DNA from: Dehalococcoidia bacterium | Lineage (GTDB): Bacteria > Chloroflexota > Dehalococcoidia > SZUA-161 > SpSt-899 | Reading direction: 5' to 3' | Length of the DNA: 64,000 nucleotides | NCBI GenBank assembly: GCA_034434815.1 | Contig: DAOTYO010000053.1 | Location: 201 to 64,200, forward strand | Part shown: piece by piece, positions 1 to 64,000 of the stretch | Numbering within the stretch: position 1 is the first letter of the stretch | Layout: every line of letters begins with the position of its first letter | Position numbers and translations under genes: made by a program | The notes under the pieces: generated by a model | What the model was told of the DNA's origin: nothing | The model's database searches: none | Seen by the model: the letters and a program-made list of their open reading frames with translations, nothing else

Positions 1-179
1 TCTTCTGGTCGAGTCCTGCGGAATCGGCCGGTGCCGGGCAGGACGTGATCCCTTTAGACGTTCCCCCACTGGATTTGTTCGATGCTCCTCCGGGCGCAAG
101 CAGATCGTCTATAATTATGGAAGCTGTGGTCCGGCCGGGGAACAGCCGACCCTCGGGATGAGCGGCGAAAGGAAAGCCG

Positions 180-2885
<2,706 letters not shown>

Positions 2886-2915
2886 GCGGAACCCCTCGGA
2901 TGGGCTTGTTGCGGT

Positions 2916-4229
2916 TTACCCGAGAGCCTCGATGATCTCTTTGGCCACGATGCGTCCGCTCTGGGCCGCCCCCGCCCCCACGATCCACCCCGGGGGTTTC
3001 ACCCCATCCCCCACGTTATACAGGTTTTCGATCGGGGTGCGGTGACTCATATCTTGCCCCTGACGGGCGCGGGTGCACGGCCATTCCCCGCAGAAGTTTC
3101 TCCGAAGAAGGAGCTTGCCGCCGGCGCCCTCGAAATCCGGGAAGACCGTGTGCAGGTCTTGCAGTAGGATTCGATACTCCCGGACGGGATCGTAGGAATC
3201 GATGTTTTCCGGCACGGCGAATGCGTGCAAGAGATGCTTTCCCGCCGGCGCGTGTTCCGGCCACATGAGGGTGGGCACGCTCCAACCTTCCTTGCGGATC
3301 GTATCGGTCGTGTAAAGGGTTCCGGGGAAATCCAGAAGCGGCCGATCGGTGATGAAGAGATAGTCCATCCCCACCGCCGGGCGCATCTCGGCGGCTTGCC
3401 GCAAATACGCTTCCCCGAAGTGTTCTCTCCCCGCAAGCTCCACGGTCTTTTTCGGGCCGATGTTGCTCACCACCATCCGCGCTTCGATCGTGATCGCCTC
3501 GCTTCCGCGGAGGGCGGTGACCCCGCGGGCGATCCCCTTTTCCACCATGATGCCGGTGGCTTTGGTCCGGGTGAGGATTTCGCCCCCGCCGGCGCGAACG
3601 GCCGCTCCGAGGGCATCGATGATATCCTTGAGGCCGTTGCGGGGAATGCGGAAGGTATCGCGTCCCCGGAAGGAAAGGAGGGCCCGGATGAATTCCCGGG
3701 CCGGAAGGTCGTGCGCGTTCATCCCGCACCATGTGGCGATCTGGGCCTGAAAGATGCCGTGGATCGCCTCGTTTCGGGTGGAACGAAGGAGCCAATCGCG
3801 AAAGGAGATAGACTCGGTGGGGGGGTGTGCCATCGCCTGAGCGAGGGCCCCCATCACCCGGTTTGCCTCTTCCGGATCGCCGGCGGCTTTTTCCATAAGA
3901 TACCTTAGAGCTCCTTTCGGGGGCCAATCGTAGATCCGGCCGTTGATCCGGTACCGGGCGACGGGCGTGCCGGGAGCGCGCATCTCGATGGGCGGGGCGC
4001 CGATCTCTTCGAGCGTGAGATAGACGGGATCGCTCGTGCCGTAAAGGAGCATCCATGAGGCGGTGGGGATGGTGAATCCTTTATATTGGACCGACGTGTA
4101 TCGTCCCCCGGGCAAAGGGGATTTCTCCAAAACGAGCACTTTTCGTCCCGCGCGGGAGAGAAGCGCACCCGCGCACATCCCCCCGATCCCCGCCCCGATG
4201 ATCGCCACGTCCGCCCGAAGTGTGCTCAT
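2916..4229 (-). CDS. FAD/NAD(P)-dependent oxidoreductase (phytoene desaturase / amine oxidase-like fold)
   Basis: 437 aa; N-terminal dinucleotide-binding motif VAIIGAGIGGMCAG..LVLEK; start overlaps upstream ferredoxin stop (ATGA). Confidence 0.8.
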   Translation of the reverse strand: MSTLRADVAIIGAGIGGMCAGALLSRAGRKVLVLEKSPLPGGRYTSVQYKGFTIPTASWMLLYGTSDPVYLTLEEIGAPPIEMRAPGTPVARYRINGRIYDWPPKGALRYLMEKAAGDPEEANRVMGALAQAMAHPPTESISFRDWLLRSTRNEAIHGIFQAQIATWCGMNAHDLPAREFIRALLSFRGRDTFRIPRNGLKDIIDALGAAVRAGGGEILTRTKATGIMVEKGIARGVTALRGSEAITIEARMVVSNIGPKKTVELAGREHFGEAYLRQAAEMRPAVGMDYLFITDRPLLDFPGTLYTTDTIRKEGWSVPTLMWPEHAPAGKHLLHAFAVPENIDSYDPVREYRILLQDLHTVFPDFEGAGGKLLLRRNFCGEWPCTRARQGQDMSHRTPIENLYNVGDGVKPPGWIVGAGAAQSGRIVAKEIIEALG

Positions 4230-4402
4230 CGTTCCTCCAGAGCATCATGGGAACACGTGTTCATGCATTCGAGGCATTCGGTGCACCGGCAAGGATCGAT
4301 GGCCGCCGTGAAGCTTTCGGAGATCTCGATGGCCTCGGCGGGGCAGATCAGCGCACAAGCGCCGCAGCCGATGCATCGGTTTCGGTCAACGATGATGGCC
4401 AT
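4226..4402 (-). CDS. 4Fe-4S dicluster ferredoxin (58 aa), not in the supplied ORF track (<60 aa)
   Basis: Hand translation MAIIVDRNRCIGCGACALICPAEAIEIS...CRCTECLECMNTCSHDALEER; two Cys clusters (CxxCxxCxxxCP and C-rich second motif); stop overlaps ATG of the downstream oxidoreductase (ATGA). Confidence 0.7.
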   Translation of the reverse strand: MAIIVDRNRCIGCGACALICPAEAIEISESFTAAIDPCRCTECLECMNTCSHDALEER

Positions 4403-4534
4403 GGTTTTCCCCTAGCATATCAGACGATTTGCCCAGTGCGTATCCCCCGGTTGGGGGGTTCCGGGGGTAGGCCGGATCGCCCCGCCCGGGTGACTTCGCC
4501 CCCGCCCTCGAGTATAATTGGGCGGGGTACCGTC

Positions 4535-5206
4535 ATGGACGAGGACATGCAGTATTTGAAGGCCGCATCGGCGGTGGACTCCGATGCGGAGGCCGTTCGG
4601 TCCGCCGCGCGGCGCATCCCGGCGGGGGCGGAGGACTTGCGGGAGAAGGCGAAGGCGCTCTTCTACTTTGTTCGCGATGAGATCCGGTACAATCCCTATT
4701 CGTCGCTCTATCCGCTCACGGCCAGCGGGACGCTCCGGAGGGGGTACGGTTTCTGCGTTCAGAAGGCGGTGTTGCTTGCGGCCCTTGCGCGGGCGGTGGG
4801 CATTCCGGCGCGGCTCGGATTTGCGGATATCCGCAATCACCGCCTCGATCCCGTTTGGAAACGCATCTTCAAGGGGGATGTGATCGTGTTCCACGGGTTT
4901 GCCGAGCTCTTTCTCGATGGCCGGTGGGTGAAGGCGACGCCGGCCTTCGATCTCCGGATGTGCCGGGAGAACGGATTTCTTACGGTGGAATTCGACGGTG
5001 TGCATCATGCCATGTTCCATCCCCGGGATGAGAGGGGTCGGCCGCACATCGAGTATCTTCGCGATCACGGACGCTTTGCGGATGTGCCCATCGAAGCCAT
5101 GCTCGGGGCGGTGACCGCCGCTTACGGGCCGGAGTTTCTCGAATGTTGGGAGACGGGGGTTTGGGACCGATACCTTCAAGACTCGAGCGATGCAGAGGAG
5201 GGGTGA
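4535..5206 (+). CDS. transglutaminase-like domain protein
   Basis: Internal Met start MDEDMQYL chosen (the upstream part of ORF 4220-5206 overlaps the ferredoxin gene); core GYGFCVQKAV with downstream His/Asp typical of the transglutaminase-like cysteine-protease fold. Confidence 0.7.
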   Translation: MDEDMQYLKAASAVDSDAEAVRSAARRIPAGAEDLREKAKALFYFVRDEIRYNPYSSLYPLTASGTLRRGYGFCVQKAVLLAALARAVGIPARLGFADIRNHRLDPVWKRIFKGDVIVFHGFAELFLDGRWVKATPAFDLRMCRENGFLTVEFDGVHHAMFHPRDERGRPHIEYLRDHGRFADVPIEAMLGAVTAAYGPEFLECWETGVWDRYLQDSSDAEEG

Positions 5207-5209
5207 TCG

Positions 5210-5785
5210 ATGGCCCGAATTCGGTTGCTTTCGAATGAGGAGGCGCCGGCGGAGAGCCGGGAGCTTTTTGAGAAGATCGAGGGGCGGGGCGCGCGGGTGC
5301 TGAATCTCTACCGGGCCGTCGGGCATTCGCCTTCGGCGGCCGGCGCTTTCATCCGGCTCGGGAATGCCCTTTTGAATCGGTCCGAGCTTTCCCCGCGGTT
5401 GCGAGAGCTGGCGATCCTGCGGGTTGCGACTCTGACGGAAAGCGCGTACGAGTGGACTCAGCATGTTCCCATCGCGATTGAAGTGGGGCTGAGCGAAGAA
5501 CAGATGAAGGAGATCCGGCACTGGCAAAGCTCTCCCCGCTTCGATGCTCTGGAGCGGGCCGTTCTCCGATACACGGATGAGGTGGCCCGGGAGGTGAGGG
5601 TTTCCGATGAGACGTTCGCCGCGCTCCGGCGGCATCTGAGCGAGCGGAGCGTCGTGGAGTTGACGCTCTCGATCGGGTACTGGGGAATGGTGGCCCGGAT
5701 GCTCGTGCCTCTGGAGATCGAGATCGAAGATCGTTCCGTGGGTTCCTCCGGGGATTTGCTCGGCAAACGAAAAGGCGGGGAGTGA
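5210..5785 (+). CDS. carboxymuconolactone decarboxylase family protein (AhpD-like)
   Basis: 191 aa; tandem CMD-like helical repeats (HSPSAAGAFIRLGNAL...; ESAYEWTQHVPIAIEVG); starts 4 nt after upstream gene. Confidence 0.8.
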   Translation: MARIRLLSNEEAPAESRELFEKIEGRGARVLNLYRAVGHSPSAAGAFIRLGNALLNRSELSPRLRELAILRVATLTESAYEWTQHVPIAIEVGLSEEQMKEIRHWQSSPRFDALERAVLRYTDEVAREVRVSDETFAALRRHLSERSVVELTLSIGYWGMVARMLVPLEIEIEDRSVGSSGDLLGKRKGGE

Positions 5786-5800
5786 TTCCCCGCCTTTTTT
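5771..5800. terminator. rho-independent terminator, probably bidirectional
   Basis: GGCGGGGA-gtgat-TCCCCGCC stem-loop followed by TTTTTT; A-run on the other side; lies between convergent genes 5210-5785(+) and 5819-6052(-). Confidence 0.65.
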
Positions 5801-5818
5801 GCGTAATGGGGTTTTCTT

Positions 5819-6052
5819 TCAGCCTTTCTTGCGCGAGGATCGTTTTGCCTCCTCCGGCGGGGGGGCGGCCCGCCGATCCTTGAGGATGGCTTCGAGTTCG
5901 ATTAATAGTTCGGTTGAGGTGTAGTCGCGCGGATCAAACCGGGCGATCGTCTGGCCTTTGTTGAGCAGCACTACATACCAGTTCTCGTCGAGCACGAGAT
6001 CGAATCCGGATTTCTCGTCTTCGGGCGATAGCATTCCCCAGACCTTCATCAT
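5819..6052 (-). CDS. hypothetical small protein (77 aa)
   Basis: ORF only; no recognisable motif; position between a terminator and an intergenic region. Confidence 0.35.
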   Translation of the reverse strand: MMKVWGMLSPEDEKSGFDLVLDENWYVVLLNKGQTIARFDPRDYTSTELLIELEAILKDRRAAPPPEEAKRSSRKKG

Positions 6053-6248
6053 AGCTCAGCTACACTCCGCTCCGATTTCTCACTGTTTGAATCCGCAGAA
6101 GATGCGGTTGAATACTTCAATGATAGTAGGTTATGAAGGGGAGGGACAGTGGGGCAGCCCCCATTGTGAGTATGTTCTATCCCGCGTTTTGGGCGGGGGA
6201 TTCCCCCAAATGAAGGCCGCCCCCCGCCCTCTCGGCCGGTTTTCCCCC

Positions 6249-6656
6249 TCATTTCACACCTTTCTTGTTCAAGAATGAGCCGTATTTCTTGTCGCTCCCT
6301 TTGATGTGCTTCTGAAGCCAATCGCTGAGGAATGCCATCACTTCTACGGAAAGGGCGGCCCTCCCTGCATCGAAGGCGCTCTTGAACTGAGAAACTTTAG
6401 CGGTAAAGGCGGCGTGCTCCCGTTTGTGGGGCGCATTTTCGGGATAGCCGAATTTCTCGAAATACTTTTCCTCTGTTTGGAAATGCGTTTGGGTGTATTC
6501 GATGAGCCCCTGCACGGTTTTCCCCAGAATCTCCTTGCCCTTTCCCATCCTCATTGCCTCATTGAGCTCGTTGATCATGCCGACGAGCTTCCGATGTTGG
6601 GCATCGATTTCAGCGATGTTCACCCGGAGGCTATCATCCCATTGGATCAAAGGCAT
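6249..6656 (-). CDS. hemerythrin-like metal-binding protein (bacteriohemerythrin)
   Basis: 135 aa; N-terminal WDDSLRVNIAEIDAQHRKL and His/Glu ligand spacing (H..H..E...H...H...D) characteristic of hemerythrin. Confidence 0.85.
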   Translation of the reverse strand: MPLIQWDDSLRVNIAEIDAQHRKLVGMINELNEAMRMGKGKEILGKTVQGLIEYTQTHFQTEEKYFEKFGYPENAPHKREHAAFTAKVSQFKSAFDAGRAALSVEVMAFLSDWLQKHIKGSDKKYGSFLNKKGVK

Positions 6657-6704
6657 TTCTTTCCTCCTGACTTCCGTCGGTTCTTTGCCCCCTTGATTGG
6701 ACCC

Positions 6705-6912
6705 CGAAACCGCGATTCCGCTTTGGAGCCTTCACCCTCATGGTGAAGGGCCTCGATCATCTCGTTCCGGACCTAGTCCCGGAATTCCCCCACACCCCAT
6801 GAACGATCCGGCTTCTCCGATCCCATCCGCCCAAAGGTTTTTGGGGGGACACCCCCCAATCCCCCCCGAGAGAAGTGTCTTGGGCACGCTTTTCTTCAAT
6901 CGCTCCTTTTGG
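6705..6912 (+). repeat. copy A of a ~205-bp repeat family (3 copies in the window)
   Basis: Shares TTGGAGCCTTCACCCTCAtgGTGAAGG hairpin, conserved CACCCCATGAACGATCCGGCTTCTCCGATCCCA core and TTCTTCAATCGCTCTTTTGG end with 24655-24864 and (reverse complement) 49903-50118. Confidence 0.75.
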
Positions 6913-6936
6913 CTTCGGGCGATCGGGTTTACGATC

Positions 6937-6955
6937 TTGACAAGTGTGCTATAAT
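6937..6955 (+). promoter_or_regulatory. candidate sigma70 promoter with extended -10 (TGcTATAAT)
   Basis: TTGACA at 6937-6942 is too close (7 bp) to be a -35, but TGCTATAAT at 6947-6955 fits an extended -10; lies ~10 bp upstream of ATG 6964. Confidence 0.3.
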
Positions 6956-6963
6956 ACTCCAAA

Positions 6964-7523
6964 TGAAAATGGAAGGATCGAATCCGAACGAAAGCGGGGG
7001 GGCAAACCCTGTATCCCCTATGAAGGCGGAATCTCCACAGGAGCGGTTGGAACGGGTGGAGGCGGCGCTGGGGTTGGTTCTAGAGCACATGAAGACCTCC
7101 ATCAAGGGCTCTGAGGTGCTCGAGGCGGAGCATACCCGCACCATCCTCTCTTCCATTGCCCTTGGCCTTTCCTCCGTTTCGCTCCTTGCCCTCTGGAGCA
7201 TTGCACTGGCCCGCGAGGATATTGAACTCAACCTCATGCGCTTCACCGTCGGTATGGCATTGCTTCTGCTCGCCGCTGTAACGGATCTGGCTTCCGCGCC
7301 GCTCTTGCGCCGGGCCGTCAACCGGGCCATCCTCGAGAAGGATCCCTCTCGATTGGTTCTCTCCCGTCATTCTTGGAGATCGTGGTTCGATCGTGATTTC
7401 TGGGTTCGGAGCAGACAGGAATCGCGTGATTTCTATCACCATCAACTGGCCCGCTTTGCCGCTCTGATCGTCTATATCGTAGCCGGTGTGTTCCTGATCT
7501 GGGCGGTGTTCACCCTCGAATAG
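6964..7523 (+). CDS. hypothetical membrane protein
   Basis: Several hydrophobic segments (ILSSIALGLSSVSLLALWSIALA; FAALIVYIVAGVFLIWAVF); start ambiguous (6909/6964/6970), 6964 chosen as it follows the candidate promoter. Confidence 0.5.
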
Positions 7524-7683
7524 CCGCCTCTTTTCCTCTGGATTCCCCCTCGTCCTTTCTCCCCGCTGTTTTTACGGACCCTTCACCGATTTCTAACCCT
7601 TTGTTGACCGCTGTTAACCGACCCGAGACCGTTCGTTCACCGGGCCCTTTACCCCGCGATGCTAGCCTAAAACCAAGAGGTCA

Positions 7684-8007
7684 ATGATGGTTTCGGCAAG
7701 CATCACCCTGAGCATTGTGGCCGTGATTGTCTCGTTCATTTTGAGCGTTCTGGGGGCCTTTCCGTTGAGCGATGGCACGACCGTTGGAGATGCCCTGCCG
7801 AACGCGGATGATTCGTCCAAGGTTCAGTCGGCGGCCGATGGCCTTTTGCTCGGCTACACCGATATCATCAACGATATCGCCTCTTTCCAGAAGGATCCGG
7901 ATCTGGCCCGGGCCGAAGCCCGCAAGGAAGCGATGTTCCGCTATGCCCGTGAGCTTCTCGGGCAGTATGAAGGGTTCAGCGGCACCCTCAGCGCAACGCT
8001 GAAGTAG
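7684..8007 (+). CDS. hypothetical small membrane-anchored protein (107 aa)
   Basis: N-terminal TM helix ITLSIVAVIVSFILSVLGAF; AAGAGG 5 nt upstream of ATG. Confidence 0.45.
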   Translation: MMVSASITLSIVAVIVSFILSVLGAFPLSDGTTVGDALPNADDSSKVQSAADGLLLGYTDIINDIASFQKDPDLARAEARKEAMFRYARELLGQYEGFSGTLSATLK

Positions 8008-8055
8008 CTCGGGCTCTCTCACGGATCCGTGCATCCCCTTCACTCCTTTGAACGC

Positions 8056-9138
8056 CTATTGGTCCTCTATCTGCGTCAGGGGTTCGATATTCTCGAGGGG
8101 ATCTCCGCCCGCATCATTTTGAAGAGCATTCTCAAGCTCATCGGGGGTTTCCGGAGACTCCTCGGAATCGCTTTCGGGGGACTCCTCGGTCACCGGCCAC
8201 CAACCCCACCAACTGGGGGTTCCGCACTTGCTGCAGACCACGCGGCTGGCAACGAAGCCCTGTGAGCCGCACGAATCGCATCGGAAGGCTTTCTTGATCC
8301 CGTAGCCGAGCGTCATCTGAAGGTTCGATGAGATAACTTCCAATCGTTTGCCGATTTCCTCGGCCTCGCCGGCGGCCTTGCGCGAATTGGTAAGAGCGCG
8401 GCGCACGTCATCGGGGAGGGAGCGCACCGTATCGGCCATATCGGCGACGGCTTTCTCCAGCGCTTTGATCCGGCCGCGCGTTTCCTCGTCCGGTCCACCG
8501 GCCGCCGGGGCGTTCGCCGGAGCCCCGACCGACCCCTTGACCTCTTGAATCTGGGAACCCATCTCGTTGAGCCGGCTTTCGAGCCCGTCAATGGTGCTCC
8601 GCAGCGAGCCGAGGATATCCTTGAAATCCTGAGAAACGATCTCGGTGGCCTCCGCCACCTTGGCCACCTCGGTTTCGAGATGGGCGATCTTCTCGATGGC
8701 TGTCTCCGCCTGTGATAGGCGGCCGGTCAGGTTGCTGATGGCATCTTCGAGCGCGGTGAGCGCCTCCGCCTTGCTCTTGCGGGGCGGGGGCTCCGCCGTG
8801 TTTTCCGCCCGGGCCGGAGGTGGTTCGCTCTGCTCCGCTGTGGCCCGCGAAGGTATCGGCCCGGGGCTTCCGCGCCTCGGGAATCTGAACGGGAAGAACC
8901 GCCACAGGCCCCGTTTTCTTCGCACCGGGGCTGCGGCGGCCTTGGGTTCCCTCGAAGGAACGGCCGGATCGGTTTCATGATTCATAGAGGGCTCCTTACG
9001 CTCTTGCTTTGGCCGGGGCCCATGGAACGGCCAGAGCTTTCCCGCGAGCCTTCGCACGGTGGGGTTGGAGTCGTACACCACCAGCAAGAGCAGGATCATG
9101 ACAAAGAAGAGTGCTCCGGAAATCATTACGGTTTGCAT
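8056..9138 (-). CDS. coiled-coil protein with C-terminal zinc ribbon and WWGWWP motif, paralog 1 (N-terminal TM segment if the 9138 start is used)
   Basis: Pro-rich region, heptad-like coiled coil, then FRCDSCGSQGFVASRVVCSKCGTPSWWGWWP (C-x2-C-x13-C-x2-C-x4-WWGWWP) and an acidic tail; an internal Met at 8985 has an AAGGAG RBS and is an alternative start. Confidence 0.6.
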   Translation of the reverse strand: MQTVMISGALFFVMILLLLVVYDSNPTVRRLAGKLWPFHGPRPKQERKEPSMNHETDPAVPSREPKAAAAPVRRKRGLWRFFPFRFPRRGSPGPIPSRATAEQSEPPPARAENTAEPPPRKSKAEALTALEDAISNLTGRLSQAETAIEKIAHLETEVAKVAEATEIVSQDFKDILGSLRSTIDGLESRLNEMGSQIQEVKGSVGAPANAPAAGGPDEETRGRIKALEKAVADMADTVRSLPDDVRRALTNSRKAAGEAEEIGKRLEVISSNLQMTLGYGIKKAFRCDSCGSQGFVASRVVCSKCGTPSWWGWWPVTEESPESDSEESPETPDELENALQNDAGGDPLENIEPLTQIEDQ

Positions 9139-9193
9139 GGTTCATGCCCCCGGGTTCCCCTTCTGAGAGAAGATTCCGAACCCTTCGGGGAAT

Positions 9194-9679
9194 TCATGGT
9201 TCTATCAGTGCACCCTCCACTGCAAGTTCAAAGACGCGTGCCGGACGCTTGCAAAGCGGCATGATATCGAAGTTGATATAGCCCGCCGGTTCGAGCGTGA
9301 ATCCATCCGGAAACCGCGCGTCTTTCTCTTCCCAGAGAATATTGCCCTCCCGATCTTTCACCCGATAAATCAATGCCTCAAACGAAAGCCTTTTGGCCGA
9401 TGTGTTCCTCAGCCAGCCCTTGACCCATGCGATGGACCATGCCTCGCCGGTGGCCTGATCCCATCGCACCTCCAGTTCCGGAGGGCCATCGTATGCGAAT
9501 TCGTATTCCCCCACATTGGCCCCGGTGCCTTGGACAACGTCCATCGGGTCGGCCTGCGGGTGCGGACTGAGGAGATAGATCGCTCCCCCGACGGCCACTG
9601 CCAAAAGGCAGAGGCCGAAGGCCAGCGTCCTCCGTCTTTGCGCCCTCCGCTGTTTACGCTCCCCGATTGAATCGAACAT
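9194..9679 (-). CDS. hypothetical single-pass membrane protein
   Basis: 161 aa; basic N-terminus then TM helix LAFGLCLLAVAVGGAIYLL; sits between the two WWGWWP paralogs. Confidence 0.5.
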   Translation of the reverse strand: MFDSIGERKQRRAQRRRTLAFGLCLLAVAVGGAIYLLSPHPQADPMDVVQGTGANVGEYEFAYDGPPELEVRWDQATGEAWSIAWVKGWLRNTSAKRLSFEALIYRVKDREGNILWEEKDARFPDGFTLEPAGYINFDIMPLCKRPARVFELAVEGALIEP

Positions 9680-9762
9680 GATCTCATTGCCGTGCGGAGG
9701 CTTTGAACTGCCGACTCCTTCTTATGCATCTGTCCGACCGTGTCCTCCGCGAAGGGATGTTG

Positions 9763-10566
9763 CTACCATCCGCCCGTTTCGTGTTCGGCCGTTTCCCACC
9801 CCGCATACTCATCGCCCCCATCGAACTCATCCATCTCTTCTTCCGTCTCTTCCGGGGGCCACCAACCCCACCAATCCTCATGCCCGCAGGCGCTGCATTT
9901 GACAAGGCTCACGACGTATCCGTGGGCCCCGCACTGCTGGCACTCGAACGTATTCTGAATGTTGTACCCCATGGTGGAGCCCAGTTTCCGAACGATGCTC
10001 TTGCTTTGAGAGGTCGTCTTCTGGACCTGCCCGGATAGGGCCTGTATCTGTGAAGAAAGGGCCTGAACGGCGCTGGTCACCTTCGCCAGTTGTTGTTGCA
10101 TCTGGGCGATCTTCTGCAGCGAAGGATCCTTCTTTGCCTCCTGTTGGATCTGGCAGATGGTGATGACCGAGCCTTCGAGGGCTTCCACCCGCTTGACGAG
10201 ATCGGCGTCGGGGCCCTTGGAAGGAGATGCGCTTTTGACGGATCTCTCGATGGACTCCATCCTTCCCGCCAGGCTTTCCAATCGCTCGACGCGTTTTGAA
10301 AGGGCGGCGATCGCCTCTTCGAGGGATTTCAGCTCTTCCGCTGGAACGGCCGCCAGCGATGGGGCGGGTGCGGTGCTCACGACCGGGGCGGGTTCCTCTC
10401 TGGCTTTGGGCGGAGGCGTGCTGACTTTCTCCGGCTTGGGGGCCGGCTTTGGCTCAGGGGGCGGTGGCGGGGGTGGGGGCGGAGCAGCCGCCTTCGGCTT
10501 CTCCTGAGGCACATGCCCCGCCAGAAGCGCATCGATTGCGGCCTGTGATAATGTCTCTTCCGCCAT
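9763..10566 (-). CDS. putative CheY-P-binding output protein: FliM-like N-terminal peptide + Pro-rich linker + coiled coil + zinc ribbon + WWGWWP + acidic tail, paralog 2
   Basis: N-terminus MAEETLSQAAIDALLAG matches the LSQxEIDALL CheY-binding peptide of FliM/FliY; PPPPPPPPPEPKPAPKP linker; C-terminal FECQQCGAHGYVVSLVKCSACGHEDWWGWWP with spacing identical to paralog 1; GGAGAAGG RBS. Confidence 0.7.
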   Translation of the reverse strand: MAEETLSQAAIDALLAGHVPQEKPKAAAPPPPPPPPPEPKPAPKPEKVSTPPPKAREEPAPVVSTAPAPSLAAVPAEELKSLEEAIAALSKRVERLESLAGRMESIERSVKSASPSKGPDADLVKRVEALEGSVITICQIQQEAKKDPSLQKIAQMQQQLAKVTSAVQALSSQIQALSGQVQKTTSQSKSIVRKLGSTMGYNIQNTFECQQCGAHGYVVSLVKCSACGHEDWWGWWPPEETEEEMDEFDGGDEYAGWETAEHETGGW

Positions 10567-10578
10567 AGGCCTTCTCCG

Positions 10579-11676
10579 CTAGAGATCCAGAATCTCCGTG
10601 ATCAGCTTGAACTGGTGCTCCGGTTTCGAAAGATCGATATCGTAAGGAGGATAGACCTCCTTCCCCTCGACGTCGTAGCAAACGCGCACCACCGGCCGAC
10701 CGATATGCCCGATGTTCGCGTTGGTGATGATCCCCGATTCCCGGGTGTTGAGCCGGACCATGACGCCGCTCGGGTAGACGGGCACGCGGCGCGCGAATAC
10801 CTGAACGAGCTCCGGATCGAACAACTCCCCCGCTGAGGCCATGATGCTCTCGAAGGCATCCATGGGACTGTAAGGTCTGTGCTTGGGCCGGTAGGATACG
10901 AGCTCGTAGTACGTTTCCGCCATGCCGATGATCTGCGCGATGGGGGAGATATCCCATCCCTTGGCGCCCGTGGGATAGCCGCTCCCATCCCATCGCTCGT
11001 GATGCTGAAGGATGGCTTGAACGACGGGCTTCGGGATCCGCTCGATCCGCGATAGCAATTCATACCCATATATCGGATGCTTTTCGAACTCCTTGCGATC
11101 CGCCTCCGAGAGGGAATCCTTTTCCTTCCAGACCTCCGGTCGGATCCAGATATAGCCGATGTTCTCGAGCATGGCCGCCCGGCTCACGTTGGCCAGTTCG
11201 TTCGCATCGAATCCGGCTTCCTTGGCCAGAAGAATGGCCAAGGCCGTGATCTGCACGGGCAAGAAGAATTCATAGTCCGCTATCGAGATGCATCCGGTGA
11301 GATCGGGTTCCCCCAAGGGAACTTGCAAAACGGCTTGCAGAATGGCATGTCCGAACCTCTCTACCTCGAGCCGTGCCGCGTAGATTTCCGCATCTCCCGG
11401 GTTCTTCTGATCGGGTTTGCGCTGAATGCTCAGGAGCTTGCGCATGGCCTCTGTGGCGTCTTTGTGAATTTCCGGCCGGACGAGCGGCTGAATGACGAGA
11501 TCGGAGACACGGCTGTCCTCGATGAAGAGTTCCCAGACCTCCTTCTCCCACAGGAACCCGATGTGTTTCTGCTGAAGCTCGACGTTGGCCGGCAGAAGCA
11601 TTTTCCCGTGCCGGTCGATGACCGGCTTGGCAAGCTCCATACCCACCTTCGCCTTCTCTACCGATACCCGTCGCAT
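10579..11676 (-). CDS. HD-GYP domain cyclic-di-GMP phosphodiesterase, copy 1
   Basis: 365 aa; HD motif region and HHERWDGSGYP signature; strong [12 protein letters not shown]. Confidence 0.85.
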   Translation of the reverse strand: MRRVSVEKAKVGMELAKPVIDRHGKMLLPANVELQQKHIGFLWEKEVWELFIEDSRVSDLVIQPLVRPEIHKDATEAMRKLLSIQRKPDQKNPGDAEIYAARLEVERFGHAILQAVLQVPLGEPDLTGCISIADYEFFLPVQITALAILLAKEAGFDANELANVSRAAMLENIGYIWIRPEVWKEKDSLSEADRKEFEKHPIYGYELLSRIERIPKPVVQAILQHHERWDGSGYPTGAKGWDISPIAQIIGMAETYYELVSYRPKHRPYSPMDAFESIMASAGELFDPELVQVFARRVPVYPSGVMVRLNTRESGIITNANIGHIGRPVVRVCYDVEGKEVYPPYDIDLSKPEHQFKLITEILDL

Positions 11677-11707
11677 GTCTTATCCCTCCCCCTTGCCTTG
11701 CCCCTCT

Positions 11708-12820
11708 TCACAAGTCCAATATCTCCTCGATCAACTTGAACTGATGTTCCGGCTCCGAGAGATCCATGTTGATGGGAGGATGCACTTCGTTCCCGAGCAC
11801 ATCGTAGCAAATACGGACCACCGGCCGGCCCACATGTCCGATGTTCACGTTGGTGATGATCCCGCGGTGTTTGGTGTTCAATCGCACCATCACCCCGCTG
11901 GGGTAGATGGGCACCCGCCGGGCGAAGATCTGCACCAACTCCGGATCGAACAGCTCCCCTGCCGAGGCCATGACTTTTTCGAAGGCATCCATGGGCGAAT
12001 ATGGCTTGCGATTCGGACGGGCGGATCTGGCCTCGTAATACGTCTCGGCGATGCCGATGATCTGGGCGATGGGGGAGATATCCCAGCCCTTGGTTCCGTT
12101 GGGGTAACCGCTCCCGTTCCACCGCTCATGATGCTGAAGCACAGCCTGAGCCACCACCGGCGGCATCCGATCCAATTTGGAAAGCGCCTCGTAGCCGTGG
12201 ATGGGATGCTTCTCGAATACCTTCTGATCCTCCGGCGAAAGCGAATCCTTGTTCTGCCAGATGTGAGGCGGAGTCCAGATATATCCGATGTTCTGGAACA
12301 TGGCCGCCCGCCCCACGTTGATCAGTTCGCTATTGGGGAAGCCGGCTTCCCGGGCCAGCAATATGGCCAGCGCCGTCATCTGTACCGGCAGAATGAACTC
12401 GAATTCCTCCACCGTAGCGCTGCCGGTCAGATCCGGTTCCCCGAGCGGAGATTTCAGAATGGATTGGACGATTGCATAGGTCAAGCGATCCACCTCGAGC
12501 CGGGCCCCGTACATCTCCGGGGCGGCAAGATCCTTCTTCTCGTTTGGGTCGCGCTTCATGGTGAGCAAGCGGCGCACCGCTTCGATGGAGTCCCTTTGCA
12601 CCTCCGGCTTGATGAGCGGCTTGATGACAAGGTCGGGAACGCGGGAGTCCTCGATGAGAAGCTCCCAGACCTCCTTCCCCTGAAGGAGCCGCAGATGGTC
12701 TTCCTTGAGCTCGATGCCGGCCGGCAGAATGGTGTGCCCGTACTTATCCATGGCCGGTCGGGCCAGCTCCAAACCGGGAGTGGCTTTTTCCACGGATACG
12801 CGACGCAAGGCCGATGTCAT
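11708..12820 (-). CDS. HD-GYP domain cyclic-di-GMP phosphodiesterase, copy 2 (tandem paralog)
   Basis: 370 aa; HHERWNGSGYP; alignable with copy 1 across its full length; possible TTG start giving MRRVSVEK as in copy 1. Confidence 0.85.
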   Translation of the reverse strand: MTSALRRVSVEKATPGLELARPAMDKYGHTILPAGIELKEDHLRLLQGKEVWELLIEDSRVPDLVIKPLIKPEVQRDSIEAVRRLLTMKRDPNEKKDLAAPEMYGARLEVDRLTYAIVQSILKSPLGEPDLTGSATVEEFEFILPVQMTALAILLAREAGFPNSELINVGRAAMFQNIGYIWTPPHIWQNKDSLSPEDQKVFEKHPIHGYEALSKLDRMPPVVAQAVLQHHERWNGSGYPNGTKGWDISPIAQIIGIAETYYEARSARPNRKPYSPMDAFEKVMASAGELFDPELVQIFARRVPIYPSGVMVRLNTKHRGIITNVNIGHVGRPVVRICYDVLGNEVHPPINMDLSEPEHQFKLIEEILDL

Positions 12821-12839
12821 CCTCCTTTTGAAATGAGTC

Positions 12840-13658
12840 TCACGCGCTTCGGGCCGGAGGGCGCGGTTTGGGCGCGGTGAAGAATCTCCGATAGAACGAT
12901 GGCTCGATGAGCTCGAAGCCTATCTGTGTGCATTCGAAGATGATCTCGCTCCCTCCGATGAAGAGAATCCCGCCCTCCCGAAGGGCGTTTCGGAAGCCCT
13001 GATTGATTTGCCTCTTGGCGGCATCGGTGAAATAGATCACCACGTTCCGGCACAGGATCAAATCCAGATCTTTCTCGAAAGGATCGCTGAGAAGGTTGTG
13101 CCGCGAGAACTCCACCATTTCCCGAATCTTATCGTTGATCCAATATTTCTCCCCGGTCTTTCGGAAGTACTTCGTCAACCGATCCGGCCTCACCGCCCGC
13201 ACGTCCTGAGCGGTGTACGGGCCGCCGGCGATGGCCCGTTCCAGAATGCTTTCATCCAGATCGGTGGCCTTGATGGTGTGCCGCTTTCCGGGACTGATCT
13301 CGTCCAGAATGATGGCGATGGAATACGGCTCGGCACCGTTGGAGCACCCGGCGCTCCAGATCCGGAGCCGCGGTCTCTCCTTGAGGAGATCCGGGAGATA
13401 GCGCTTTTCGAGCTTATCGAATTGATGGGCGTCGCGGAAGAACTCCGATACGTTGATGGTCAGGAAGTCCTTCAGCTCCTGAAGCATCTCCCGATCCCGC
13501 TCGAGTTGCTGGAAATAGGCGGCGATGCTCGGCGCCTTGGCCCGCTCCAGATAAGAAGAGAGCCGGCGCCGCATCTGCTTTTCCTTGTAGCTATCAAGGT
13601 CGATGTTCGTGAGCTCCAGAACCTTGCGTTTAACGAATCCATATTCCAAATCGTCCAT
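12840..13658 (-). CDS. cheR: chemotaxis protein methyltransferase CheR
   Basis: Start set at MDDLEYGF (internal Met, preceded by GGAG); SAM-dependent MTase motifs (RIWSAGCSNGAEPYS; LILCRNVVIYF); upstream ORF extension overlaps cheB. Confidence 0.9.
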   Translation of the reverse strand: MDDLEYGFVKRKVLELTNIDLDSYKEKQMRRRLSSYLERAKAPSIAAYFQQLERDREMLQELKDFLTINVSEFFRDAHQFDKLEKRYLPDLLKERPRLRIWSAGCSNGAEPYSIAIILDEISPGKRHTIKATDLDESILERAIAGGPYTAQDVRAVRPDRLTKYFRKTGEKYWINDKIREMVEFSRHNLLSDPFEKDLDLILCRNVVIYFTDAAKRQINQGFRNALREGGILFIGGSEIIFECTQIGFELIEPSFYRRFFTAPKPRPPARSA

Positions 13659-13660
13659 AT

Positions 13661-14752
13661 CTAAGCTCCTGTACCCACGCTCTGGAACACCTCGCAGCGC
13701 CGGACGATCTCCGCCGGGATATCCGAGAGGGGCACGATGGCATCGGCATGGCCGGCCTCGACGATGCTCTTGGGCATCCCGTAGACCACACAGGAGGCCT
13801 CGTCTTGAACGATGACCTCCCCCCCCGCCTTCTTGATCAGGGCCGATCCCCGGGTGCCGTCGCTTCCCATGCCGGTGAGCACCACCGCGAGAACCGAAGA
13901 GCCGAAAGCCCCGGCTGCCGATTCCATGGTGACATTGGCGGCGGGGCGCAGGCCGCATTCCTGCGGCCCTTGGTTCAGAGCGATCCGACCTTCGCTATCA
14001 ACGGTCATGTGCTTGCCGCCCGGGGCGAACAAGACCATCCCCGCGCGGATCACGTCGCCTTCCTCCGCTTCCTTCACGGAAAGCTCTGAGGCCTCATCCA
14101 GTCTGGCCGCAAGGGACTTGGTGAATCCGGCGGGCATATGTTGCACGGCGAGGATTGGGGCGGGGAGGTTACCCGGCAACCGGGGGAGAACCTCCGCCAG
14201 AGCGCGGGGCCCGCCGGTGGAAGATGCGAACACGATCACTCGGTTCGGTGTGCTCCATCCGTTCGTATTCTTGTGAAGTGCTTTCTTGCGGCCCTTCTGG
14301 GCGCTCTTTTCATTCGGTCGTGGAGACGGCCGCAGGCGCGATTTCTCGATGCCGGCGGCCATCTTGATCTTGTGGATGAGTTCTTCCGAGGACTCCGCAG
14401 AGCCGACGGGGCTGACCACCGAAGGTTTGCAGAAGAAGTCCACCGCCCCCAGTTGAAGGGCTTGAACGGTGATCTCCGCCCCCTCCCGGGTGAGCGCGCT
14501 CAGCATCACGATGGGAGTGGGGCATTGCTCCATGATCTTGGCCACGGCCTCCATCCCGTCCATGCGGGGCATGGTGACGTCCATCGTGATGACCGTTGGT
14601 TGCAGGCTTCGAGCCATATCGAGGGCTTCGATGCCGTCTCGTGCCTGACCCACCACCTCGATCTCCGGATCGGTGCTGATCCGCTTGGAAATGGCAAATC
14701 GCGCGAACGCGGAATCATCCACCACTAGGACGCGAATTCTCTTGTTCACTGA
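13661..14752 (-). CDS. cheB: chemotaxis response regulator protein-glutamate methylesterase CheB (REC + methylesterase)
   Basis: GTG start (VNKRIRVLVVDDSAFARF) with AAGGAG 7 nt upstream; receiver domain plus C-terminal esterase domain (GASTGGPRAL ... GMGSDG). Confidence 0.9.
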   Translation of the reverse strand, partial: SVNKRIRVLVVDDSAFARFAISKRISTDPEIEVVGQARDGIEALDMARSLQPTVITMDVTMPRMDGMEAVAKIMEQCPTPIVMLSALTREGAEITVQALQLGAVDFFCKPSVVSPVGSAESSEELIHKIKMAAGIEKSRLRPSPRPNEKSAQKGRKKALHKNTNGWSTPNRVIVFASSTGGPRALAEVLPRLPGNLPAPILAVQHMPAGFTKSLAARLDEASELSVKEAEEGDVIRAGMVLFAPGGKHMTVDSEGRIALNQGPQECGLRPAANVTMESAAGAFGSSVLAVVLTGMGSDGTRGSALIKKAGGEVIVQDEASCVVYGMPKSIVEAGHADAIVPLSDIPAEIVRRCEVFQSVGTGA

Positions 14753-14849
14753 TAACTCCTTATCCGCTTCGGGAGCAAAAAGCACAGGCCCTTGCGGTCC
14801 CCGGAGCGCGTCTCCGATTGTTTGCGGTCGGCCTGTGAATCGCCTCGCT

Positions 14850-15209
14850 TCACTTACCGACCAGCTTTTGCACGGCGGCAAGAACCCGGTTCGGATCGAA
14901 CGGCTTGACCACGAAGTCCTTTGCCCCCGCTTTGATCGCTTCCATCACGATGGATTGCTGGCCCATCGCGGTGACCATGGCGACTTTCGCGTTCGAATCG
15001 ATCTTCATGAGCTGGCGCAGCGCTTCGAGCCCGTCCATATCCGGCATGGTGATATCGAGCATCACGGCGTCCGGCCGCTCCTTTTTGTACTTGTTCACTG
15101 CCTCTACGCCGTTCTCGGCCTCGATGCACTCATAACCGTTCTGGGTGAGGAGCTTGACCGCCCTCATCCGCATGAATTGGGCATCGTCCACTACCAATAC
15201 TTTCGGCAT
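14850..15209 (-). CDS. cheY: chemotaxis response regulator CheY
   Basis: 119-aa single receiver domain, MPKVLVVDDAQFMR..., conserved D13/D57 (LDITMPDMDG) and K109 (KPF). Confidence 0.9.
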   Translation of the reverse strand: MPKVLVVDDAQFMRMRAVKLLTQNGYECIEAENGVEAVNKYKKERPDAVMLDITMPDMDGLEALRQLMKIDSNAKVAMVTAMGQQSIVMEAIKAGAKDFVVKPFDPNRVLAAVQKLVGK

Positions 15210-15251
15210 AGCTTTTCCCCTCCTTCGATCTCGTCCTCGATAGGTGCTCTT

Positions 15252-15764
15252 CTATAGCTCTTTGGTGATGCCTCCGACGATCCTCACCACCACTTTTCCC
15301 GTGGCAATGTAGAGGCGCACGGTACGCCCGCGGTTCCCGCCGATGTCCTCGGCATCGATTCGGAGCGCCTCGTCCGCCAAGACTTTCTTGACCGCCTCGA
15401 TGTTCCGGGCACCCGTATCGAACCCTTTGGCAGAGGCGCCCGGCGAGAACATCTGGGCCCCGCCGGCGATTTTGACGATGAGCCGGGATCTCACGGCTCC
15501 TTGCTCGCGCATGCGTTGCAAGAGCTCGGGGATGGCCACATCGGCGTACTTGGTGGCGTTTTCTTTGGATTGTGTTCCGTTGGTGCTGAACGGAAGCACG
15601 ATGTGTGCCACACCTCCGACGCATGTTCCCGGATCGTACATGCAGAGCGCAATGCACGAGCCCACGCCCAGACAGGAAATGGTTACTTCGGGGTCTCTGG
15701 ATATCTTGATTTCCCCGAGATTGGCCACGAGCGATTTTTCGAGCGCCAATGTTTCTAGTGCCAT
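15252..15764 (-). CDS. cheD: chemoreceptor glutamine deamidase CheD
   Basis: 170 aa; GVGSCIALCMYD Cys motif and VAHIVLP His typical of CheD. Confidence 0.85.
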   Translation of the reverse strand: MALETLALEKSLVANLGEIKISRDPEVTISCLGVGSCIALCMYDPGTCVGGVAHIVLPFSTNGTQSKENATKYADVAIPELLQRMREQGAVRSRLIVKIAGGAQMFSPGASAKGFDTGARNIEAVKKVLADEALRIDAEDIGGNRGRTVRLYIATGKVVVRIVGGITKEL

Positions 15765-16408
15765 TTCACCCTCGCATATTGCCGATTCTGTTCGATCATC
15801 ACGTCCATGAATTCTTCCGTCGGAAGGACCAGTAAGGTTCCGGTGATCTCGCGGTCGTCCGATGAGAAAACGGTCTCCATGGCGAAGAGCTCATCACGGT
15901 GGGCCATGATCCCCGCGAGGGCGGAATCGAGCACGGCCCCGGCCATATCCACGATCACCGCCGGCGGCGATGGCATGAGCCTGAGCCCGGTGTTATCGGC
16001 CACGGAATTGAGAAAGAATGATCCGGTGATATTGCCCATTTCCCCGAGCACCGAGGCTTCAAGTTCGCCGAGCTCGGTGGTGGTGCCCTGTGGTTGATGG
16101 AGCATCATGTCCACCAATCCGAACGCGACGCGAATGGGATAGGCCAGCATGATGTGCCCGCTGGCCGCGCCGTTCATGGCCAGATAAATGACGACCACTT
16201 CGTTCTCGGGCCCTCCCACAAGATCGGCGGCGTTTTGAACCGGGATGATCTTCATTCCCAGCGCGGTGATCCGTATCTTGGTTCCGACCATTTCGGAGAG
16301 GCCCACAACGGCGTTCTGGGTTCCCATCCCCACCAATTCAGTCCAACGTGAGAGTTCGACATTCCGTATCCCCGGATTGTTGTTGTTCGGATGAGCTTGC
16401 TCCAACAT
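15755..16408 (-). CDS. cheC: CheY-P phosphatase CheC (CheC/CheX family)
   Basis: Start at MLEQAH with AAGGAGG 5 nt upstream; paired CheC-like half-domains (LSEMVG... and ELGNITGSF...); overlaps cheD by 10 nt. Confidence 0.8.
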   Translation of the reverse strand: MLEQAHPNNNNPGIRNVELSRWTELVGMGTQNAVVGLSEMVGTKIRITALGMKIIPVQNAADLVGGPENEVVVIYLAMNGAASGHIMLAYPIRVAFGLVDMMLHQPQGTTTELGELEASVLGEMGNITGSFFLNSVADNTGLRLMPSPPAVIVDMAGAVLDSALAGIMAHRDELFAMETVFSSDDREITGTLLVLPTEEFMDVMIEQNRQYARVKWH

Positions 16409-16482
16409 TGTCCTCCTTGTCTCTATGTTGGTTCGATACGGCTCCCTCCCGGCTGGCCAGTTCCGGTTGGTAGCCGATGGAT

Positions 16483-18615
16483 TCACTCTCCCATGACCAC
16501 CAGTTTTACCAGACTGGGCACATCGATGATGAGGGCAACCTCGCCCGTTCCCAGGATGCTTGCCCCGGCGATCCCCCGCACATCTCCGATGAACGTGCCG
16601 AGCGATTTCACCACCACTTCCTGAGGCTCTCTGAAGGAATCGATGGTCAACCCCACCATGCGTTCGCCCGCTTTGACCACCACCACGTTGATCATGCCGT
16701 TCGAGGGGGTATCCGCATTCCGAAGGCGAAGCACCTGATCGAGTTTGAGGAGGGGCACCACGCGGTCTCGGATGCGGATCACCTCTTTGCGGGTGACCGT
16801 CTGAATTTCCTCCGGCCTCAGACGGAGGACTTCACAGACGGATACCAGCGGAATGGCGAAAGTCACGCCGGCGGAGACGACCAGAAGTCCGTGGATCGTC
16901 GCCAGAGTGAGCGGCAATCGGAGGACGAATTTCGTCCCCTGCCCGATCTTCGTGCTCACGGCGATGTGCCCGTTGAGCGATTCGATATTCTGCCGGACGA
17001 TGTCCATGCCCACGCCGCGCCCGGAGACATCGGTGATCTTTTCCGCCGTGGAGAGGCCGGGCTCGAAGATGAGATCAATGGCTTCGGTATCGTCCATGCG
17101 TGCCGCCGTCTCGGCGGTGATGATGCCTTTCTTGACGGCTACCTCTTTGAGCTTGGCGCCGTCGATGCCTTTGCCGTCGTCTTCCACGGTAATGGCGATG
17201 TAGCTTTGCTCGTGCGCGGCGGCCAGCCGGATGGTCCCTTTCTCCGGTTTGCCGGCGGCCCGGCGTTTCTCCGGAAGTTCGATGCCGTGGTCCACCGCGT
17301 TCCTCAGAAGATGCACGAGCGGATCGCGGATGTGTTCGATCACCGAACGGTCGATTCCGGTCTCTTGCCCTTCCACGATGAATTCGATTTGTTTGCCCGC
17401 TTTCTGTGCCAGATCCCGGACCATTCGGGGGAAACGGTTGAAGACCGTTCCCACCGGCATCATCCGGGCCTCGGTGATATCGAGCTGAAGGTCATCGATG
17501 ATCTTGGAGACGTTCGTGATCGTTCGGGTGAGGCTCAGCACGTCCTGATCATCCCGGTAGCGGGCGGAAAGAATACTGCCGGTGCGGGTGAAGGCGGTTC
17601 GGGCCACCACCAGTTCCCCGATTTGATTCATGAGGTTATCGAGCCGGCGGACGTCAATCCGCACCGTCTCGGAAACCTTGACCCCCTCTTGGGAGGTGCA
17701 CGTTTTCTCCCCCGGTGGCGGGCCGCCCTCCGGCTTTTGCTGAGCGGATTGGATGATCTCTTCGGCGGCGGCAGCGGCCTCCGCTTCGGGTTCGGGGGGT
17801 GGGGGTGTCTCGGGAGGGGGAGAACCGCTGGGATCGTAGGCCTCCACGCGGATGCCGCCGATATCGGGAATGGCGGCGATGGCCTCATGGATTTCCCGTT
17901 CGGATAGCAAGCCGGCGAAGATGACGTTCAGAACGCTGCTGTTTTTCTCGGCCTCGATCTCCTTCTGAGTGGGCACGGAGGCGATGACCGTCCCCTTTTC
18001 CTTTAGATCATTCAGCACTTGGAAAAAACGGACGGATGTCCATTCGCATCCCTTCTGCGTTTCCACGGTGATTTGAAAGGCGCGGTTGCCCAGAGCCAGC
18101 GCTTGGCGAAGCTTGGTGAGGGCTTCATCCGTCAGGGGCACGCTGTTCTTCCGGGCCTTCTGCTTCTCGGCGTTCTTTCTCTTGGGGCCCGGTTTTGATG
18201 CCCGTGACGGTTGCTGCTGACCGGAGGCCAGCTCTTCCAGAGTAGCGATTACGGAAGTGACGTCGATCTCGGTCTCTGTATCGGCGGTGAGGTTATCCCG
18301 CAGGATTCTCAAATGATCCAGCGCGCTCAGAAGGGCATCGGCGATCGGTGTGGTCACGCGCAGGGTCCCATGGCGCAGCTTATCGAGGATGTTCTCCATG
18401 GCATGGGTGAGCTCCGCCATCATCTCGTAGCCGAGCATGGCCGAAGACCCTTTGATCGTATGAGCGGCGCGGAAGATCTCTTGGAGCAGTTCCGGGTTAT
18501 CCCCCTCGTTCTCCAGTTTGATCACATCCTCATCGAGGAGCTGCAACTGCTCATCGGTATCCTGAAGGAATACCTGAAGCTCTTCCGGCGTGATATCTGA
18601 AGCAAGCTTTACCAT
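16483..18615 (-). CDS. cheA: chemotaxis histidine kinase CheA
   Basis: 710 aa; N-terminal Hpt (P1) domain with FRAAHTIKGSS phospho-His motif, HATPase_c core (GRGVGMD), C-terminal CheW-like domain. Confidence 0.9.
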   Translation of the reverse strand: MVKLASDITPEELQVFLQDTDEQLQLLDEDVIKLENEGDNPELLQEIFRAAHTIKGSSAMLGYEMMAELTHAMENILDKLRHGTLRVTTPIADALLSALDHLRILRDNLTADTETEIDVTSVIATLEELASGQQQPSRASKPGPKRKNAEKQKARKNSVPLTDEALTKLRQALALGNRAFQITVETQKGCEWTSVRFFQVLNDLKEKGTVIASVPTQKEIEAEKNSSVLNVIFAGLLSEREIHEAIAAIPDIGGIRVEAYDPSGSPPPETPPPPEPEAEAAAAAEEIIQSAQQKPEGGPPPGEKTCTSQEGVKVSETVRIDVRRLDNLMNQIGELVVARTAFTRTGSILSARYRDDQDVLSLTRTITNVSKIIDDLQLDITEARMMPVGTVFNRFPRMVRDLAQKAGKQIEFIVEGQETGIDRSVIEHIRDPLVHLLRNAVDHGIELPEKRRAAGKPEKGTIRLAAAHEQSYIAITVEDDGKGIDGAKLKEVAVKKGIITAETAARMDDTEAIDLIFEPGLSTAEKITDVSGRGVGMDIVRQNIESLNGHIAVSTKIGQGTKFVLRLPLTLATIHGLLVVSAGVTFAIPLVSVCEVLRLRPEEIQTVTRKEVIRIRDRVVPLLKLDQVLRLRNADTPSNGMINVVVVKAGERMVGLTIDSFREPQEVVVKSLGTFIGDVRGIAGASILGTGEVALIIDVPSLVKLVVMGE

Positions 18616-18721
18616 GGCCGTTCTCCAGCTTTATCCGAAGCTCGTTGATATTCATCCCGTCCCCATCCCCGGAGGCCTCCTCATGGGAGGTTCTCCACAC
18701 CCCTGTGTTCTGCATCAGAGC

Positions 18722-19324
18722 TTACGGGGCGACCGCTTCTTTGGTCCGTGCGGTCTTCCCGCCTTTGGCCGTTTTGGCCCCCTTGGCTGCACTGGATTGG
18801 GGGGTTCCCTCCTCGGCTTCCGCCCCCGTTGGCGGTGTCTCCTCGGCCTGGGCGGCGTTGAACTCCGCCAGTTGGGAAGCCTGCCGCTGCGTGAGCAACT
18901 TATCCAAATCCAGAAGGATGATCATCTTATCCTTGAGTTTGGCGATGCCGAGAAGGTAATCGGCATCGGCGGAAGCGATGACGGAGGAAGGCGGCTCGAT
19001 CGTTTCCGAAGGGATGGTCAATACTTGGGTGACTTCATCCACCTGTACGCCGATCGGCTGGCCCCCGATATCCACCACCACGATCCGGGTTTCCTTGGTG
19101 ATTTCCCCTTCGGCAAGGGAGAAGAGCTTTCTCAAGTGGATCACCGGGATTACCCGGCCCCGCAGGTTGATCACCCCCTCCACGTAGGGTGGAGTGCGGG
19201 GAACACGTGTGATCTCCTGCATGCGCTCGATGCCGCTGACTTTGGCGATATCTACCCCGTAGGACTCTCCGGCCAGGGTGAAGACGACCAGTTGTTGTTC
19301 TGAACGGGATCCCGTAAAGCTCAC
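18722..19324 (-). CDS. cheW: chemotaxis coupling protein CheW with Lys/Ala-rich C-terminal tail
   Basis: 200 aa; CheW fold signature (QLVVFTLAGESYGVDIAKV...VINLRGRVIPV). Confidence 0.85.
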   Translation of the reverse strand: MSFTGSRSEQQLVVFTLAGESYGVDIAKVSGIERMQEITRVPRTPPYVEGVINLRGRVIPVIHLRKLFSLAEGEITKETRIVVVDIGGQPIGVQVDEVTQVLTIPSETIEPPSSVIASADADYLLGIAKLKDKMIILLDLDKLLTQRQASQLAEFNAAQAEETPPTGAEAEEGTPQSSAAKGAKTAKGGKTARTKEAVAP

Positions 19325-19400
19325 CGAAACACCTCCAAAAATCTATTTCTCGATCACGCCCATACTGCAGGGCTCAAGGTTCTCCCATAAAGTTGGTTGC

Positions 19401-21734
19401 CTACCGGGAGGCAAGTGCCGCTTCCTTCGAGAGCCTCTCCTGTTCGAGTTTGAAAGCGGATATCGCCTCCTGAAGCATCGTTGCCATATCCTTCAAGGTC
19501 TGGGTGGAGACGATGATCTCGTCCACCTGAGCGCCCATCTCTTCGGCGGCCGCCGAAACCTGTTCGGTCGCGGCGCTGTTCTCTTCGGCGACACCGGCCA
19601 CACTTTCGATGGATTTGCCCACCTCCTCGCTGGTGGAGGCCATTTGCTGGGCGGCGGCGGTGTTCATCTCGGTGATGCTGCCCACACCGTCAATGATGGA
19701 TACGAGCTCATTGGTGGAAGCGCTGATCTGTTCGGCGCCGGCCGAGATCTGTTCGATCTGATTGCTGACGGCGGCGGTGGCCTTGAGGATATCTTCGAGC
19801 GCATCGCCGGCTTCACTGGCGAGGCGATAGCCATCCTTCACTTCCTGAGCCCCTTCTTGCATCGCCTTCACCGCCTCGGCAACGCCCTTCTGAATGTTCC
19901 GGATGAGATCGGCGATCTCCTTGGTGGCGGAGGCCGTCCGCTCCGCGAGTTTGCGCACTTCATCCGAAACGACGGCGAATCCTCGACCGTGCTCGCCCGC
20001 GCGGGCCGCCTCGATGGCGGCGTTCAGGGCCAAGAGATTCGTCTGCGCGGCGATATCGTCAATCACGGCCACGATCTTGCCGATCTCTTCGGATTGGGTT
20101 CCCAGCCGGGTAACCTTGGCGGAGGCATCGTCCACAGTGGCGGTGATGCGCTCCATGCCTTCGACGGTCTGGCGGGCCTTGTCCGCACCCTTCCCGGCCG
20201 CTTCTGCGGCCGTCTTGGAACCTTCGGCGGCGGCGTTGGCGCTCTTGGCCATGGCTTCCATGGAAGTGGAAATCTCGCTGATGGCGGACGAGGCCTTCCC
20301 GACGCCTTCGGCCTGATCACGTGAGCCCTGCGCCACTTGCTCGATGATCTGGGCCAGTTGCTGCATGATCTGGGCGGATTGCTGCGCGGTGGCGGCCTGA
20401 TCCCCTGCGCCCTTGGCCATCTCCTGAGCGGTGGAGGCGACTTGCTGGGTCGCTTGACCCGCCTGTTTGGCCGCCACGGCCAGTTGTTCGCTGGCGCGGG
20501 CCAGTTGGTTCGCACTTTCCTTGACCTTGCCCACGACCATGATCAGATTCTCGGTCATCTGGGCGAAGGCCCTCAGGAGATGATCTTCTTCCGACCGCGG
20601 CTGGACGCGAACGGTGAGATCGCCTTCCGCAATCCGAATGGCGATGGCCGTGACCGCATTGAGGGAGTCGATCAGCACATTGAGATTGTTGCGAATCTCG
20701 TTGAAATCGCCTTTGTATTCGGTGGTGATCTTCTCGGGGATGTCACCTTTGGAAATTCGATTGATATAAGCTGCGGCGGCTCTCAGCGGATTGATGACCG
20801 CGTCCAATGTATCGTTAAAGCCCTGGATCACCTTCTGATAGTCGCCCCGGTGCTTAGCGGCATCGGCGCGAACATCGAGCCTTCCTTCCGTGGCCGCCTC
20901 CGCCAGCATTCGCGCATCGGTGACCAGAGCACCGACCGCTTCGATGCAGCCGTTGAGGCCGTCGCGGATCTTGTTGAAATCGCCGTTGTAGTCCTCGGTG
21001 ATCTTGGCCGGGATCTCGCCGCTCGCGATCTTGCCGATGTATTCGATCGCCCGATTGATTGCGCCCACGAAGATATCGATCAGGGCGTTGATGCTTCGGA
21101 CGATCGTCTGATAGTTGCCCTCGAACTTGGCGATATCGGCGCGGGCGGTCAATTGGCCCGCCGCCGCCGCCTCCATGAGCTCCTGAATGCTATCGGCGAT
21201 CTGGGTTTCCTTGCTGATGTCCACGATGTATTCCAGTGCGCCGATGATGTTCCCCTCGGCATCTTTGAGCGGTGTGGCCGTGTACCGGATGCTCATCGGT
21301 CCGGAGGGAAGGCTGGCCTCGGTATCGCCGGTGAAGACCCCGTCTTCGCTCATCGCTTGGGCACACCGGCATTCCTTGGATTGGCAATGATAGGTCTGGA
21401 ACAGTTCATAGCACTTGTGCCCCACGATCTCGCTCGTGGCCTTGCCCAGCATCTTGGCCGTTTTGCGGTTGACGTAAGTGATGGTGAAATCCGTATCAAT
21501 GGCGACTACCGGCGTGGGCAGGGCATCGAGGTACATCCCTTTCTGTTTGGCTTCGCCGAGTTCAGCCCTGAGGGATTCGAGCTCCTTCTTGCATTTGGTT
21601 GCTCCCCCCTCGGTTGATTTTGGTGCCTTCGCCGGAGGCGCCTCAGCCGGCATGGCTTCGACATCCGTGATCTGTGGAGACGATAGTTTCTTCTTCGCTG
21701 GCATTGCTTCCTCCTTTGCCGTTTCTCCCACCAT
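19401..21734 (-). CDS. soluble methyl-accepting chemotaxis protein with N-terminal Cys-rich PAS domain and HAMP-like repeats
   Basis: 777 aa; no TM helix; PAS-like region containing [21 protein letters not shown]; repeated GDIPxKITxxYxGDFN HAMP-like units; C-terminal MCP signalling domain ([35 protein letters not shown]). Confidence 0.9.
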
Positions 21735-22165
21735 AAACGGGCGGTCTAGAATGCGTTAAGGATTTCCGAACTCAAGCTCCCTTTCCCTTGGAAAAACCAC
21801 CTCCCCCGGTGGGCTGTCCGCCTTCGTTGGATGGCGGATTTGAGCCCTCCATGGCAAAACGGGGGCCCATGTCCCCCCTTTACTTTGAAACTGCGAGCAG
21901 TGCTTATCACTCCTTGCCTCGATGGCTCGGATAGTCTGATACTAGCACGCACCCCGATGGGCAAAAACTAAGGTGTCACCAATCTTTTCTGAGGGGCAAC
22001 CCTCAAAAGGTCTTTTCAGATATTGAAGGGGGGCGGGATTCGCTTTACCGGCTAAGGCCCCGCGCCGGCGAAGACCAAAAATGAGGGATAACCCCTCCAC
22101 GAAATGCGTATCAGCCCACTATTGCTTTCCGGACGAAGGTGACAAACTGAAGGCAGGTTTTCAAT

Positions 22166-23272
22166 ATGGCGAAGGGCAAAGGAAAAACCACGGAGATCGA
22201 ATTTGCGGCCTCCGATTCGATCGGTGAGGCGGTATCCCCGGCGGTTGAAGGTGAAGCTCAGTCCGATGCGATCGTCTGGACGGATACGCGCAGACGGATT
22301 CTCGATTGCAATCGGGCCGCGGAGCGCATCTGGGGCTCGATCGCCGGGAGCCTGAGGGGGCGGGACATCGGATTCCTTTTTGAAGGAGAAGTCCCGCAGA
22401 CCGGTCAGAGCCACTGCCGGGTGAAGGCGGCGGATGGGGGGAGTGTGGAGGGTTCCGTTGCCGTATCGGTGGTGCGGGATGGGCGTCGGAATCCCACCGG
22501 GTTCGTGTTCCGTTTTCATCCGGACGACGTGTCACCGGCGGTGGATGAGGGGTGGAATGAAGCCCTCGATGGGCTCGTGCGGGAGGAGAAACTCGCGGTG
22601 ATGGCGGAGGTCACTTCGAAGATCGCTCACGATGTGAGCAGCCCTCTTACCGCGATCTCTGGATACGCGCAGGTGATCATGGAAAGCGTGGGCGATGCGG
22701 AGATCAAGGAGGGATTGGGGATTATTCAGAAGGAAGCCAAACGGGTCTATACCATAATTCAAGATATTTCCTCCCACATTCGTGAACGCCGCGCTGAGAG
22801 AAAGGAACGGGTCTCTTTGAACACGTGCATCGAGTCGGTGTTGAAGCTCCATCGCCGGCGATTGGAAGGGAAGGGAATTCGTGTGATCACGGAACTAGAC
22901 CCCGATCTCCCGGAAGTAATAGCGGATGCCCGGCAGATGCAGATCGTGCTTTCGAATCTCATCCGCAATGCCGGGGAGGCGATGGCGGGGTGCGGGGGGG
23001 AGGGAAGACTCACCATCCGGAGCGGCGCATGCGATGGGCATGTGGTCATATCGGTGGCGGATAGCGGGCCCGGGATCGGGGAGGCGGTCATGGAAAGGCT
23101 CTTCGAGCCGTTTTCCGATGCGAAGGAAGGCGGTGGAGGGCTTGGTATGGGGTTGGCCGTCTGCCGGCGGATCATCCGCAGCCATGGCGGGCGCATCTCT
23201 GCGGAGAACTCCAACGGTGCCGGGGCGGTCGTAACGATCGAGTTGACCGCGCTCGCGGCCGATGAGGATTGA
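22166..23272 (+). CDS. sensor histidine kinase (PAS-like N-terminus, HisKA, HATPase_c)
   Basis: 368 aa; H-box KIAHDVSSPLTAISGYAQ; N, G1, G2 boxes (LIRNAGEAM; DSGPGIG; GGGLGMGLAV). Confidence 0.85.
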   Translation: MAKGKGKTTEIEFAASDSIGEAVSPAVEGEAQSDAIVWTDTRRRILDCNRAAERIWGSIAGSLRGRDIGFLFEGEVPQTGQSHCRVKAADGGSVEGSVAVSVVRDGRRNPTGFVFRFHPDDVSPAVDEGWNEALDGLVREEKLAVMAEVTSKIAHDVSSPLTAISGYAQVIMESVGDAEIKEGLGIIQKEAKRVYTIIQDISSHIRERRAERKERVSLNTCIESVLKLHRRRLEGKGIRVITELDPDLPEVIADARQMQIVLSNLIRNAGEAMAGCGGEGRLTIRSGACDGHVVISVADSGPGIGEAVMERLFEPFSDAKEGGGGLGMGLAVCRRIIRSHGGRISAENSNGAGAVVTIELTALAADED

Positions 23273-23340
23273 ATCTCCGGACTGCGAGTGCCGGCCGTTT
23301 ATCGGAAGAAGTCGAGAAACGAACGAGGGAGAAGCAAGAA

Positions 23341-23751
23341 ATGGGCACATCGGATCGGCAACCGACGGTGTTGGTGGTGGACGATGAGCAATCCGTGCGC
23401 GATGTGATCTACCGGTATCTGAGCAAACGGGGATACGATGTGTTGACTACCCGCAATGGGCGGGAAGCATTGCTCCTCGGCGCTCACGGCAACTTCGATG
23501 TCATTCTCCTCGATATCCACATGCCCGGGATGAACGGCCTCGAGGTTCTGCATCAGCTCAAGCAGAAGTATCCCGAGTGCGTGGTGATCATGCTGACCGG
23601 TGTGGCGGATCCGGAATCGTCCATCGAATCGGCAGCGATGGGGATGGGGGCGGCGATATTCTTGAAGAAACCGTGCCCGCTCGCCGAGGTGGAACGGGCC
23701 ATCGAAGAAGCGTTGGGGCGGGGTCGGAGCTGCGCGGGGGAAGCCAACTAG
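23341..23751 (+). CDS. single-domain response regulator (receiver)
   Basis: Start at MGTSDRQPTVLVVDDEQ with GAGGGAG upstream; conserved Asp (LLDIHMPGMNG) and Lys (KKP). Confidence 0.85.
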   Translation: MGTSDRQPTVLVVDDEQSVRDVIYRYLSKRGYDVLTTRNGREALLLGAHGNFDVILLDIHMPGMNGLEVLHQLKQKYPECVVIMLTGVADPESSIESAAMGMGAAIFLKKPCPLAEVERAIEEALGRGRSCAGEAN

Positions 23752-23805
23752 TCACGCGCGCTCTTGCGATCTTGGGGGGAGCGGCTCCCGGATCACAGAA
23801 AGTGG

Positions 23806-23850
23806 AAGGGGGGCGCCGTCATTTAAATGACGGCGCCCCCCTTTGTTTGC
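23806..23850. terminator. rho-independent terminator (bidirectional) between convergent genes
   Basis: Perfect 17-bp inverted repeat GGGGGGCGCCGTCATTT/AAATGACGGCGCCCCCC followed by TTTGTTTG; located between 23751(+) and 23910(-) gene ends. Confidence 0.7.
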
Positions 23851-23909
23851 TCGAGGGGAAGCTCGGTGAGGTTGTCGGGAGACGACCGTGGGGGATGAAG
23901 GGCACTGAT

Positions 23910-24602
23910 TCACAGTGGGTGTGATTGCTTATGCCCCGGGAAGGGGATCGGGCCGTTTTCTATCCTGTGGCATTCATCGGTGAGGGATTTGAACAGCCCT
24001 ATCGTGTGGACGATCTTATCCGCGATCTCCTCGGGCGGAAGGACGAAATCCACCATTCCCGTATCTATCGCCGCTTTGGGCATGCCGAAGACGGTGCTGC
24101 TCGCCTCATCCTGTGCCAGCGTAATGGCTCCGAGTTTCTTGATGTGACGGATGCCCCTTGCGCCATCCGCACCCATGCCCGTGAGAATGACCCCGATCAC
24201 GTTGAGCTTGGGTACGGGGGAAACAGATTTCATGAGAACATCGATCGAAGGGCGAACATAGTTCACCTTTTCCCCTTCGATGAGATTGATCCGCTCGTTG
24301 TCCTTGAGCACCATGTGGAGGTCGCTCGGGGCGATCAAGATCGTGCCGTTCTCGATCGGCATGCCATCGGCCGCCAAGCAAACTTTCATCGGCGTGACCA
24401 TGGAGATGGATTTGGTGACCGAGGTGTTGATGTACCTTGGCATGTGGAGAACGATAAGGATGCAAGCGGGGACCATGGCAATCTTGGAGATCACTCGCCG
24501 CACCGTCTGGGGGCCGCCGGTCGATGCCCCGATAATGACAATGGTGTTACACTCTGCCATCTCTGTCTTTCCGAAAATAGATCCCCGATGATGCTCCGCC
24601 AA
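23910..24602 (-). CDS. CheB-type methylesterase catalytic domain protein lacking a receiver domain
   Basis: 230 aa; IVIIGASTGGPQ, HMP, GMGADG motifs of the CheB esterase domain; no N-terminal REC. Confidence 0.75.
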   Translation of the reverse strand: MAEHHRGSIFGKTEMAECNTIVIIGASTGGPQTVRRVISKIAMVPACILIVLHMPRYINTSVTKSISMVTPMKVCLAADGMPIENGTILIAPSDLHMVLKDNERINLIEGEKVNYVRPSIDVLMKSVSPVPKLNVIGVILTGMGADGARGIRHIKKLGAITLAQDEASSTVFGMPKAAIDTGMVDFVLPPEEIADKIVHTIGLFKSLTDECHRIENGPIPFPGHKQSHPL

Positions 24603-24654
24603 CCCCTACTTTTACCCGAAATCGGTGGTAAAGGTCAAGACGTCTCACCGAGCC

Positions 24655-24864
24655 AAAAAGAGCAATTCCGCTTTGGAGCCTTCACCCTCAGGTGAATAAC
24701 CATCCGATTACCTCATTCCGAACCTTGTCCCGGATTCTCCCTCACCCCATGAACGATCCGGCTTCTCCGATCCCACCCGCCCGCCCAAAAAGTTTTTTGG
24801 GGGACACCCCCAATCCCCCCGGCGGAGAGGTGTCTCTATACTCCCTTCTTCAATCGCTCTTTTG
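24655..24864 (+). repeat. copy B of the ~205-bp repeat family
   Basis: Same hairpin start (TTGGAGCCTTCACCCTCAGGTGAA), CACCCCATGAACGATCCGGCTTCTCCGATCCCA core and TTCTTCAATCGCTCTTTTGG end as copy A. Confidence 0.75.
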
Positions 24865-24984
24865 GAGACCGATTCGGTCTTCTTTGCATGGGTTCCTTTA
24901 TTCCAGCATTCAGAATCGGGCTTTGAGTTTATTCCAATATCCCTTGCTGAACCGGCGAGAAGAGCATCCGGGAGGGTCGGTCCG

Positions 24985-25392
24985 TTAAACGCTGCCCTTT
25001 TCTTTGGTTGAATCCGCTTCCTCCAAGAACTGGCAGTACTCGCCCACGATCGCCACCAGCTCGGCTGGTTCGAACGGCTTGCGAATGTAGTGAAGGACGT
25101 TCTCGGTCAGTTGCTCCAGATCCGGGTCCGGCTCGTGTTTGGCCGTGAGCATCATGATGACGATCCCTTTATCGAGCTTCCGTCTCGTGATCTCTCTGAC
25201 CGTCTCCCAGCCGTCCATGCCGGCCATCATGATATCGAGAAGGATAACCCCTCTAAAACCCTTCTCCAATTCTTCGAGGCATTTTTCTCCGCTCTCCACA
25301 GGGAGAACTTTGAATCCTCGAGGCTCCAAGACGGCCCTCACGGTGATGCGGATATCACGTTCATCGTCAACGATCATAACGTTCCTTGCCAT
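24985..25392 (-). CDS. single-domain response regulator (receiver)
   Basis: Start at MARNVMIVDDERD (GAAGGAGA RBS); conserved D (LLDIMMAGMDG), T (MLT) and K (RKPF); the upstream 140 codons of the ORF track lie in the repeat and are unlikely to be coding. Confidence 0.85.
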   Translation of the reverse strand: MARNVMIVDDERDIRITVRAVLEPRGFKVLPVESGEKCLEELEKGFRGVILLDIMMAGMDGWETVREITRRKLDKGIVIMMLTAKHEPDPDLEQLTENVLHYIRKPFEPAELVAIVGEYCQFLEEADSTKEKGSV

Positions 25393-25528
25393 GGCGGTCT
25401 CCTTCTCGGTCGCGTGACTCGAACCCGGGCATACCGATTCCTCCCTTTCGGTTGAGGGGGGCATTCCCATGGTATCAGTCAGCGCTGTACCGGATGAACG
25501 GTGCGAGCATGCATAAGTTTCTTCATGT

Positions 25529-26722
25529 TTACCCCCATCCATCGCCGCGACGGTGTCGCTTCTCATGCCCTCGGCTTCCCGGCGCGGAGGATGACTCCCC
25601 TCGTTTACGGGCCGCATCGGATGGATTTGACGCCCGCGGTTTCTTGGGTCGCGATCGGGGTTTCTCTCCGGCGGGCCGGTGCCCTTCCGCCGATCGGGCG
25701 CGAAGCTGACCGCACCCCGCCTCGATATCGAGTCCCCGCCGCAGACGGACCGTGTTGGCCACATGGTGGCGGGCCAGCAGTTCGCTGAAAGCTTCGACTC
25801 TGGCCCTCGGCGGGGCACGGAAGTCGGAGTAATCGGACGGGTTGACCGGAATCAAGTTGACATAACAATTGATGCCCCGCAACAGATTGCCGAGCTCGAT
25901 CGCGTGTTGCGGCGAATCGTTCACATCCTTGATGAGAACGTACTCGAAGGTGATCCGGCGGTGCGTAGCCTCGTAGTATTGCTGACATGCCGGGATCAGC
26001 TTCTCGATCGGATACATCCGGTTCGGGGGGACGAGCTTATCGCGAAGCGCGTTGTTCGGGGCATGGAGCGAAACCGCCAGATTCACCTGAAGCTTCTCCT
26101 GAGCCAACCGTTTGATCCCGGGGACGATCCCGCTCGTGGAGATGGTGATCCGGCGGGCCCCCAGACCCAAGAGATCGGGGGAGACGAGCGATTCGATTGC
26201 CCGCCATACGGCATCGAAGTTCACCAGCGGCTCACCCATCCCCATGAACACCACGTTGGTCACCGCATTCTCGGCGGCCCGCAGGCGGCGGGAAAAGAAG
26301 AGCACCTGATCTATGATCTCGGCCGCCGTGAGGTTCCGTTCGAATCCGCACGCCCCCGTCGTACACAACGGACAGCCGAAGGCGCATCCCACCTGGGAAG
26401 AGACACACACCGTCCGACGCTTTTCATAGAACATGAGCACCGACTCGATGGTGCGCCCATCTTCGAGCCGAAACAGCACCTTGGTGCTGTTTCGACCGCG
26501 GGAGGTGACTTCCTTTACCGGTGCGAGCGATTGGAAAAGGAACTCCCCGGCCAGACGCTCACGCAAGGCCAGAGAGAGATTGGTCATTTCCGCAAACCCC
26601 TGAACGGGTTTCCGGTAGACCCAGTCGGCGATTTGCTTGGCCCGATACGCCGGCTCGCCCCATGCGGCAAGGACGCCTTCAAGTTCCTTTAAGGTGAGTC
26701 CGGTGATGGGAATCTTGGGCAT
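25529..26722 (-). CDS. rlmN: 23S rRNA/tRNA adenine-C2 methyltransferase RlmN (radical SAM)
   Basis: Start at MPKIPITG; Cys motif CVSSQVGCAFGCPLCTTG (CxxxCxxC radical-SAM cluster plus conserved upstream Cys); unusually basic C-terminal tail. Confidence 0.85.
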   Translation of the reverse strand: MPKIPITGLTLKELEGVLAAWGEPAYRAKQIADWVYRKPVQGFAEMTNLSLALRERLAGEFLFQSLAPVKEVTSRGRNSTKVLFRLEDGRTIESVLMFYEKRRTVCVSSQVGCAFGCPLCTTGACGFERNLTAAEIIDQVLFFSRRLRAAENAVTNVVFMGMGEPLVNFDAVWRAIESLVSPDLLGLGARRITISTSGIVPGIKRLAQEKLQVNLAVSLHAPNNALRDKLVPPNRMYPIEKLIPACQQYYEATHRRITFEYVLIKDVNDSPQHAIELGNLLRGINCYVNLIPVNPSDYSDFRAPPRARVEAFSELLARHHVANTVRLRRGLDIEAGCGQLRARSAEGHRPAGEKPRSRPKKPRASNPSDAARKRGESSSAPGSRGHEKRHRRGDGWG

Positions 26723-26778
26723 GATCCGAGCCTTCTCGATAGGATGACCTTCCGCCGGCCGCGCCCGACCGGCCTCGC

Positions 26779-28116
26779 TTAGAATCCCAGTTGATAGCTT
26801 CCGCCCGGCGGCAAAACCTCGAACGGTTCGCCGGCGAGCTTCGCCATAAGGCACTTCTTCAGCTCCGGGACCGGAACTCGAATCTGCCGCTGGGTATCTC
26901 GATCCCGAACGGTCACCTGATTGTCCTCGAGGGACTTGAAATCCACCGTTACGCAGAACGGCGTGCCGATCTCGTCTTGCCGGCGGTACCGTTTTCCGAT
27001 GCTCTGGGCGTCGTCGTACTGGGTCATGAATTCCCGGCGAAGGTCGGCATAGATGGCTCTGGCCATCGGGATGAGGGTCTCTTTACGGCTCAGCGGAAGC
27101 ACCGCTGCCTTCACCGGTGCCAATTTCGGATGGAAGTGCAGAACAACCCGCAGATCCTCTTTCTCGTCGAGTTCCTCGGCGTAGGCATCGGCGAGAAAGG
27201 CCAGCGTGGCGCGATCGGCCCCGGCCGAGGGCTCGATCACGTAAGGGATGTAATGCGATTGCGTCTCCTCGTCGAAGTAACTGAGGTTCTGACCGCTGTG
27301 CTTCGCATGCTGAGTGAGATCGAAATCGCCCCGGTTGGCGATTCCCTCGAGCTCCGACCATCCGATCGGAAAGAGGTATTCGATATCGCTGCAAGCCCGG
27401 GCATAGTGGGCCAACTCCTCGCGCTCATGGGGGCGCAGCCGGAGGTTCTCCTTCCGGATGCCAAGGTTCACGTACCAATCGAAGCGCTCCGCAACCCAGT
27501 GTTCGAACCACTGTTGATCCGTTCCCGGCTTGACGAAATACTCGATCTCCATTTGTTCGAACTCGCGCGTGCGGAAGGTAAAATTCCCCGGCGTGATCTC
27601 GTTCCGGAACGCCTTCCCGATCTGAGCGATCCCGAAGGGCAGTTTCCGGCGGGTGGCGTTCAGCACGTTGGGGAAGTTGACGAAGATCCCCTGCGCCGTC
27701 TCCGGCCGGAGGTACACCTGAGATGCCTCGTCCTCCACGGGGCCCATGAAGGTGCGGAACATGAGGTTGAACATGCGGGCCTCGGTGAGTTCGCCGCCGC
27801 ATTCGGGGCACACGGTTGTCTTGAGGTGATCGGCGCGGAACCGTTGCTTGCATGCCTTGCAATCGACCAGCGGATCGGCGAAGGTGCTCACGTGTCCGCT
27901 CGCCACCCAGACCTGCGGGTGCATCAAGATGGCGGAGTCGAGCCCCACCATATCATCTCTCTCCCTCACCACCGCTTGCCACCATGCCGCTTTGACGTTG
28001 TTCTTGAGTTCGACACCGAGTGGCCCGTAATCCCATGTCGACGAAAGGCCTCCGTAGATCTCGCTCGATTGAAAGATGAATCCCCGCCGCTTGCACAGCG
28101 AGACGAGCTTATCCAT
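26779..28116 (-). CDS. glyQS: glycine--tRNA ligase (alpha2 homodimeric type)
   Basis: Start at [23 protein letters not shown] (canonical GlyRS N-terminus); class II synthetase motifs; ~445 aa. Confidence 0.9.
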
Positions 28117-28261
28117 CGTGACCGGTTCGGGTGTTGCTCTGGCCAAGGTCAATCCTCCGTGAAGCGGGCTTTGTGCCCCATAAAGATTATCAGTTTTGGC
28201 AGGGGGTGTCAAAAGAGCGCCTTGGGGGAAACGGTGGTCGCATCGGGAAACGGGAAAAGCT

Positions 28262-29461
28262 TTAGATCACCCCCCGGCGGCGGAACGATTCGATCTCGTC
28301 TCGGGAGTAGCCCGCTTCCGAAAGGATCTCTTCGGTATCGGCGCCGGGAGGTTTGGGGAGCCGGCGCACGCTCGGCGGCGTCTCGGAGAACTTGATCCCG
28401 AATCCAATCTGTTTCACCTTTCCGAACTTGGGGTGATCGAGCTCCAGAATCATGCCCCGGGAGAGCGCGTGCGGATCGGTGAAGACTTCGTCAAGCCTCA
28501 GAACCTTCCCCACCCCCACATCGGCCGGGCCCAAAAGAGCGAACCACTCATCCCTCGTCCGAGTGAGGAAGATCGCGGTCAATTGCGCCCGGAGGTATTC
28601 TTGCTTTGCGGGATCGTATTGAAGCGGGATCAGGTCCTCTCGACCCAGTGCGCGGCACAGGTTCCGCCAGAATTTGGGCTCGACGGGAGTGATCGTGATG
28701 TACTTGCCGTCACGGGTCTTATAGGTAGCGTAGTACGGCTTCCGGCCGCTGGCCAGCATTTCGCCGCGGCGGGGGATCTTGCCATCGGCAAGAAAGCTGT
28801 GGGCGCCGGTGATCATGGGGAGGAGCGAGACCACTCCGTCCATGAGGGAGATATCCACCATCTGTCCCCGGCCAGTGCGTTCGCGGGCCCACAGGGCGGC
28901 GAGGATTCCCACCGTGGCCTCCATCCACCCGATGGCCAGATCGGCTACGAAGGTCTGCGGGATGACCGGCGGGGCCTCCTCGCTTTCCCCGATGAGCGCT
29001 TGAGCGCCGCCCATGGCGGTGAAGACGGCATCGTGACCGGGCATATCTTTGTACGGACCCGTCTGCCCGAATCCGGTGACGGCACAGTAGATGAGTCCGG
29101 GATTGATCTTCGAAAGGACCTCGTACCCGAGGTTCATCCGATCCATCACGCCGGGGCGGAATCCCTCAATGAGCACATCGGCCGTTCGGACGATTCTCCG
29201 GAAAATGTCCTGACCGGTCTCGCTCTTCAAATCGAGGGCCAGATTTCTCTTGTTGCGGAACATGGGGGAGTGTGCGAGCAACCGCTCGCCCGCTTCACCC
29301 GGGGGGAAATAGGAGATGCCGCTGCCGACCCCTCCCTCGCCGGTGGTCATGTCCACGCGGATGACATCGGCGCCGAGGTCTCCCAACATCATGGCGGCCA
29401 TGGCGCCGGGGCCCAGTCCCCCTATATCCAGTACCCTGATTTCATCGAGAGGCAAGGCCAT
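28262..29461 (-). CDS. family III CoA-transferase (CaiB/BaiF family)
   Basis: 399 aa; N-terminal LxGxRVLDxxxxxAGPxAxxxLADLGAxVIKxE-type motif ([30 protein letters not shown]) and conserved Asp region. Confidence 0.85.
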
Positions 29462-29481
29462 CGGTGTTTACCTCCGTCTCT

Positions 29482-30279
29482 TCACCGCCCCGAATAGAGA
29501 TTCGGGTCCCGGGCAACGGTGCATGTGAATTCGATGCCGCCGTCAACTTCGAAGAGCCTTCCGGTGATCCATGAGCCCGCATCGGAGCAAAGGAGAAGTG
29601 CCACCGCGGCGATATCCTCCGGCATGCCCCAGCGCCCGAGGGGGATGATCTCCCGGATTTTCTCGTACTGAGCGGGCGGGATCAAACGGCGCGTGCCTTC
29701 GGTTTCCACGGGCCCGGGGAGGATGGCATTGACGCGCACGCGCGGTGCAAGCTCCCACGCGAGGGTGCGGGTGAGCGAATTGACCGCCGCCTTGGCCATT
29801 CCATACACCCCTTGGCCGAGGCTCGGGGTGAGCGATTGGCGGCTCGATATGTTGAGGATCGCCCCGGAACCTTGATCGTACATCATTTGCCCCATGATCT
29901 GAGTGCAGATGAAGACGCCTTTCAAGGTGACCTTGAGATTGAACTCGAATTGGGCCTCATCGGTGCTCATGAGGGGCAGACTTCGATCGGCGGCGGCGTT
30001 GTTGACCAGAATATCGAGTCGGCCCAGTTCGTTCCGGATTCTGAGGGCGGCCGTCTGAACCGCTTTCCGGTCGGAGACATCGCATGGGATGGCGAGCGCC
30101 TTTGGGTGCATCCGCCGCAAATTTTGGGCGGTTTCCTCGGCGCCGGCAAGGTTCGTGTCGAGAATGACCGTATCGGCGCCGGCTTCGGCGAAGGCTGTGG
30201 CGATGCCCCTTCCGATCCCCCTCGCGCCCCCAGTGATCACGGCGGTCTTTCCGGTGAGCGAGAATCTATCCAGAATCAT
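29482..30279 (-). CDS. short-chain dehydrogenase/reductase (SDR)
   Basis: Start at MILDRFSLTGKTAVITGGARGIG (TGxxxGIG); NNAA and YxxxK (YGMAKAA) motifs; GAAGGGAG RBS; upstream ORF extension is GC-rich read-through. Confidence 0.85.
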   Translation of the reverse strand: MILDRFSLTGKTAVITGGARGIGRGIATAFAEAGADTVILDTNLAGAEETAQNLRRMHPKALAIPCDVSDRKAVQTAALRIRNELGRLDILVNNAAADRSLPLMSTDEAQFEFNLKVTLKGVFICTQIMGQMMYDQGSGAILNISSRQSLTPSLGQGVYGMAKAAVNSLTRTLAWELAPRVRVNAILPGPVETEGTRRLIPPAQYEKIREIIPLGRWGMPEDIAAVALLLCSDAGSWITGRLFEVDGGIEFTCTVARDPNLYSGR

Positions 30280-32408
30280 GATGGGCTCCCTTCGGTGAGT
30301 TTCCCGATGCGGCAGAGTTGATTGGCCAGCGGCGGGTACCCGCCGATCGGATCGCAGGGCATATCGTCCACGAGGAAATTCTCGTTGGCCTTGCCGCCCC
30401 ACCCGTGGTGGGTGGCGATCACGCCGGGAAGGATGGCATCGGTCACGATGGCCTTCCGCTCGATCCGGCCCCGGCGGGTCTCGATGAAGATGGGATCGCC
30501 GTCGGCGATGCCGTAACGGGCGGCCGTCTCGGGATGGAGCTCGGCGGTGGGCTCCGGATTGCGGCGCCGGAGCGAGGGGCAGTGCCGCTGCTGGGAATGC
30601 CAGTACTCGATCTGCCGGGCGCCGGTGATGAGGATCACGGGGTATTCCTTGAAGAGATCGGGAGTGCTGATGGGGCTTTCCGGCGGCTCGCGATATTCCG
30701 GAAGGGGCTCGATGCCCATATCGAGCAACGTCTGCGAATAGAGCTCGGCCTTTCCGGAAGGCGTGGGGAATCCGTGCTTGTGGTAATCGAACACGATCTC
30801 CTCCGGACCGGTGATGATGCCGGTGGGGTGTTCCTCGGTGAGGTACTTGACCGTGAGCCCCGAAGGCGAGAGGAAGTAATCCATGGCCTCCACATCGGTC
30901 TTCCACGGGAGGTATTCATCGAACTTGCCGCCCATGCGCCGCGCGAGCTTGAGCCAGAAATTGGCATCGGACATGGACTCGTAAAGCGGGGGGATCACGG
31001 GTCGGCGCAGTTGCACTGCGGGGACATTGTGCCCCTCGTAGATGGCGCAGAGGGAGATGCGTTCCATGAACGTACAGGCCGGCAGAACGATGTGGGCATA
31101 GTCACACGTTTCTTGCCAGAAGGCATCCATCACCACCACGAACTCGAGCTCCTTGAGGGCCTTGATCGTCTTGTTGGTGTTGGGCCAACTGACCACCGGA
31201 TTGCTTCCGGAGATCATGAGCATTTTCATCTTATGGGGCTTGCCTTCGAGCACGAGATCGGCCCAATTGGGCATGCATCCCTCGTGGAAGACGACCCCCG
31301 CCTTGTGATAGATGGGGAACTGATCGGCGCCCACGCAGAGGCGATCGCCCATGAGCTGTTTGAGACGGTAGGGCTTCTCCTTGACGCCCGCCATCCGGAT
31401 GAGGGCTCCGCCGGGGATATCCACGTTTCCGGTGATGATGTGGAGCAACACCACACACTGGGCCGTGCCCCATCCGGAGGTCGTTTGTTCGAGCTTCATT
31501 CCGGCGAGGATACATGCCGGCTTGGTCCGGGCGAACATCCGGGCCACGGTGCGGATATCTTCCGCTTTGATGCCGGTGATCTTCTCCGCCTTTTCCGGAG
31601 TGTAGGGCCTCACCCGCTCGGCAAGCCGATCGAATCCGGTGGTCCATTTCTCCACGAACGCTTTATCGTAGAGCCCTTCGGAGATGATCACGTTCATCAG
31701 GGCCAGTCCGAGGGCATAATCCGTTCCGGGCCGGGGTTGAAGGAAGAGATCGGCGCTCCGGGCGGTGGCGGTGTGGCGGGGGTCGATCACGATGAGCTTG
31801 GCCCCGTTGTTTTTCATCGCCTTTCGCACCCGGTTGAAGAGCGGGGGGAAGGAGATCGCGGGATTGCCGCCCCAGTTGAGGATGAGCTTGGAATTGATCA
31901 CATCGGGGATGAGCATCTTGCCCACGGCGAAGAAGTAAGCCCGAAGGCGGGGGGTGAAACAGAGGTCGCCATCATAGAAGCGGTTCGGCGTGCCGTATAC
32001 ATCGGCCCACCGCCAGATGAGGTAATACCCCATGCGGAGGGCCATGTTGACCGGATCGCCGGTGAAGATTCCCACCGCCTCGGGGCCTTCGGTTTCCTTG
32101 TAGCGCTTGAGCCTTGCGGCGATGGTATCGATGGCTTCATCCCACGAGATGCGCACCCACTGATCGCCCACCTTTTTCATGGGATGCTTGATCCGGGCCT
32201 CGGAATGAACGTACTCGGGGATGGCCCGGCCGGCCACGCACAGGAACCCCTCGCTGAAGGGATGTTCGGGCATGCCCTCGACCTTCACGATGCGGCCGTT
32301 CTCGACGTGGGCGTAGAGTCCGCACTCTTCGATGCACATGGCGCAGGCACCGGGCACGATCTTGCGCCCGGCGGAAACAGAATCGGTTGCTCGGTCCGTT
32401 TGTGACAT
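30276..32408 (-). CDS. molybdopterin-dependent oxidoreductase, DMSO reductase family (cytoplasmic, no Tat signal)
   Basis: 710 aa from MSQTDRATD (AGGAGA RBS; alternative ATGA-coupled start at 32444); N-terminal [4Fe-4S] motif CAMCIEECG...C; molybdopterin-binding domains; stop overlaps SDR start by 4 nt. Confidence 0.85.
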   Translation of the reverse strand: MSQTDRATDSVSAGRKIVPGACAMCIEECGLYAHVENGRIVKVEGMPEHPFSEGFLCVAGRAIPEYVHSEARIKHPMKKVGDQWVRISWDEAIDTIAARLKRYKETEGPEAVGIFTGDPVNMALRMGYYLIWRWADVYGTPNRFYDGDLCFTPRLRAYFFAVGKMLIPDVINSKLILNWGGNPAISFPPLFNRVRKAMKNNGAKLIVIDPRHTATARSADLFLQPRPGTDYALGLALMNVIISEGLYDKAFVEKWTTGFDRLAERVRPYTPEKAEKITGIKAEDIRTVARMFARTKPACILAGMKLEQTTSGWGTAQCVVLLHIITGNVDIPGGALIRMAGVKEKPYRLKQLMGDRLCVGADQFPIYHKAGVVFHEGCMPNWADLVLEGKPHKMKMLMISGSNPVVSWPNTNKTIKALKELEFVVVMDAFWQETCDYAHIVLPACTFMERISLCAIYEGHNVPAVQLRRPVIPPLYESMSDANFWLKLARRMGGKFDEYLPWKTDVEAMDYFLSPSGLTVKYLTEEHPTGIITGPEEIVFDYHKHGFPTPSGKAELYSQTLLDMGIEPLPEYREPPESPISTPDLFKEYPVILITGARQIEYWHSQQRHCPSLRRRNPEPTAELHPETAARYGIADGDPIFIETRRGRIERKAIVTDAILPGVIATHHGWGGKANENFLVDDMPCDPIGGYPPLANQLCRIGKLTEGSPS

Positions 32409-32440
32409 AGCCGTTCTCCTGAATCTATCGATTGAAGCGC

Positions 32441-33181
32441 TCATGCGGTGATATGCCCGCCGTTCAGTGGAATGACTTGGCCTGTGATCCATGAAGCCTC
32501 GTTGGAGGCCAGATAGATCACCGCTGCGGCCGCGTCCTCGGGGGTGCCGGGGCGAGGGATGGGATAGCCTCGGGTGGATTGCCGGGCTTCGGGGAAGGTG
32601 TCCATCACCGCAAGGCTGATGCAATTCACGGTGACCCCCGAGCGGCCCACCTCGCTTGCAAGCTGTTTGGAGAACCCCACCGCCCCCGCCTTGCCGGCGC
32701 TGTAGAGGCAAATGCCCATGCCGCTGCCGGCCCGATACCCTTCCGATGAGATGGTGATGATGCGGCCCCATCCCCGCTCGCACATGGAATCGATCACCGC
32801 CTTTACGCAGTAAAGCACGCCGTAGAGATTGATCTTGATGTACTTGTCCCACTCCTCGATGGGCAGTTCCCGGAACTTGGTGGGGGTCATGCCGGTGGGG
32901 GGGATGCCGGCGTTATTGACCAGAATATCCACCGGCCCGAGGGTGAAGCGTGTCTCATCCACCATGCGGCGGACGGCGTTGAAGGCGGTCACGTCCGCGG
33001 GCACGGCGATGGCTTGGCCGCCGCCGCGGCGGATTTCCTCGGCGACCGATTGAGCGCGGTCGGGGTAAAAGTCGTTCACGGCCACCGCTGCCCCCTGTTG
33101 GGCGAGCGCCCGGGCGATTCCGGCGCCGATGTTCCGGCCGGCGCCGGTTACCAGTGCTACCCGACCTTTCAGATCGAACAT
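32441..33181 (-). CDS. short-chain dehydrogenase/reductase (SDR)
   Basis: 246 aa; TGAGRNIGAGIA cofactor motif; NNAG; YSAGK catalytic motif. Confidence 0.85.
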   Translation of the reverse strand: MFDLKGRVALVTGAGRNIGAGIARALAQQGAAVAVNDFYPDRAQSVAEEIRRGGGQAIAVPADVTAFNAVRRMVDETRFTLGPVDILVNNAGIPPTGMTPTKFRELPIEEWDKYIKINLYGVLYCVKAVIDSMCERGWGRIITISSEGYRAGSGMGICLYSAGKAGAVGFSKQLASEVGRSGVTVNCISLAVMDTFPEARQSTRGYPIPRPGTPEDAAAAVIYLASNEASWITGQVIPLNGGHITA

Positions 33182-33630
33182 TGTTCTCCCTCCTTAAGCG
33201 CGTGAGCGGGCAGGGCGATCAGCGCGGTGCCGGAGGCGTGCGGCCCCGCCGCGACCGAAAGGGTGTATTCGATTTCCACGAGATGCTCGCCGTTCTCGAT
33301 GAGTTTCCTCTTCACATGACCGCTGAACGTGAGGGTATCGCCGGGGAAGACGCCCGCCCCGATGGTGTATTTCATTCGCTTGATCCGCCCCAGCGGACCG
33401 GCCCATCCGGTGAGGCACTTTTCGATGAGTCCGCCGGTGGAGATGATGTTCAAATTCACGTCCGGGAGCCCGGAGGCCCGGGCGGACTCCGGATCGATGT
33501 GAACGGGCGGGAGGAAATCCCGGGCGGCGAAGGCCATGGCGATGATCCCCACCCGGGTCATCCGGTGGGTTTGCGGGGGGAGGTTTTCGCCTTCCTCCAC
33601 CTCATTCCAGAATTTCGAAGTCCACTCCAT
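33169..33630 (-). CDS. MaoC-like (R)-specific enoyl-CoA hydratase, hotdog fold
   Basis: 153 aa; MaoC dehydratase signature region (DFLPPVHIDPESARASG...GG); overlaps the upstream gene by 13 nt. Confidence 0.8.
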   Translation of the reverse strand: MEWTSKFWNEVEEGENLPPQTHRMTRVGIIAMAFAARDFLPPVHIDPESARASGLPDVNLNIISTGGLIEKCLTGWAGPLGRIKRMKYTIGAGVFPGDTLTFSGHVKRKLIENGEHLVEIEYTLSVAAGPHASGTALIALPAHALKEGEQCSI

Positions 33631-33684
33631 TTGGCTGTGCTCGTCTCCGCGAGATTTCCCTTTAACGAAGGGGGATTGCTTCCG

Positions 33685-34191
33685 CTAGGGTCTATATTGG
33701 TACACCGTCATCCATTGCCGGCAAACGATCTTGCCGTGCTGATTTCGATAGGTATAGAGAGAAGTGATGAAGTATCCGGTGCCCAGCCGGGTCTTCTTCT
33801 CGGCCGATACCCTCTCGAGCTTCAGTTGAAAGGTGATCGTGTCCCCGGGGTAAAGCGGCTCGAGGAACTCGTATTCGTAAGAGATGCCGACCGTAGCGGT
33901 GTATCCGGCGGAAGCGCATTTCTCCACCGCCCTGAAGATAGGCGTGGGCGAGATATCGCTCGGCGGCCAGAGGCGGGGGGTGCAATAGGCCTGAATCATC
34001 GTCGGGGGGGCGATGATCCCGCCGTACGGGCCGGACTTGGCGTAGGCCTCGTTCATATAGAGGGGGTTGGGATCTTCGTGGGCCTCGCACCAATGCCGGA
34101 TCATGGCCCGGCACACCGGATCGTTGGCGGTGTAAGGGGGGGATTCCTCCCCCTCCATTGCCTTGAGCGCTGCGTATAGGTCGGCGGTCAT
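33685..34191 (-). CDS. MaoC N-terminal-like hotdog protein (probable partner subunit of heteromeric hydratase)
   Basis: 168 aa; hotdog-fold-like hydrophobic core without the canonical catalytic motif; adjacent to the MaoC hydratase gene. Confidence 0.65.
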   Translation of the reverse strand: MTADLYAALKAMEGEESPPYTANDPVCRAMIRHWCEAHEDPNPLYMNEAYAKSGPYGGIIAPPTMIQAYCTPRLWPPSDISPTPIFRAVEKCASAGYTATVGISYEYEFLEPLYPGDTITFQLKLERVSAEKKTRLGTGYFITSLYTYRNQHGKIVCRQWMTVYQYRP

Positions 34192-34205
34192 TGGGATCCC
34201 CCTTT

Positions 34206-35111
34206 TTAGGAGAGGAGCGTGCTCGGCACGAGGAGGATGAGCTCATCCACAGTCCACGGGCCTTCTTTCCGATAGTCCTTGAAGATGGCCCGGCTGATGA
34301 TCGGCTCGGAATAGAGGGCCACTCTACCTCCGCCGCAAGCGATCACCTTGCCGGTGATACCGGCGGCCTGATCGGTGGCCAGATACGCCACCACGGGGGC
34401 GAGGTACTCGGGGCCGGGCATGTTCATCATCTCATCGTAGATCTCCTGAGTGATGATCTTCGATTCGAGCATCTTCTTGTAGTTAGCGATGACATCCGGA
34501 CTCATATTCATACGGGTGGCCGCCATGGGGGCGATAGCGTTTGCGGTCACCCCGAAGTTCTTGAGTTCGCCGGCGATTTCGCGGGTGAGGCTGACGATCC
34601 CGCCTTTGGCGGCGGCGTAGTTGGCCTGACCGGCCACCATGCCGAGCCATGATTCCGAAGTGGTGTTGATGATCCGTCCCCACTTCTGCTCGCGCATGTG
34701 GGGCACGGCATGGCGGATGGTATTGAAGGTTCCCTTGAGGTGGACGGCGATCACCGCATCCCAGTCCGATTCGGACATTTTGTGGACCATGCGGTCGCGG
34801 ACGATCCCGGCGCAATTGACGAGGATATCGATGCGGCCGAAGGCATCGAGCGAGCGCTGGATCATGCGGCCGGCGGCCTGAAAATCGGCCACGGATCCGG
34901 TATCGGCGATGGCCTCCCCGCCGGCCTTCCGGATGAGGTCCACCGTCTCATGGGCGGGGGAGGCATCGGCCCCCTCCCCGGTGCGACTGGTCCCCAGATC
35001 GCACACCACCACTTTCGCGCCTTCTCGGGCCAATTCCATAGCAATGGCCCGCCCGATCCCCCCACCGGCCCCCGTGACCACCGCTGCTTTCCCTTCGAGT
35101 CTCTGAGCCAT
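34206..35111 (-). CDS. short-chain dehydrogenase/reductase (SDR), 3-hydroxyacyl-CoA dehydrogenase-like
   Basis: 301 aa; TGAGGGIGRAIA; NCAG; YAAAKGG catalytic motif. Confidence 0.85.
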   Translation of the reverse strand: MAQRLEGKAAVVTGAGGGIGRAIAMELAREGAKVVVCDLGTSRTGEGADASPAHETVDLIRKAGGEAIADTGSVADFQAAGRMIQRSLDAFGRIDILVNCAGIVRDRMVHKMSESDWDAVIAVHLKGTFNTIRHAVPHMREQKWGRIINTTSESWLGMVAGQANYAAAKGGIVSLTREIAGELKNFGVTANAIAPMAATRMNMSPDVIANYKKMLESKIITQEIYDEMMNMPGPEYLAPVVAYLATDQAAGITGKVIACGGGRVALYSEPIISRAIFKDYRKEGPWTVDELILLVPSTLLS

Positions 35112-35204
35112 CTTTCTCCCTTCGTGATAAAAGTTCTCTTCTTTCCCCCACTGCGAAGGAGAAGAGGGGTTTTTGCAAACTACGGGTGCTTACCCGGATT
35201 AACC

Positions 35205-36338
35205 TTACGGCAGGCCGATCACTGTGACCCCGCTCACTACAGCGCCCAACGTGTGGGTCAGGCCGAGCCGCGGGTTTTTGATCTGCCGCGAGCCCGCTTT
35301 CCCCTGAAGTTGCTTGTAGATTTCGTAGTGCATGCGGATGCCGCTGGCGCCCACGGGGTGCCCGAAGCATTTGAGTCCGCCGTCCATGTTCACCGGCAAC
35401 CGGCCTTCGAGGGTGGTGGTTCCGTCGAGGGCCCATTTCCAACCCTGGCCCTTCTCGATGAATCCCAAGTCTTCGTAGTTGGAAATCTCTGTCCATGTGA
35501 AGCAATCGTGTACTTCGGCGCAAGAGATTTCCTCGGCGGGGTTCTTGATTCCGGCGTAGGCATAGGCCTGTTTGGCCGCGGCCACGGTGGCCGGAAAACC
35601 CAGATAGTCATGAAGCGGACTCTGGTTCCGGGGGCTGTTGGCCAGTCCCATGCCCTTGACGAGGATGTAATCCTTGCGGAAGCGATCGGCCATATCCGCC
35701 CGGCAGAGGATGGCGGCGGAAGCCCCATCGGCCACGGTGCAACAATCGAAGAGTCCGAAGGGATAGGCGATCATGGGCGCGGTCAATACTTGTTCGATCG
35801 TCAGCTCGCGGTGATAGTGGGCCTTGGGATTGAGGTTGCCGTTGTGATGGTTCTTCACCGCGATGTGGGCCAGCGGGGTGCGGTCGATGCCGTAGGTGTA
35901 CATGTAACGCGTTGCGCTGAAGGCGAAATATCCCGGCCCGGTGGGGGAATAGAGCACGGGGTGCGCCGTTCCCGGATTCTCCGGAAGGCCCCGGAGGCCC
36001 CAATCCTTGAGCTTCTCGAAGCCGATGGCCATGACGATATCGTAGAGGCCGGAGAGGATGCCGATGACCGCATTGCGGAAGGCATCGCTGCCGCTGGCGC
36101 AGAAGTTCTCCACCCGGGTCACCGGGATCTCGTGAAGCTTGAGGGCGTTGGCCACCGACATACCCGCATCTCCCCATTGCTGGGTGCCGAGCCAAACGGC
36201 CTGAAGGTCTTTGGCCTCGATGCCCGCATCTTCGAAGGCTTCCCATGCCGCATCCACGATCATATCGTACGGGCCGTCGAGCCAGTTTTCCCCGAACTTG
36301 GTGCAGCCCATTCCGATGATGGCCACTCTGTCTTTCAT
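35205..36338 (-). CDS. thiolase, SCP-x / non-specific lipid-transfer-protein type
   Basis: 377 aa; MKDRVAIIGMGCTKFGE N-terminus, active-site Cys (NFCASGSDA), C-terminal His/Cys region (GHPVGASG) typical of SCP-x thiolases. Confidence 0.85.
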   Translation of the reverse strand: MKDRVAIIGMGCTKFGENWLDGPYDMIVDAAWEAFEDAGIEAKDLQAVWLGTQQWGDAGMSVANALKLHEIPVTRVENFCASGSDAFRNAVIGILSGLYDIVMAIGFEKLKDWGLRGLPENPGTAHPVLYSPTGPGYFAFSATRYMYTYGIDRTPLAHIAVKNHHNGNLNPKAHYHRELTIEQVLTAPMIAYPFGLFDCCTVADGASAAILCRADMADRFRKDYILVKGMGLANSPRNQSPLHDYLGFPATVAAAKQAYAYAGIKNPAEEISCAEVHDCFTWTEISNYEDLGFIEKGQGWKWALDGTTTLEGRLPVNMDGGLKCFGHPVGASGIRMHYEIYKQLQGKAGSRQIKNPRLGLTHTLGAVVSGVTVIGLP

Positions 36339-36362
36339 GATCGTTGCCTCCTCAGCCGAAAG

Positions 36363-37778
36363 CTATCGCGTTGGCCGTGCCTTCCAGAAGTAGTTGTTGT
36401 ATCCGGCGCCCTCGTGGATCTTGCGGAAGACCAATTCCATGGGCATATCGATGTGGGTTTCCCCGGCTTCGGTTTCCGAAGTGAGGGCGCGAAACCGGCC
36501 GCCGCCATCGAGATCGAGCACGACCGTTCCGGCGAATTCCTCGAATGCGGCTCCCGTGAGGTAGTCTTCCGTATAGGTGAAGACCTTGCCCGTCTTGGCG
36601 AGCGGGATCAAGTCGAACGCATCCTTCGAGCCGCACTGATAGCACACCCGCTGCGGGGGGAAATCCATAAGTCCGCATCTCCGGCACTTCGAACCTTTGA
36701 GCGGGAGGAGCCATCCCGATTCCCGGTAAAGCACGGTGGGGGAAGAGAAAGGCTGTTGACGGCGTGAGCCCTCCACTTCCACCACTTCCCGCCAGCGGAG
36801 GAAACGTTCGTAGCTTCCGAGGGGGCGTTTGGACTTGAGATGCGCGGCGATGCCCCGGAAGGGTTTGATCTTCCGGATGTTTTCTGTGATCCGGAGGGCG
36901 AAGGCATCGGCGCCGTTGCCGTAATTGGCGAGCAAGATCCGTTCCCCCGCCTTTGCGCTTTCGAGGGCTGCGGCGAGCATCATCGGGGCATGGGCCGCGC
37001 CCGTGGCGCCGATGGTATTGAGGAGGGGATCCTGAGCCTGAGCCTTGGGATCGAATCCGAGGCTGCGGACGAGCTCTTGATGGCTGCGGTAATCGGGAGC
37101 GGGGAGGATCACGCGGGAGAAATCCTTTGGGGTGCGGCCGGTCTTTTCGAGGAGCCCTTTGATCGCTTCCTGAAGGGGGGCCAAGTAGCCGTAAAGGATG
37201 GCCCAGCGGTCTTCCCATCCGCTCGGGAAGGGATCGCGATTGCGCCGCCAAACATCGGTGATCTCGGTGTTGACCGAGTGGGAGGCTTCTATCTCCACGG
37301 CCACGTCTTCATGCCCGAAGCGGAAGGCGGCGGCGCCGTCCCCGAAGATCTGTTCCCGGGCCGATGTGGGAATGCCCATGCGGCAATCGGCGGAGACGAC
37401 GAGCACCCTCGGGGCCGAGCCGCTTTTCACCGCATCCAGTGCCGAGCTCATCGCCAGCGTACCCGCCCGGAGGGAATCGGTGAAATCCGCGGTGCGCACG
37501 GTCGCGGGAAGGTCCATTGCCGCGGCCAGAAGGCTTGCCATCTGTTTTTCCTTATACGGCAGTGTGGTGGATGCCAGAAAGAGGGCCTCCATCCCGCCGG
37601 CATTCGCGTTGCCGAGGCAATCTACGGCGGCCGCATGGGCCATGGTCACGCTGTCCTCATCGTAATAGGCCACGGCGCGTTCGCCGGGGGAGTACTGCAT
37701 GCCCCACGCTTGCCGGAAAACCTCCCGGCCGATCCTGTAGCGGGGGATATAGGCCCCGTAGGCGGTGATCCCGATCAT
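36363..37778 (-). CDS. HMG-CoA synthase-like thiolase-fold domain fused to DUF35 (zinc ribbon + OB fold) protein
   Basis: 471 aa; N-terminal condensing-enzyme-like domain (GITAYGAYIPRYRI); C-terminal CRRCGLMDFPPQRVCYQCG zinc ribbon followed by an OB-fold-like region, as in DUF35 thiolase-associated proteins. Confidence 0.75.
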   Translation of the reverse strand: MIGITAYGAYIPRYRIGREVFRQAWGMQYSPGERAVAYYDEDSVTMAHAAAVDCLGNANAGGMEALFLASTTLPYKEKQMASLLAAAMDLPATVRTADFTDSLRAGTLAMSSALDAVKSGSAPRVLVVSADCRMGIPTSAREQIFGDGAAAFRFGHEDVAVEIEASHSVNTEITDVWRRNRDPFPSGWEDRWAILYGYLAPLQEAIKGLLEKTGRTPKDFSRVILPAPDYRSHQELVRSLGFDPKAQAQDPLLNTIGATGAAHAPMMLAAALESAKAGERILLANYGNGADAFALRITENIRKIKPFRGIAAHLKSKRPLGSYERFLRWREVVEVEGSRRQQPFSSPTVLYRESGWLLPLKGSKCRRCGLMDFPPQRVCYQCGSKDAFDLIPLAKTGKVFTYTEDYLTGAAFEEFAGTVVLDLDGGGRFRALTSETEAGETHIDMPMELVFRKIHEGAGYNNYFWKARPTR

Positions 37779-37870
37779 CCAGACCTCCTCGTGTGCTCCG
37801 GGGATGGTTTTTGCGCATCACGGGTGGGCGCACAAAGCTCGGGTTGACAGATGCCCCGGAGACCGCGTAA

Positions 37871-37896
37871 TATAGGATACTATATAATATCCTATA
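37871..37896. promoter_or_regulatory. palindromic operator candidate (TATAGGATA-N8-TATCCTATA) overlapping an AT-rich -10-like element
   Basis: Perfect 9-bp inverted repeat in the divergent intergenic region between 36363-37778(-) and the marR-family gene; AT-rich island in GC-rich DNA; spacer contains TATATAAT. Confidence 0.5.
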
Positions 37897-38055
37897 ACAA
37901 GCATGCCCATTGTATCATTGGGGGCGGGGAGTGTCAAGTCGGCGGGTACCATGGGCAAAGATCCGATGGGGCGCCGTCGGATTCGCCGTAAGATTTCCCC
38001 CTTCCTTTTCCCGCGAGGGAAGGTAGCATCGGATTTGAAGAAAGGAGCCTCTGGG

Positions 38056-38565
38056 ATGAATGACGAAAACCGGACCGATCCAGAACTGACGTCTCCCGGA
38101 ACCGAGACGGGGGGCGTCTCTTTGGCGGAGGAGTACGAGATATGGATTCTCCTGACTCAGGTGACCGAAGGGATGCTCAAGTCCCGCGACAGCGAACTCC
38201 GGCCCTTCGGGCTTTCGGCGATTCAGTTTGCGCTTCTGTGGGTTGTGAAGACCGCCGATGCCGCCCCTACGGCGAGCGAGATTGCCCGGCGGCTGATGCG
38301 GCAACCGGCCTCGATCTATCAATTGCTCGACCGGATGGAGGCTCAGGGGCTTGTCCGGTGTGTGCGGAGCGCCGAGGGAAAACGGGAAGTCCGGGTGGAG
38401 GTCACCGAGAAAGGAGCTGAAGCGTATCGTCAAGCGCGGCATGCCCGTCAGGTGATCCCTCGGATCCTCGGGGCGCTCACGGTGGAAGAACGCGATGTCC
38501 TCAAGGCCGTTCTCGAAAAGCTGCGCGTCCGCGTGTATGGGGAAGTTGCAGAGCAGCCATACTAA
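38056..38565 (+). CDS. MarR family transcriptional regulator
   Basis: Start at MNDENRT with AAAGGAG 8 nt upstream; winged-helix region (LSAIQFALLWVV...ASEIARRLMRQPASIYQLLDRMEAQGLVRCVRSAEGKREVRV). Confidence 0.85.
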   Translation: MNDENRTDPELTSPGTETGGVSLAEEYEIWILLTQVTEGMLKSRDSELRPFGLSAIQFALLWVVKTADAAPTASEIARRLMRQPASIYQLLDRMEAQGLVRCVRSAEGKREVRVEVTEKGAEAYRQARHARQVIPRILGALTVEERDVLKAVLEKLRVRVYGEVAEQPY

Positions 38566-38636
38566 CCCGTAAAATAGACAAAAGTCGTGAGGCGTATGGG
38601 GCGCCCGCCGACGGAACGAAGGACGGAGGAAGAAGG

Positions 38637-39833
38637 ATGTCCAAGCTGCCGCTCGAAGGCTATCGGGTTCTGGAATGGGGTCTGTGGATCGCGGCCCCTA
38701 CCGCGTCCATGATGCTCGGGGATCTCGGGGCGGATGTCATCAAGATCGAGCACCGGGTGACGGGGGATCCCTCCCGCGGTTTGGATGCGGGCTATGGGTC
38801 CAAGACGGGGCGCCAGAGCCTCTACGAGGGATTCAATCGGAACAAGCGCGGGATCACTCTCGACCTGAGCAAGCCGCAGGCGAAGACGGTCATATCCAAA
38901 CTGGTGCAAACCGCCGATGTCTTCATCACCAATTTCCGTCAGTCGGTGGCGGATCGCTCCGGCTTGGATTACGAGACGCTATCGAAGATCAATCCGAAGC
39001 TGATCTATGCGGTCATCACGGGGTATGGGTCGAAGGGGCCGGAAGCGGATATCCGCGCTTTCGATGGTCTGGCGCAGGGGAGGTCCGCGCTGGCCATGCA
39101 GGCCATCCCGGAAGGCCCGGTATGGGTTCGCCCCGCCCTCGGGGATACGGTGGCGGGAATCAATGCGGCCTTCGGCATCGTGACCGCGCTCTTGGTGCGC
39201 CAGCGCGACGGCAAGGGGCAGAAAGTGGAGACCTCGCTGCTTTCCAGCCTCATGTTCCAGCAGACGAGCAACCTAGCGTTGCATTTCATCGGCAGTATCC
39301 CCGTTGCCCCGATTCCCCGAACGCGGCCCACCAACGTCATGCTCAACATGTATCGGTGCGCGGACGGCAAATGGATCAACCTCTACATGCCCGAGGCGGA
39401 CCGCTTCTGGCCGAACTTCTGCAAGGCCATGGGAATCGAGCACCTTCGCGATGACCCAAGGTTCAAGGATATCTGGGTTCGAGCCCAGAACAGCGAGGCG
39501 CTCGTCTCCGTTCTCGATCCCATTTTCGCGAGTAAACCCCGTCATGAATGGATACGCATCCTCAAGGAGCATGGCTGCGTCATCGATATCATCAACGATT
39601 ATGCGGATCTGCCCGGTGATCCTCAGGTGATCGCCAATAACTATCTGCCGGAGTTCGATCACCCCAACTACGGGAGGATCAAATATCCGCCCATGCCGGT
39701 CGAGTTCAGCGCCACGCCGGGCCAGTTGCGGCGTCCCGCGCCGGAGTTCGGTCAGCACACCGAGGAGGTGCTGCTGGAGGTGGGATTCTCCTGGGAAGAG
39801 ATCGCGGCGTTCAAAGAGCAAAAGGTGATCTGA
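38637..39833 (+). CDS. family III CoA-transferase (CaiB/BaiF family)
   Basis: 398 aa; [31 protein letters not shown]-terminal signature. Confidence 0.85.
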   Translation: MSKLPLEGYRVLEWGLWIAAPTASMMLGDLGADVIKIEHRVTGDPSRGLDAGYGSKTGRQSLYEGFNRNKRGITLDLSKPQAKTVISKLVQTADVFITNFRQSVADRSGLDYETLSKINPKLIYAVITGYGSKGPEADIRAFDGLAQGRSALAMQAIPEGPVWVRPALGDTVAGINAAFGIVTALLVRQRDGKGQKVETSLLSSLMFQQTSNLALHFIGSIPVAPIPRTRPTNVMLNMYRCADGKWINLYMPEADRFWPNFCKAMGIEHLRDDPRFKDIWVRAQNSEALVSVLDPIFASKPRHEWIRILKEHGCVIDIINDYADLPGDPQVIANNYLPEFDHPNYGRIKYPPMPVEFSATPGQLRRPAPEFGQHTEEVLLEVGFSWEEIAAFKEQKVI

Positions 39834-39875
39834 TGGGGAAGGGTGAATATCCCCACATTGATCCGGGAGGGAATC

Positions 39876-41369
39876 ATGAAACCGGCATCGGGGCTCCTGA
39901 CCGAAGCGGACCTATTTCTCTTCCTCGATTACTACGAGCTCACGTCGGGGAAGTGCAACTTCGACTTCGGGATGAATCAGGAGATCACGGAGAACTATTT
40001 CTTCCGGGAGATCCCCGAGCATCTCGGCGGATATGTGATCACCGCCGGCCTCGAACAGTTCGCCGCCTGTGTGGAGCTCATGAGCCGGGGCTTGAGCAGA
40101 GAGCATCGCGATTGGCTCCGGGCTACTTCGGGGAAAGACTTCGAGGACGAAGCCTTTCTGGACTATCTTCAAAACTTCCGCTTCAAAGGGGATATCTGGG
40201 CCGTTCCGGAGGGGACGCCCGTTTTCCCGCACGAGCCGATCATCAATGTGACCGGCCCCTCGATCGATGTGCAGCTTTTTGAAACCCTCCTCCTCAACAT
40301 CGTCAACTATGAGAGTCTGATCGCTACCAAGACATCGCGGATCGTTCGGGCTGCCCGGGGGCGGGGGGTGGTTTTCTCTCCGGAGGAGGGTTCGAGAACG
40401 GTGGTGGATTTCGGGGCGCGGCGGGCTCACGGCCGGGATGCCGCCGTTCTGGGGGCGCGCGCGGCCTACATCGGTGGGGCGGTGGGCACGTCTCTCGTCA
40501 TCGCCGGGATGAAGTGGGGTATCCCCTACGTCGGAACGATCCCGCACAAGTTCGTTCAGGAGCGTTACCGGGGCAAGGGCTCCTTCAGAGAATCGGAGCT
40601 TGTGGCGTTCCGGCAGTATGCGCGGAGCTTTCCCCACAATACGGTGACGCTCACCGATACCTACGATACGATGGGAGGCATCGAGAACTCCGCGGTTGTG
40701 GGGCGTGAACTTCGGGAGAAGGGTTATGATCTCCGGGGGGTGAGATTGGACAGCGGCGATCCTGTGAAGCTCAGTCGGGAAGCACGCCGAGTGCTCGGGC
40801 CGGAGTTCGAACACGCCCGCGTCATGGTCAGCGATAACCTCGATGAATACACCATTGACGATATGCTCGCGCGGGGGGCGCGGGTGGATGGGTTCGGGGT
40901 GGGGACGAGGCTCATCACCGGCGCCAATTACGATTCCCTTACCCGCGAAGGAGGGGTCTCCGTGCTCAACGGGGTTTACAAGTTTGCCGAGAACACCGAT
41001 GAGTCGGGAAAACCGGTGCCTTCGATGAAATTCACCAGCGCCAAAGAGAAATCCACCTTGCCGGGGCGCAAGCAGATTTGGCGGCGGTTCCGAGACGGGC
41101 AATACGCAGAGGATGTCATCGCCCTGTGGGATGAGGTGATCGGGGGGAGTACGCCTCTCATGGTGCCGGTCATGCTGAAGGGGGAGTTCGTCTATGAGTT
41201 CCCTTCCGTGAGCCGGATCCGAGAACATTGTCTCATGGAGTTGGAGCGGTTGCCGGAGCGGTACAAGAGGTTGACCGGCGCGGATGCCTATCCGGTAAAG
41301 CTGAGCGAAAGGCTTGCCCGGTTGCGGGATGATCTCTACGAGGCGTATCGGCGGGAGTATCCGGCCTGA
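39876..41369 (+). CDS. pncB: nicotinate phosphoribosyltransferase
   Basis: Start at MKPASGLLTEAD with GGGAGGG 6 nt upstream; NAPRTase family conserved regions (DFYELTSGK-like, GTxxH, RLDSGD). Confidence 0.8.
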   Translation: MKPASGLLTEADLFLFLDYYELTSGKCNFDFGMNQEITENYFFREIPEHLGGYVITAGLEQFAACVELMSRGLSREHRDWLRATSGKDFEDEAFLDYLQNFRFKGDIWAVPEGTPVFPHEPIINVTGPSIDVQLFETLLLNIVNYESLIATKTSRIVRAARGRGVVFSPEEGSRTVVDFGARRAHGRDAAVLGARAAYIGGAVGTSLVIAGMKWGIPYVGTIPHKFVQERYRGKGSFRESELVAFRQYARSFPHNTVTLTDTYDTMGGIENSAVVGRELREKGYDLRGVRLDSGDPVKLSREARRVLGPEFEHARVMVSDNLDEYTIDDMLARGARVDGFGVGTRLITGANYDSLTREGGVSVLNGVYKFAENTDESGKPVPSMKFTSAKEKSTLPGRKQIWRRFRDGQYAEDVIALWDEVIGGSTPLMVPVMLKGEFVYEFPSVSRIREHCLMELERLPERYKRLTGADAYPVKLSERLARLRDDLYEAYRREYPA

Positions 41370-41388
41370 GATGTGCGTGCGGGCGCGT

Positions 41389-41430
41389 TTTGGAACGAAG
41401 AGGCCCCCTTCGGAAAGGGGGCCTCTTCGT
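41389..41430. terminator. strong hairpin / probable terminator between convergent genes
   Basis: 13-bp inverted repeat AAGAGGCCCCCTT-cgga-AAGGGGGCCTCTT followed by CGTTTGGGG (weak U-tract). Confidence 0.5.
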
Positions 41431-41459
41431 TTGGGGGGCTATGAGCAAAAAGACAGAGA

Positions 41460-43031
41460 TTACGGTTTTCCGTATATCTCCCTCAAGACCTTTCGCTGCA
41501 CTTTTCCGGTGGAGGTGCGGGGCAACTCGTCGATGAAGATGACGCTCCGGGGCCGCTTGAATCCGGCGAGCTTATCTTTGCAGTAATCGATGATCTCTTG
41601 CTCGGTGGCCTTTTCCCCTTCCTTGAGGACGATGATGGCGCGCGGTTGCTGGCCCCACTCCAGATCGGGCACCCCGATGACCGCCGCATCGGCCACCTTC
41701 GGGTGCGAATAGAGGACGTTTTCCACTTCTTCCGGCGAGATGTTCTCCCCGCCGCGGATGATCATGTCATCGCCGCGGCCGGCGAGATAAATGTAGCCCT
41801 CTTCATCCATCCACCCCTTGTCGCCCGTATGTAGCCATCCATCCTTGGTGAGGGTCTTGGCGGTCTTGGCCTCGTCTTTCCAATAGCCGCTCATCACGCG
41901 TTCGCCCCGGGCCATGATCTCGCCGATATTCTCCGGACCGGGCGGAAGCGGTTTGCCGCTGTCGTCCCAGATCTGGATCTCCACATCGGGCATGGGCCGG
42001 CCGATGGAACCGGCGAGCCGCTTGAGCTTCTTTTCTTTCTCCTCCGGCGTTTCCTTGCCGGTGAACATGTGATCCTCGGGACCGAGCATGGTGATGGTGG
42101 AGGCGGTTTCCGTCTGCCCGAACGCATTGATGAACATCACGCCCGGGAACATCTCGATGGCCTTCTTGATCACCTCGAACGGCATGGAGGCCGCCCCATA
42201 GGTGATCACTTTCAGGCTCGAAAGATCGTATTTCTTGAAGTCCGGATGATCGATGACCCGCTTGAGCATGGTGGGGACGAGCATAGCCCGGTTGGCTTTC
42301 TCGCGCTGCACCGTCTCCATCCATTCGTTGACCTCGAATTGGCGCATGAGGGCTATGGTTCGCCCGCCGTAAACGGCGGCCATCATGGCTTGAATGCCGG
42401 CCACATGGTAGAGGGGAACCGTCAGAATGTTGGTCTCCTGAACATCGGGGTCCACGGGGCTCACGTTGCCCATCACATACACCGCGAAGGCGTTGTGCCG
42501 AAGGGGCACGCCCTTGGGCAAGCCGGTCGTGCCGGCGGTGTACATGAGAATGGTGATATCGTTGTCGTTGATTTCGGTGACCACATCGTCGGCTGAAGAT
42601 GCCTTGAGGATTTCATCGTAATTGTCCATGCCCTCGACTTTGCTGTCGAGGGAGATGAGCTTCGGGTGCAAGGTCAGATTCGATTTCATGGAATTGACCA
42701 TGTCGATGTACCGGTCACCTGCGAAGAGCACCTTCGCTTCCGAGTTGTTCATCATGTGGGTGAGCTCGTTCTGTTTGGCGCGGAAGTTGAGCGGCACGAA
42801 GATCGCCCCGATCTTGGCCACGCCGAAGTACGTCTCGACGTACTGATTGCAGTTCACCTGAAGGATGGCGACGCGATCCCCCTTGGTGACCCCCATCTTC
42901 GTCAACGCATTGGCCACGCGATTGGACCGTTCGGCGAGCTGACCGAAGGTGTATTTTTTCTTCTCGAAGATGATGGCGGGTCGGTCGGGGACAATGGCCG
43001 CGGTGATCGCCAGAAACTCGGTGGTGTTCAT
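41460..43031 (-). CDS. AMP-dependent acyl-CoA synthetase/ligase
   Basis: 523 aa; AMP-binding motifs (YTAGTTGLPKGV; GYGQTE-like FGQTETAS; DGWLHTGDKG). Confidence 0.9.
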   Translation of the reverse strand: MNTTEFLAITAAIVPDRPAIIFEKKKYTFGQLAERSNRVANALTKMGVTKGDRVAILQVNCNQYVETYFGVAKIGAIFVPLNFRAKQNELTHMMNNSEAKVLFAGDRYIDMVNSMKSNLTLHPKLISLDSKVEGMDNYDEILKASSADDVVTEINDNDITILMYTAGTTGLPKGVPLRHNAFAVYVMGNVSPVDPDVQETNILTVPLYHVAGIQAMMAAVYGGRTIALMRQFEVNEWMETVQREKANRAMLVPTMLKRVIDHPDFKKYDLSSLKVITYGAASMPFEVIKKAIEMFPGVMFINAFGQTETASTITMLGPEDHMFTGKETPEEKEKKLKRLAGSIGRPMPDVEIQIWDDSGKPLPPGPENIGEIMARGERVMSGYWKDEAKTAKTLTKDGWLHTGDKGWMDEEGYIYLAGRGDDMIIRGGENISPEEVENVLYSHPKVADAAVIGVPDLEWGQQPRAIIVLKEGEKATEQEIIDYCKDKLAGFKRPRSVIFIDELPRTSTGKVQRKVLREIYGKP

Positions 43032-43081
43032 TCCTCAGTTCACTCCTTGTAACCTTAGTTCCTTACTCAGCGGTGGCTGAG

Positions 43082-43858
43082 TTAAGTTCGAAGTAGCTCC
43101 ATCAAACGGGACATGGTCTTCCCGGCGCTTTCAGAGATCCGCACCTCTGCATCCGGATCGAGGCTCGTCCGGTCCCGGTTTATTATAACCAACTTCGCAC
43201 CGGATTGCACGGCGTACTGCGGGATAAGCGCCGCCGGATAGACGACCAGCGATGATCCGATCACGATGCAGAGATCACACTCGCGGGCGCGTCGCTGGGA
43301 TTCCGAGAGCTCCCACTCCGGCAATGCCTCGCCGAAGAAGACGGCGTTCGGTTTGAGGATGCCGCCGCAATCCCGGCACTCGGGGATTTCCGTCCCCGAT
43401 AGTACCCATCGCCGGACCTCTTCCATGGGGTAGCCTTTCCCGCACCGGAGGCACTTGGCTTCCCGCATCGTGCCGTGGAGATGAAAGACCCTCTCGGGGG
43501 AGTTTCCCGCCTCTTCGTGAAGTCCGTCCACGTTCTGGGTGATGACGCAATCGAGCTTTCCCATCCGTTCCAGTTCGGCGAGGGCATAGTGCGCCGCATT
43601 GGGCCGGGCGTTTCCCGGGATGAAGTCATCGCCAGAAAGGGCTTTCCAGTGGACTTTGCGGGCCTCGGTATCGTGGAGGAAGCGGTCGATGGTGAACATC
43701 TCCGGATCGTATCGGCTCCAGATGCCGCCGGGGCTGCGGAAATCGGGGATGCCGGATTCGGTGCTTACACCGGCTCCGGTAAAGGCGATGATCTTCCGCG
43801 AAGAGCGCACCAGATCCGCAAAGCGGCGGACAAGCGTCTCGAACATCTGTTCACTCAT
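43082..43858 (-). CDS. cobB: NAD-dependent protein deacylase (Sir2 family)
   Basis: 258 aa; GAGVSTESGIPDFR, zinc ribbon CxxC...CxxC, ITQNVDGLH. Confidence 0.9.
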   Translation of the reverse strand: MSEQMFETLVRRFADLVRSSRKIIAFTGAGVSTESGIPDFRSPGGIWSRYDPEMFTIDRFLHDTEARKVHWKALSGDDFIPGNARPNAAHYALAELERMGKLDCVITQNVDGLHEEAGNSPERVFHLHGTMREAKCLRCGKGYPMEEVRRWVLSGTEIPECRDCGGILKPNAVFFGEALPEWELSESQRRARECDLCIVIGSSLVVYPAALIPQYAVQSGAKLVIINRDRTSLDPDAEVRISESAGKTMSRLMELLRT

Positions 43859-44594
43859 CTTTCCGCCTCCTTTGAACCGCCAGCGAATGCGCCAACCGCT
43901 GTTCCATTTCGAGCGCCGCGCCGAGGGGCATATCGAGCCCCCGGGTGATCGCCTCTTTGGCGTATCGGATGGCCCTCTGGTCGTTTGCCATGATGCGCCA
44001 TGCCGTGGCCTCCGCGGTGGGGAGGAGTTGGGGGCGGGGGACCACTTGATTCACGAGCCCGATCCGAAGCGCCTCGGCGGCGGTGATTCGATCGGCGGTG
44101 AGCACGATCTCCGAAACCCATCCCAGCCTTACCAACCGCGGCATCGTCTGTGAACCGCCGGCTGTGGGGATCATCCCCAGATTGGCTTCCGGGAGGCCGA
44201 ATTGGGCATCCTCCGAGGCGATGCGGATATCGCAGCACATCGCCATCTCGATGCCCGCTCCGAGCGCAAACCCATGGATTGCGGCGATCATCGGCTTCCG
44301 TACGCTGAGGAACATCCCCCATAGGTCCCGCTCCCATCGGACGGAACGGGCCACCGCCTGAGAAGGGGTGGTGCCGAACTCGGTGATATCCGCCCCCGCC
44401 GAGAAGGCCCGGTCTCCCGCCCCTTTGACGATGGCTACCAGAACATCGGGGTCGTCCTTCACGGCCGGGAGGATTTCGTAGAGCTCGTCGCGCATCTTGA
44501 TGCAAACGGCGTTGAGCGCTTTGGGCCGGTTCAGCGTGATGTATGCGATCCCATCCCGCTTCTCGTAGATGATGGTTTCGAAGCCGTTCGTCAT
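43851..44594 (-). CDS. enoyl-CoA hydratase/isomerase (crotonase)
   Basis: 247 aa; ITLNRPKALNA and oxyanion-hole GAG (FSAGADI) motifs. Confidence 0.85.
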   Translation of the reverse strand: MTNGFETIIYEKRDGIAYITLNRPKALNAVCIKMRDELYEILPAVKDDPDVLVAIVKGAGDRAFSAGADITEFGTTPSQAVARSVRWERDLWGMFLSVRKPMIAAIHGFALGAGIEMAMCCDIRIASEDAQFGLPEANLGMIPTAGGSQTMPRLVRLGWVSEIVLTADRITAAEALRIGLVNQVVPRPQLLPTAEATAWRIMANDQRAIRYAKEAITRGLDMPLGAALEMEQRLAHSLAVQRRRKDE

Positions 44595-44609
44595 CCGTCT
44601 CTCTCCCGC

Positions 44610-45365
44610 CTATTCCCCCTTGAAGATCGGCGTGCGTTTCTCGAGAAAGGCTTTGATCCCTTCGGTGCGATCCCGGGTGCTCTGGAGCAAAAACGAGAGA
44701 TCCGCCTCGAGCCGCAGCCCTTGGGCCAGGGTCATATCCAATCCCTTCAGAATGGCCTCCTTGGCGTATCTCTCGGCGATGGGGCCTTTGGAGGCCAGCT
44801 TTGCCGCAAGTGCCATGGACTCCTTCTCGAGATCATCGGCGGGGACGATGTGGTTGACCAGCCCGATCCGATAGGCCTCCCCGGCCGGGATCACGGAGGC
44901 GGTGAGGATCAGTTCGAGCGCTTTCCCCTTCCCCACGATGCGCGGCAATCGCTGGGTTCCCCCACCGGAGGGAACGTAACCTTGGGAAGTTTCGGGGAAG
45001 CCGAAGGCGGCGTTCTCCCCCGCGAGGCGAATATCGCATGCCAGCGCAAGCTCCAATCCCGAGCCGAGGGCATCCCCGTTGATGGCGGCGATCACCGGGG
45101 CTTTTATTCCGGCGATCGCCTCTGCGGCGATCGCCGGAATCTCGGGATCCGCCGATTCGATGGCGGCATCCGGCACTGAGAAGCTCTTCCCTGTGCCGGT
45201 CAGAAGCACCACCCGGATCTCCTCATCTTCATTGATTGCTTGGCAACAGAGGGCGATCTCCTCCGCCATTGCCCGATCGAGGGCGTTGCGGGCCTCGGGC
45301 CGGTTGAGGGTTATGCACCCGATGTGATCCGTCCGGCGGTAAGCGATGTTCCGATATGTGGCCAT
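44610..45365 (-). CDS. enoyl-CoA hydratase/isomerase (crotonase)
   Basis: 251 aa; ITLNRPEARNALD; catalytic Glu-containing region GLVNHIV. Confidence 0.85.
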   Translation of the reverse strand: MATYRNIAYRRTDHIGCITLNRPEARNALDRAMAEEIALCCQAINEDEEIRVVLLTGTGKSFSVPDAAIESADPEIPAIAAEAIAGIKAPVIAAINGDALGSGLELALACDIRLAGENAAFGFPETSQGYVPSGGGTQRLPRIVGKGKALELILTASVIPAGEAYRIGLVNHIVPADDLEKESMALAAKLASKGPIAERYAKEAILKGLDMTLAQGLRLEADLSFLLQSTRDRTEGIKAFLEKRTPIFKGE

Positions 45366-45368
45366 GTC

Positions 45369-45911
45369 TTATCGCACCTTCACCTTCCCGAATCGTTCCC
45401 ACTCGCTGTAGATGCACCCGCAGTACTTTTGCCGGTAAAGATCGAGATCCTTCGCCATTTGCTGGCTTTCCCGGAACCCTTCGGTGAAATCATGATAGAA
45501 GAACTCAGTCCCGTGCCGCCGGCCGGCTTCTTCCCCGATCTCCCGAATAGCCTCCCGGTTCTGATAGGGACTGATGAGCAGAGTTGTGGTGAAGCGAGGG
45601 AAACCCTTCTCCGCGGCCTCGCGGGCCGTGCGCTCGAGTCGCATCCGATAGCACTCCCGGCAGCGTTCTCCCTCCTTGCCCACCACGGCGCGGAGGTATG
45701 ACACCATTTCGTAGCCCTCGCTCACGATCAGCGGGAACCCGAACCGCTCCGAAAGCCGCTGTGCCGCCGTCAGCCGGCTCTGGTGTTCGGTGAAGGGATG
45801 GACGTTGGGATTGTACCAGAAGCCGGTGACTTCGAAGTCGTGCTCTCGAAGCCACTTTACGGGATATGTAGCGCACGGGCCGCAGCAACAATGCAAAAGG
45901 ATTCGATCCAT
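45369..45911 (-). CDS. queH: epoxyqueuosine reductase QueH (DUF208)
   Basis: Start at MDRILLHCCCGPC; conserved CCCGPC and C-terminal CxxC...C cluster ligands typical of QueH. Confidence 0.8.
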   Translation of the reverse strand: MDRILLHCCCGPCATYPVKWLREHDFEVTGFWYNPNVHPFTEHQSRLTAAQRLSERFGFPLIVSEGYEMVSYLRAVVGKEGERCRECYRMRLERTAREAAEKGFPRFTTTLLISPYQNREAIREIGEEAGRRHGTEFFYHDFTEGFRESQQMAKDLDLYRQKYCGCIYSEWERFGKVKVR

Positions 45912-46023
45912 GGCATTGAACGACCCCATTATAGCAAACCCCCCGGACGATTGGCTATCGTCTCGATCGCCCGATCGGCGATATCCCCCCTCCTACGTCG
46001 GGCCGGTTTCCGGAAACTCCCGA

Positions 46024-46412
46024 AGTTACTGTACCATTTTGGTGGGTTGATGAGGGGACAAAAAGACCCCCGAGAATCTCTGAGTAGTTAGGAGCAATAA
46101 CGCACGAGATTCAAGGAGGTCTGTAATGACAAGCTTGGACGAACTGAGCACGGAGATCGAGAGTTGAGGGTGGAAGGATTCAAGTCCCGATGCATCACCG
46201 CCGTATTCGAGATATCCGCATTCGAAGGCGGATGTATCGGGATCGAGATGGGAAGAGGTGCTCAAGTCCCTCGCCGCGACGCCATTGCTCAAAGGAAGCC
46301 CGTAGCGGACATGACCATAGATAAGAACCGGCCGGGATCTATGGAGACCTTCCGGCCCCCTTGATCATGGGATGCTCGGAGGTATCCATCCCCCAAAAGT
46401 TGATAGTTACGG
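46024..46412. repeat. long inverted repeat, copy 1 (~390 bp), partner at 57306-57707
   Basis: Reverse complement aligns with 57306-57707 at roughly 90-95% identity by eye, with a few 1-bp indels that break both overlapping six-frame ORFs. Confidence 0.8.
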
Positions 46413-46485
46413 TTTCCCCCGCTCGAAATGGAACCGGCGCTTCCGAAAGTGGTAAACTAAGAATCATCCGGAAAGGAGGAGGGCG

Positions 46486-46863
46486 ATGGAAGAAGTCGAG
46501 AAACTGATCGAAAAATCCATGGCGGAAGTGGAAAAGGTGCTCAGCACCAAATCGGTGGTGGGGGAACCGATGACCATCGAGGGGAATACGATCATTCCCT
46601 TGGTGACCATGGGATTCGTTTTCGGGGCTATGGGCGGTTCGGGTAAGGGTGTAGGAAAGGGAAACAAGGAGCACGGGCGCGAAGGGGTGGGGGAGGGATT
46701 GGGCGGGGGGGCGGCGGGGGCGGGTGGAATCAAGCCAACCGCCGTGGTCATCATCAACAAGGACGGGGTGAAAGTGGAGCCGATCAAAGGGGGTACGGCT
46801 TCGGTGCTCGAGAAGATGGGTGAAACGGTGGGAAAGATTGTCGAGAAGCGCATGGAAAAGTAG
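46486..46863 (+). CDS. GerW/YtfJ-family-like small protein
   Basis: 125 aa; pattern TIIPLVTMGFVFGAMGGSGKG...Gly-rich...TAVVIINKDGVKVEP resembles the sporulation-protein YtfJ/GerW family layout; assignment from memory of family pattern only. Confidence 0.45.
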   Translation: MEEVEKLIEKSMAEVEKVLSTKSVVGEPMTIEGNTIIPLVTMGFVFGAMGGSGKGVGKGNKEHGREGVGEGLGGGAAGAGGIKPTAVVIINKDGVKVEPIKGGTASVLEKMGETVGKIVEKRMEK

Positions 46864-46877
46864 AATCCGCGCCATTC

Positions 46878-46921
46878 AACGGTGTGGCCGCAAATCCCCG
46901 CGGATTTGCGGCCACACCGTT
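46878..46921. promoter_or_regulatory. 44-bp perfect hairpin/palindrome (20-bp arms) between genes
   Basis: AACGGTGTGGCCGCAAATCC-ccgc-GGATTTGCGGCCACACCGTT immediately after 46863 stop and 25 bp before the transporter start; no clear U-tract. Confidence 0.5.
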
Positions 46922-46945
46922 TCCATCCCTCATGAACGCTGAACC

Positions 46946-47869
46946 ATGAGCGAACATTCACACGGTCCCCGTTCCGACACGCGAAGAGACCAGCGGCGCT
47001 TGCTGATCGCTCTGGCCATCACCGCGCTGATGACGGTGGCGGAGCTGATCGGGGGGATTCTGAGCAATAGCCTCGCCTTGCTGGGCGATGCGGGACACAT
47101 GTTCACCGATACCCTCGCCCTGAGTCTGAGCTTCTTTGCCATCGGACTTGCCCGCCGTCCGGCAGATACGAAAAGGACCTTCGGCTACCTTCGGGCGGAG
47201 ATCTTGGCGGCCCTGCTCAACGGCGCCGTCCTCGTAGGGATCGCCGGCTTCATCTTCTACGAGGCCTACCGGCGCTTCAATGATCCCCCCAAGATCGAGG
47301 GCGGACTGATGCTGGCGATAGCCGCCGTCGGGCTGGCCGCCAATCTGGCGGGTATTTTTTTCCTTCGTTCGGCCGGCCGGCAGAATCTCAATGTGAAGGG
47401 GGCCTTTCTGCATGTGGTGAGCGATGCCCTCTCCTCCATCGGGGTGATCGCCGCCGCCGGTATCATTCTGACAACGGGTTGGAACTACGCCGATCCGCTC
47501 ATCAGCATTCTGATCGGAACTCTGATCCTGCGAGGGGCGATCCAGCTTGTCTGGGAATCGGTGAATATCCTCCTCGAAGCGGCTCCCCGTCATCTCGATG
47601 CGAGCCGGATCACTGCCGAGATCGGCAAGGTGCCGGGCGTGCGGGATATCCATGATATCCATATTTGGACGCTCACCTCGGGCGTTCACGCCATGAGCGG
47701 GCACCTCTTGATCGAAGATCAGATGGTCAGTCACAGCGCCCAGATCATCGCCGAGGTCAATCAAAAGCTCGCGCAGGATTTCGGCATCGCCCATACCACC
47801 CTTCAAATCGAATGCGAGGTATGTCAGGATCATCCCGTTTGCCAGATCGAGAACAGCCGCCGCCAGTAG
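46946..47869 (+). CDS. cation diffusion facilitator family transporter (CzcD-like)
   Basis: 307 aa; six TM helices; HxxxD metal-site motifs (HMFTD; HVVSD); cytoplasmic C-terminal domain. Confidence 0.9.
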   Translation: MSEHSHGPRSDTRRDQRRLLIALAITALMTVAELIGGILSNSLALLGDAGHMFTDTLALSLSFFAIGLARRPADTKRTFGYLRAEILAALLNGAVLVGIAGFIFYEAYRRFNDPPKIEGGLMLAIAAVGLAANLAGIFFLRSAGRQNLNVKGAFLHVVSDALSSIGVIAAAGIILTTGWNYADPLISILIGTLILRGAIQLVWESVNILLEAAPRHLDASRITAEIGKVPGVRDIHDIHIWTLTSGVHAMSGHLLIEDQMVSHSAQIIAEVNQKLAQDFGIAHTTLQIECEVCQDHPVCQIENSRRQ

Positions 47870-47906
47870 CCTTCCCCGTGCGGCAATATCCTTTTCCCCC
47901 TAAAAA

Positions 47907-48731
47907 ATGCTAGACTGGATACCGTCGGAAACGTTCGGAAGAAAGGAGTCGAGTACCGTGGACGACATCATCATTTCCCGGGCCATCACCGAGAGCTACT
48001 TTCAGGATTTTCTGGATGCTCTCGAAGCCGATGCGGCCGTCGTCGGCGGGGGGCCTTCGGGATTGATAGCGGCGTATTATCTGACCAAATCGGGGGCCAA
48101 GACCGTCCTCTTCGAGCGATCGCTCCGCGTGGGCGGGGGGATGCCGGGCGGGGGGATGATGTTCAACCGGATCGTCTTTCAATCGGAAGGAAAGGCCATT
48201 CTGGATGAGCTCGGCGTGCGCACCCGCGAATATCAAAAAGGGTATTTCGTGGCCGATTCCCTCGAGACCATCTCCACCCTCTGTTCGAGAGCAATTCAGG
48301 CGGGGGCACGCATCTTCAACCTCATCAGCGTCGAGGACGTCATGATCCGCGAGAATGACCGTATCGCCGGATTGGTGCTGAACTGGAGCGCGGTTGGCAT
48401 CGCCAAACTCCACATCGACCCGCTGGCGATGCGGGCCAAAGTGGTGATCGACGCCTCCGGTCATGCCGCCGAGATCTGCCACATCGTAGAAAGGAAGATC
48501 GGGCCGCGACTGAACACGCCGTCCGGAACGGTCATCGGCGAGAAGCCCATGTGGGCGGAAATCGGCGAGCGGGCGCTTCTGGAAAACACGAGAGAGGTTT
48601 TCCCGGGGCTCATCGTAGCGGGAATGGCGGCCAATGCCGTCTATGGCTCCCATCGGATGGGAGCGATCTTCGGGGGAATGCTCCTCTCCGGCAAGAAAGC
48701 GGCGGAGCTTGCCATCGCGAGGATCCGCTAG
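47907..48731 (+). CDS. Thi4-family thiazole synthase-like protein
   Basis: 274 aa; DAAVVGGGPSGL FAD/NAD fold; Thi4-type conserved regions (GGGMPGGGMMFN; VIDASGH; FPGLIVAGMAA). Confidence 0.8.
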   Translation: MLDWIPSETFGRKESSTVDDIIISRAITESYFQDFLDALEADAAVVGGGPSGLIAAYYLTKSGAKTVLFERSLRVGGGMPGGGMMFNRIVFQSEGKAILDELGVRTREYQKGYFVADSLETISTLCSRAIQAGARIFNLISVEDVMIRENDRIAGLVLNWSAVGIAKLHIDPLAMRAKVVIDASGHAAEICHIVERKIGPRLNTPSGTVIGEKPMWAEIGERALLENTREVFPGLIVAGMAANAVYGSHRMGAIFGGMLLSGKKAAELAIARIR

Positions 48732-48742
48732 GGAAGGGCACC

Positions 48743-49900
48743 ATGAAGAGGATCTATCTCGACCATGCCGCCACCACCCCCACCCACCCCAAGGTCATCG
48801 AGGCGATGCTTCCCTTTTTCACCGAGCGGTTCGGGAACCCTTCTAGCATCCACTCCTTCGGGCAAGAGGCGCGGGTCGCCGTGGACGAAGCCCGAGAGCA
48901 CGTGGCCGCGCTGATCGGGGCGCGCGCCGATGAGATCGTCTTCACCAGCGGCGGCACGGAGGCGGATAACTTCGCCCTCAAGGGGATTCTCTACGCCAGC
49001 GAATCCAGAGGCAACCACATTATCACCAGCCGGATCGAACACCATGCCGTGATCGAGGCCTGCAAATTCCTATCTCGGCACGGCGCCGAGATCACCTATC
49101 TTCCCGTGGATCAATACGGCCTCGTCGATCCCGATGAGGTCCGGAAGGCCATCACGCCGCGAACGGTGCTCATCTCCATCATGCACGCCAACAACGAGGT
49201 GGGCACGATCGAACCGATCGCCGAGATCGGCAAGATCGCCCGGGAACACGGGATTCCCTTCCACACCGATGCGGTGCAAACGGTCGGCCACATTCCGATC
49301 GACGTGAACGAACTGAATGTGGACCTTCTGGCCGTCTCCGCCCACAAGCTCTACGGGCCGAAGGGGGTGGGGGCGCTCTACGTTCGCAAGGGAACGAAGA
49401 TCGTCCCGTTTCTGCATGGTGGTGAGCAGGAGCGCCGGAGGCGGGCCGGTACGGAAAACGTGCCGGGGATTGTGGGATTGGGGAAAGCCGCTCAGCTCGC
49501 CCGGGCGGAACTGGAAAAGGAAATGAACCGGCTGATCCCCCTTCGCAACCGGCTCATCGAGGGGCTCAGGGCCCGCATTGAATACCTCACCCTGAACGGG
49601 CATCCCACACAGCGCCTTCCCAACAACGTGAACGTGTCCATGGACTTCATCGAAGGGGAATCGGTGATCATCAATCTGGATCTGGCAGGCATTGCCGCAT
49701 CCACCGGATCGGCCTGCAGCTCCGCGGATGCCGAACCCTCTCACGTGTTACTCGCTCTGGGCATCCCGCGCCCGCGGGCGCACAGCTCCGTTCGTTTCAC
49801 CTTGGGCCGGGACACAACTCCAGAGGAAATCGAGCAGGTCATCGAGATTCTGCCCCCCATCGTATCACGTCTGAGGGCCATGTCCCCACTGCTCAAATAA
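48743..49900 (+). CDS. cysteine desulfurase (NifS/IscS class, PLP-dependent)
   Basis: Start at MKRIYLDHAATTP (frame taken from the ORF track; my base count near 48720 is off by 1); PLP lysine region SAHKLYGPKG; catalytic Cys loop ASTGSACSS. Confidence 0.9.
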   Translation: MKRIYLDHAATTPTHPKVIEAMLPFFTERFGNPSSIHSFGQEARVAVDEAREHVAALIGARADEIVFTSGGTEADNFALKGILYASESRGNHIITSRIEHHAVIEACKFLSRHGAEITYLPVDQYGLVDPDEVRKAITPRTVLISIMHANNEVGTIEPIAEIGKIAREHGIPFHTDAVQTVGHIPIDVNELNVDLLAVSAHKLYGPKGVGALYVRKGTKIVPFLHGGEQERRRRAGTENVPGIVGLGKAAQLARAELEKEMNRLIPLRNRLIEGLRARIEYLTLNGHPTQRLPNNVNVSMDFIEGESVIINLDLAGIAASTGSACSSADAEPSHVLLALGIPRPRAHSSVRFTLGRDTTPEEIEQVIEILPPIVSRLRAMSPLLK

Positions 49901-49902
49901 TC

Positions 49903-50118
49903 CCAAAAACAGCGATTGAAGAATAGAGTGCACAAGATACCACTCTCGGGGGATTGGGGGTGTCCTCCAAGAAAACCCTTTGGGCGGGTGGGTGGGATGG
50001 GAGAAGCCGGATCGTTCATGGGGTGTGGGGGAATTCCGGGACAAGGTCCGTAGTGAGGTGATCAAGGTCATTCACCCTGAGGGTGAAGGCTCCAAAGGGG
50101 AATCGTCTTTTCGGAATA
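49903..50118 (-). repeat. copy C of the ~205-bp repeat family (reverse orientation)
   Basis: Reverse complement carries the TTGGAGCCTTCACCCTCAGGGTGAA hairpin, CACCCCATGAACGATCCGGCTTCTCCCATCCCA core and TTCTTCAATCGCTGTTTTTGG end. Confidence 0.75.
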
Positions 50119-50146
50119 ACGTGGCGGATTTCTTCCGGGGGGGATC

Positions 50147-51649
50147 TCAGGAGGACGCCTTCCGCTGCTCGCGAAGCTTCTCCGTGATCTTGCGGTAATG
50201 AAGTCCGTAGACGGCCAGAGTGGCCGCTTCGGTGAACGCCCGCCGATGTTTGAGGGCAACCTTCGTCATGAGGCGCCAGTAGTAGAGGCGAGACTTCTCC
50301 ACCACTCCCAGATACCACAGGGATTGGATGAAGCCCTTGATTTCGTTGAAACGCAACATCCGCCGCTTGCGCTTGGGCGGTTTGTATTCTTGGAGGAAGG
50401 TCATGATCCTTTCATAGTAGACCTTGGGGGAATAGATCGTCTGCAGGATTCGATGGTATCCATCAACGAGCACCTGACGATCCATCTTGGGAACGAAGTT
50501 GAGCGTTCCATCGGTGTTGTTCCCCGAACTCATCTTGACCAGACGGCCCTCCGACTTGAGCCGATTGTAGAGCTTCGTCTTGGGGAGAGCGGTGAGCACT
50601 CCCACCATCGCCGTGACCACCCCTGATTTCTGGATGAAGTTGATCTGGCTCTCGAATATCGAAGGCGGGTCGCTATCGAACCCGACAATAAATCCGCCCA
50701 GAACCTGCAACCCGTGGTTCTGGATCTTCTTCACCGCCGCCGCCATATCCCGATTGCGGTTCTGGAACTTGTTGCATTCCGCCAAGCTCTCTTCAATGGG
50801 CGTTTCAAGGCCCACGAACACCTTGCTGAAGCCGGCCTCAACCATCGCGCGCATCAGCTCTTCGTCATCGCTCAAATTGAGCGAGGCCTCCGTGAGAAAA
50901 TTGAAGGGATACTTCGTCTTCTTCTGCCAGCGGGTGATCTTCGGCAAGAGCTCCTTCTTGACCTTGGTCTTGTTGCCGATGAAGTTATCGTCCACGATGA
51001 AGACGGATCCCCGGAACCCCGTCCGGTAGATGGCCTTCAGTTCCCGGATCACTTGAGTGGCCGTCTTGACCCGGGGAACACGCCCGTTCATGATGATGAT
51101 ATCGCAGAACTCGCAATCGAACGGGCATCCCCTCGAATACTGAAGAGGCATGGACACATACTGGGAGACCTTGATCAACTCCCAGAGCGGCACCGGCGTA
51201 TGGGTGATATCCGGGCGTTCATCCGAGATGTAAACCCGCTTAGCACAGCCCTTTTGAAAATCCGCAAGGAATTGCGGAAGCGTGGCTTCCGCCTCGCCCA
51301 GAACAAAGTGATCCACCCCCTCGAAATCCTCATAGCCGGTGGTGAACAGGGGCCCCCCCGCCACCACCCGAACCCCCAGCCGGTTGCAGCGGGCGATGAC
51401 CTCCTTGGCGGATTCGATCTGCGTGATCATCGCGCCCAAGAAGACGCAATCGGCCCACTTGAGATCCCGATCCCTGAGCGGAGAGACGTTCATATCGATG
51501 AGCCGCTTCTCCCACTCCTTCGGCAGCATGGCGGCAACGGTCAGCAAGCCCAGCGGAGGGAAAGCCGCCTTCTTGGAGATGAACTTCAAAACGTGCTTAA
51601 AGCTCCAGAACGTATCGGGATACTCGGGGTAGACAAAGAGGACTCGCAT
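50147..51649 (-). CDS. B12-binding domain radical SAM protein (class B)
   Basis: Start at MRVLFVYPEYPDTFW; N-terminal cobalamin-binding-like domain; radical-SAM CxxxCxxC (YSRGCPFDCEFCD); ~500 aa. Confidence 0.85.
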   Translation of the reverse strand: MRVLFVYPEYPDTFWSFKHVLKFISKKAAFPPLGLLTVAAMLPKEWEKRLIDMNVSPLRDRDLKWADCVFLGAMITQIESAKEVIARCNRLGVRVVAGGPLFTTGYEDFEGVDHFVLGEAEATLPQFLADFQKGCAKRVYISDERPDITHTPVPLWELIKVSQYVSMPLQYSRGCPFDCEFCDIIIMNGRVPRVKTATQVIRELKAIYRTGFRGSVFIVDDNFIGNKTKVKKELLPKITRWQKKTKYPFNFLTEASLNLSDDEELMRAMVEAGFSKVFVGLETPIEESLAECNKFQNRNRDMAAAVKKIQNHGLQVLGGFIVGFDSDPPSIFESQINFIQKSGVVTAMVGVLTALPKTKLYNRLKSEGRLVKMSSGNNTDGTLNFVPKMDRQVLVDGYHRILQTIYSPKVYYERIMTFLQEYKPPKRKRRMLRFNEIKGFIQSLWYLGVVEKSRLYYWRLMTKVALKHRRAFTEAATLAVYGLHYRKITEKLREQRKASS

Positions 51650-51938
51650 TTCCAACCTTTCAAACCAGCGCCGTTCGGTTACTATCATTGTACGCGCATT
51701 GCGTCCCCGAATACAAGGGTATCCACCCTCAAAAGAGAAGTCTTTTCCCCTCAATTTTCTTCCGGAAGCCGCCGGGAGCTTATCGGCCCGGCCTTCTACG
51801 TCCGCAGAGGTGGGGATCACAGGGCGGGCATCGCAAAAAGGCTTCTTCTGTGCATTCATAGCACGAGAACCGTTCATGATTGACAAGGATGCGCCGGAGG
51901 CCTAGAATATCCCCAACCCTCCCCGAAAGGAAAAGAAC

Positions 51939-53198
51939 ATGAAAGTGCTCGTTCTGTTTTGCTTTCTTCTGGCCTGCCCGGCGTTGCTCTTCGGGGCATG
52001 GGGGTGCGGGGGAAACGATGGGGAAAAGGAGGGCGGTAAAGCGGAGACCCCTCCATCCTCCGCAACCCTCCGCACGATTACCATCGGCAACCTTTCCGAT
52101 CTCACCGGCCCTTCGGCCTCAGCTCAGGATATCATCAATATGGCCCTCGCCGATCTCGTCAAATACTTCAACGATAACGGCTTGGTCCCCGGCGTCCGAT
52201 TGAAGATCGTCACCTACGATGGGCAGTTCGATCCGGCCAAGGATGTTCCCGGCTACGAGTGGTTGCGGTCCAACGGGGCCGATCTCATCTTCACGGCGGT
52301 CACCGGAACGCCCGTCACCCTCAAATCCCGAGCCGATCGAGACCATTGCCCCATCTTCGGCGTAAGCGGCGGCGTCGAGGAACTCTCCTCGCCGCCCGGA
52401 TATGTCTTCAACCTCGGGACGATCCCGCGGCATGAGGCGCTCAGTCTCCTCAAATGGATCGCGGAGAACGATTGGGACTACAAAACGAAGGGGCCCGCCA
52501 AGATCGGCGGGGCATCGTGGGACGAAGCCTACGCCCGATGGTGGTTCGATGCCATGAAGGATTACGCGGCCGCGCATCCGGACCAATTCCAGTGGGTGGG
52601 TGGGTATCTCGCCCCGTTCGGCACCTTCACTTGGGGTCCACAGGTGGAGGCGCTCAAAAACGTGGATTATGTGTTCCCCTGCACGTTCATGACTAGCTTT
52701 GTCCGGGAGTATCGGATGGCGGGAGGCAAGGCCAAACTCATCGGGGCCTCGACCCACGCCGCCTTCTTGGGGAACATCAGCGATGCCGGCCTCTGGCCTC
52801 AGATCAACGGCATGCTCCTCATAGGCTCCTCCCGATGGTGGAACGAGGAAGGCACCATCATCAACCTGACCAAGAAGCTCCTCACCGAGAACCATCCCGA
52901 AAAGGCCGCGGAGATCATGCGATCGGGCGTGGGATATATCACCATCGTCAATCAGTATCAAATGCTCGATCTCATTGCACAGACGGTCAAATCCGTCGGG
53001 GCCGAGAACTTCAATTCCGAGGCCCTTTACGAAACCGCTCAGTCCTATACCCTGACCATCGACGGGGCGCCCAGATACAGCTTCAGCCCGACCAAACGGT
53101 GGGCCACAAACCTGTACGCCACCTACGAGGCACGGGCCGCCGAAGAGACCCTCGTCCGGTTGCACAAGGAATGGTATCCGGCGGTGCTGGAGCCATGA
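51939..53198 (+). CDS. secreted/lipoprotein-type periplasmic substrate-binding protein (probable ABC transporter SBP)
   Basis: Signal peptide MKVLVLFCFLLACPALLFGAWGCGG; two-lobe binding-protein-like length (419 aa); family assignment uncertain. Confidence 0.55.
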   Translation: MKVLVLFCFLLACPALLFGAWGCGGNDGEKEGGKAETPPSSATLRTITIGNLSDLTGPSASAQDIINMALADLVKYFNDNGLVPGVRLKIVTYDGQFDPAKDVPGYEWLRSNGADLIFTAVTGTPVTLKSRADRDHCPIFGVSGGVEELSSPPGYVFNLGTIPRHEALSLLKWIAENDWDYKTKGPAKIGGASWDEAYARWWFDAMKDYAAAHPDQFQWVGGYLAPFGTFTWGPQVEALKNVDYVFPCTFMTSFVREYRMAGGKAKLIGASTHAAFLGNISDAGLWPQINGMLLIGSSRWWNEEGTIINLTKKLLTENHPEKAAEIMRSGVGYITIVNQYQMLDLIAQTVKSVGAENFNSEALYETAQSYTLTIDGAPRYSFSPTKRWATNLYATYEARAAEETLVRLHKEWYPAVLEP

Positions 53199-53228
53199 AT
53201 ATCGAATGTTGCTCGAGGAGGAAAAGCC

Positions 53229-53693
53229 ATGGCCCGATTCAGCAGAAAAGAGGTCCGTCAGGCGGTGGAACACTATCTCGAAGTGCGGAAAAAGATCGAA
53301 GCCGGACAACTGGGATGGGAGGCTCTGGCCGATCTCTTCACGGAGGACGCCACATACATCGATCCGGCATGGGGACGCTTTGTGGGCAGAGAAGCGATCG
53401 CCCGGTTTCAAAGGGACAGCATGCAGGGGCTCGAAGACTGGACCTTTCCCATCGAGTGGATCACCATCGACGGCAACCGCGTGATCATCAAGTTCTGGAA
53501 CCGGCTCCCCGGTCGGCGGCCGGATGGCTCATACTATCAGGCCCCCGGGATTCAGGTACTGATCTATGCCGGAGACGGGAAGTTCTCCTTCGATGAAGAT
53601 CTCCTGAATATGGTGCACGTGATGGAATTGATTCAGGAATCGGGATGGAAGCCCGGGCCGAACGTCAAGATGCCGGAGAAGGTCGTTCGGTAG
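53229..53693 (+). CDS. NTF2-like / SnoaL-like domain protein
   Basis: 154 aa; cone-shaped alpha+beta-fold pattern (VEHYLEVRKKIEAGQLG...TEDATYIDPAWGRFVGREAI). Confidence 0.65.
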   Translation: MARFSRKEVRQAVEHYLEVRKKIEAGQLGWEALADLFTEDATYIDPAWGRFVGREAIARFQRDSMQGLEDWTFPIEWITIDGNRVIIKFWNRLPGRRPDGSYYQAPGIQVLIYAGDGKFSFDEDLLNMVHVMELIQESGWKPGPNVKMPEKVVR

Positions 53694-53736
53694 ATCCCGG
53701 GGCAAAGCTTCCCCAGCGCAAACACCGCGCTCGACT

Positions 53737-54741
53737 TCAGGGCGGCAATAGGGGCGGGGGCAACTCTCCGATCGCCATTCGGGCCAGATCTCCGATGAAG
53801 ATCAACGGGAGATGATGCTCACTGGCCACCCCCGCAAGATTGTGAAGGCACATGGGGCATAGACACACCATCGCCTGAGCGCCGTTCTGTTTGGCATCCA
53901 CGATGTTCCGGGTCTGAAAGGGTTTCGGATCTCCGTTCCCGAGGAGAAGCATCACACCGGCACAGCACAGCGCTCCTTCCCGATCATATTCCCGATCGAC
54001 CCTCCGCACCCCTGTGAGCTCGAAAAGCTCATCAACAAAGTGCTCCTTTTCCGGGGTGTATCGGGAAGCACAGGGGCGCTGATAGGCCACGCGGAAGTTC
54101 AGCGCCCGGAGTCGATCTCTCCTCTTGTGCAGACACTCGACGAGATATTCCGATAAGTGCACGGGCCGGAAGGGCACGTCCACGCCGTACCCGGGGGCCA
54201 GCTTGGTGAGCATGGCATAACAATCATCATGGAAACACACCACCTCGTCGGCGCCGGTCATCGCCAAGCGCCCCACGAGATCCCGCGCATGTTTCCTCTG
54301 GATGCTCTCGGCCCCCCAGTGACTGAAGAGAAGCCAGCAATAATACGGCTTTCCTCCCACCCGGGGAAGATCGTAGAGGTCCCCCTCCAGAAGGCCCGCA
54401 TCCGTCTTGCCGAAAACACATGTGGTCAATATCCGGGAAGCTCTGGGGAAGCCCTTCAATTCCCCTGAGAAGGCGTATTTCGCTTCCTCGGCTCCGGCGG
54501 CTGCTTCGGTGGCGAAGACACGATACCTCTCCTGAAGCTCCGCGATCAGGTCAAAGGGATTGGCGCCTCGGGGGCAGCGCTCATTGCAAGCATAGCACGT
54601 GATACACTGGTGCAGCACCGGCGTAAGATCGCCGGCGATCATTTTCCGCATCCACTCGATGGCTTGGGGTCGGTCGGCGCGGACCCACGGGCAACGGATC
54701 AGGCATTCCCCGCAGAGATCGCATCGCTCTTTCTCGAACAC
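53737..54741 (-). CDS. Fe-S oxidoreductase with two [4Fe-4S] ferredoxin motifs and CCG domains (HdrD/GlpC-like)
   Basis: Start moved to GTG at 54741 (AGAAGG upstream) because the ORF-track start at 54813 overlaps the tRNA gene; CxxCxxCxxxCP motifs (CDLCGECLIRCP; CITCYACNERCP); C-terminal CCG-like Cys clusters. Confidence 0.7.
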   Translation of the reverse strand: MFEKERCDLCGECLIRCPWVRADRPQAIEWMRKMIAGDLTPVLHQCITCYACNERCPRGANPFDLIAELQERYRVFATEAAAGAEEAKYAFSGELKGFPRASRILTTCVFGKTDAGLLEGDLYDLPRVGGKPYYCWLLFSHWGAESIQRKHARDLVGRLAMTGADEVVCFHDDCYAMLTKLAPGYGVDVPFRPVHLSEYLVECLHKRRDRLRALNFRVAYQRPCASRYTPEKEHFVDELFELTGVRRVDREYDREGALCCAGVMLLLGNGDPKPFQTRNIVDAKQNGAQAMVCLCPMCLHNLAGVASEHHLPLIFIGDLARMAIGELPPPLLPP

Positions 54742-54785
54742 CGGGCACCTTCTATTGCCGAGGATATAATGGAAAGGAATTTTGC

Positions 54786-54862
54786 TGGTACCCCTGGTGC
54801 GATTCGAACGCACGACACGCGGTTTAGGAAACCGCTGCTCTATCCTTCTGAGCTACAGGGGC
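54786..54862 (-). tRNA. tRNA-Arg (anticodon CCU), CCA encoded
   Basis: Minus-strand sequence GCCCCTGTAGCTCAGAAGGATAGAGCAGCGGTTTCCTAAACCGCGTGTCGTGCGTTCGAATCGCACCAGGGGTACCA folds as a cloverleaf: 7-bp acceptor stem (G1-U72 wobble), D-arm AGCTCAGAAGGATAGAGC, anticodon stem GCGGT/ACCGC with loop TTCCTAA, T-arm GTGCGTTCGAATCGCAC. Confidence 0.85.
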
Positions 54863-55015
54863 TCGGTTTCAGAAAGGCCGGGGCGAACGAACACATGGAG
54901 AAGTGTACCGGACTACCCTTCCCGACCGCGCTTCCCTACCGGCGCGCATAGGCCTCGGCCCGCTTCGGTTCTATGATATGAGAACGGCCGCCCCTTTGTA
55001 AAGACGGGGCGTTTC

Positions 55016-55043
55016 GTAGGGGCGGTTCGCGAACCGCCCCTAC
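55016..55043. repeat. REP-like perfect palindrome GTAGGGGCGGTTCGCGAACCGCCCCTAC
   Basis: 28-bp perfect palindrome 70 bp downstream of the RAYT gene end; shares GTAGGGGCG/CGCCCCTAC termini with palindromes at 55381-55408 and 55832-55853. Confidence 0.7.
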
Positions 55044-55111
55044 AACCGTGTGCGCACCGAATTGGCCATCGCCTCATAGACCACCCCCAACTGTGGGGCC
55101 GGTGTTTTTCG

Positions 55112-55768
55112 TCAATCGAACCATTCCCTATCCGATGGGTCGATGCCGGTGGCAAGCACATTCTCGCGATCCAGATGCCACCGGAGAGGATTGGTCATGA
55201 TATATTCACGGATGCGGTCCAGCGAATCCTCGTTTCGGATGACGTGTTCGTAATAGTTGCGTTGCCAGACGGGTGTCCCCGGCATGCCGCGGCGTTCATT
55301 GATGCGTTTGGCGGCGGCGGATTTGAACCCGGCAATAAACGATGACAACGATCGTTTGGCGGGTCCCCGCGGTTGTTCTTGTAGGGGCGACCGGCCGGTC
55401 GCCCCTACGCCGGTCGCCCCTACGCCGGTCGCCCCTACGCCGGTCGCCCCTACGCCGGTCGCCCCTACGCCGGTCGCCCCTACACCGGTGGATTCCATAA
55501 TCCACACGATGCCATGAATATGATTGGGCATCACCACGAATTCATCGGCAAACAATTCGATTTCTCGACGGATGTCCGCCGAACGAAACCATTCCTCCCG
55601 CACGATGAAGCCGTATTCATTCAACCGCATTTCCCCATCCACCACCTCACCGAAAAGGTGTTCGCGGTCTTGCGTGCAGAGGGTCACAAAATAGGCACCC
55701 GCTTGCGTGTAATCGTATCCCCTCAGGCGGATGGTGTGGCGGTGATGTTTCTCAGGATCGTACCGCAT
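55112..55768 (-). CDS. REP-associated tyrosine transposase (RAYT, IS200/IS605 TnpA-like) carrying an in-frame (GVGAT)x6 repeat insertion
   Basis: Start at MRYDPEKHHRH; HuH motif VMPNHIHGIV and catalytic Tyr region WQRNYYEHVIRNEDSLDRIREYI; the 40-aa insert between them is encoded by the tandem 15-bp repeat; the upstream part of ORF 55112-56485 is read-through. Confidence 0.75.
   Translation of the reverse strand: MRYDPEKHHRHTIRLRGYDYTQAGAYFVTLCTQDREHLFGEVVDGEMRLNEYGFIVREEWFRSADIRREIELFADEFVVMPNHIHGIVWIMESTGVGATGVGATGVGATGVGATGVGATGVGATGRSPLQEQPRGPAKRSLSSFIAGFKSAAAKRINERRGMPGTPVWQRNYYEHVIRNEDSLDRIREYIMTNPLRWHLDRENVLATGIDPSDREWFD
55381..55484. repeat. REP-like palindrome GTAGGGGCGACCGGCCGGTCGCCCCTAC followed by 6 tandem copies of 15-bp unit CCGGTCGCCCCTACG
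   Basis: Perfect 28-bp palindrome at 55381-55408 whose right arm is reiterated 6 times to 55484 (last unit ...CTACA); lies inside the RAYT coding sequence, in frame. Confidence 0.8.
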
Positions 55769-55831
55769 CGCTACGCCGTCCTCGCCTTCCCCAACCGAAT
55801 AGGGGGCCGGTTCGCGTTCCAGGGGCGGTTC

Positions 55832-55853
55832 GCGAATTGCCCCTTCTTCCACG
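55832..55853. repeat. REP-like imperfect palindrome GGGGCGGTTCGCGAATTGCCCC
   Basis: Near-identical to the central part of the 55016 palindrome; lies ~65 bp upstream of the RAYT start, preceded by a second GGGGGCCGGTTCGCG motif. Confidence 0.55.
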
Positions 55854-55940
55854 ATTTTGACCTTCTCCGGGGTCAGGCTGTAGAGGCGATAGACCCCTTC
55901 ATCAATCTCAAAAGACGTACGCCCCGAAGCTCGATCATCC

Positions 55941-56711
55941 CTATGGAATGGGGGAAAGGAGTTCCTCGATCGTAGGGCAATCCGGGGGCCACCGGCCGGT
56001 TTCCTTGAGCCATTCCCGCTCGCGGTGAACAATTTCAGAGAGAGGCGGCAGGGTATCCTGCAGGGGAGCAACATGTTCAAATCGAGCATGGAGACTCTGA
56101 AGCACTCCCCGGTAGCATGCCAGCGGATCCAATCGGGCAAGAAGCCGCGAGAAGCCCTCTTCATCGGGTTCCCACCGGACTTTGATTTCTGCCAGAAGCG
56201 CCTCGGCTTCTGAAGCCAGTTGAACCGAAAGCATCCCAGAGGGGAAGGTAACTCCAAGAACGGGCGCCTCTGAACGGATCTCGTAGATCGTTCTATCCGG
56301 GATGAAACTCGCCCTGAGCTCCCCCCCGAAGGAAAAGAAGGCAATGCGCCGATCGGATCGCTCGCAAAGGACAATTCGCCCGGCGCAGACAAAGGCGGGG
56401 CTCTCCACTTCGCCTCTCCAGCGCAACATCCGCCACGATGCCATCTGCGCCTCATCCCGGAGGCAGAGATATAACGTCTCGGCACCCGAGCCGGAATCGA
56501 TGGGGAAAGGATGCAACGTAACGGTCAGCCCACCAAACCCGGGACTTCCCGGATGCGGTCGAGGTAACACCGCATAGCATTGGCCTTCCCCGTCAGAATT
56601 CTCAGACCACCATTGAGCCATCGGCAGTACTCCGCAATCGGCATAATGCCGGGAGAAATGGGGGCCCATCACCCGAATGATCCGGAACTGCCCTTCCCTT
56701 CCGGAATCCAT
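55941..56711 (-). CDS. hypothetical protein (256 aa)
   Basis: ATG overlaps the stop of the upstream membrane-protein gene (TAATG), which suggests translational coupling; no recognised motif; competes with the spurious N-terminal extension of the RAYT ORF. Confidence 0.45.
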   Translation of the reverse strand: MDSGREGQFRIIRVMGPHFSRHYADCGVLPMAQWWSENSDGEGQCYAVLPRPHPGSPGFGGLTVTLHPFPIDSGSGAETLYLCLRDEAQMASWRMLRWRGEVESPAFVCAGRIVLCERSDRRIAFFSFGGELRASFIPDRTIYEIRSEAPVLGVTFPSGMLSVQLASEAEALLAEIKVRWEPDEEGFSRLLARLDPLACYRGVLQSLHARFEHVAPLQDTLPPLSEIVHREREWLKETGRWPPDCPTIEELLSPIP

Positions 56712-57220
56712 TAGACGGCGGGAGAGGAGAATCTCCGGCAGCGTTCGGTAACCTTGGCATACCGGTTCATCTCGTGCTGGGCGATGGTGAGCGCTAGCGG
56801 TGGGATCAGGAGGAAGGCGAATACCGCGAAGATGGCATCATCCCAGCGATCGGAGACCATTCCGATGCTGCGCCAGTACACGGCATAGAACGCAAATACG
56901 GGGATGCTCAGAAACACCAAGAAGATCACGAGTAGAACATCCCCATAGAGAGGCAAATTGATCAAGCCGATATCATGAAACGAACTGAACACCGTCAAAC
57001 CGCAGAAATAGTAGATCGGGAGAAGGATCAACCATCCCACCAGAGCCACTCGCTTATCGGGAGGGGTGCCGAGTTTGGCCCTTCGAAGTTCATCAGCCGT
57101 CGTCATGTACCAGTATGCCCAGTAGATACCGGGGAGGATCAATGAAAGGAAGGCAACCAGGGCCGGATGACGATACTTCACTGTTTTCTCCCAAGCCGCA
57201 TTACACTTGATTTTCCCCAT
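56711..57220 (-). CDS. hypothetical integral membrane protein (4 TM)
   Basis: 169 aa; four hydrophobic helices (ALVAFLSLILPGIYWAYWY; LVGWLILLPIYYFCGLTVF; VLLVIFLVFLSIPVFAFYAVYW; IFAVFAFLLIPPLALTI). Confidence 0.55.
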   Translation of the reverse strand: MGKIKCNAAWEKTVKYRHPALVAFLSLILPGIYWAYWYMTTADELRRAKLGTPPDKRVALVGWLILLPIYYFCGLTVFSSFHDIGLINLPLYGDVLLVIFLVFLSIPVFAFYAVYWRSIGMVSDRWDDAIFAVFAFLLIPPLALTIAQHEMNRYAKVTERCRRFSSPAV

Positions 57221-57305
57221 GGCGCTGAACGCAGATAGGATGAACCTGAGGCATGACCACTTGGGCGATATTATACAACCTCAGGGTTCGAGGGCGCAAC
57301 ACCGC

Positions 57306-57707
57306 CCTTCGGGAGTGTAACTTTCAACTTTTGGGGGATGGATACCTCCGAGCATCCCATAATCAAGGGGGCCGGAAGGCCTCCATAGATCCCGGCCGGT
57401 TCTTAATCTATGGTCATGTCCGCTACGGGCTTCCTTTGAGCAATGGCGTCACGGCGAGGGACTTGAGCACCTCTTCCCATCTCGATCCCGATACATCCGC
57501 CTTCGAATGCGGATATCCTCGAATACGGCGGTGATGGATCGGGACTTGAATCCTTCCACCCTCAGCCCTCGAACTCCGTGCTCAGTTCGTCCAAGCTTGT
57601 CATTACAGACCCCCCTTGAATCTCGTGCGTTATTGCTCCTAACTACTCAGAGATTCTCGGGGGTCTTTTTGTCCCCTCATCAACCCACCAAGATGGTACA
57701 GTAACCG
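57306..57707. repeat. long inverted repeat, copy 2 (~400 bp), partner of 46024-46412
   Basis: Aligns with the reverse complement of 46024-46412; indels relative to copy 1 shift the reading frame of the overlapping ORFs (57253-57534 / 57507-57704 versus the single ORF 46026-46292). Confidence 0.8.
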
Positions 57708-57908
57708 AGCCTCAGTGACTTGATAATGGTTATTCACTCCGAGAGTAAAGGCTACAAAGCAGAATCGCTCTTTTTGGAGAGACCCGATAAATTGACGTCG
57801 GCAAAGCGATTTGCTATATTTACAGCGGTTGTGTTTTGCGGCCCCACGTCTGGACTCAGATTTGTAGCGCCAGATTCAAAACACCTATCGAGAGAAGGAG
57901 GAAAAGAA

Positions 57909-59345
57909 GTGGCAGGTATAACCTCATTCGGTGCCTACGTTCCGTATTATCGCCTCAGCCGCAAAGAAATCGCCCGTGCGTGGGATAGCTACCCGGGCGA
58001 TGGGTACCGGGCGGTGGCGAACTGGGACGAAGATACCATCACCATGGCCGTCGAGGCGGTCATTGATTGCTTACGGGGCTTCAATCGGGATATCGTCGAT
58101 GCGCTCCTCTTCGTGACCACTACCCCCGCGTTCCATGAGAAATCCAGCGCCGCGGTGATCGCCAAGGCTACCGACCTCAAGAACGATCTGTTCGTGCTCG
58201 ATTGCGGCGGCAGCCTGCGGGCCGGAACGGCTGCGATGAAGCTTGCTCTGGATACCGTGAAAGCAGGGGCCCAGAAGAATGTGGTTGTTGCAGCGGCCGA
58301 TTGCCGGCTGGCCCCTCCGAACTCCGGCGCGGAGAGCGATTTCGGCGACGGCGCCGCAGCGGTCATGATCGGCGATCAGAATGTGGCGGTCGAGATCGAG
58401 GGGGTCTATTCGTATACCGAGGAGTTCACGGATCGCTGGCGCAGAGCCAATGATCAGTTCGTCAAGACATGGGAGGAGCGGTTCGTCAACACCCAGGGTT
58501 ATAACCGCCTCCTCACGATCACCGTCACCAACGCGCTGAAGCGCTTCAATCTCAAACCCCAAGATATCACCAAGATCATCTACCCCGCCCACTCGAAGAC
58601 CGCCCACACCCGCTGCACCATGCTCGGGGCTTGCGGCTTTACCAAGGCTCAGGTGCAGGACCCGCTCTTCGATAAGATCGGGAACACCGGCACGGCCCAC
58701 CCCCTGCAAATGCTCGTGGCGGCCCTTGAAGATGCCAAGCCGGGTGACCGGATTCTCCTCGTGAGCTATTCCGACGGCGGCGATGTGTTCAACCTCAAGG
58801 TGACCGAGAATATCACCAAGCTTCAGGGCAAGCGAAGGGGCATCAAGAAGCATGTGGCGACGATGAAGGATCTTCCCAACTACGGGCGCTATCTCCTCTT
58901 CCGGGGTCTGGTCTCCCGCGAATACGAAGCGCCCGCCCCTGTTCCGTACGCTTCTCTCCCCCGCGAGTGGCGCGAGCGCAACAGCATCATGTCGCTGCAC
59001 GGGAGCAAGTGCCGCAAGTGCGGTGAAGTTCAGTTCCCCGTCGAACGCGTTTGCCCCAAGTGCCTTTCCAAGGACGATTACGAGGAAGTCAGTCTGGCCC
59101 AGAAGCCGGCCAAGATCTACACTTACAACAAGGATTTTGCCACTCCCACCTCCGATCCGCCCAACAGCATGTGTCAGGTCGATTTCGAAGGCGGCGGACG
59201 GATCCAGTGCATCATGGCCGACCGGGATCCCAACGAACTGGAAGTCGGCATGCCGGTCGAGATGGTCTTCAGACGATTCCACGAAGAGAAGAATATCATC
59301 CACTACTACTGGAAAGCCCGACCGCCGCGCGAGCCCAAGAAGTAA
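57909..59345 (+). CDS. HMG-CoA synthase-like thiolase-fold domain fused to DUF35 (zinc ribbon + OB fold), paralog of 36363-37778
   Basis: GTG start (V/MAGITSFGAYVPYYRL) with AGGAGG 8 nt upstream; C-terminal CRKCGEVQFPVERVCPKCLS zinc ribbon; same architecture as 36363-37778. Confidence 0.75.
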   Translation: MAGITSFGAYVPYYRLSRKEIARAWDSYPGDGYRAVANWDEDTITMAVEAVIDCLRGFNRDIVDALLFVTTTPAFHEKSSAAVIAKATDLKNDLFVLDCGGSLRAGTAAMKLALDTVKAGAQKNVVVAAADCRLAPPNSGAESDFGDGAAAVMIGDQNVAVEIEGVYSYTEEFTDRWRRANDQFVKTWEERFVNTQGYNRLLTITVTNALKRFNLKPQDITKIIYPAHSKTAHTRCTMLGACGFTKAQVQDPLFDKIGNTGTAHPLQMLVAALEDAKPGDRILLVSYSDGGDVFNLKVTENITKLQGKRRGIKKHVATMKDLPNYGRYLLFRGLVSREYEAPAPVPYASLPREWRERNSIMSLHGSKCRKCGEVQFPVERVCPKCLSKDDYEEVSLAQKPAKIYTYNKDFATPTSDPPNSMCQVDFEGGGRIQCIMADRDPNELEVGMPVEMVFRRFHEEKNIIHYYWKARPPREPKK

Positions 59346-59378
59346 GCGGGCTAGGGGAATCTAAGAGGAGGAAAAGCA

Positions 59379-60581
59379 ATGGCAAGCGGAACGATCAAAG
59401 ATAAAGTGGCCATCGTGGGTATGGGTCTCACCCGATTCGGAGAGCTCTGGACCAAGAGCGATGCGGATGTGATCATCGAGGCGGCCTGGGAAGCGTATCA
59501 AGACGCCGGCATCGAACCGAACGATGTCGATGCCGCCTTCGTGGGGACGATCTTCACGGGGGTTACGGCGGCATGCCTTACCGAACCCCTTAAGATGGAT
59601 ATGAAGCCCGTCACCCGTGTGGAGAACAACTGTGGTTCGGGTTCGGAAGCCCTGCGCATGGCGGCCCTTTCCATCGCCTCCGGCATGTATGATGTCGTCC
59701 TTGCCCTCGGATTTGAGAAGTGCAAGGACTGCGGCTTCAACGTTCTTCCGACGCCTCAGCCCGATAGTTTGCACCCGGTTTACAACACCCGGCTTACCGG
59801 CCCGGGCGCTTACGCCATGGCCGCCATCGCCTACTGGCACAAGTACGGCATTGATCCCATTCAGGGCAAGCGCACGCTGGCCAAGATCGCGGTGAAGAAC
59901 CATCACAACGGCTCCATGCACCCGAAGGCCCACCTTCAGAGGGAACTCAGCATGGAAGCGGTGATGATGTCACCCCCGATCGTGTATCCTCTGGGTCTCT
60001 TCGATTGCTGCCCCACCACCGACGGCGCTGCGGCGGCCATCCTCTGCCGAGCCGATATGGCCAAGAAATTCCGCGATGATTATGTTCTGGTCAAAGGCCT
60101 GGGTGTGGCCGTATCCCGCATCAATCCGTGGAACGGCAAGTGCAAGTCCGATGTGGATCTCACCTTTTGGACGGAGACGGATGTGGCCTGCCAGCAGGTC
60201 AAGCAGCAGACCGGCGTGAAGGATTTCTCCAAGGAAATCCAGATGGTCGAGCTCCATGATTGTTTCACCATCACCGAGCTCATTGCCTACGAGTCGCTCG
60301 GCCTGTGCAAGCGGGGTGAGGGCACGACGGCGGTGGATGAGGGCTGGTTCCTTCTCGATGGAAAACAGCCGGTCAACCCCGATGGTGGATTGAAGGCCTT
60401 CGGGCACCCGATCGGGGCCAGCGGCATCCGCATGGCCTATGAGTGCTACAAGCAGATTCAGGGCAAGGCGGAGAAGCCCCAGCGCCAGCTCAAGAACGTG
60501 AAACTCGCTCTGGCGCAATGTCAGGGCGGTGTTCCGGGCACCTTCCAGGCCAACGTTCAACTGTTCGGCGCTCCGGAATAG
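59379..60581 (+). CDS. thiolase, SCP-x type, paralog of 35205-36338
   Basis: 400 aa; MASGTIKDKVAIVGMGLTRFGE; active-site Cys (NNCGSGSEA); GHPIGASG. Confidence 0.85.
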   Translation: MASGTIKDKVAIVGMGLTRFGELWTKSDADVIIEAAWEAYQDAGIEPNDVDAAFVGTIFTGVTAACLTEPLKMDMKPVTRVENNCGSGSEALRMAALSIASGMYDVVLALGFEKCKDCGFNVLPTPQPDSLHPVYNTRLTGPGAYAMAAIAYWHKYGIDPIQGKRTLAKIAVKNHHNGSMHPKAHLQRELSMEAVMMSPPIVYPLGLFDCCPTTDGAAAAILCRADMAKKFRDDYVLVKGLGVAVSRINPWNGKCKSDVDLTFWTETDVACQQVKQQTGVKDFSKEIQMVELHDCFTITELIAYESLGLCKRGEGTTAVDEGWFLLDGKQPVNPDGGLKAFGHPIGASGIRMAYECYKQIQGKAEKPQRQLKNVKLALAQCQGGVPGTFQANVQLFGAPE

Positions 60582-60624
60582 AACGGCCAGGGCGGCAAAG
60601 TCAGGGCCGGAAAGGAAAAGCAGC

Positions 60625-61398
60625 ATGCCGTACGAAGATATCCTCTACGAAGTCAAGGACCATATCGCCCGGATCACGATCAATCGGGAGAAGAAATTCA
60701 ATGCCTTCACCCGCTGGACCTGCTATGAACTGGTTCAAGCCTTCACCGAGGCGGGTGATGATCCCAAAGTGGGGGTGGTGGTGCTCACCGGCGCAGGGAG
60801 CAAGGCGTTTTGTACGGGTGGGGATGTGGAGTGGGAAGCCCGCGGGTTCGGTGGGGAATGGGGCCCGAAGGTGGATATCTTCAGCGCCATAGCCATGTGT
60901 CCCAAGCCCACCATCGCCCGGGTGAACGGTCTGGCCATCGCCGGCGGCAATGTGATGCAGGCCTGTTGCGATCTTTCGATCGCGGCGGAGAATGCCCGCT
61001 TCGGGCAGGCGGGGCCGCGCGTCGGAAGCTTCAATGCGGGATGGGGTACGGCTTACATGGCGCGCCTTGTCGGCGCCCGAAAGGCCAAGGAGTTCTGGTT
61101 CCTCTGCCGGCAGTATACGGCGCAGCAAGCGCTGGAGATGGGGCTCGTCAATGCGGTGGTCCCGCCCGATAAGCTCGATGAGGAAGTCAATAAGTGGTGT
61201 GCCGAGATTCTCGCCCTCAGTCCATCGGCCTTGAAGGCGGTCAAGAACAGCTTCCTCGAAGAGGATGCCCAGTTCATCGGCCGGGCGCTCTTCGGCGGGC
61301 AGCTTACCGGATACATTCAGTCCAGCCCCGAGGCCAGAGAGGGTCAGCAGGCCTTCATGGAGAAGCGCAAGCCCGATTTCTCCAAGTTCCGCAAGTAG
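60625..61398 (+). CDS. crotonase-fold enzyme, MenB/BadI-like subfamily (possible beta-ketoacyl-CoA hydrolase or hydratase)
   Basis: Start at MPYEDILYEVKDHIARITINREKKFNAF; FCTGGDVEWE and VGSFNAGWGTAYMARLVG resemble the naphthoate-synthase/BadI branch of crotonases. Confidence 0.75.
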   Translation: MPYEDILYEVKDHIARITINREKKFNAFTRWTCYELVQAFTEAGDDPKVGVVVLTGAGSKAFCTGGDVEWEARGFGGEWGPKVDIFSAIAMCPKPTIARVNGLAIAGGNVMQACCDLSIAAENARFGQAGPRVGSFNAGWGTAYMARLVGARKAKEFWFLCRQYTAQQALEMGLVNAVVPPDKLDEEVNKWCAEILALSPSALKAVKNSFLEEDAQFIGRALFGGQLTGYIQSSPEAREGQQAFMEKRKPDFSKFRK

Positions 61399-61614
61399 AG
61401 AATCGGACTCATGGGCTCAAGCGGAGGCACAAAGGGGCATCGTGCCTCCGCTTTTCATATCGGGAATTCGAACGGCAAGATTGACAGGGGGATATTGGGG
61501 TTGGCTCCAGCGGAATGGGTGCGGATTCGGCAGGGGCTGGGGAACCGAATATCCCTCTTTCTGTTTGGAGCCCCCAAGGCTCTTCGGGCGCAAGATCAAT
61601 AGAAGGATAAAGCC

Positions 61615-62808
61615 ATGGATTTTAATCTCACACCGGCGCAAGAGGCGCTCAAGCGGGAATTCGAGGAGTTTTTCAGCGAATTGGAGAAATCCGCACCGCC
61701 GAACCATACCGCCAAAATCGATTACTGTTACGAGCATGAGGATGCATGGGCCTTTCACCGGGAGGTCGGCCGGAAGCTCGGCCGGAAAGGGTGGCTATCG
61801 CTGCCATGGCCGAAGGAGTACGGCGGCAAGGGCCTCGGCCAGATCGAGCAGTTGATCTTTCAGGAGATCCGGGCTTACCATCGGATTCCCGGGTTCGATC
61901 CCGGCCCTGTGGTGGCGGCCGCCGGCGTTCTCGAGCGCGGCACCGAGGAGCAAAAGAAGAAGTGGCTCCCGCTGATTGCCAGCGGCGAGACCACATGGTG
62001 CGAAGGTTGGAGCGAGCCGAACTCCGGATCGGATCTGGCATCCATCACCGCCACCACCGGATATGAAGATGGCAACGACTGGGTGATCAACGGTCAGAAG
62101 GTATGGACCACCGGCGCCCATCGCTGCAGCCACATGATCCTTTTGGCCCGCACCGATCCAAAGGCCCCCAAACATCAGGGGATCACCTATTTCCTGACCC
62201 CGATCAAGGATATGCCGGGGATAGAGGTTCGGCCCATCCTGCGGATGTACCGCGGCCACTCGTTCAATGAGGTGTTCTTCGATAACTTCCGCATTCCCAA
62301 GGAGAACATCATCGGGGAGGTGCACAAGGGGTGGTATGTGCTCATGGCCGGGATGGACTTCGAGCGCACGGGCGTAGCCTTTGTGGCCGAGACGCGGCGC
62401 GACTTCGATGAGCTCATCGAGTTTGTCCGTGAGAACGGCTTCGACGGCCGCAGCCCCGCCGAGGCCGCGGTGGTGCGGCATCGCCTTGCCCAGTGCCTCA
62501 TCGAACTCGAGACGTGGCGCCAGTGGGCGTACTATGTGGCATGGCTCCAGAGCAAGGGGGAGCACGTTCCCGGGGAGTCATCGGCGGTCAAGCGGTTCGG
62601 ATCCGAACTGATGGTGAAGGTTTCTCAGGTCGGACTTGAAACGCTGGGGCTGTACGGGCCGCTCAAAGAGGGATCGAAGTGGGCGCGCCTTCAGGGCCGG
62701 TTCGAATATGCTTGTCAGCATGATCTCGGCATGACGATCGCCGGCGGCACCACGGAAGTCCAGAAGAATATCATTGCGTGGATGGAGCTTGGCCTCCCCC
62801 GCAAATAA
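61615..62808 (+). CDS. acyl-CoA dehydrogenase (catalytic-type subunit)
   Basis: 397 aa; ACAD N/middle/C domains; C-terminal GGTTEVQKNIIA retains the catalytic Glu position. Confidence 0.85.
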   Translation: MDFNLTPAQEALKREFEEFFSELEKSAPPNHTAKIDYCYEHEDAWAFHREVGRKLGRKGWLSLPWPKEYGGKGLGQIEQLIFQEIRAYHRIPGFDPGPVVAAAGVLERGTEEQKKKWLPLIASGETTWCEGWSEPNSGSDLASITATTGYEDGNDWVINGQKVWTTGAHRCSHMILLARTDPKAPKHQGITYFLTPIKDMPGIEVRPILRMYRGHSFNEVFFDNFRIPKENIIGEVHKGWYVLMAGMDFERTGVAFVAETRRDFDELIEFVRENGFDGRSPAEAAVVRHRLAQCLIELETWRQWAYYVAWLQSKGEHVPGESSAVKRFGSELMVKVSQVGLETLGLYGPLKEGSKWARLQGRFEYACQHDLGMTIAGGTTEVQKNIIAWMELGLPRK

Positions 62809-62820
62809 AGGGACGCGATT

Positions 62821-63951
62821 ATGAACCTCGATTTCAATGAAGCCGAAGATATCCTCAGAAATATGGCCCGGGATTTCATGGAGAAGGAATTCCCGAAGAA
62901 GTTGGTGCGCGAGCTCGAGGATGATCCCACCGGATACAGTCCCGAGGTCTGGGCAAAGATGGCGGAACTCGGGTGGATGGGGCTTCTTATCCCCGAAAAA
63001 TACGGCGGGATCGAAGGCTCGTTCATGCAATTGGTGGTTTTGCTCGAAGAGATGGGACGCGCGTGTTTTGTGGGTCCCTACTTCTCCACGACCCTCTGCA
63101 CCATGGCCATCCTCGATGCCGGCACGGAAGAGCAGAAATCGCGCTTCCTCCCGCAAATCGCCGAAGGGAAACTCAAGATGGCCTTCGCCTTCACCGAACC
63201 CCAAGCGCGTTTCGAGGCTTCCGGCATCGCTCTCAAGGCGACGCCCGAGGGGAATGATTTCGTCTTGGATGGCATCAAACTTTTCGTTCAAGATGCCCGG
63301 GCGGCGGATGATTTCCTCTGTGTCGGCCGGACCTCCTCGGCCCAAGACCCCCGGGAGGGGATTTCCCTTTTCGTAGTTGATGCCCGAAGTCCCGGGATTA
63401 CTCTCACGCCCCTGATCACCATGGCATACGATCACCAGTGTGAGATCCTCTTTCAAGGGGTGCGTGTTCCGGGGGGGAATCTCGTCGGCGGGCGGGACGA
63501 AGGTTGGCCTATCGTGGAAAGGCTCCTTGCGAAGGCCGCCGTGGCCAAGTGCGCGGAGATGAACGGGGGGGCGGAGTGGGTGGTGGGAGCGAGCGTGGCC
63601 TATGCCAAAGAGCGCATTCAGTACGGCAAGCCCATCGGAAGCTATCAGGCCATTCAGCATTACCTTGCCGATATGTGGACGGATGTGGGCTTGGCCAAGC
63701 GGATGACCTACTATGCCGCATGGAAGATCGATCAGGGGCTCCCGTTCGATATGGAGGCCTCCATTGCCAAGGCGTGGGTGACCGAGGTATATAAGCATGT
63801 CTCGCGAATGGGCATTCAGATTCACGGCGCTCTCGGCACCACCCGCGACCATGATATGGGTCTCTATTTCCAGAGAGCCCGGCAAGGAGCGGTTCTGTTC
63901 GGCGATCCCGATTTCCACCGCGAAAAGGTAGCCCGGTTTATGGGCTTGTGA
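62821..63951 (+). CDS. acyl-CoA dehydrogenase family protein (probable non-catalytic partner subunit)
   Basis: 376 aa; ACAD fold, but the C-terminal region reads FGDPDFHREKVARFMGL instead of the GGTxEIQ catalytic-base motif; starts 12 nt after the upstream ACAD. Confidence 0.8.
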   Translation: MNLDFNEAEDILRNMARDFMEKEFPKKLVRELEDDPTGYSPEVWAKMAELGWMGLLIPEKYGGIEGSFMQLVVLLEEMGRACFVGPYFSTTLCTMAILDAGTEEQKSRFLPQIAEGKLKMAFAFTEPQARFEASGIALKATPEGNDFVLDGIKLFVQDARAADDFLCVGRTSSAQDPREGISLFVVDARSPGITLTPLITMAYDHQCEILFQGVRVPGGNLVGGRDEGWPIVERLLAKAAVAKCAEMNGGAEWVVGASVAYAKERIQYGKPIGSYQAIQHYLADMWTDVGLAKRMTYYAAWKIDQGLPFDMEASIAKAWVTEVYKHVSRMGIQIHGALGTTRDHDMGLYFQRARQGAVLFGDPDFHREKVARFMGL

Positions 63952-64000
63952 GTGGACTTGAGGGGGCGACGGCCCCTTCGAGAGGCGGAAGGGACCTTGA

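Follow-up and report, generated by a model that had tools for sequence, protein, structure and literature searches.

The window, i.e. the whole 64 kb stretch of DNA analysed here, carries a repeated intergenic sequence for which a sequence-only reading had left two candidates, a mobile miniature element and a family of small-RNA genes. Two questions follow from this locus: which kind of sequence the repeat is, and why its copies lie where they do. The three copies which that reading had described were borne out with refined limits. It contained neither the terminal inverted repeats (TIRs) nor the duplications at the insertion sites, the fixed spacing to flanking promoters or the fourth copy.

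Anatomy, copy number and mobility of the repeat

The repeat family is a non-coding, MITE-like element of ~215 bp per copy. Full-length copies span 206-220 bp, below the ~600 bp limit for MITEs, and hold no consistent ORF. An alignment of 40 distinct copies places TIRs of 16 bp at their ends, CCCCAAAAGAGCGATT on the left and AATCGCTCTTTTTGGG on the right, and over the inner 12 positions 88% of the cells in these 40 copies pair. The consensus hairpin TTCACCC-TCA-GGGTGAA, the shared core and the terminal TTCTTCAATCGCT(C)TTTTGG are all present. The hairpin with which every copy had been said to start is real, but the start itself lies ~25 nt earlier, at the TIR, and the 'TTCTTCAATCGCTCTTTTGG' ending is the matching right TIR. 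Within the window, the following features were assigned:

6702-6913, plus strand: MITE-like element, copy A, 212 bp
6702-6717: left TIR of copy A, CCCCGAAACCGCGATT
6898-6913: right TIR of copy A, AATCGCTCCTTTTGGC
24652-24867, plus strand: MITE-like element, copy B, 216 bp
24647-24651 and 24868-24872: duplication ACCGA (5 bp) flanking copy B
49901-50114, minus strand: MITE-like element, copy C, 214 bp, between two convergent genes
50119-50115 and 49900-49896: duplication TTATT (minus strand) flanking copy C
57706-57779, minus strand: MITE-like element, truncated copy D, found by the family HMM; only the 5' ~74 nt, i.e. the 5' TIR and ~58 nt

Pairwise identity among the window copies is 76-81%, and the 26-mer CACCCCATGAACGATCCGGCTTCTCC is exact in copies A, B and C, with 0 occurrences expected by chance. 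Copy D ends where an unrelated repeat of ~390 nt (57317-57705) starts. Two independent ENA assemblies contain copy A at 99.9% identity, so that it is no assembly artefact; a clear target-site duplication was not found at its ends. This copy had been placed after a hemerythrin gene, a position that has to be corrected, as the gene is on the minus strand and its start codon is 48 nt away from the element, which lies upstream of the gene in the spacer of a divergent pair. Between the hemerythrin start and the 5' end of copy A (6656-6701), as well as inside the element, no sigma-70-like promoter is present, so that hemerythrin would be transcribed through or from beyond copy A, or from another type of promoter. 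The duplication at copy C includes the TAA stop codon (49898-49900) of a class-V aminotransferase/cysteine desulfurase gene, and the insertion thus spared this gene.

As the sequence-only reading had supposed, the short ORFs across the copies ('MNDPASPIP...') do not code: indels of 4 nt (ACCC) and of 1-2 nt break the frame in many copies and leave no frame intact across all of them, and a protein-coding function was rejected. The (ACCC)n tract inside the element (alignment A2, columns 128-139) changes in 4-nt steps between copies, like a small microsatellite.

Outside the window, a core 20-mer matched 40 loci on JGI metagenome contigs, mostly from two samples. The organism itself occurs in JGI 3300009503 and in ENA ERZ27247228 and ERZ27247235. 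A search with nhmmer and a seed HMM gave 65 matches at a cut-off of E <= 1e-3 in 383 kb of fetched metagenome DNA plus the window, many of them without the exact probe; 61 remain once chance and short-fragment ones are excluded. Among these related metagenome sequences are 47 distinct complete copies. The unrelated contexts noted for the first three copies are a general property of the family, which occupies 46 independent loci once duplicates are removed and has three full copies and one partial copy in the 64 kb of the window. Mean pairwise identity between 40 distinct full-length copies is 78% (range 63-91%), most copies coming from metagenome assemblies in which chimerism inside repeats is possible. 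Because dozens of copies have diverged to this mean identity, the family is, judged by its sequences, abundant and old.

The shared core, although present, owes part of its apparent invariance to ascertainment: 13 copies were recovered independently of the probe, and there its conservation is 87-90%, no higher than that of the remainder of the element. The 26-mer was considered as a selected binding site and rejected, since its invariance vanishes in the copies found without the 20-mer probe. In the species-representative genome set the core 20-mer has one chance match only, in a coding region of Silvibacterium. Viral contigs gave 0 matches to this 20-mer and 41 single matches to a 15-mer of the TIR, none fitting the element HMM, and a distant blastn search of plasmids gave no match to the element. 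The nearest named homologues of two flanking proteins are in Chloroflexota/Dehalococcoidia MAGs, at 41-64% identity.

Some observations concern the assemblies themselves. On three contigs (L044-L046) the assembly breaks fall exactly inside the element, as expected for a repeat. Two orthologous loci from two metagenomes (L014 9976-10189 and L017 7499-7707) match at 100% identity in the 300 nt flanking the element on either side but at only 92% in the elements themselves; this mismatch points to either gene conversion or chimeric assembly within the repeat, and is a caveat for any within-element analysis. Inverted neighbouring copies ~3 kb apart occur twice (L010 5826-6042 and 8867-9079; L038 3261-3440 and 6740-6920). 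These pairs share subfamily-specific variants, e.g. the TIR AAAAGCGGCGATCCC, which suggests local hopping or gene conversion between the neighbours.

Evidence of mobility comes from the insertion sites. The check for insertion-site duplications that had been proposed for this repeat gave a direct repeat of at least 4 nt abutting the element in 33 of 41 copies, and of at least 5 nt in 27. In a test for 5-mer duplications with at most one mismatch, 18 of the 41 copies were positive, whereas permuted flanks gave 1.2 on average and 5 at most. Examples are TTTTCC, TTTCGA, CTTTAC, GCCGT, TCTTG and TGAGA. The duplications are mostly 5-6 bp long and in some copies 7-9 bp; the exact length is ambiguous (5-9 bp) because the element ends are runs of C or G. 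At the loci matching copies A and B in relatives the element is absent and the adjacent promoters are conserved, these 'empty' loci being those of relatives at ~80% protein identity (80-82%) with diverged upstream spacers. Queries made of joined flanks found no strain-level empty site in all fetched DNA.

A search of the window, of the 383 kb of fetched loci, of plasmids and of viral contigs gave no autonomous partner sharing the TIRs, and TIR occurrences beyond the copies are chance matches only. Inverted repeats 600-3500 bp apart were considered as a possible autonomous element and rejected, as they are pairs of neighbouring MITE copies; the genes between such paired copies are housekeeping genes (Nnr/YjeF, peptidyl-tRNA hydrolase, enoyl-CoA hydratase, rhomboid) and include no transposases. 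Many accepted MITE families have no known autonomous partner, and the missing partner is therefore not disqualifying. Based on the TIRs, the target-site duplications, the dozens of dispersed copies and the absence from orthologous sites of relatives, we assign the repeat with high confidence to the MITEs, as a non-autonomous DNA transposon family. The first of the two earlier candidates, the mobile miniature element, is hereby retained.

The second one, a small-RNA gene family or structured RNA in which each copy gives its own ~200-nt transcript with a 5' hairpin and a 3' terminator, is very improbable. The consensus does contain several hairpins, and a hand-drawn five-helix model, consisting of the terminal pairing and four internal hairpins, pairs in 84% of the cells. 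However, the observed pairing of 84.3% compares to 84.5% in 500 column shuffles, 398 of which reach the observed value, and the covariation score is 0.105 versus 0.106 in the shuffles, so that the covariation check suggested earlier reveals no conserved fold above shuffled controls. The RNAalifold consensus is weak (-12.2 kcal/mol, with a covariation term of -0.36) and the folding z-scores are unremarkable (-0.59 for copy C and -2.18 for copy A), even if several one-sided C-to-T changes in hairpin 1 retain G-U pairs. A search of Rfam, likewise suggested, gave no match for the whole window at the gathering threshold nor for copy A at a permissive threshold. As to transcription, an internal sigma-70-like promoter is present in just 2 of 40 copies, a weak terminator-like site in copy A (6875-6887) has no consistent counterpart across copies A-C, and no orientation bias is seen. 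The dispersal of the copies is already accounted for by the TIRs and duplications.

The position of the copies could also bring to mind dispersed intrinsic terminators or REP-like extragenic palindromes which stabilise or end upstream transcripts. The copies are intergenic, some of them directly past gene ends (copy C lies 1 nt after a stop codon), and the consensus has GC-rich hairpins; yet a canonical stem with a U-tract is lacking, the T-run being 12 nt from the nearest stem, and the copies occur in both orientations relative to the neighbouring genes. In a terminator scan, copies A and B each gave one weak site, the two not being at homologous positions, and copy C gave none. The terminator once suggested for the family is accordingly a weak proposal, and what had been reported as a 'compensated stem' in copy C is a consensus stem lengthened by a change on one side only. 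REPs are 20-40 nt long, lack duplications and are moved by RAYT (IS200/IS605-like) enzymes. REP, BIME and REPIN sequences resemble the present family as abundant intergenic palindromic repeats, whereas an element of ~215 bp with TIRs and duplications does not fit them. We consider such a function highly unlikely.

Promoters flanking the element

The flanks of the copies answer the second question in part. Sigma-70-type promoters that point away from the element were recognised at 28 of 44 independent loci, the -35 hexamer starting 13 nt (±1) past the element end; these promoters are consensus matches rather than mapped transcription starts. The promoter adjoins the 3' end only at 15 loci, the 5' end only at 12 and both ends at one, while 16 loci have none at the canonical offset. 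Counted by flank and at a sigma-70 match of at least 9/12, 30 of 92 have the -35 start at offsets 14-21 from the anchor and all other 8-nt bins hold 0-3; inward-reading promoters are essentially absent from these 92 flanks. At offset 17 or 18, 29 of 90 flanks have the trinucleotide TTG, whose frequency elsewhere is ~1.5 per offset. A -10 match of at least 4/6 accompanies it in 27 of 36 such flanks, against a background of 10% at random offsets, and an extended -10 G is visible once the flanks are aligned on the -35.

In this alignment the final G of the TIR falls at -14, leaving 13 nt between element and hexamer, of which the duplication fills roughly the first five. Otherwise, the stretch that separates the element from the -35 shows neither conserved sequence nor an AT-rich signal in the aligned flanks. 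Of the 29 promoter-bearing flanks, 19 have an SD-led ORF within the next 300 nt, compared to 27 of the 61 other flanks, and some of the remaining promoter-bearing flanks run into tRNA-like sequences. Relative to the promoter next to it, the element has no preferred orientation.

In the window, copies A, B and D conform to this spacing. Copy C is the exception, with no promoter on either side. The flanking promoters are:

6928-6955, plus strand: promoter flanking copy A, TTTACG, 16 nt, TGcTATAAT; -35 located 14 nt past the element end
24609-24638, minus strand: promoter flanking copy B, TTGACC (24638-24633), 18 nt, TAAAAG (24614-24609)
57792-57820, plus strand: promoter flanking copy D, TTGACG, 17 nt, TATATT

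The first of these is predicted to drive a 186-aa gene starting at 6963. The second has its -35 located 13 nt beyond the 5' end of copy B and is predicted to drive a CheB-domain gene (ATG at 24560). The third, with its -35 located 12-13 nt beyond the 5' TIR of copy D, reads toward a thiolase/ChsH2-like gene. The ATG at 6963 lies only 7 nt after the TATAAT, and the mRNA of the gene downstream of copy A is for that reason probably leaderless; the same arrangement is kept in a relative (L049).

Relatives also indicate which came first, promoter or element. Two of them (L047 and L048) carry CheB homologues with 80-82% identity to the CheB of the window, and their spacer between the response-regulator gene and CheB is ~113 bp long and lacks the element. 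The block GAGACGTC-TTGACC-...-TAAAAG-TA.GGGTTG is conserved in the window and in both relatives, and in the window it begins exactly past the element and its duplication. Similarly, the L049 homologue of the gene downstream of copy A (81% identity) has no element upstream and keeps both the TTGTAC-16-TATAATACTCCAAATG promoter and the gene start. The conservation of these predicted promoters in relatives without the element shows that those at copies A and B pre-dated the insertions.

Proposed target choice and its alternatives

The fixed spacing suggests promoter-guided insertion. A MITE family that integrates preferentially at a fixed distance upstream of promoters is the best explanation for the observed anatomy, copy number, duplications and spacing, and we consider it probable; counted against it are the 16 of 44 loci without a promoter at the canonical offset and the failure to find an autonomous partner. 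We infer that target choice rather than selection sets the spacing, this being the simplest explanation.

In the proposed mechanism, a DDE-type transposase encoded elsewhere (none was found here) would bind the TIRs, make a staggered cut in the target and paste the element in. The preferred targets of this machinery would be pre-existing promoters of the sigma-70 type, with 13 nt left between the element end and the -35 downstream of it. Counted from the transcription start, the staggered cuts would then fall at about -50 and -45. The element could enter either way round and would leave the core promoter intact; that both orientations are used equally is in keeping with a symmetric transposition complex. 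The internal hairpins would be decaying ancestral features and not a maintained RNA fold. Because -10 elements accompany the -35 far above chance, the cue looks like the whole promoter, most simply the bound RNA polymerase holoenzyme, rather than the -35 sequence alone. A narrower proposal, which we make tentatively as one possible route, is that the RNA polymerase holoenzyme occupying the promoter, or sigma-70 itself, serves the transposase as a molecular ruler, which would lead to integration at about -50/-45, just beyond the upstream edge of the polymerase footprint, at any sigma-70 promoter.

Another possibility might be that the element is an exapted regulatory module, i.e. that insertion is essentially random and that copies survive or are favoured where they help the adjacent promoter. 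The benefits proposed are an UP element formed by the T-tract of the TIR, which lands at about -52 to -56 and could have such an UP-element-like action, a class-I activator site in the TIR, and insulation from read-through. Because of the symmetric TIRs, CTCTTTTTGGG is equally far from the -35 whichever way the element faces, in keeping with the absence of orientation bias, and the lengths are fairly uniform (206-220 bp) despite a mutual divergence of ~22%. However, random insertion followed by selection predicts a broad or helically phased spread, not a spike of ±1 nt with near-empty bins around it, and 28 independent events at the exact position would need an enormous number of random insertions. 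Purifying selection alike predicts a boundary at the -35 rather than this spike. Moreover, the promoter-proximal end of the element is no better conserved than the distal end, promoter-adjacent copies are no better conserved than other copies, and the promoters of the relatives lack an AT-rich upstream region that would need replacement. We therefore regard a regulatory module as an unlikely source of the spacing.

A MITE alone would be ordinary. What neither the MITE review (PMC10969869) nor the literature searched describes is a bacterial transposon family that adjoins dozens of unrelated promoters, with its copies 13 ±1 nt ahead of the -35 and in both orientations. If target choice holds, the family would be a bacterial case of 'safe-haven' integration analogous to that of eukaryotic retrotransposons (Ty3, TRE5-A), and would imply that promoters or RNA polymerase are read by its transposase or by an accessory factor. 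Promoter-upstream positions could then be marked or engineered independently of sequence, and the copies would annotate promoters of an uncultivated lineage at no extra cost. Should the ruler proposal be true, it would offer a natural system for placing DNA at a defined promoter-upstream position without disruption. If selection were responsible instead, the family would exemplify how a MITE can distribute an upstream promoter module over a genome.

Known systems and other repeats in the window

Integration at a fixed place relative to a transcription unit is known from eukaryotes, with Ty3 inserting at Pol III start sites, TRE5-A of Dictyostelium ~48 bp upstream of tRNA genes and Tf1 of S. 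pombe at Pol II promoters. The present family shares with these the fixed short distance upstream of a transcription unit and the 'safe haven' in a compact genome. In contrast, these three are retroelements that find their sites through known contacts with eukaryotic transcription factors, and the family described here is a putative bacterial element of the cut-and-paste type. Tn7 uses TnsD and attTn7 for insertion at one site per genome and in one orientation. With Tn7 and other selector-guided transposons the family has in common a fixed distance from a recognised DNA feature and the irrelevance of the sequence at the insertion point. It differs in using many sites (any sigma-70-type promoter) and both orientations, and no selector protein is known for it. 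Ty3, TRE5-A, Tf1 and Tn7 are the nearest analogies, and these are functional ones.

Among MITEs, the Correia elements of Neisseria (NEMIS/CREE) are 100-155 bp long and duplicate TA. They lie conspicuously just upstream of genes, are tied to promoter activity and bring their own promoter parts (PMC10969869). The element studied here, on the other hand, lacks an internal promoter in 38 of 40 copies and adjoins complete, older host promoters. Bacterial MITEs, e.g. MITEAba12, RUP, ERIC and Nezha, have been reviewed (PMC10969869). As in those, the copies are short, non-coding, multi-copy and mostly intergenic, with TIRs and duplications and a transposase acting in trans; unlike them, the element has no sequence similarity in Rfam, plasmids or viral contigs, and its parent IS was not found. 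Neither this review (PMC10969869) nor the full-text literature searched describes a MITE with a fixed spacing to sigma-70 promoters.

Besides the MITE copies, the window holds a second, unrelated repeat of ~390 nt, present at 46025-46410 (plus strand) and, inverted, at 57317-57705. Its two copies are 95-99% identical and bracket a segment of 10.9 kb. The repeat starts with GTTACTGTACCAT and ends with ...AGTTGA(T/A)AGTTAC, GTTAC being present at both boundaries, and it contains T-loop-like GGATTCAAGTCC motifs. A search of Rfam gave no match to it. The copy near 57 kb abuts and truncates MITE copy D. Possible identities of this repeat are a structured RNA and a non-autonomous element that was active until recently; as a guess, its boundaries might reflect an IS200/IS605-like TTAC target.

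In addition, the 15-nt unit GCCGGTCGCCCCTAC is repeated about seven times in tandem at 55379-55498, within a long ORF on the minus strand (55112-56485). Finally, between 10586-11043 and 11715-12172, segments of 149 and 300 nt are repeated 1129 nt apart with 77-78% identity, and these are probably parts of adjacent paralogous genes.

Follow-up and report, generated by a model that had tools for sequence, protein, structure and literature searches.

In archaea, CheF links CheY-P to the archaellum switch ArlCDE; it is a dedicated carrier of the CheY-P signal to the archaellum and is encoded with che and arl genes. Archaella have recently been shown to work in bacteria of the Chloroflexota, in which CheF is absent and "another protein component" is expected (PMC12488501; bioRxiv 10.64898/2026.05.11.724246). 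Positioning is raised there as a second question (PMC12488501). In the euryarchaeal switch complex, ArlC, ArlD, and ArlE are cytoplasmic, partly coiled-coil motor proteins that receive the chemotaxis signal. In the flagellum, FliM carries a CheY-docking peptide at its N-terminus. ZitP of Caulobacter, a zinc-finger protein anchored in the membrane, is linked to a type IV filament machine and controls pili, motility, and polar organization.

Here, we describe two paralogs, one soluble and one membrane-anchored, that are encoded close together in a 64-kb window, the whole stretch of Dehalococcoidia DNA that was analyzed. Because genes of their family sit between che operons and archaellum operons in Dehalococcoidia, the question that they raise is that of CheY-to-archaellum coupling, not of a generic membrane scaffold. 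The occurrence of Chloroflexota archaella without CheF, reported in two papers (2025 and 2026), therefore makes the soluble form a strong adaptor candidate. The locus thus gives a concrete and testable candidate family for the unknown CheF replacement in Chloroflexota.

The family is like CheF in its proposed role as a dedicated CheY-P-to-archaellum carrier and in its linkage to che and arl genes. Unlike CheF, it has a bacterial FliM-type recognition element and a zinc-ribbon module. There is no sequence or fold similarity between the two, neither paralog matches the CheF family in Pfam or NCBIfam, and the CheF system has no counterpart of the membrane-anchored paralog. As in FliM, the soluble paralog and most family members begin with an LSQxEIDALL-type peptide in the same position, which matches Salmonella FliM 2-17. 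In the anchored paralog, however, the peptide is replaced by a transmembrane (TM) helix, and the associated motor is an archaellum rather than a flagellum. Neither paralog has the middle domain of FliM or its FliN-like C-terminal domain, as no match to FliM (PF02154/TIGR01397) or FliN is obtained at E <= 0.1. Compared with ArlC/D/E, the anchored paralog reaches 23.0 bits against PF05377 (FlaC), for which the cutoff is 27.8, over 29 coiled-coil residues only (176-204), and it does not match Arch_fla_DE. Furthermore, the arlCDE slot in neighboring archaellum operons is held by a different protein, cluster 12, which is unannotated. The likeness to ZitP is one of analogy only: the ZitP finger is N-terminal, and the structural match is non-significant (Foldseek E 4.3, probability 0.09).

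The Membrane-Anchored and the Soluble Paralog

The window contains a minus-strand ORF of 360 aa with an ATG start and, farther upstream on this strand, the gene of the soluble paralog. The features of the two genes are as follows.

8056..9138, minus strand: gene of the membrane-anchored WWGWWP zinc-ribbon paralog, 360 aa (ORF; orthologs)
9070..9123, minus strand: predicted TM signal-anchor, aa 6-23 (Kyte-Doolittle, AlphaFold2 (AF2) helix, conservation, codon changes)
8983..8997, minus strand: internal in-frame ATG, Met52 (8983-8985), with AAGGAG (8992-8997) and a 6-nt spacer
8791..9024, minus strand: disordered Pro-rich linker, aa 39-116 (AF2 pLDDT below 50; ortholog alignment)
8311..8772, minus strand: two long coiled-coil-like helices, aa 123-204 and 218-276 (AF2 pLDDT 73-84)
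8194..8310, minus strand: family-defining C-terminal module, aa 277-315, with the TLGYGIKKAF helix, the Cys4 ribbon, and WWGWWP as the last beta-strand
8059..8193, minus strand: long acidic C-terminal tail, aa 316-360 (tails of TM forms: median 44 aa, net charge -11)
9763..10566, minus strand: soluble paralog, 267 aa (BLASTP to the TM paralog; N-terminal profile)
10522-10551, minus strand: FliM-type peptide LSQAAIDALL of the soluble paralog
9856-9981, minus strand: ribbon with WWGWWP of the soluble paralog

The identical protein P0001 appears in the gene calls of four public contigs, and about 20 full-length orthologs share 33-66% identity with the product. Judged from the sequence, this product is a true paralog of the 267-aa protein. 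BLASTP of the whole proteins gives E = 7e-21 with 28% identity across 162 aa. This similarity is much stronger than chance would produce, and it reaches into the last coiled-coil segments. The earlier note, written from the letters of the window, had described a paralog with a membrane anchor in place of the N-terminal CheY-binding-type peptide, and had added that the two C-terminal modules align residue by residue. Both descriptions hold: the TM helix is kept in the orthologs, and the quoted strings, FRCDSCGSQGFVASRVVCSKCGTPSWWGWWP and FECQQCGAHGYVVSLVKCSACGHEDWWGWWP, are exact and give a gapless alignment with 18 identities in 31 residues. The coiled coil, Pro-rich region, and acidic tail that it had listed are likewise found, as the linker, the two long helices, and the tail given above.

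The linker is Pro-rich and basic; one of its segments, KRGLWRFFPFRFPRRG, is basic-aromatic and is found again in orthologs. The long helices carry the conserved motifs DxKDILGSLRxSIDGLExRL and SLPxxV, and R180, D184, and P242 are invariant in the ortholog alignment. Their coiled-coil Pfam matches (DUF7310, FlaC_arch, Baculo_PEP_C, and others) are all below cutoff and are read as coiled-coil composition. The tripeptide LSQ is present in the first long helix (aa 141-143, GRLSQAETAIEKI), contrary to the previous claim that the protein has no LSQ motif. The claim stands as far as an N-terminal CheY-binding peptide is concerned, because this LSQ lies inside the helix and lacks the I-D of LSQxxIDxL. 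Long acidic tails are found on both paralogs of the two-paralog clade and appear to be co-evolved traits of it; ordinary soluble family forms end about 3 residues past WWGWWP, usually with basic residues. A scan for promoters and terminators gave nothing above shuffled expectation.

The N-Terminal Anchor and the Start Site

The hydrophobic N-terminus, ISGALFFVMILLLLVVY, reaches a mean Kyte-Doolittle value of 2.98 over 17 residues, and residues 2-24 are modeled as a helix by AF2 with pLDDT of about 90. This agrees with the hydrophobic helix noticed in the first reading of the sequence. A9, L10, L17, and V21 are invariant in 20 orthologs, and few parts of the protein are as well conserved as the helix. 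The product has the features of a type III signal-anchor, namely, a single hydrophobic N-terminal helix followed by RR..K and conserved in orthologs. Since the basic RR..K comes after the helix (positive-inside rule), the predicted topology is N-out, C-in.

An internal Met at 8985 preceded by AAGGAG had also been pointed out, and it is present as described. The uncertainty about the start that had been drawn from it does not persist, since the evidence favors 9138. If the hydrophobic N-terminus were untranslated and Met52 were the true start, the protein would be soluble; a weaker version of this reading takes the gene as a decaying pseudogene. The strong Shine-Dalgarno sequence with its 6-nt spacer ahead of the internal ATG, and a Met at the internal-start column in 11 of 20 aligned proteins, would be in line with such a start. 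However, Shine-Dalgarno and start codon are found together at this site in the window, L007, and L012 and are missing in L008, L011, and L004, whereas the first ATG has a Shine-Dalgarno-like sequence ahead of it in most orthologs. The TM segment and its invariant residues are kept across orthologs down to 33% identity. Codon changes within it are mostly synonymous (14 synonymous versus 4 amino-acid-changing differences from L007 in the first 30 codons), and the ORF is intact in every ortholog. Both versions are very improbable and are rejected by the anchor conservation, the start signals, and the codon pattern. On these three lines of evidence, the gene is real and is translated from 9138 with a predicted TM anchor. 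An additional soluble isoform may be made from the internal Met52 start.

The WWGWWP Zinc-Ribbon Family

The C-terminal module follows the family consensus L-x-x-T-x-G-Y-x-x-x-x-x-F-x-C-x-x-C-G ... C-x-x-C ... W-W-G-W-W-P. Its four cysteines are spaced C287-x2-C290-x11-C302-x2-C305 in the TM paralog, and neither these nor the G-W of WWGWWP vary in 88 sequences. The TM paralog fits the generic Cys4 zinc-ribbon pattern, in which two CxxC knuckles with a separation of about 11-15 residues flank beta-hairpins. The full-length AF2 model, which was built with 20 sequences, renders the ribbon poorly (pLDDT 33-55). When the C-terminal 87 aa are modeled with the 88 sequences, the ribbon reaches pLDDT 94-95, with strands at 62-67 and 74-79. 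The module is thus a predicted zinc ribbon.

Against the family profile, P0001 scores 114 bits (E 2.1e-28), and 489 proteins match the module at E<=1e-3 in an HMM search. Neither paralog has a Pfam or NCBIfam match above cutoff, the family has no PDB match, and the string "WWGWWP" is absent from the literature searched. A scan of genomes from 185,579 species gave 39 loci, of which 38 are in Dehalococcoidia/Chloroflexota MAGs and one is a weak match in Polyangia. The WWGWWP ribbon proteins therefore appear to form a new, Dehalococcoidia-specific family. In Anaerolineae, for example Litorilinea aerophila, the family was not observed, and so it is not a universal Chloroflexota adaptor.

The soluble form is the commonest and probably the ancestral architecture of the family. 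In 94 of 163 family proteins, L-S/T-Q-x-x-I-D-A-L/M begins at residues 5-10, and the TM architecture is found in 24/163. The TM paralog starts with its helix and not with the FliM-type LSQxxIDxL N-terminus of the majority. The soluble paralog of the window consists of the N-terminal peptide, a Pro-rich linker, a coiled coil, the ribbon, and an acidic tail, in this order. A profile of the 22 N-terminal residues has FliM 2-17 (GDSILSQAEIDALLNG) as its sole match among 177,635 PDB sequences (E = 1.6e-4), which strengthens the "CheY-docking" reading given to this protein beforehand. The N-terminus is thus a candidate CheY-P-binding peptide. The CheY of the upstream operon has T. maritima CheY as its nearest match (1TMY/4IGA, E 2e-40).

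Neighboring Genes

The genes that surround the two paralogs are the following.

9194..9679, minus strand: single-pass membrane protein, 161 aa, with its basic N-terminus on the cytoplasmic side, one TM helix, and ~120 aa of extracytoplasmic domain
7687..8007, plus strand: convergent membrane protein, about 106 aa (cluster 18), in 8 loci with the TM paralog
6963..7523, plus strand: polytopic membrane protein, about 186 aa (cluster 19), in 6 loci with the TM paralog
10579..12820, minus strand: tandem pair of HD-GYP-domain proteins whose HD dyad is degenerate, immediately upstream of the soluble paralog (PF13487 E 2.5e-32 and 3.2e-33)
12840..21734, minus strand: upstream chemotaxis operon with MCP, CheW, CheA, CheC, CheD, CheY (14850-15209), CheB, and CheR (Pfam matches)

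The TM paralog is found in one subclade only, and always alongside two or three further small membrane proteins. The small single-pass protein that the earlier note had placed between the paralogs is real and conserved: it lies between both paralogs in 7 related loci and, with positions directly ahead of the TM paralog included, is present in 8. The two-component structural assembly that the note had drawn from this arrangement, perhaps a membrane scaffold recruited by CheY-P, is a possible reading of it. The three genes form a conserved module, in which the soluble paralog, the 161-aa protein, and the TM paralog keep the same order in the window, L007, L008, L011, L012, and L013. In L004, no soluble paralog adjoins the TM paralog. 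The two opposite-strand membrane proteins are parts of the module that had not been recorded before, and neither had the archaellum as the output machine. None of the three membrane proteins has a family match in Pfam or NCBIfam, and a homolog search with the 161-aa protein gave 3 database hits. Diverged ArlF/ArlG stators, archaellins, and the protein of the arlCDE slot were tried as identities for all three and were rejected (hhalign probabilities <= 1.5%).

Across 43 loci, che genes are present in 33 and HD-GYP genes in 34, and the family genes follow the che operon in 33/43 and degenerate HD-GYP genes in 34/43. Archaellum genes (arlB, F, G, H, I, J) lie <10 kb away in 18/43 loci, and the remainder are on short contigs or may have their clusters elsewhere. 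The family thus has the genomic linkage to che (33/43) and arl (18/43) that is looked for in an adaptor. The identity of the archaellum genes is clear from archaellin PF01917 (E 9e-27), ArlH (267 bits), FlaI (629 bits), and ArlJ (418 bits). In the HD-GYP proteins, "MLENIGY" aligns with "MHDIGK" of PmGH 4MCW; the HD dyad is lost and HHExxDGxGYP is kept.

Proposed Role and Alternatives

We propose, with a probability of about 0.5, that the soluble form is the CheF replacement of this lineage and that the anchored copy is a membrane-fixed partner or docking subunit of the switch. The soluble form, encoded at the 3' end of che operons beside archaellum operons, would bind phosphorylated CheY through its extreme N-terminal FliM-type peptide and would relay the signal to the archaellum motor, which was gained by horizontal transfer. 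In the window's subclade, the family gene would have been duplicated, and one copy would have swapped the CheY peptide for a membrane anchor. This copy would be a single-pass inner-membrane protein with its N-terminus outside and its coiled coil and zinc ribbon in the cytoplasm. It would fix the coiled coil and ribbon that both copies share to the membrane, close to ArlJ/ArlI. There, it would pair with the soluble CheY-P-binding copy, and CheY-P occupancy would alter the effect of the pair on the motor. CheY-P binding, the contacts of the paralogs with each other and with the motor, and the sign of the effect are inferred. Since the TM paralog has no CheY peptide, only paralogy and gene order tie it to chemotaxis. 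Points against the adaptor reading are that archaellum genes are nearby only in the 18/43 loci mentioned above, and that the true partners could be the degenerate HD-GYP proteins encoded next door.

A fuller scenario is more tentative and is, on balance, doubtful. Dehalococcoidia may have gained the archaellum from archaea without CheF and built a switch from bacterial parts, that is, from a FliM-type peptide and a new coiled-coil/WWGWWP scaffold. Duplication in the subclade may then have led to a membrane complex of the TM paralog and the 161-, ~106-, and ~186-aa proteins. This complex would be a membrane-anchored docking ring of bacterial invention for the archaellum motor and would be bound by the soluble CheY-P receptor, and the TM paralog may also yield the Met52 soluble isoform. 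As an evolutionary route, the candidate suggests the reuse of a flagellar CheY-docking peptide on a new scaffold, with one lineage going further to a version that is anchored in the membrane and has membrane partners of its own. Binding assays, structure prediction, and cryo-tomography can now start from defined peptides, domains, and gene sets.

The anchored paralog could instead be a decoy or negative regulator, which competes for the docking site or sequesters the soluble adaptor at the membrane and thereby sets the gain or the basal state. The same highly conserved C-terminal module without the N-terminal peptide is what such a decoy would have, and its restriction to a subclade means that it is not essential to the basic system. 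We consider this unlikely, however, as the constant company of two or three conserved membrane proteins fits a structural complex better, and the coiled-coil region has conserved motifs of its own. The module could also be a membrane or polar-landmark complex that, by analogy with ZitP, positions chemosensory arrays or the archaellum and lies outside the CheY-P switching step. The architecture of membrane anchor, long coiled coil, and zinc finger and the extracytoplasmic domain of the 161-aa neighbor are compatible with a landmark, ZitP is among the non-significant Foldseek matches (E 4.3), and positioning is the second question named in PMC12488501. This too is rather improbable: neither ZitP nor any landmark protein resembles these proteins significantly, and the CheY-binding-type peptide of the partner paralog points to signaling, not placement.

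As another alternative, the family could act together with the neighboring degenerate HD-GYP proteins, its members serving, for example, as scaffolds under CheY-P control in a cyclic-dinucleotide sensing step, in which case the archaellum neighborhood would be secondary. An HD-GYP gene lies immediately upstream in 34 of the 43 loci, loss of the HD dyad with retention of HHExxDGxGYP suggests a sensor rather than an enzyme, and one database protein, P0147, consists of an HD-GYP N-terminal region fused to the ribbon. P0147, however, may be a deletion or an assembly artifact between adjacent genes. In L020 and L022, moreover, the family genes adjoin arl genes without an HD-GYP gene, and nothing links the ribbon to nucleotide binding. 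We regard this partnership as quite improbable, and we prefer the reading of a soluble CheY-P adaptor with a membrane-fixed partner.

Probable Archaellum Genes of the Organism and the Remaining Window

The 64-kb window itself contains no archaellum genes and no motility machine. The TM form and archaellum genes occur together elsewhere. In L020, which has the TM form, ArlI-ArlJ is directly upstream of the che operon, and GCA_028711995.1 carries both P0013, a TM form, and ArlH-ArlI-ArlJ. A contig with ArlI-ArlJ that comes from the ENA sample of the window contig has a tetranucleotide correlation of r = 0.984 with the window, compared with 0.989 between the window's own halves and 0.846 for the best unrelated locus. 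From sample co-occurrence and sequence composition, the organism of the window probably has archaellum genes. Among the rows listed in the supplementary tables of PMC12488501 and bioRxiv 10.64898/2026.05.11.724246, the three NCBI assemblies do not appear. The rest of the window holds a second small sensory cluster, followed by genes for fatty-acid/CoA metabolism and housekeeping.

Chemotaxis operon and the two paralogs

The chemotaxis operon of the window lies on a single strand and ends with the soluble paralog, a 161-aa membrane protein, and the anchored paralog. Its order is MCP, CheW, CheA, CheC, CheD, CheY, CheB, CheR, two HD-GYP proteins, and these last three genes.

Features of the window around the two paralogs and in the adjoining sensory cluster
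6963-7523, convergent membrane-protein gene after the anchored paralog
7687-8007, convergent membrane-protein gene after the anchored paralog
8056-9138, minus strand, anchored paralog ORF, 360 aa
9194-9679, minus strand, 161-aa membrane protein
9763-10566, minus strand, soluble paralog ORF, 267 aa
10579-11676 and 11708-12820, minus strand, HD-GYP-domain protein genes upstream of the soluble paralog
22166-23272, histidine kinase, second sensory cluster
23269-23751, receiver protein, second sensory cluster
23910-24602, CheB-type methylesterase domain without receiver, second sensory cluster
24985-25818, further receiver protein, second sensory cluster

The paralogs align with E = 7e-21 across 162 residues (BLASTP), and the C-terminal strings from which the earlier note had proposed their kinship match both ORFs exactly. 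Neither protein reaches a Pfam or NCBIfam cutoff, the matches being sub-threshold coiled-coil models, and "WWGWWP" was not found in the literature searched.

The anchored paralog begins with MQTVMISGALFFVMILLLLVVYDSNPTVRR, with a hydropathy maximum of 2.98 (17-residue window). AlphaFold2 with a 20-sequence alignment predicts a helix at residues 2-24 (pLDDT about 90), as the earlier note had expected of this hydrophobic stretch, followed by disorder at 39-116 and long helices at 123-204 and 218-276 (pLDDT 73-84). Because basic residues are found only past the TM helix, the coiled coil and the Cys ribbon would be cytoplasmic by the positive-inside rule. A second model of the last 87 structured residues, from an 88-sequence alignment, is confident (mean pLDDT 88; ribbon 94-95) and comprises two helices, one long and one short (GIKKAF), and the Cys4 ribbon. 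The last hairpin is built from VASRVV and PSWWGW, which makes WWGWWP the closing strand of the ribbon instead of a free tail. The ribbon has no significant structural neighbour and is a generic Cys4 zinc ribbon. In the otherwise unconserved linker, a basic-aromatic segment (KRGLWRFFPFRFPRRG; aa 75-91, window 8866-8916, minus strand) has the ortholog counterparts GVLKWYAWYLGKLFRRG and GILAWYGSYFSRIFRRG and may be an amphipathic helix on the membrane surface.

Start site of the anchored paralog

A protein identical to the anchored paralog is called on four public contigs. The possibility that it is in fact soluble from Met52, or a pseudogene, draws on an internal ATG (8983-8985) with AAGGAG 6 nt ahead, as had been noticed before, and on Met at this position in 11 of the 20 proteins aligned. 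The combination of internal start and Shine-Dalgarno sequence is absent from three related loci (L008, L011, and L004), and most loci have a G-rich Shine-Dalgarno-like stretch ahead of the first ATG. Some twenty full-length orthologs, 33-66% identical, keep the N-terminal helix, with A9, L10, L17, and V21 invariant and the motif VVYDSNPT nearly so. Over the first 30 codons, synonymous differences outnumber amino-acid-changing ones by 14 to 4 against L007 and by 14 to 8 against L008; this excess in the DNA marks the peptide as being under selection. Helix conservation, codon pattern, and the missing internal start thus indicate that the anchored full-length protein is real, which settles the earlier doubt about its N-terminus and leaves the soluble or pseudogene reading very improbable. 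An additional soluble isoform from the internal ATG is possible in some lineages.

The WWGWWP family

The 59-residue C-terminal module, searched as a profile against 1.84 billion representatives, matched 489 proteins at E <= 1e-3. Scanning a single genome for each of 185,579 species gave 39 loci, Dehalococcoidia/Chloroflexota MAGs throughout except for one 12-residue noise match. Among 163 retrieved proteins, 94 carry an N-terminal peptide starting at residue 5-10 with the consensus (D/N)-K-V-L-S-Q-A-E-I-D-A-L-L, and 24 have an N-terminal TM helix; the remainder are mostly fragments or near-misses. When a 22-column profile of the peptide was compared with 177,635 distinct PDB sequences, the sole match at E < 0.1 was Salmonella FliM residues 2-17 (GDSILSQAEIDALLNG, E = 1.6e-4), the established docking site of FliM for phosphorylated CheY. 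The operon CheY (14850-15209) is nearest to Thermotoga maritima CheY (E 2e-40) and retains the aromatic-V-V-K-P-F strand.

In the 211-aa family protein P0147, a WWGWWP-type ribbon directly follows the ~150 N-terminal residues of the HD-GYP neighbour, which stop where the HD domain starts; either two neighbouring genes have fused naturally, or a deletion or an assembly artefact has produced it. The 2.2-Mb Dehalococcoidia contig CBDFLI010000002.1 holds two soluble members (L047 and L021) about 420 kb apart. One adjoins the archaellum operon; the other lies near MCP and CheW and ends in the variant WWGWWS.

Linkage to chemotaxis and archaellum genes

ORFs of related loci were clustered and presence was checked by tblastn, giving 43 distinct loci with a family gene. 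Among these, che genes occur in 33, an HD-GYP gene in 34 (mostly immediately upstream), archaellum genes within 10 kb in 18, and che and archaellum genes together in 13. Profiles confirmed the archaellum genes (archaellin PF01917, E 9e-27; ArlH/FlaH, 267 bits; FlaI, 629 bits; ArlJ, 418 bits), with weaker matches for ArlF and ArlG. The gene that separates CheR/HD-GYP from the archaellin gene is, in many genomes, the soluble family member (for example L029, L034-L037, L042, L043, L045, and L048). The arlC/D/E position of Dehalococcoidia archaellum operons is occupied by a protein of about 240-345 aa (L035:14047-14964; cluster 12, 13 loci) in which a C-terminal domain follows a conserved N-terminal coiled coil and which has no Pfam or PDB sequence match.

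Nine loci carry the anchored paralog: the window, L004, L007, L008, L011, L012, L013, L020, and probably L027, where the contig ends. Three or more sequence types are represented. The window's clade keeps a constant order: soluble paralog, 161-173 aa protein, anchored paralog, and convergent proteins of about 110 and 190-200 aa. The small membrane protein seen between the paralogs in the window is thus a regular feature of the clade. ArlI-ArlJ lies directly upstream of the che operon in L020, and assembly GCA_028711995.1 combines P0013, an anchored form, with an ArlH-ArlI-ArlJ cluster. An ArlI-ArlJ contig from the same ENA sample as the window has a GC of 0.596 (window, 0.598) and a tetranucleotide correlation with it of 0.984, against 0.989 for the window's halves and 0.846 for the best unrelated locus. 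Archaella do occur in genomes that carry the anchored form; for the window's organism, ENA sample and composition suggest the same. In both anchored-paralog-clade genomes open to examination, a conserved 122-aa gene without a family match directly follows arlJ (L050:11604-11972 and L054:11630-11998).

In ordinary soluble forms the chain stops about three residues past WWGWWP, usually in Lys or Arg. In the two-paralog clade both paralogs have long acidic tails (anchored-form median net charge -11), a co-evolved trait that marks the clade. On one reading, ordinary forms would touch the membrane or motor directly with their short, basic, Trp-rich end, and in the two-paralog clade membrane attachment would have passed to the anchored copy. 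The soluble-paralog tails of this clade are acidic with terminal aromatics (…GWETAEHETGGW, …EWEGNW, and …DDWDEWE; window 9763-9855, minus strand). They resemble the C-terminal NWETF-type tether found in some chemoreceptors and may serve as a short linear motif for docking.

A candidate adaptor between CheY and the archaellum

Functional archaella have been shown in Chloroflexota (Sivabalasarma et al., Nat Microbiol 2025, PMC12488501); the same paper notes that CheF, the archaeal CheY-to-archaellum adaptor, is absent there and expects another protein component in its place. A 2026 preprint (10.64898/2026.05.11.724246) restates the absence of CheF; it names no replacement and does not mention an adaptor, zinc, or FliM. 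The soluble WWGWWP protein fits the description of the missing replacement: it has a bacterial CheY-P docking peptide, a lineage-specific scaffold, and a location between che and arl operons.

In the mechanism we propose, CheA would phosphorylate CheY, a standard step suggested by the operon, and CheY-P would bind the N-terminal peptide of the soluble paralog, as the FliM match predicts. The ribbon module, the only near-absolutely conserved part in both paralogs, would dock on a fixed partner, which may be the base of the archaellum motor (ArlH/I/J or the arlCDE-slot protein), an HD-GYP protein, or the other paralog. The anchored paralog and membrane partners would hold this assembly at the membrane, pairing with the soluble copy via coiled coil and/or ribbon. 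Paralogy, co-conservation, and the common tail trait point to this last step.

We place the probability of this overall explanation at about 0.5. Its descriptive part is very likely correct, and the family is probably a Che-to-archaellum coupling device; the anchored paralog as an anchored docking partner is a tentative assignment. The anchored copy carries the same ribbon module and might act as a decoy or gain-setting competitor, which we consider unlikely beside its co-conserved membrane proteins. It is similarly doubtful that the module is a positioning or landmark complex, given a docking peptide of the FliM type. The frequent HD-GYP neighbour would suit a family that serves as a scaffold for the degenerate HD-GYP proteins; with family genes beside arl genes in L020 and L022, where the HD-GYP gene is absent, we think this rather improbable.

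Recognition by the family would resemble that by the FliM N-terminus, but the family protein is not a FliM. The family would share the role of CheF but is unrelated to it, and it is not an ArlC/D/E. No counterpart of the anchored paralog has been described in flagellar or archaeal systems. On the favoured account, the finding is a CheY-to-motor adaptor, non-homologous to known ones, with an unprecedented membrane-anchored partner. The interpretation in the earlier note is supported in part and substantially extended; the observation behind it is confirmed. The recently stated question of CheF replacement in Chloroflexota becomes directly testable.

Other observations in the window

The window HD-GYP pair has lost the HD dyad (MLENIGY and MFQNIGY versus MHDIGK of PmGH, 4MCW) and retains HHERWDGSGYP. 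They are probably sensors or scaffolds and not phosphodiesterases. A second small sensory cluster adjoins the che operon (22166-25818). An ORF at 55112-56485 (minus strand), in otherwise metabolic surroundings, has a weak C-terminal match to IS200-like transposase (Y1_Tnp, E 3e-5).

Follow-up and report, generated by a model that had tools for sequence, protein, structure and literature searches.

We propose that a hypothetical protein encoded beside a chemotaxis operon in Dehalococcoidia, which we call FAM, is a docking adaptor for phosphorylated CheY (CheY-P) built on a new scaffold, and that across its family the archaellum is the likeliest device to receive the signal. We lean toward this reading over its rivals, with the reservation that all of the evidence is computational and that there are no binding or genetic data. 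FAM was found in a 64-kb stretch of genomic DNA (hereafter the window). The chief limitation concerns the window's own clade, whose loci also encode a small membrane protein (smallTM) and a membrane-anchored paralogue and in which no archaellum (arl) genes lie within ~84 kb; the archaellum is not shown to be the output device for the window's own genome. With this reservation, FAM bears on a known gap. Archaella in bacteria were demonstrated in 2025 (PMC12488501), and the archaeal adaptor CheF is absent from Chloroflexota, where an unknown replacement component has been postulated to carry the signal (PMC12488501). A 2026 preprint shows F1 chemosensory systems to co-occur with Chloroflexota archaella and names no linking candidate. 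We found nothing relevant on an adaptor in archaellated bacteria in the literature searched. Inferring from gene linkage, we regard the FAM family as the strongest candidate yet for the missing component that joins chemotaxis to the archaellum in Chloroflexota.

The translated ORF of FAM begins MAEETLSQAAIDALLAG; the gene has a Shine-Dalgarno ribosome site (GGAGAAGG), and an upstream stop codon lies 12 nt before its start. Its parts follow one another in the order FliM-like N-peptide, Pro-rich linker, coiled coil, C4 zinc ribbon, WWGWWP and acidic tail (Table 1). The linker is presumed to be a flexible tether, and the distal part of the coiled coil is a single long helix at high confidence in the AF2 model. 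The ribbon cysteines read C209-x2-C212-x11-C224-x2-C227-x4-WWGWWP, with WWGWWP at residues 232-237, and the 30 residues of the tail include 13 D/E and no K/R. A preliminary description of the window, made without database searches, had listed a 267-aa ORF with a FliM-like LSQxEIDALL peptide at its N-terminus, a 9-Pro linker, a heptad coiled coil, a C4 ribbon followed by WWGWWP and an acidic tail of 25-30 residues. All of these held for FAM, with the strand now given as minus. The spacing of x13 that it gave for the ribbon failed (it is x11 in the sequence), and neither the poly-Pro run nor the acidic tail is conserved family-wide. Its statements that the rest of the protein carries no flagellar-switch domain (by Pfam and NCBIfam) and that the ribbon-WWGWWP is not recognized from any described family also held, and no profile search gave a characterized family.

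Table 1. Positions of FAM, its parts and its neighbors within the window.
Feature	Position	Strand	Basis or remark
FAM, target gene	9763-10566	-	ORF and translation; 267-aa soluble protein
Putative CheY-P docking peptide (EIDALL-type), LSQAAIDALL, residues 6-15	10522-10551	-	
Pro/Ala/Glu-rich low-complexity linker, residues ~17-76	10339-10518	-	Sequence; includes 9-Pro run
Coiled-coil region, residues ~77-200	9967-10338	-	Helical heptad-rich segments; sub-threshold coiled-coil family matches
C4 zinc ribbon and WWGWWP, residues 207-237	9856-9948	-	C-x2-C-x11-C-x2-C-x4-WWGWWP
Acidic C-terminal tail, residues 238-267	9766-9855	-	Clade-specific, unconserved across the family
Chemosensory operon, upstream of FAM	12840-21734	-	Pfam; gene calls on identical contigs
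Soluble PAS-HAMP-MCP	19401-21734	-	Pfam
CheW	18722-19324	-	Pfam
CheA	16483-18615	-	Pfam
CheC	15755-16486	-	Pfam
CheD	15252-15764	-	Pfam
CheY, presumed ligand of the N-peptide	14850-15209	-	Response_reg 1e-31
CheB	13661-14881 (longest ORF)	-	Pfam
CheR	12840-13958 (longest ORF)	-	Pfam
Second REC-less degenerate HD-GYP (QN-GYP)	11708-12820	-	Pfam HD_5 3.2e-33
REC-less degenerate HD-GYP (EN-GYP), directly upstream of FAM	10579-11676	-	Pfam HD_5 2.5e-32
smallTM, 161-aa single-pass membrane protein	9194-9679	-	Directly downstream of FAM, conserved in the window's clade
360-aa paralogue	8056-9138	-	N-terminal TM helix, basic linker, coiled coil, ribbon-WWGWWP, long acidic tail
Two convergent conserved membrane-protein genes, 186 aa (6963-7523) and 106 aa (7687-8007)	6963-8007	+	No Pfam match on record

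No Pfam or NCBIfam family claims FAM, which gave only sub-threshold coiled-coil matches in these databases, including one to DUF7310 at 30.1 bits, under the Pfam gathering threshold of 40. We find no match at E <= 0.01 to the FliM, CheC or CheX domains of Pfam and NCBIfam. These databases likewise gave no match to the CheF family domain or to a C-terminal FliN/SpoA-type domain, in whose place FAM has the zinc ribbon. The matches of FAM to DUF7310 and of its paralogue to DUF7310 and FlaC_arch are generic coiled-coil similarity. A weak L37e match in scans of FAM and its neighbors merely reflects the CxxC knuckle. The acidic tail as a mimic of the NWETF receptor pentapeptide that binds CheR/CheB was rejected, given the tail's lack of conservation.

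FAM belongs to a genuine family that has not been described before. It comprises 531 cluster representatives, with genome matches limited to Chloroflexota (Dehalococcoidia), and both of its signature ends, the N-peptide and the ribbon-WWGWWP, are conserved in 19/19 first-pass homologues. Among unique members with at least 90 residues ahead of the ribbon, 138 of 188 carry the peptide; their consensus is LSQAEIDALL, in which Q and D are invariant, and Q8, I11, D12, A13 and L14 are all invariant in alignment A1. The ribbon module is constrained as well, with C, C, C, C, W, G, W and P invariant in an alignment of 91 sequences. What lies between and beyond these ends is freer. The distance from peptide to ribbon ranges from 90 to 307 aa (median 147), linker length and sequence differ among homologues, and many members terminate a few residues past WWGWWP, often with basic residues such as KKK. 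The motifs are thus far beyond chance matches, and the possibility raised in the preliminary description, that orthologues would lack the peptide and the WWGWWP ribbon, is not borne out. A search of the literature for the WWGWW motif returned nothing relevant.

When a 22-position profile of the N-peptide was compared with 177,635 PDB sequences, the sole significant match was residues 3-17 of FliM (E = 1.5e-4), in register at the N-terminus. The FliM of Salmonella and E. coli carries LSQAEIDALL, identical to the FAM family consensus, and as in the EIDALL (FliM_N) segment of FliM and FliY the peptide of FAM stands at the extreme N-terminus with a flexible linker after it. The FliM N-peptide binds the groove of CheY helices alpha4 and alpha5 and serves as a high-affinity tether that raises the local concentration of CheY-P (PMC9126983); we expect the same role for FAM. 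The CheY of the window's operon is closest to T. maritima CheY (1TMY/4IGA; 2e-40) and is near-identical to it in the alpha4-beta5-alpha5 region, which we take to be the FliM-binding surface. Peptides that diverge to LPQ..ID..F go with CheYs that carry substitutions on alpha4, beta5 and alpha5, a co-variation that is confounded by phylogeny. The likeness to FliM and FliY ends with the N-terminal peptide and flexible linker: FAM lacks both the FliM middle (CheC-like) domain and the FliN/SpoA domain, and its scaffold is instead a coiled coil and zinc ribbon. If confirmed, FAM would to our knowledge be the first case of a FliM-type peptide in use outside flagellar switch proteins. Flagella and archaella are reported to be mutually exclusive in Chloroflexota (PMC12488501).

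The C-terminal end of FAM meets the pattern of a C4 zinc ribbon with two CxxC knuckles on beta-hairpins, as predicted by the model; metal binding is inferred. In the AF2 model made from the 91-sequence alignment (pLDDT 91.8) beta-strands surround both knuckles and DWWGW forms the last strand. This model supersedes an earlier one from 24 sequences whose pLDDT of 61 was too low for use. Fold searches with the module gave no significant neighbor and only generic, non-significant ribbon matches. The ribbon-WWGWWP is a portable module, seen with three different N-terminal heads and also in mobile-element proteins that have neither che nor arl neighbors, and it is therefore not archaellum-specific. 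A role for it in oligomerization or docking is inferred.

In the window, the operon upstream of FAM has the content expected of the F1 class, with a CheA bearing a P2 domain and CheW, CheC, CheD, CheY, CheB and CheR in one cluster; this assignment rests on Pfam domain content only, without a CheA phylogeny or HMM class. The preliminary description had placed FAM at the distal (3') end of a che operon. The operon context held in part, as two degenerate HD-GYP-family genes stand between cheR and FAM, and the distal position failed, as two co-directional genes, smallTM and the 360-aa paralogue, follow. Its suggestion of a dedicated, non-flagellar CheY-P output or adaptor is supported by every test available, all of them computational, and a tabulation of neighborhoods, which it had also proposed, shows che genes to be near-universal and the HD-GYP neighbors to be degenerate. 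EN-GYP has LENIGY in place of the MHDIGK of PmGH (4MCW) and keeps HHERWDGSGYP; QN-GYP reads FQNIGY in the alignment (row L001_1). The HD dyad is missing from all 43 unique FAM-adjacent GYP homologues, which have QN, EN, MN or KD instead, and HHERW[DN]GSGYP is conserved among them. Hydrolysis is therefore unlikely, and on sequence evidence we infer that the HD-GYP neighbor of FAM is a pseudo-enzyme that is probably non-catalytic. Degenerate HD-GYP proteins include the 'YN-GYP' type from Pseudomonas and Bd1817. Like known non-catalytic regulators, the partners of FAM have kept GYP and lost the catalytic dyad; they differ in the residues that replace it, in having no REC domain and in their che/arl contexts.

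Downstream of FAM in the window, the 360-aa paralogue lacks the CheY-binding peptide, aligns to FAM over the coiled coil and ribbon (BLASTP, E = 1e-20) and forms its own family (P0024-P0037). In Pfam it scores 23 bits against FlaC_arch, under the cutoff of 27.8, and 24.3 bits against DUF7310. We also considered kinship of the paralogue with the 'TM + acidic' protein that follows ArlJ or with a protein in the ArlCDE position and found no significant similarity. The smallTM protein, which has no family match in Pfam or NCBIfam, always precedes the paralogue, and the two convergent membrane-protein genes travel with this pair in the gene calls of L001, L006, L009 and L024.

We find that the link to the archaellum emerges from the family as a whole. 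In at least 26 of 31 loci FAM lies directly after a degenerate GYP gene (xN-GYP), che genes are upstream of it in 19 of 21, and a complete arl cluster is present within a few kb of FAM in 18 fetched loci. Formal family assignments underlie the arl annotation (FlaI equivalog, 608 bits with a cutoff of 550; FlaH, 286 bits with a cutoff of 194; ArlJ, E = 4e-125). In L038, L040 and L047 the FAM cassette closes the arl operon at its 3' end, with no che genes between the two. L078, a complete che and arl supercluster, contains nothing else besides xN-GYP, FAM and a single TM protein. CheY-FAM adjoins arl without an HD-GYP gene in L012, L064 and L075, and CheY is the gene immediately upstream of FAM in L012 and L075. 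This adjacency is suggestive and not specific, because, where che and arl clusters are linked, any gene of a che operon would come to lie near arl. Moreover, we find no arl genes in L006, L009 or L011, and none for the window's clade (configuration A) in the window or 10 kb past either end. The archaellum link is thus extrapolated for the window's FAM, because its clade has no arl genes nearby. A distance of 997 kb is reported between the che and arl clusters of Ca. Lucifugimonas marina, and therefore the absence of arl from the vicinity tells little.

Based on these data, we propose the following mechanism. The amphipathic N-terminal LSQAAIDALL would bind the alpha4-beta5-alpha5 groove of phosphorylated CheY from the upstream che operon, and the long flexible Pro-rich linker would tether the captured CheY-P to the coiled-coil stalk. 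The zinc ribbon and its Trp-rich strand (WWGWWP) may act as an oligomerization or docking module, and the usual partner of FAM would be xN-GYP, the degenerate and probably non-catalytic product of the gene before it. For the family as a whole, gene linkage leads us to infer that the most likely receiver is the archaellum motor that Dehalococcoidia and other Chloroflexota acquired horizontally, and that FAM may replace CheF in function, not by homology. In the window's clade, FAM would probably pair with the membrane-anchored paralogue and smallTM via the shared coiled coil and ribbon; this would place CheY-P at a membrane complex whose membership in the archaellum is not established. A bolder reading, which we judge as apt to prove wrong as right, is that FAM is the missing CheF replacement itself, a bacterial graft of the flagellar EIDALL peptide onto a new scaffold, often with a pseudo-enzymatic xN-GYP.

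The likeness to archaeal components is one of proposed role or of architecture, not of descent. In archaea CheF connects CheY-P to the ArlCDE switch complex of the archaellum and has two PH-like domains and a CheY-binding CTD. Like CheF, FAM has a proposed adaptor role between the CheY of an F1-like che operon and the archaellum, its gene lies at the che/arl interface and both proteins are likely dimeric and elongated. However, FAM has no homology to CheF and no PH domains, and CheF binds CheY-P near the phosphorylation site via alpha1 and loops (PMC9126983), with no EIDALL peptide seated in the alpha4/alpha5 groove. In layout the paralogue resembles crenarchaeal ArlX as generally described, with a TM helix at the N-terminus and a cytoplasmic coiled coil after it. 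The paralogue has no significant similarity to the ArlCDE-position proteins of Chloroflexota clusters. Its likeness to ArlX and to euryarchaeal ArlC/D/E is architectural only, and neither ArlX nor ArlCDE is known to have a zinc ribbon or WWGWWP.

We considered four alternatives to an archaellum adaptor. The first, which remains possible, is that the output in the window's clade is a non-motility membrane complex of the paralogue, smallTM and the two convergent proteins, which recruits CheY-P via FAM and acts on a different envelope or membrane process; the chemosensory pathway would then be one of the 'alternative cellular function' type. In its favor, L001, L006, L009 and L011 all conserve the four membrane-protein genes as a group; smallTM is always ahead of the paralogue, and in L024 this pair occurs with no che operon beside it; arl, pilus and flagellar genes are all absent within ~84 kb; and among well-flanked loci arl is nearby in 0/6 with smallTM and in 10/15 without it. 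Against it, peptide-bearing orthologues of sister clades sit in che and arl superclusters, the distance reported for Ca. Lucifugimonas marina weakens the argument from nearby absence and a function is known for none of the membrane proteins.

In a second alternative, which we consider unlikely, FAM and the GYP protein form a second-messenger output in which the tethered CheY-P regulates hydrolysis or binding of cyclic dinucleotides and any link to motility is indirect. FAM and GYP are near-obligate neighbors with a 12-nt intergenic gap, the GYP proteins have no REC domain and would therefore need an external regulator, HHERWDGSGYP is conserved and the nearest relatives of solved structure hydrolyze c-di-GMP and cGAMP as phosphodiesterases. 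However, none of the 43 unique partners has the metal-binding HD dyad, CheY-FAM stands beside arl without a GYP gene in three loci and no diguanylate cyclase was noticed in the loci, although no systematic search was made. A third alternative, in which FAM is a CheY-P sink or a phosphatase-targeting scaffold that gathers CheY-P for dephosphorylation by CheC/CheD, in the way this peptide works on the FliY of Bacillus, and shapes the duration of the signal without transmitting it, is very unlikely. The operons of FAM also encode CheC and CheD, and FliY, which bears the same peptide, is listed among the references of PMC9126983 as a phosphatase of the CheC family; against this, FAM has no CheC-like domain in Pfam or NCBIfam, the cassette occurs in arl operons without CheC/CheD nearby (L038 and L040) and its constant neighbors are xN-GYP and arl, not CheC. 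Lastly, that the EIDALL peptide binds a MinD/FlhG-type ATPase in place of CheY, so that FAM positions the motor or arrays, draws support from the dual use of the motif in flagellar systems, where the same EIDALL motif on FliM/FliY recruits FlhG, and from the MinD-like proteins noted in L. aerophila and the part that MinD4 plays in polar positioning in archaea (PMC12488501), but is all but excluded: no deviant Walker A protein (MinD/ParA/FlhG type) is encoded in 828 kb of family loci, CheY is immediately upstream of FAM in two of them and peptide variants track CheY surface variants, with the confounding noted above.

The adaptor reading thus makes the FAM family a concrete, testable candidate at the che/arl junction of many genomes, with the degenerate GYP protein as a second candidate component and the Trp-rich zinc ribbon as a portable module of unknown function. 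If FAM does stand in for CheF, a bacterial-type CheY could switch or modulate a transferred archaeal rotary motor, and the transferred machine would have been rewired to host signaling via a short linear motif and not by co-transfer of its native adaptor. If confirmed, this would explain how the acquired motor came under host chemotactic control.

The target protein has a 9-proline run within a ~60-residue Pro/Ala/Glu-rich segment, followed by helical heptad-rich sequence, four cysteines arranged as C-x2-C-x11-C-x2-C, four further residues, WWGWWP, and a 30-residue C-terminal tail with 13 acidic and 0 basic residues. The preliminary description had read this gene as an uncharacterised family providing a CheY-P output or adaptor. 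Its observation held with minor corrections, and its reading is supported and sharpened: the middle cysteine spacing is x11 and not x13, and the target is not the last gene of its operon, since the genes for a small membrane protein and a paralogue come after it. The start codon of the target lies 12 nt past the stop of the upstream gene, with the Shine-Dalgarno sequence GGAGAAGG; promoter-like and terminator-like sites are no more frequent in the operon than in shuffled sequence. The paralogue (BLASTP E = 1e-20) shares the coiled coil, ribbon, and WWGWWP, has an N-terminal transmembrane (TM) helix in place of the CheY-type peptide, and carries a longer acidic tail.

Features of the window and of the fetched loci (L-numbers); arl, archaellum genes; che, chemotaxis genes
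Feature	Sequence	Positions	Strand	Remarks
Target	window	9763-10566	-	267 aa; N-terminus MAEETLSQAAIDALLAG
HD-GYP-family gene (EN)	window	10579-11676	-	no HD dyad, no REC domain
HD-GYP-family gene (QN)	window	11708-12820	-	no HD dyad, no REC domain
Upstream operon genes	window		-	soluble PAS-HAMP-MCP, CheW, CheA (with P2 domain), CheC, CheD, CheY, CheB, CheR
Order after che genes	window		-	two REC-less HD-GYP-family genes, target, 161-aa single-pass membrane protein, 360-aa paralogue
Hemerythrin-domain protein	window	6249-6656	-	stand-alone
PAS histidine kinase	window	22166-23272	+	just upstream of che operon
Stand-alone receiver	window	23269-23751	+	just upstream of che operon
REC-less CheB-type methylesterase	window	23910-24602	-	just upstream of che operon
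Y1-like gene, then two ORFs	window	55113-57220	-	faint Y1 (IS200/IS605-type) transposase signal
Second soluble receptor	L105	7248-9476		PAS-PAS-HAMP-MCP; just beyond window position 1
Small membrane protein and TM-anchored paralogue	L024	9278-10807
Third-architecture gene	L088	9761-10210
Tandem CheY genes	L078	5751-6516
Protein after ArlJ	L012	10444-11247
Protein after ArlJ	L014	12781-13569
Protein after ArlJ	L015	12254-13003
Protein after ArlJ	L078	10341-11237		seen in part
arl-linked loci				L012-L015, L019, L022, L038, L040, L047, L048, L064, L067, L074, L075, L078, L086, L090, L097

The target belongs to a large, conserved, and undescribed family. Pfam and NCBIfam profiles place it in no known family above threshold, the only matches being sub-threshold coiled coils, and the literature we searched holds no account of the WWGWWP motif or of such an adaptor. 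Word-indexed searching across 5.8 billion proteins identified 19 relatives, all 19 with both the N-peptide and the ribbon-WWGWWP module; a search seeded with the paralogue brought in a subfamily with a TM anchor and a third subgroup, which bears the peptide. When 1.84 billion cluster representatives were scanned exhaustively with a profile of the C-terminal module, 531 proteins scored at E <= 1e-3 (348 at E <= 1e-10), and in almost all listed matches the module sits at the extreme C-terminus. Counting only unique members in which the ribbon is preceded by 90 residues or more, 138/188 have the strict FliM-like peptide, whose position-wise consensus is L-S-Q-A-E-I-D-A-L-L with Q and D invariant and only I or V at position 6; the peptide-to-ribbon spacing is 90-307 residues. 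Neither the poly-Pro run nor the acidic tail is family-wide; both are restricted to certain clades. In a species-representative genome collection we confirmed at least 13 matches, all 13 in Chloroflexota and mostly in Dehalococcoidia or Dehalococcoidales MAGs.

We used the family's N-termini alone to build a 22-position profile and compared it with all 177,635 distinct PDB chain sequences. The sole significant match is FliM (E = 1.5e-4; FliM residues 3-17, DSILSQAEIDALLNG), with runners-up at E >= 0.17, and the peptide is statistically indistinguishable from FliM_N. The FliM N-peptide with its EIDALL motif is the docking site for CheY-P and sits in the alpha4/alpha5 groove of CheY as a high-affinity tether (PMC9126983); the family's peptide would act likewise. 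The window CheY has the matching surface: its best match is Thermotoga maritima CheY (E = 2e-40), with the CheY–FliM-peptide complex 4IGA among the matching entries, and the two CheYs are near-identical across alpha4-beta5-alpha5 (AMGQQSIVMEAIKAGAKDFVVKPFDPNRVLAAV versus AMGQQAMVIEAIKAGAKDFIVKPFQPSRVVEAL). Across loci, 21 CheY-peptide pairs show that divergent peptides of the LPQ..ID..F-KQA type accompany CheYs with substitutions in alpha4 (E to S, N, or T), in beta5 (F to S, three loci), and in alpha5. Such co-variation is as predicted for a co-evolving interface but is confounded by shared ancestry.

The C-terminal module was modeled with AlphaFold2 from a 91-sequence alignment (mean pLDDT 91.8; a prior model from 24 sequences reached only 61). 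The larger alignment gave a confident fold of two helices, one long and one short, plus a small ribbon in which DWWGW is the last strand. Three types of N-terminal head precede the module: the CheY-type peptide, a TM anchor, and a small basic helical head. Proteins of this last architecture (L080-L103) are ~150 aa long; they have the head TEHVEQLLRQGRKPKELIELGFPKRVVTRV and WWGWFP, and their first knuckle is CxC. Given that the module is also found on an already membrane-anchored protein, we infer that its role is probably oligomerisation or docking rather than simple membrane attachment. In L088, a tyrosine recombinase and further mobile-element-type genes come after the third-architecture gene, which has no che or arl genes near it and apparently lies within an integrated element. 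In L024, the small membrane protein and TM-anchored paralogue adjoin a PAS protein, a dCache-GAF histidine kinase, and recR/recO, with neither an adjacent che operon nor a peptide-bearing member; the membrane module can thus exist apart from the CheY adaptor.

Neighborhoods were mapped in 104 loci, with tblastn used to locate che, HD-GYP, and arl genes; the family is near-obligately linked to che operons and a degenerate HD-GYP protein. Unique peptide-bearing members for which 1.2 kb or more of upstream DNA was available number 31, and in at least 26 of them the next gene upstream, co-oriented with the member, is of the HD-GYP family. Of the five that depart from this pattern, L040 and L043 are apparent scoring artefacts, the maps showing such a gene directly before the family member, and L012 and L075 have CheY there instead. 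Upstream che genes are present in 19/21 members with at least 5 kb of upstream sequence; in the remaining two (L038, L040) the cassette of HD-GYP gene and family member closes an archaellum operon at its 3' end, in the order ArlCDE-position gene, ArlG, ArlF, ArlH, ArlI, ArlJ, HD-GYP gene, family member, with one additional ORF separating ArlJ from the HD-GYP gene in L038.

The HD-GYP partners make up a conserved subfamily of pseudo-phosphodiesterases that is tied to che/arl clusters. Where the active phosphodiesterase PmGH (4MCW) reads MHDIGK, a window protein reads LENIGY, and the HD dyad is absent from 43/43 unique homologues adjacent to family members (QN, EN, MN, or KD instead). These proteins keep HHERW[DN]G.GYP (HHERWDGSGYP in the window) and have no REC domain. 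As the dyad is lost in all of them, hydrolysis of cyclic dinucleotides is improbable, an inference from sequence alone, and they are probably better viewed as binding or structural partners.

Tight linkage to archaellum operons is also frequent: arl genes lie no more than a few kb from a family member in 18 fetched loci. For instance, L019 and L022 are co-directional superclusters of che genes, two HD-GYP genes, the family member, a two-component system, archaellin, an ArlCDE-position gene, and ArlG/F/H/I/J. In L078 the che and arl genes form one complete supercluster, whose sole additional genes are the HD-GYP protein, the family member, and one TM protein after ArlJ. Only CheY and the family member adjoin the arl operon in L012, L064, and L075, making the family member the minimal constant element. 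For the core, the arl annotation rests on formal family matches: the ATPase reaches 608 bits with the NCBIfam FlaI equivalog (cutoff 550) and ArlH 286 bits with FlaH (cutoff 194); ArlJ matches at E = 4e-125, yet below cutoff, ArlG and archaellin match weakly, and the ArlCDE-position protein, named by position only, matches no family.

Several arl-linked che operons (L014, L015, L036, L067, L078) have two tandem CheY genes, one ~65% and the other ~45-50% identical to the window CheY. Dehalococcoidales arl operons also have a conserved uncharacterised gene directly after ArlJ that faces the CheY adaptor gene. Its product matches no family and, in L012, L014, and L015, combines a TM helix at the N-terminus with a basic stretch rich in FW(K/R) and a long acidic region; it could be a further motor-associated component.

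The window itself gave no tblastn match to archaellum proteins. Co-conserved with the target operon are two genes for small membrane proteins that run convergent to it. Elsewhere in the window, and over 10 kb past each end, the genes are metabolic and housekeeping ones (CoA-transferases, acyl-CoA dehydrogenases, thiolase, molybdopterin oxidoreductase, class II aminoacyl-tRNA synthetase, RlmN-like radical SAM enzyme). A Y1-like gene and two ORFs without family match break the stretch rich in acyl-CoA and CoA-transferase genes. The kinase, receiver, and methylesterase trio recurs beside the che cluster in L004 and L010, suggesting a second, differently controlled demethylation input. The second receptor gene lies ~0.5 kb upstream of a P-type ATPase gene. 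Neither receptor near the che operon has Pfam transmembrane or periplasmic sensor domains; a cytoplasmic array is possible, on that absence alone. The hemerythrin-domain protein, which L001 and L002 both keep downstream of the module, may sense O2 or redox state, and a relation to the PAS-domain soluble receptors is conceivable.

Complete archaellum clusters, acquired from Methanotecta-like archaea, are widespread in Chloroflexota, where archaella and flagella are mutually exclusive and those of Litorilinea aerophila are functional (Sivabalasarma et al., PMC12488501). The same study notes that Chloroflexota have no CheF and postulates an unidentified substitute for it. F1 chemosensory systems co-occur with these archaella; the absence of CheF, the archaeal CheY-archaellum adaptor, was confirmed and no adaptor was proposed (2026 preprint 10.64898/2026.05.11.724246). 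We propose that the target is most likely a CheY-P docking adaptor, CheY-P binding being inferred. The peptide would bind CheY-P, the ribbon and coiled coil would dock on or assemble with motor-associated proteins, and the family would take the place of CheF, which it would resemble in pathway position. It is not a member of FliM, as the FliM middle and FliN domains are absent, nor of CheF, to which there is no match; CheF contacts CheY-P close to the phosphorylation site (PMC9126983), and the binding mode is expected to differ.

On balance we lean towards the family coupling chemotaxis to the archaellum; for the window's own gene the case falls slightly short of even. The main weakness is that the window's clade, defined by the target, the small membrane protein, the TM-anchored paralogue, and two further membrane proteins, has no arl genes in any fetched flanks (~84 kb in total for the window locus). 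Either the archaellum is encoded elsewhere or the adaptor serves another membrane-associated output. Clusters of che and arl genes can lie almost 1 Mb apart, for example in Ca. Lucifugimonas marina (10.64898/2026.05.11.724246), and we regard a non-motility membrane output in this clade as unlikely. A second-messenger output through the HD-GYP protein is also doubtful, given its degenerate active site and the loci without such a gene. That the target is a CheY-P sink or phosphatase scaffold is very unlikely, since a CheC-like domain is missing from it and the cassette can be present where CheC and CheD are not; a positioning role through MinD/FlhG is more remote still, no such ATPase being encoded in 828 kb of loci.

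As a proposed CheY-output adaptor, the family joins the known EIDALL motif to a new scaffold, and makes an explicitly stated question, what replaces CheF in Chloroflexota, directly testable.

Follow-up and report, generated by a model that had tools for sequence, protein, structure and literature searches.

A 10.9-kb segment within the 64-kb stretch of DNA analyzed here (the window) is inverted relative to its close relatives, and each breakpoint carries one copy of a 386-bp repeat, the two copies lying in opposite orientation. The repeat is probably a non-autonomous element of the MITE type, whose replicative transposition in trans would have produced the inversion in a single step. On this reading the rearrangement is transposon-driven and of an ordinary kind, and the repeat is neither a new RNA gene nor part of a switch.

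The repeat search returned four collinear inverted blocks, 95–99% complementary, which span 46025–46410 and 57317–57705. Copy A (46025–46410, plus strand, 386 bp) and copy B (57317–57705, minus strand, 389 bp) share 96.66% identity across 389 columns by blastn, differing by 10 substitutions and three 1-nt indels that shift the reading frame, and in the alignment their similarity stops abruptly at both ends, giving the element sharp borders. A first-pass annotation had proposed an inverted repeat pair around a 10.9-kb segment, which repeat search, blastn and alignment bear out with a segment of 10,906 bp. Its repeat coordinates (46024–46412 and 57306–57707) were slightly too wide, its identity estimate of 90–95% was too low, and its view that 1-bp indels separate two non-coding copies agrees with the three indels and with the lack of any protein or Pfam match. 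The genes it listed between the repeats are all present, and only a SnoaL-like gene at 53229–53693 had been overlooked.

A 23-nt core motif of the element occurs exactly twice in the window, where none would be expected by chance. Neither nhmmer nor blastn detected a third copy in the 64 kb, and none turned up in the roughly 84 kb of this genome that could be searched, both detectable copies being those at the breakpoints. Logan contigs, which are built with k = 31 (PMC12424806), end exactly 30 nt past the first or last difference between A and B. This fits a repeat of just two members and makes a single local copying event more likely than a pair of independent insertions. The two copies also account for the breaks at both sites in short-read assemblies of this organism. 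The element contains neither an internal duplication nor a long internal palindrome.

At the corresponding junctions, the element is missing from four contigs of closely related metagenomic bacteria, whose flanks align across the empty sites. In L015 and L016, QueH (plus) and the orthologue of a 169-aa gene (minus) are direct, divergent neighbors about 200 nt apart, with 82% and 87% identity, respectively, to the window in the case of L015. L017 and L018 show ChsH2 (minus) divergent from YtfJ (plus) with 233 nt in between, YtfJ being 93% and 91% identical to that of the window. A more distant genome, L020, has YtfJ and QueH co-oriented, as in these relatives and unlike the window. As the relatives join ChsH2 to YtfJ and the 169-aa gene to QueH, the window represents the same order with 46411–57316 inverted and one element copy added at each breakpoint. 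The ancestral arrangement would thus have read thiolase-ChsH2(−) / YtfJ(+)-CDF-Thi4-…-256aa(−)-169aa(−) / QueH(+)-ECH-ECH, an order still found in close relatives. The element does not occur in 93 kb of the relatives' DNA, and no single-copy relative turned up, the nearest ones carrying zero.

The former spacers can be followed on both sides of each breakpoint. Both halves of the QueH/169-aa-gene spacer align to L015 and L016, namely the QueH-side half at 45930–46024, which retains a queH promoter-like site (45957–45928, minus strand), and the half of the 169-aa gene at 57221–57307, which retains a conserved block with TATAAT. The ChsH2/YtfJ spacer is likewise divided into a YtfJ-side half at 46411–46485, whose alignment to L017 and L018 starts with its very first bases, and a ChsH2-side half at 57706–57908, which retains a promoter-like site at 57792–57820. 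Since both breakpoints lie between divergent promoters, each gene keeps its own, and the rearrangement is probably near neutral. The segment itself, running from ytfJ to the 169-aa gene (46411–57316), is native to this chromosome and not imported, because the relatives hold its genes beside the same outside neighbors without any repeat.

The ends of the element carry features of DNA transposons. Its termini are GTTACT and GTAACT (a GTWACT start), and they belong to 27-bp imperfect terminal inverted repeats (TIRs). In copy A, the left (5′) TIR GTTACTGTACCATTTTGGTGGGTTGAT at 46025–46051 (plus strand) and the right (3′) TIR GTAACTATCAACTTTTGGGGGATGGAT at 46384–46410 (read on the minus strand) agree at 18 of 27 positions when anchored at the termini. 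This score (67%) was equalled by 2 of 20,000 shuffles, and both termini of copy A fit the degenerate TIR pattern used for database scans. The left TIR of copy B (57679–57705, minus strand) matches the reverse complement of its own 3′ end, with the right TIR at 57317–57343 (plus strand), at 17 of 27 positions.

The 9-bp sequence ACTCCCGAA abuts the 5′ end of copy A, toward QueH (46016–46024, plus strand), and recurs with an exact 9/9 match immediately beyond the 3′ end of copy B, toward the 169-aa gene (57308–57316, minus strand). In any other pairing of the flanks the match never exceeds 1 bp, and an empty site matching the ACTCCCGAA flank is seen in the alignment with L015 and L016. We read the ACTCCCGAA pair as a target-site duplication that was split by the inversion. 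The second pair of flanks (…TGAGGCTCG 5′ of B and GGTTTCCCC… 3′ of A) shows no duplication, nor does the ChsH2/YtfJ junction in any register checked, and this spacer is too variable among the relatives to define an empty site. The first-pass annotation had considered that the repeats can drive an inversion and had named relatives, base composition and target-site duplications as places to look. The segment is indeed inverted relative to the four contigs, its GC content and skew match those of its flanks, and the search for a duplication proved decisive, as one exists and is divided between the two copies.

We also looked for an enzyme that could act on these ends and for the element elsewhere. 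Among the ORFs scanned in the window no transposase with matching ends was found, the RAYT-like gene being the only transposase detected there; several ORFs lay outside the scan or gave no Pfam match. An IS66-type transposase was likewise not found near the element or in the window. HUH transposition leaves no target duplication. The 9-bp duplication therefore rules out the RAYT (Y1/HUH) as the mobilizing enzyme, and the RAYT-associated palindrome GTAGGGGCGACC bears no relation to the termini of the element. An IS608-like insertion 3′ of TTAC was considered, because GTTAC both precedes each copy and closes it; it is likewise rejected on account of the duplication, and the left and right subterminal hairpins are dissimilar by eye. 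Blastn with the element as query matched nothing among PLSDB plasmids or INPHARED phages. In scans that require an exact pattern match, neither the degenerate TIR pattern nor a pattern of the two T-loop-like motifs had any match in GTDB genomes or IMG/VR, and the internal 23-mer, again searched as an exact match, had none in IMG/VR. A relaxed form of the T-loop-like pattern matched five sequences in JGI metagenomes, all of them unrelated REP-like repeats without nhmmer similarity to the element.

The coding and folding properties of the element bear on whether it is instead a gene for an RNA. Its longest ORF, 112 codons on the antisense strand, exists in copy A only and has no match among 5.8 billion proteins, a search that would also reveal further copies through spurious gene calls; Pfam gave no match in any of the six frames. 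That the repeats are two copies of an unrecognized RNA gene had been raised in the first-pass annotation. Such a 386-nt functional structured RNA, or an RNA-guided or RNA-based mobile element in two copies, whose complementary ends would pair as a closing helix instead of binding a transposase, appears very unlikely to us. It would account for the purine-rich sense strand (G 115, A 104, C 88, T 79), for two T-loop-like UCAAGUCCC motifs and for the fold of copy A, which is more stable than its shuffles (z = −2.8), but the antisense strand of copy A folds equally well (z = −2.7) and copy B reaches z = −1.3 only. The RNAalifold consensus, in which all four substitutions in pairs keep pairing through G–U wobble, with no compensatory pair, is fitted to the A/B differences; the copies folded singly are not, and there most of the substitutions at paired positions disrupt the pairing, whichever strand is folded. 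At gathering level, Rfam 15 matches only the tRNA-Arg in the window, and a scan of copy A up to E = 10 gave one chance-level snoRNA match and otherwise no family of known RNA. The element has no promoter-like or terminator-like site of its own and is moreover absent from all relatives examined and without homologue in any collection scanned. Its TIRs and 9-bp duplication are features of DNA transposons and speak against an RNA gene. A previously undescribed mobile RNA-based unit, purine-rich and structured with two T-loop-like modules, copied with a staggered-cut duplication like a SINE or a guide-RNA cassette, is if anything still more improbable; its transcript would in that case act in its own right, for example as guide or scaffold for a nuclease or transposase encoded elsewhere. 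Least probable of all, and only marginally credible, is that the repeats bound a composite transposon or genomic island as its arms, with the 10.9-kb gene set as imported cargo, or that they form a programmed invertible switch. Inverted copies do bracket a set of genes that includes a tRNA gene and the RAYT-like gene, but the native position and flank-like composition of these genes in turn contradict the composite or foldback terminal repeats that had been suggested. The ORFs scanned in the vicinity of the repeats yielded no recombinase gene, and junction-spanning contigs from at least three samples all show one orientation, the opposite one occurring in no assembly and ongoing flipping being seen in none that spans a junction. 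As the promoter regions of the four breakpoint-adjacent genes all stay with those genes, the inversion switches nothing.

We consider the transposition of a MITE-type element the probable cause of the inversion and envisage its course as follows. The element has no transposase gene of its own and would presumably depend on a DDE transposase that acts in trans and whose gene lies elsewhere. Starting from a single copy in the ChsH2/YtfJ spacer, which we take as the putative donor junction, it would have transposed replicatively, in the ‘trans’ (inversion) geometry, into the ACTCCCGAA site of the 169-aa-gene/QueH spacer on the same chromosome. This one event may have created the inverted second copy and inverted the 10.9 kb between donor and target, leaving the 9-bp target once beside each copy, 5′ of A and 3′ of B. 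A first insertion into the ChsH2/YtfJ spacer should likewise leave a duplication, of which the second flank pair bears no trace, and the entire 3.3% divergence between A and B would have to postdate the event. Possible, though doubtful, is a longer route in which the same element inserted twice independently and in opposite orientation, once per spacer, after which RecA-dependent recombination inverted the segment and swapped the flanks. It would yield the identical split 9-bp duplication and the same inverted order relative to the relatives, and the difference between A and B would be easier to understand if the sources had already diverged. Mosaic copies in some samples (a copy A with one B-type base in L002, a copy B with one A-type state in L005, a copy that is A-like and then B-like in L008) suggest exchange between A and B, but they could also be artefacts of collapsed-repeat assembly. 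This route needs three events instead of two, as well as two opposite landings 10.9 kb apart by an element with two detectable copies, and under it the 5′ flank of B should equal the 3′ flank of A as a second split duplication, yet these flanks show none. We therefore modestly prefer the one-step route over two insertions followed by recombination.

The window offers a natural example of how a small non-autonomous element remodels the chromosome of an uncultured Chloroflexota lineage, a group with poorly catalogued mobile elements, and metagenomes alone sufficed to recover both breakpoints, the split target duplication and the empty sites. The lineage is Dehalococcoidia-like, as judged by named homologues from Dehalococcoidia and Chloroflexota MAGs. 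For annotators it follows that the repeat should not be called an RNA gene, nor the segment an island. The element belongs to an already known kind and raises no new biological question.

It resembles MITEs, which measure tens to a few hundred bp, in its 386-bp length, in having no transposase or recognizable ORF, in its 27-bp imperfect TIRs and 9-bp direct target duplication, and in residing in intergenic DNA with presence and absence varying between related genomes. It differs from them in that MITEs usually form a dispersed, multi-copy family, whereas here only two copies are detectable in some 84 kb of sequence from this organism; furthermore, its TIRs match at 67% only, the original duplication of one copy is missing, and no cognate autonomous insertion sequence was identified. 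Members of the ISBst12 group of the IS66 family typically have GTAA-type termini and an 8–9 bp duplication. The termini here, GTTACTGT and GTAACTAT, share GTNACT and imperfect TIRs with those of one such element, ISDge4 (GTGACTAC and GTAACTGC), but the resemblance covers only about seven terminal bases, the interior of our element has no protein similarity, and the duplication comprises 9 bp compared with 8 bp in ISDge4. Being confined to terminal bases, this likeness to IS66/ISBst12 may serve as a lead and does not amount to a classification. ISDge4 of Deinococcus geothermalis is reported to show, together with its 8-bp direct repeat, copy-and-paste behavior (PMC12898284). A close parallel to the rearrangement as a whole is the intramolecular replicative transposition in trans of IS26 and Tn4401, which leaves two inverted copies, an inverted segment and, next to either copy, a single sequence of target-duplication length, the two being mutually inverted (He et al. 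2015, PMC4471558). Our element is non-autonomous and unrelated in sequence to these, its replicative chemistry is putative, and its duplication is 9 bp long as opposed to 8 bp for IS26 and 5 bp for Tn4401. The likeness lies in the architecture: inverted copies bracket an inverted segment, the target-length sequence stands outside one copy and inside the other, and the ancestral state can be reconstructed from relatives.

The window shows the gene order of its close relatives with the segment 46411-57316 (10,906 bp, ytfJ to a gene encoding a 169-aa protein) inverted and with one copy of a 386-bp repeated element at each breakpoint, copy A at 46025-46410 (+ strand, 386 bp) and copy B at 57317-57705 (- strand, 389 bp). 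The first-pass annotation had described this inverted pair and considered an inversion between its members; the inversion is borne out by the relatives' gene order and the description of the pair holds, whereas its coordinates were a few bases too wide, its identity estimate of 90-95 % was too low compared to the 96.66 % over 389 columns obtained by blastn, and its otherwise correct list of enclosed genes omitted one SnoaL-like gene. A repeat search returned four collinear inverted blocks of 95-99 % complementarity that together cover 46025-46410 and 57317-57705. When the + strand of A is aligned to the reverse complement of B, we find 10 substitutions and three single-base indels, with the similarity stopping abruptly on either side. 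A 23-nt core motif is found at exactly two places in the window, where 0 would be expected, and neither nhmmer nor sensitive blastn detected a third copy in the 64 kb, whether full-length or partial. About 84 kb of the source genome likewise contained no third copy, leaving two detectable copies, both at breakpoints. Logan contigs, in which each 31-mer is present once by construction (PMC12424806), end in three samples exactly 30 nt beyond the first or last A/B difference, at element position 44 in contigs L003, L004 and L026 and at position 353 in L009. These stop points match the prediction for a repeat with exactly two members.

Exact protein matches assign the window to an uncultured bacterium, whose closest named homologues belong to Dehalococcoidia and Chloroflexota MAGs. 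The locus was assembled from several samples, and every junction-spanning contig (JGI 3300009503, ENA ERZ27247235, ENA ERZ27247228 and JGI 3300027863) displays the window arrangement. In L015 and L016, two contigs of close relatives encoding a QueH 82 % and 79 % identical to that of the window, queH and the orthologue of the 169-aa gene (87 % identical), itself accompanied by the 256-aa gene, are adjacent and diverge across a spacer of about 200 nt that lacks the element. In L017 and L018 (YtfJ 93 % and 91 % identical; L018 and L015 come from one sample), ytfJ and a ChsH2-like gene are adjacent and diverge across a 233-nt spacer, from which the element is absent as well, and no trace of it was found in 93 kb of the relatives' DNA. 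The order ChsH2(-) / YtfJ(+) ... 169aa(-) / QueH(+) of the relatives thereby contrasts with QueH(-) / A / YtfJ(+) ... 169aa(-) / B / ChsH2(+) in the window, where the halves of both ancestral spacers are still recognisable beside the element copies. As a more distant Dehalococcoidia genome (L020) agrees with the relatives in having ytfJ and queH co-oriented, the gene order of the window is the derived state. A second structural difference lies inside the inverted segment, since the closest relative L017 carries a 743-aa molybdopterin oxidoreductase gene (10629-12860) between the periplasmic-binding-protein and SnoaL-like genes, while nothing is present at the matching site of the window (53198-53229).

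Directly 5' of A we found the 9 nt ACTCCCGAA (46016-46024), and the 9 nt directly 3' of B (57308-57316, minus strand) are identical to them; every other flank pairing matches at 0-1 base. Together these flanks make up the ancestral QueH/169-aa-gene spacer, and rejoining them with a single 9-mer yields a sequence similar in length to the relatives' spacer and aligned with it at both ends. The shared 9-mer is the remnant expected when the QueH/169-aa site is cut with a 9-bp stagger and filled in, and the inversion would have separated the two duplication halves, either later or simultaneously. The ancestral ChsH2/YtfJ spacer is divided between the 5' flank of B and the 3' flank of A; these two share no duplication, and that spacer is too variable among the relatives to define an empty site. 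Searching for target-site duplications, as the first-pass annotation had proposed, thus gave a match split between A and B and none at the other flank pair.

Both copies start with GTTAC and end with GTTAC. Comparing the 27 bases at the 5' end with the reverse complement of the 27 at the 3' end gives 18 matching positions in A and 17 in B, and the anchored terminal match of A was equalled by only 2 of 20,000 shuffled sequences. No internal duplication or long internal palindrome was detected in it. The element is non-coding, as the three indels shift every reading frame between the copies, gene callers left it free of genes throughout the metagenome assemblies, its single long ORF (112 codons, antisense, in A only) had no match among 5.8 billion proteins, and Pfam matched none of its frames. 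An RNA gene, likewise raised in the first-pass annotation, would fit a purine-rich sense strand with two UCAAGUCCC motifs and the folding of copy A (z=-2.8). Against this, the antisense strand folds just as well, copy B reaches only z=-1.3, and the apparently wobble-preserving substitutions of the RNAalifold consensus vanish when each copy is folded alone. Compensatory changes are absent, no homologue or promoter was found, and no Rfam family matched, whether at the gathering cut-off or with E relaxed to 10. Nothing positive supports this assignment, which is very unlikely.

A composite transposon, also suggested at first pass, or an imported island is rejected because the relatives have the enclosed genes beside the same outside neighbours, showing them to be native; their composition furthermore matches that of the flanks. 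Programmed inversion is at odds with the single orientation in all assemblies and the lack of a promoter consequence, and the scanned ORFs close to the repeats included no recombinase gene. The breakpoints fall between divergent promoters: the promoter-like site of queH (45957-45928, minus strand) stays with queH, that of the ChsH2-like gene (57792-57820) with its gene, and the conserved upstream blocks of ytfJ and the 169-aa gene remain with theirs. The genes have therefore gained new neighbours with promoter-gene pairings unchanged, which argues against a regulatory switch, and the inversion was likely nearly neutral.

The RAYT-like (Y1/HUH) gene inside the segment (55112-55852, minus strand) was dismissed as mobiliser of the element, since transposition by HUH enzymes produces no duplication and the element ends show no relation to the RAYT-associated palindrome. 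This gene harbours an in-frame tandem expansion (array 55379-55498) with 6 copies of the 15-nt unit GCCGGTCGCCCCTAC, encoding (GVGAT)x6 immediately behind the HUH motif NHIHGIVW. This unit makes up one half of a REP-like palindrome, GTAGGGGCGACCGGCCGGTCGCCCCTAC, that occurs nowhere else in the 64 kb, and Pfam weakly matches the C-terminal part of Y1_Tnp only. Both outer flanks of the inversion (41460-45365 and 57909-63951) contain fatty-acid/acyl-CoA metabolism genes, encoding an AMP-binding ligase, enoyl-CoA hydratases, the ChsH2-like thiolase-associated protein, a thiolase and acyl-CoA dehydrogenases, and about 8 kb past queH there is a second ChsH2-like/thiolase pair, paralogous to the first (contig L001, 18152-20561). 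Just past the right end of the window, at about 64,050-64,090 in its coordinates (L023, 11131-11243; L025, 6331-6377), contigs of two independent assemblies (JGI, 57 kb; ENA, 93 kb) both break off no more than about 100-140 nt past the second acyl-CoA dehydrogenase gene. The gene that follows encodes a PolyA_pol-family nucleotidyltransferase, annotated with 393 aa in L023 and 415 aa in L025, and the distance of its start from the dehydrogenase gene differs between the two. Strain heterogeneity or a further repeat is suggested, the latter not being the 386-bp element.

Being small, non-coding, bordered by terminal inverted repeats and a target duplication, and present in this lineage but not in the relatives, the element is, judged by the features reviewed in PMC10969869, probably a MITE-type, non-autonomous DNA transposon. 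Two inverted copies enclose an inverted segment, and the target-length sequence stands once beside each copy, mutually inverted, a pattern published for intramolecular replicative transposition of IS26 and Tn4401 (PMC4471558). Such a geometry would arise if a resident copy attacked a nearby site on the same molecule, a single event of replicative transposition in trans duplicating the element and inverting the intervening DNA. This end state can also result when two simple insertions take place and the copies then undergo homologous recombination with each other. The 3.3 % divergence between A and B, which must all postdate a one-step event, counts for the two-insertion route, as do single-site A-type/B-type mosaics in some samples that hint at recombination or gene conversion. 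It nevertheless requires more events, and a second duplication, absent here, is predicted by both routes; a deletion next to the element or an atypical first arrival might account for its absence. We only modestly favour the one-step replicative route, based on its economy, on the confinement of the detectable copies to the breakpoints and on the Logan contig stops. As to the mosaics, the A copy of L002 has a B-type base at one diagnostic site, the B copy of L005 lacks one B-type insertion and carries two private changes, and the B copy of L008 resembles A at two sites before becoming B-like, which may reflect gene conversion, strain variation or assembly chimerism.

The feature comprises a new non-autonomous transposable element, apparently with two copies, and an inversion that the element produced or enabled, an event of a well-known kind in a poorly studied lineage. 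No matching transposase was present among the window ORFs scanned, and pattern scans with a degenerate terminal-repeat motif gave 0 matches in GTDB genomes and IMG/VR. Ends of IS66-family elements typically begin with GTAA and are accompanied by duplications of 8-9 bp. The termini of our element, GTTACTGT and GTAACTAT, resemble the termini GTGACTAC and GTAACTGC of ISDge4, a member of the ISBst12 group of the IS66 family for which a direct repeat of 8 bp and copy-and-paste behaviour are reported (PMC12898284). This likeness of the terminal sequences offers a possible IS66/ISBst12 affinity as a lead only.
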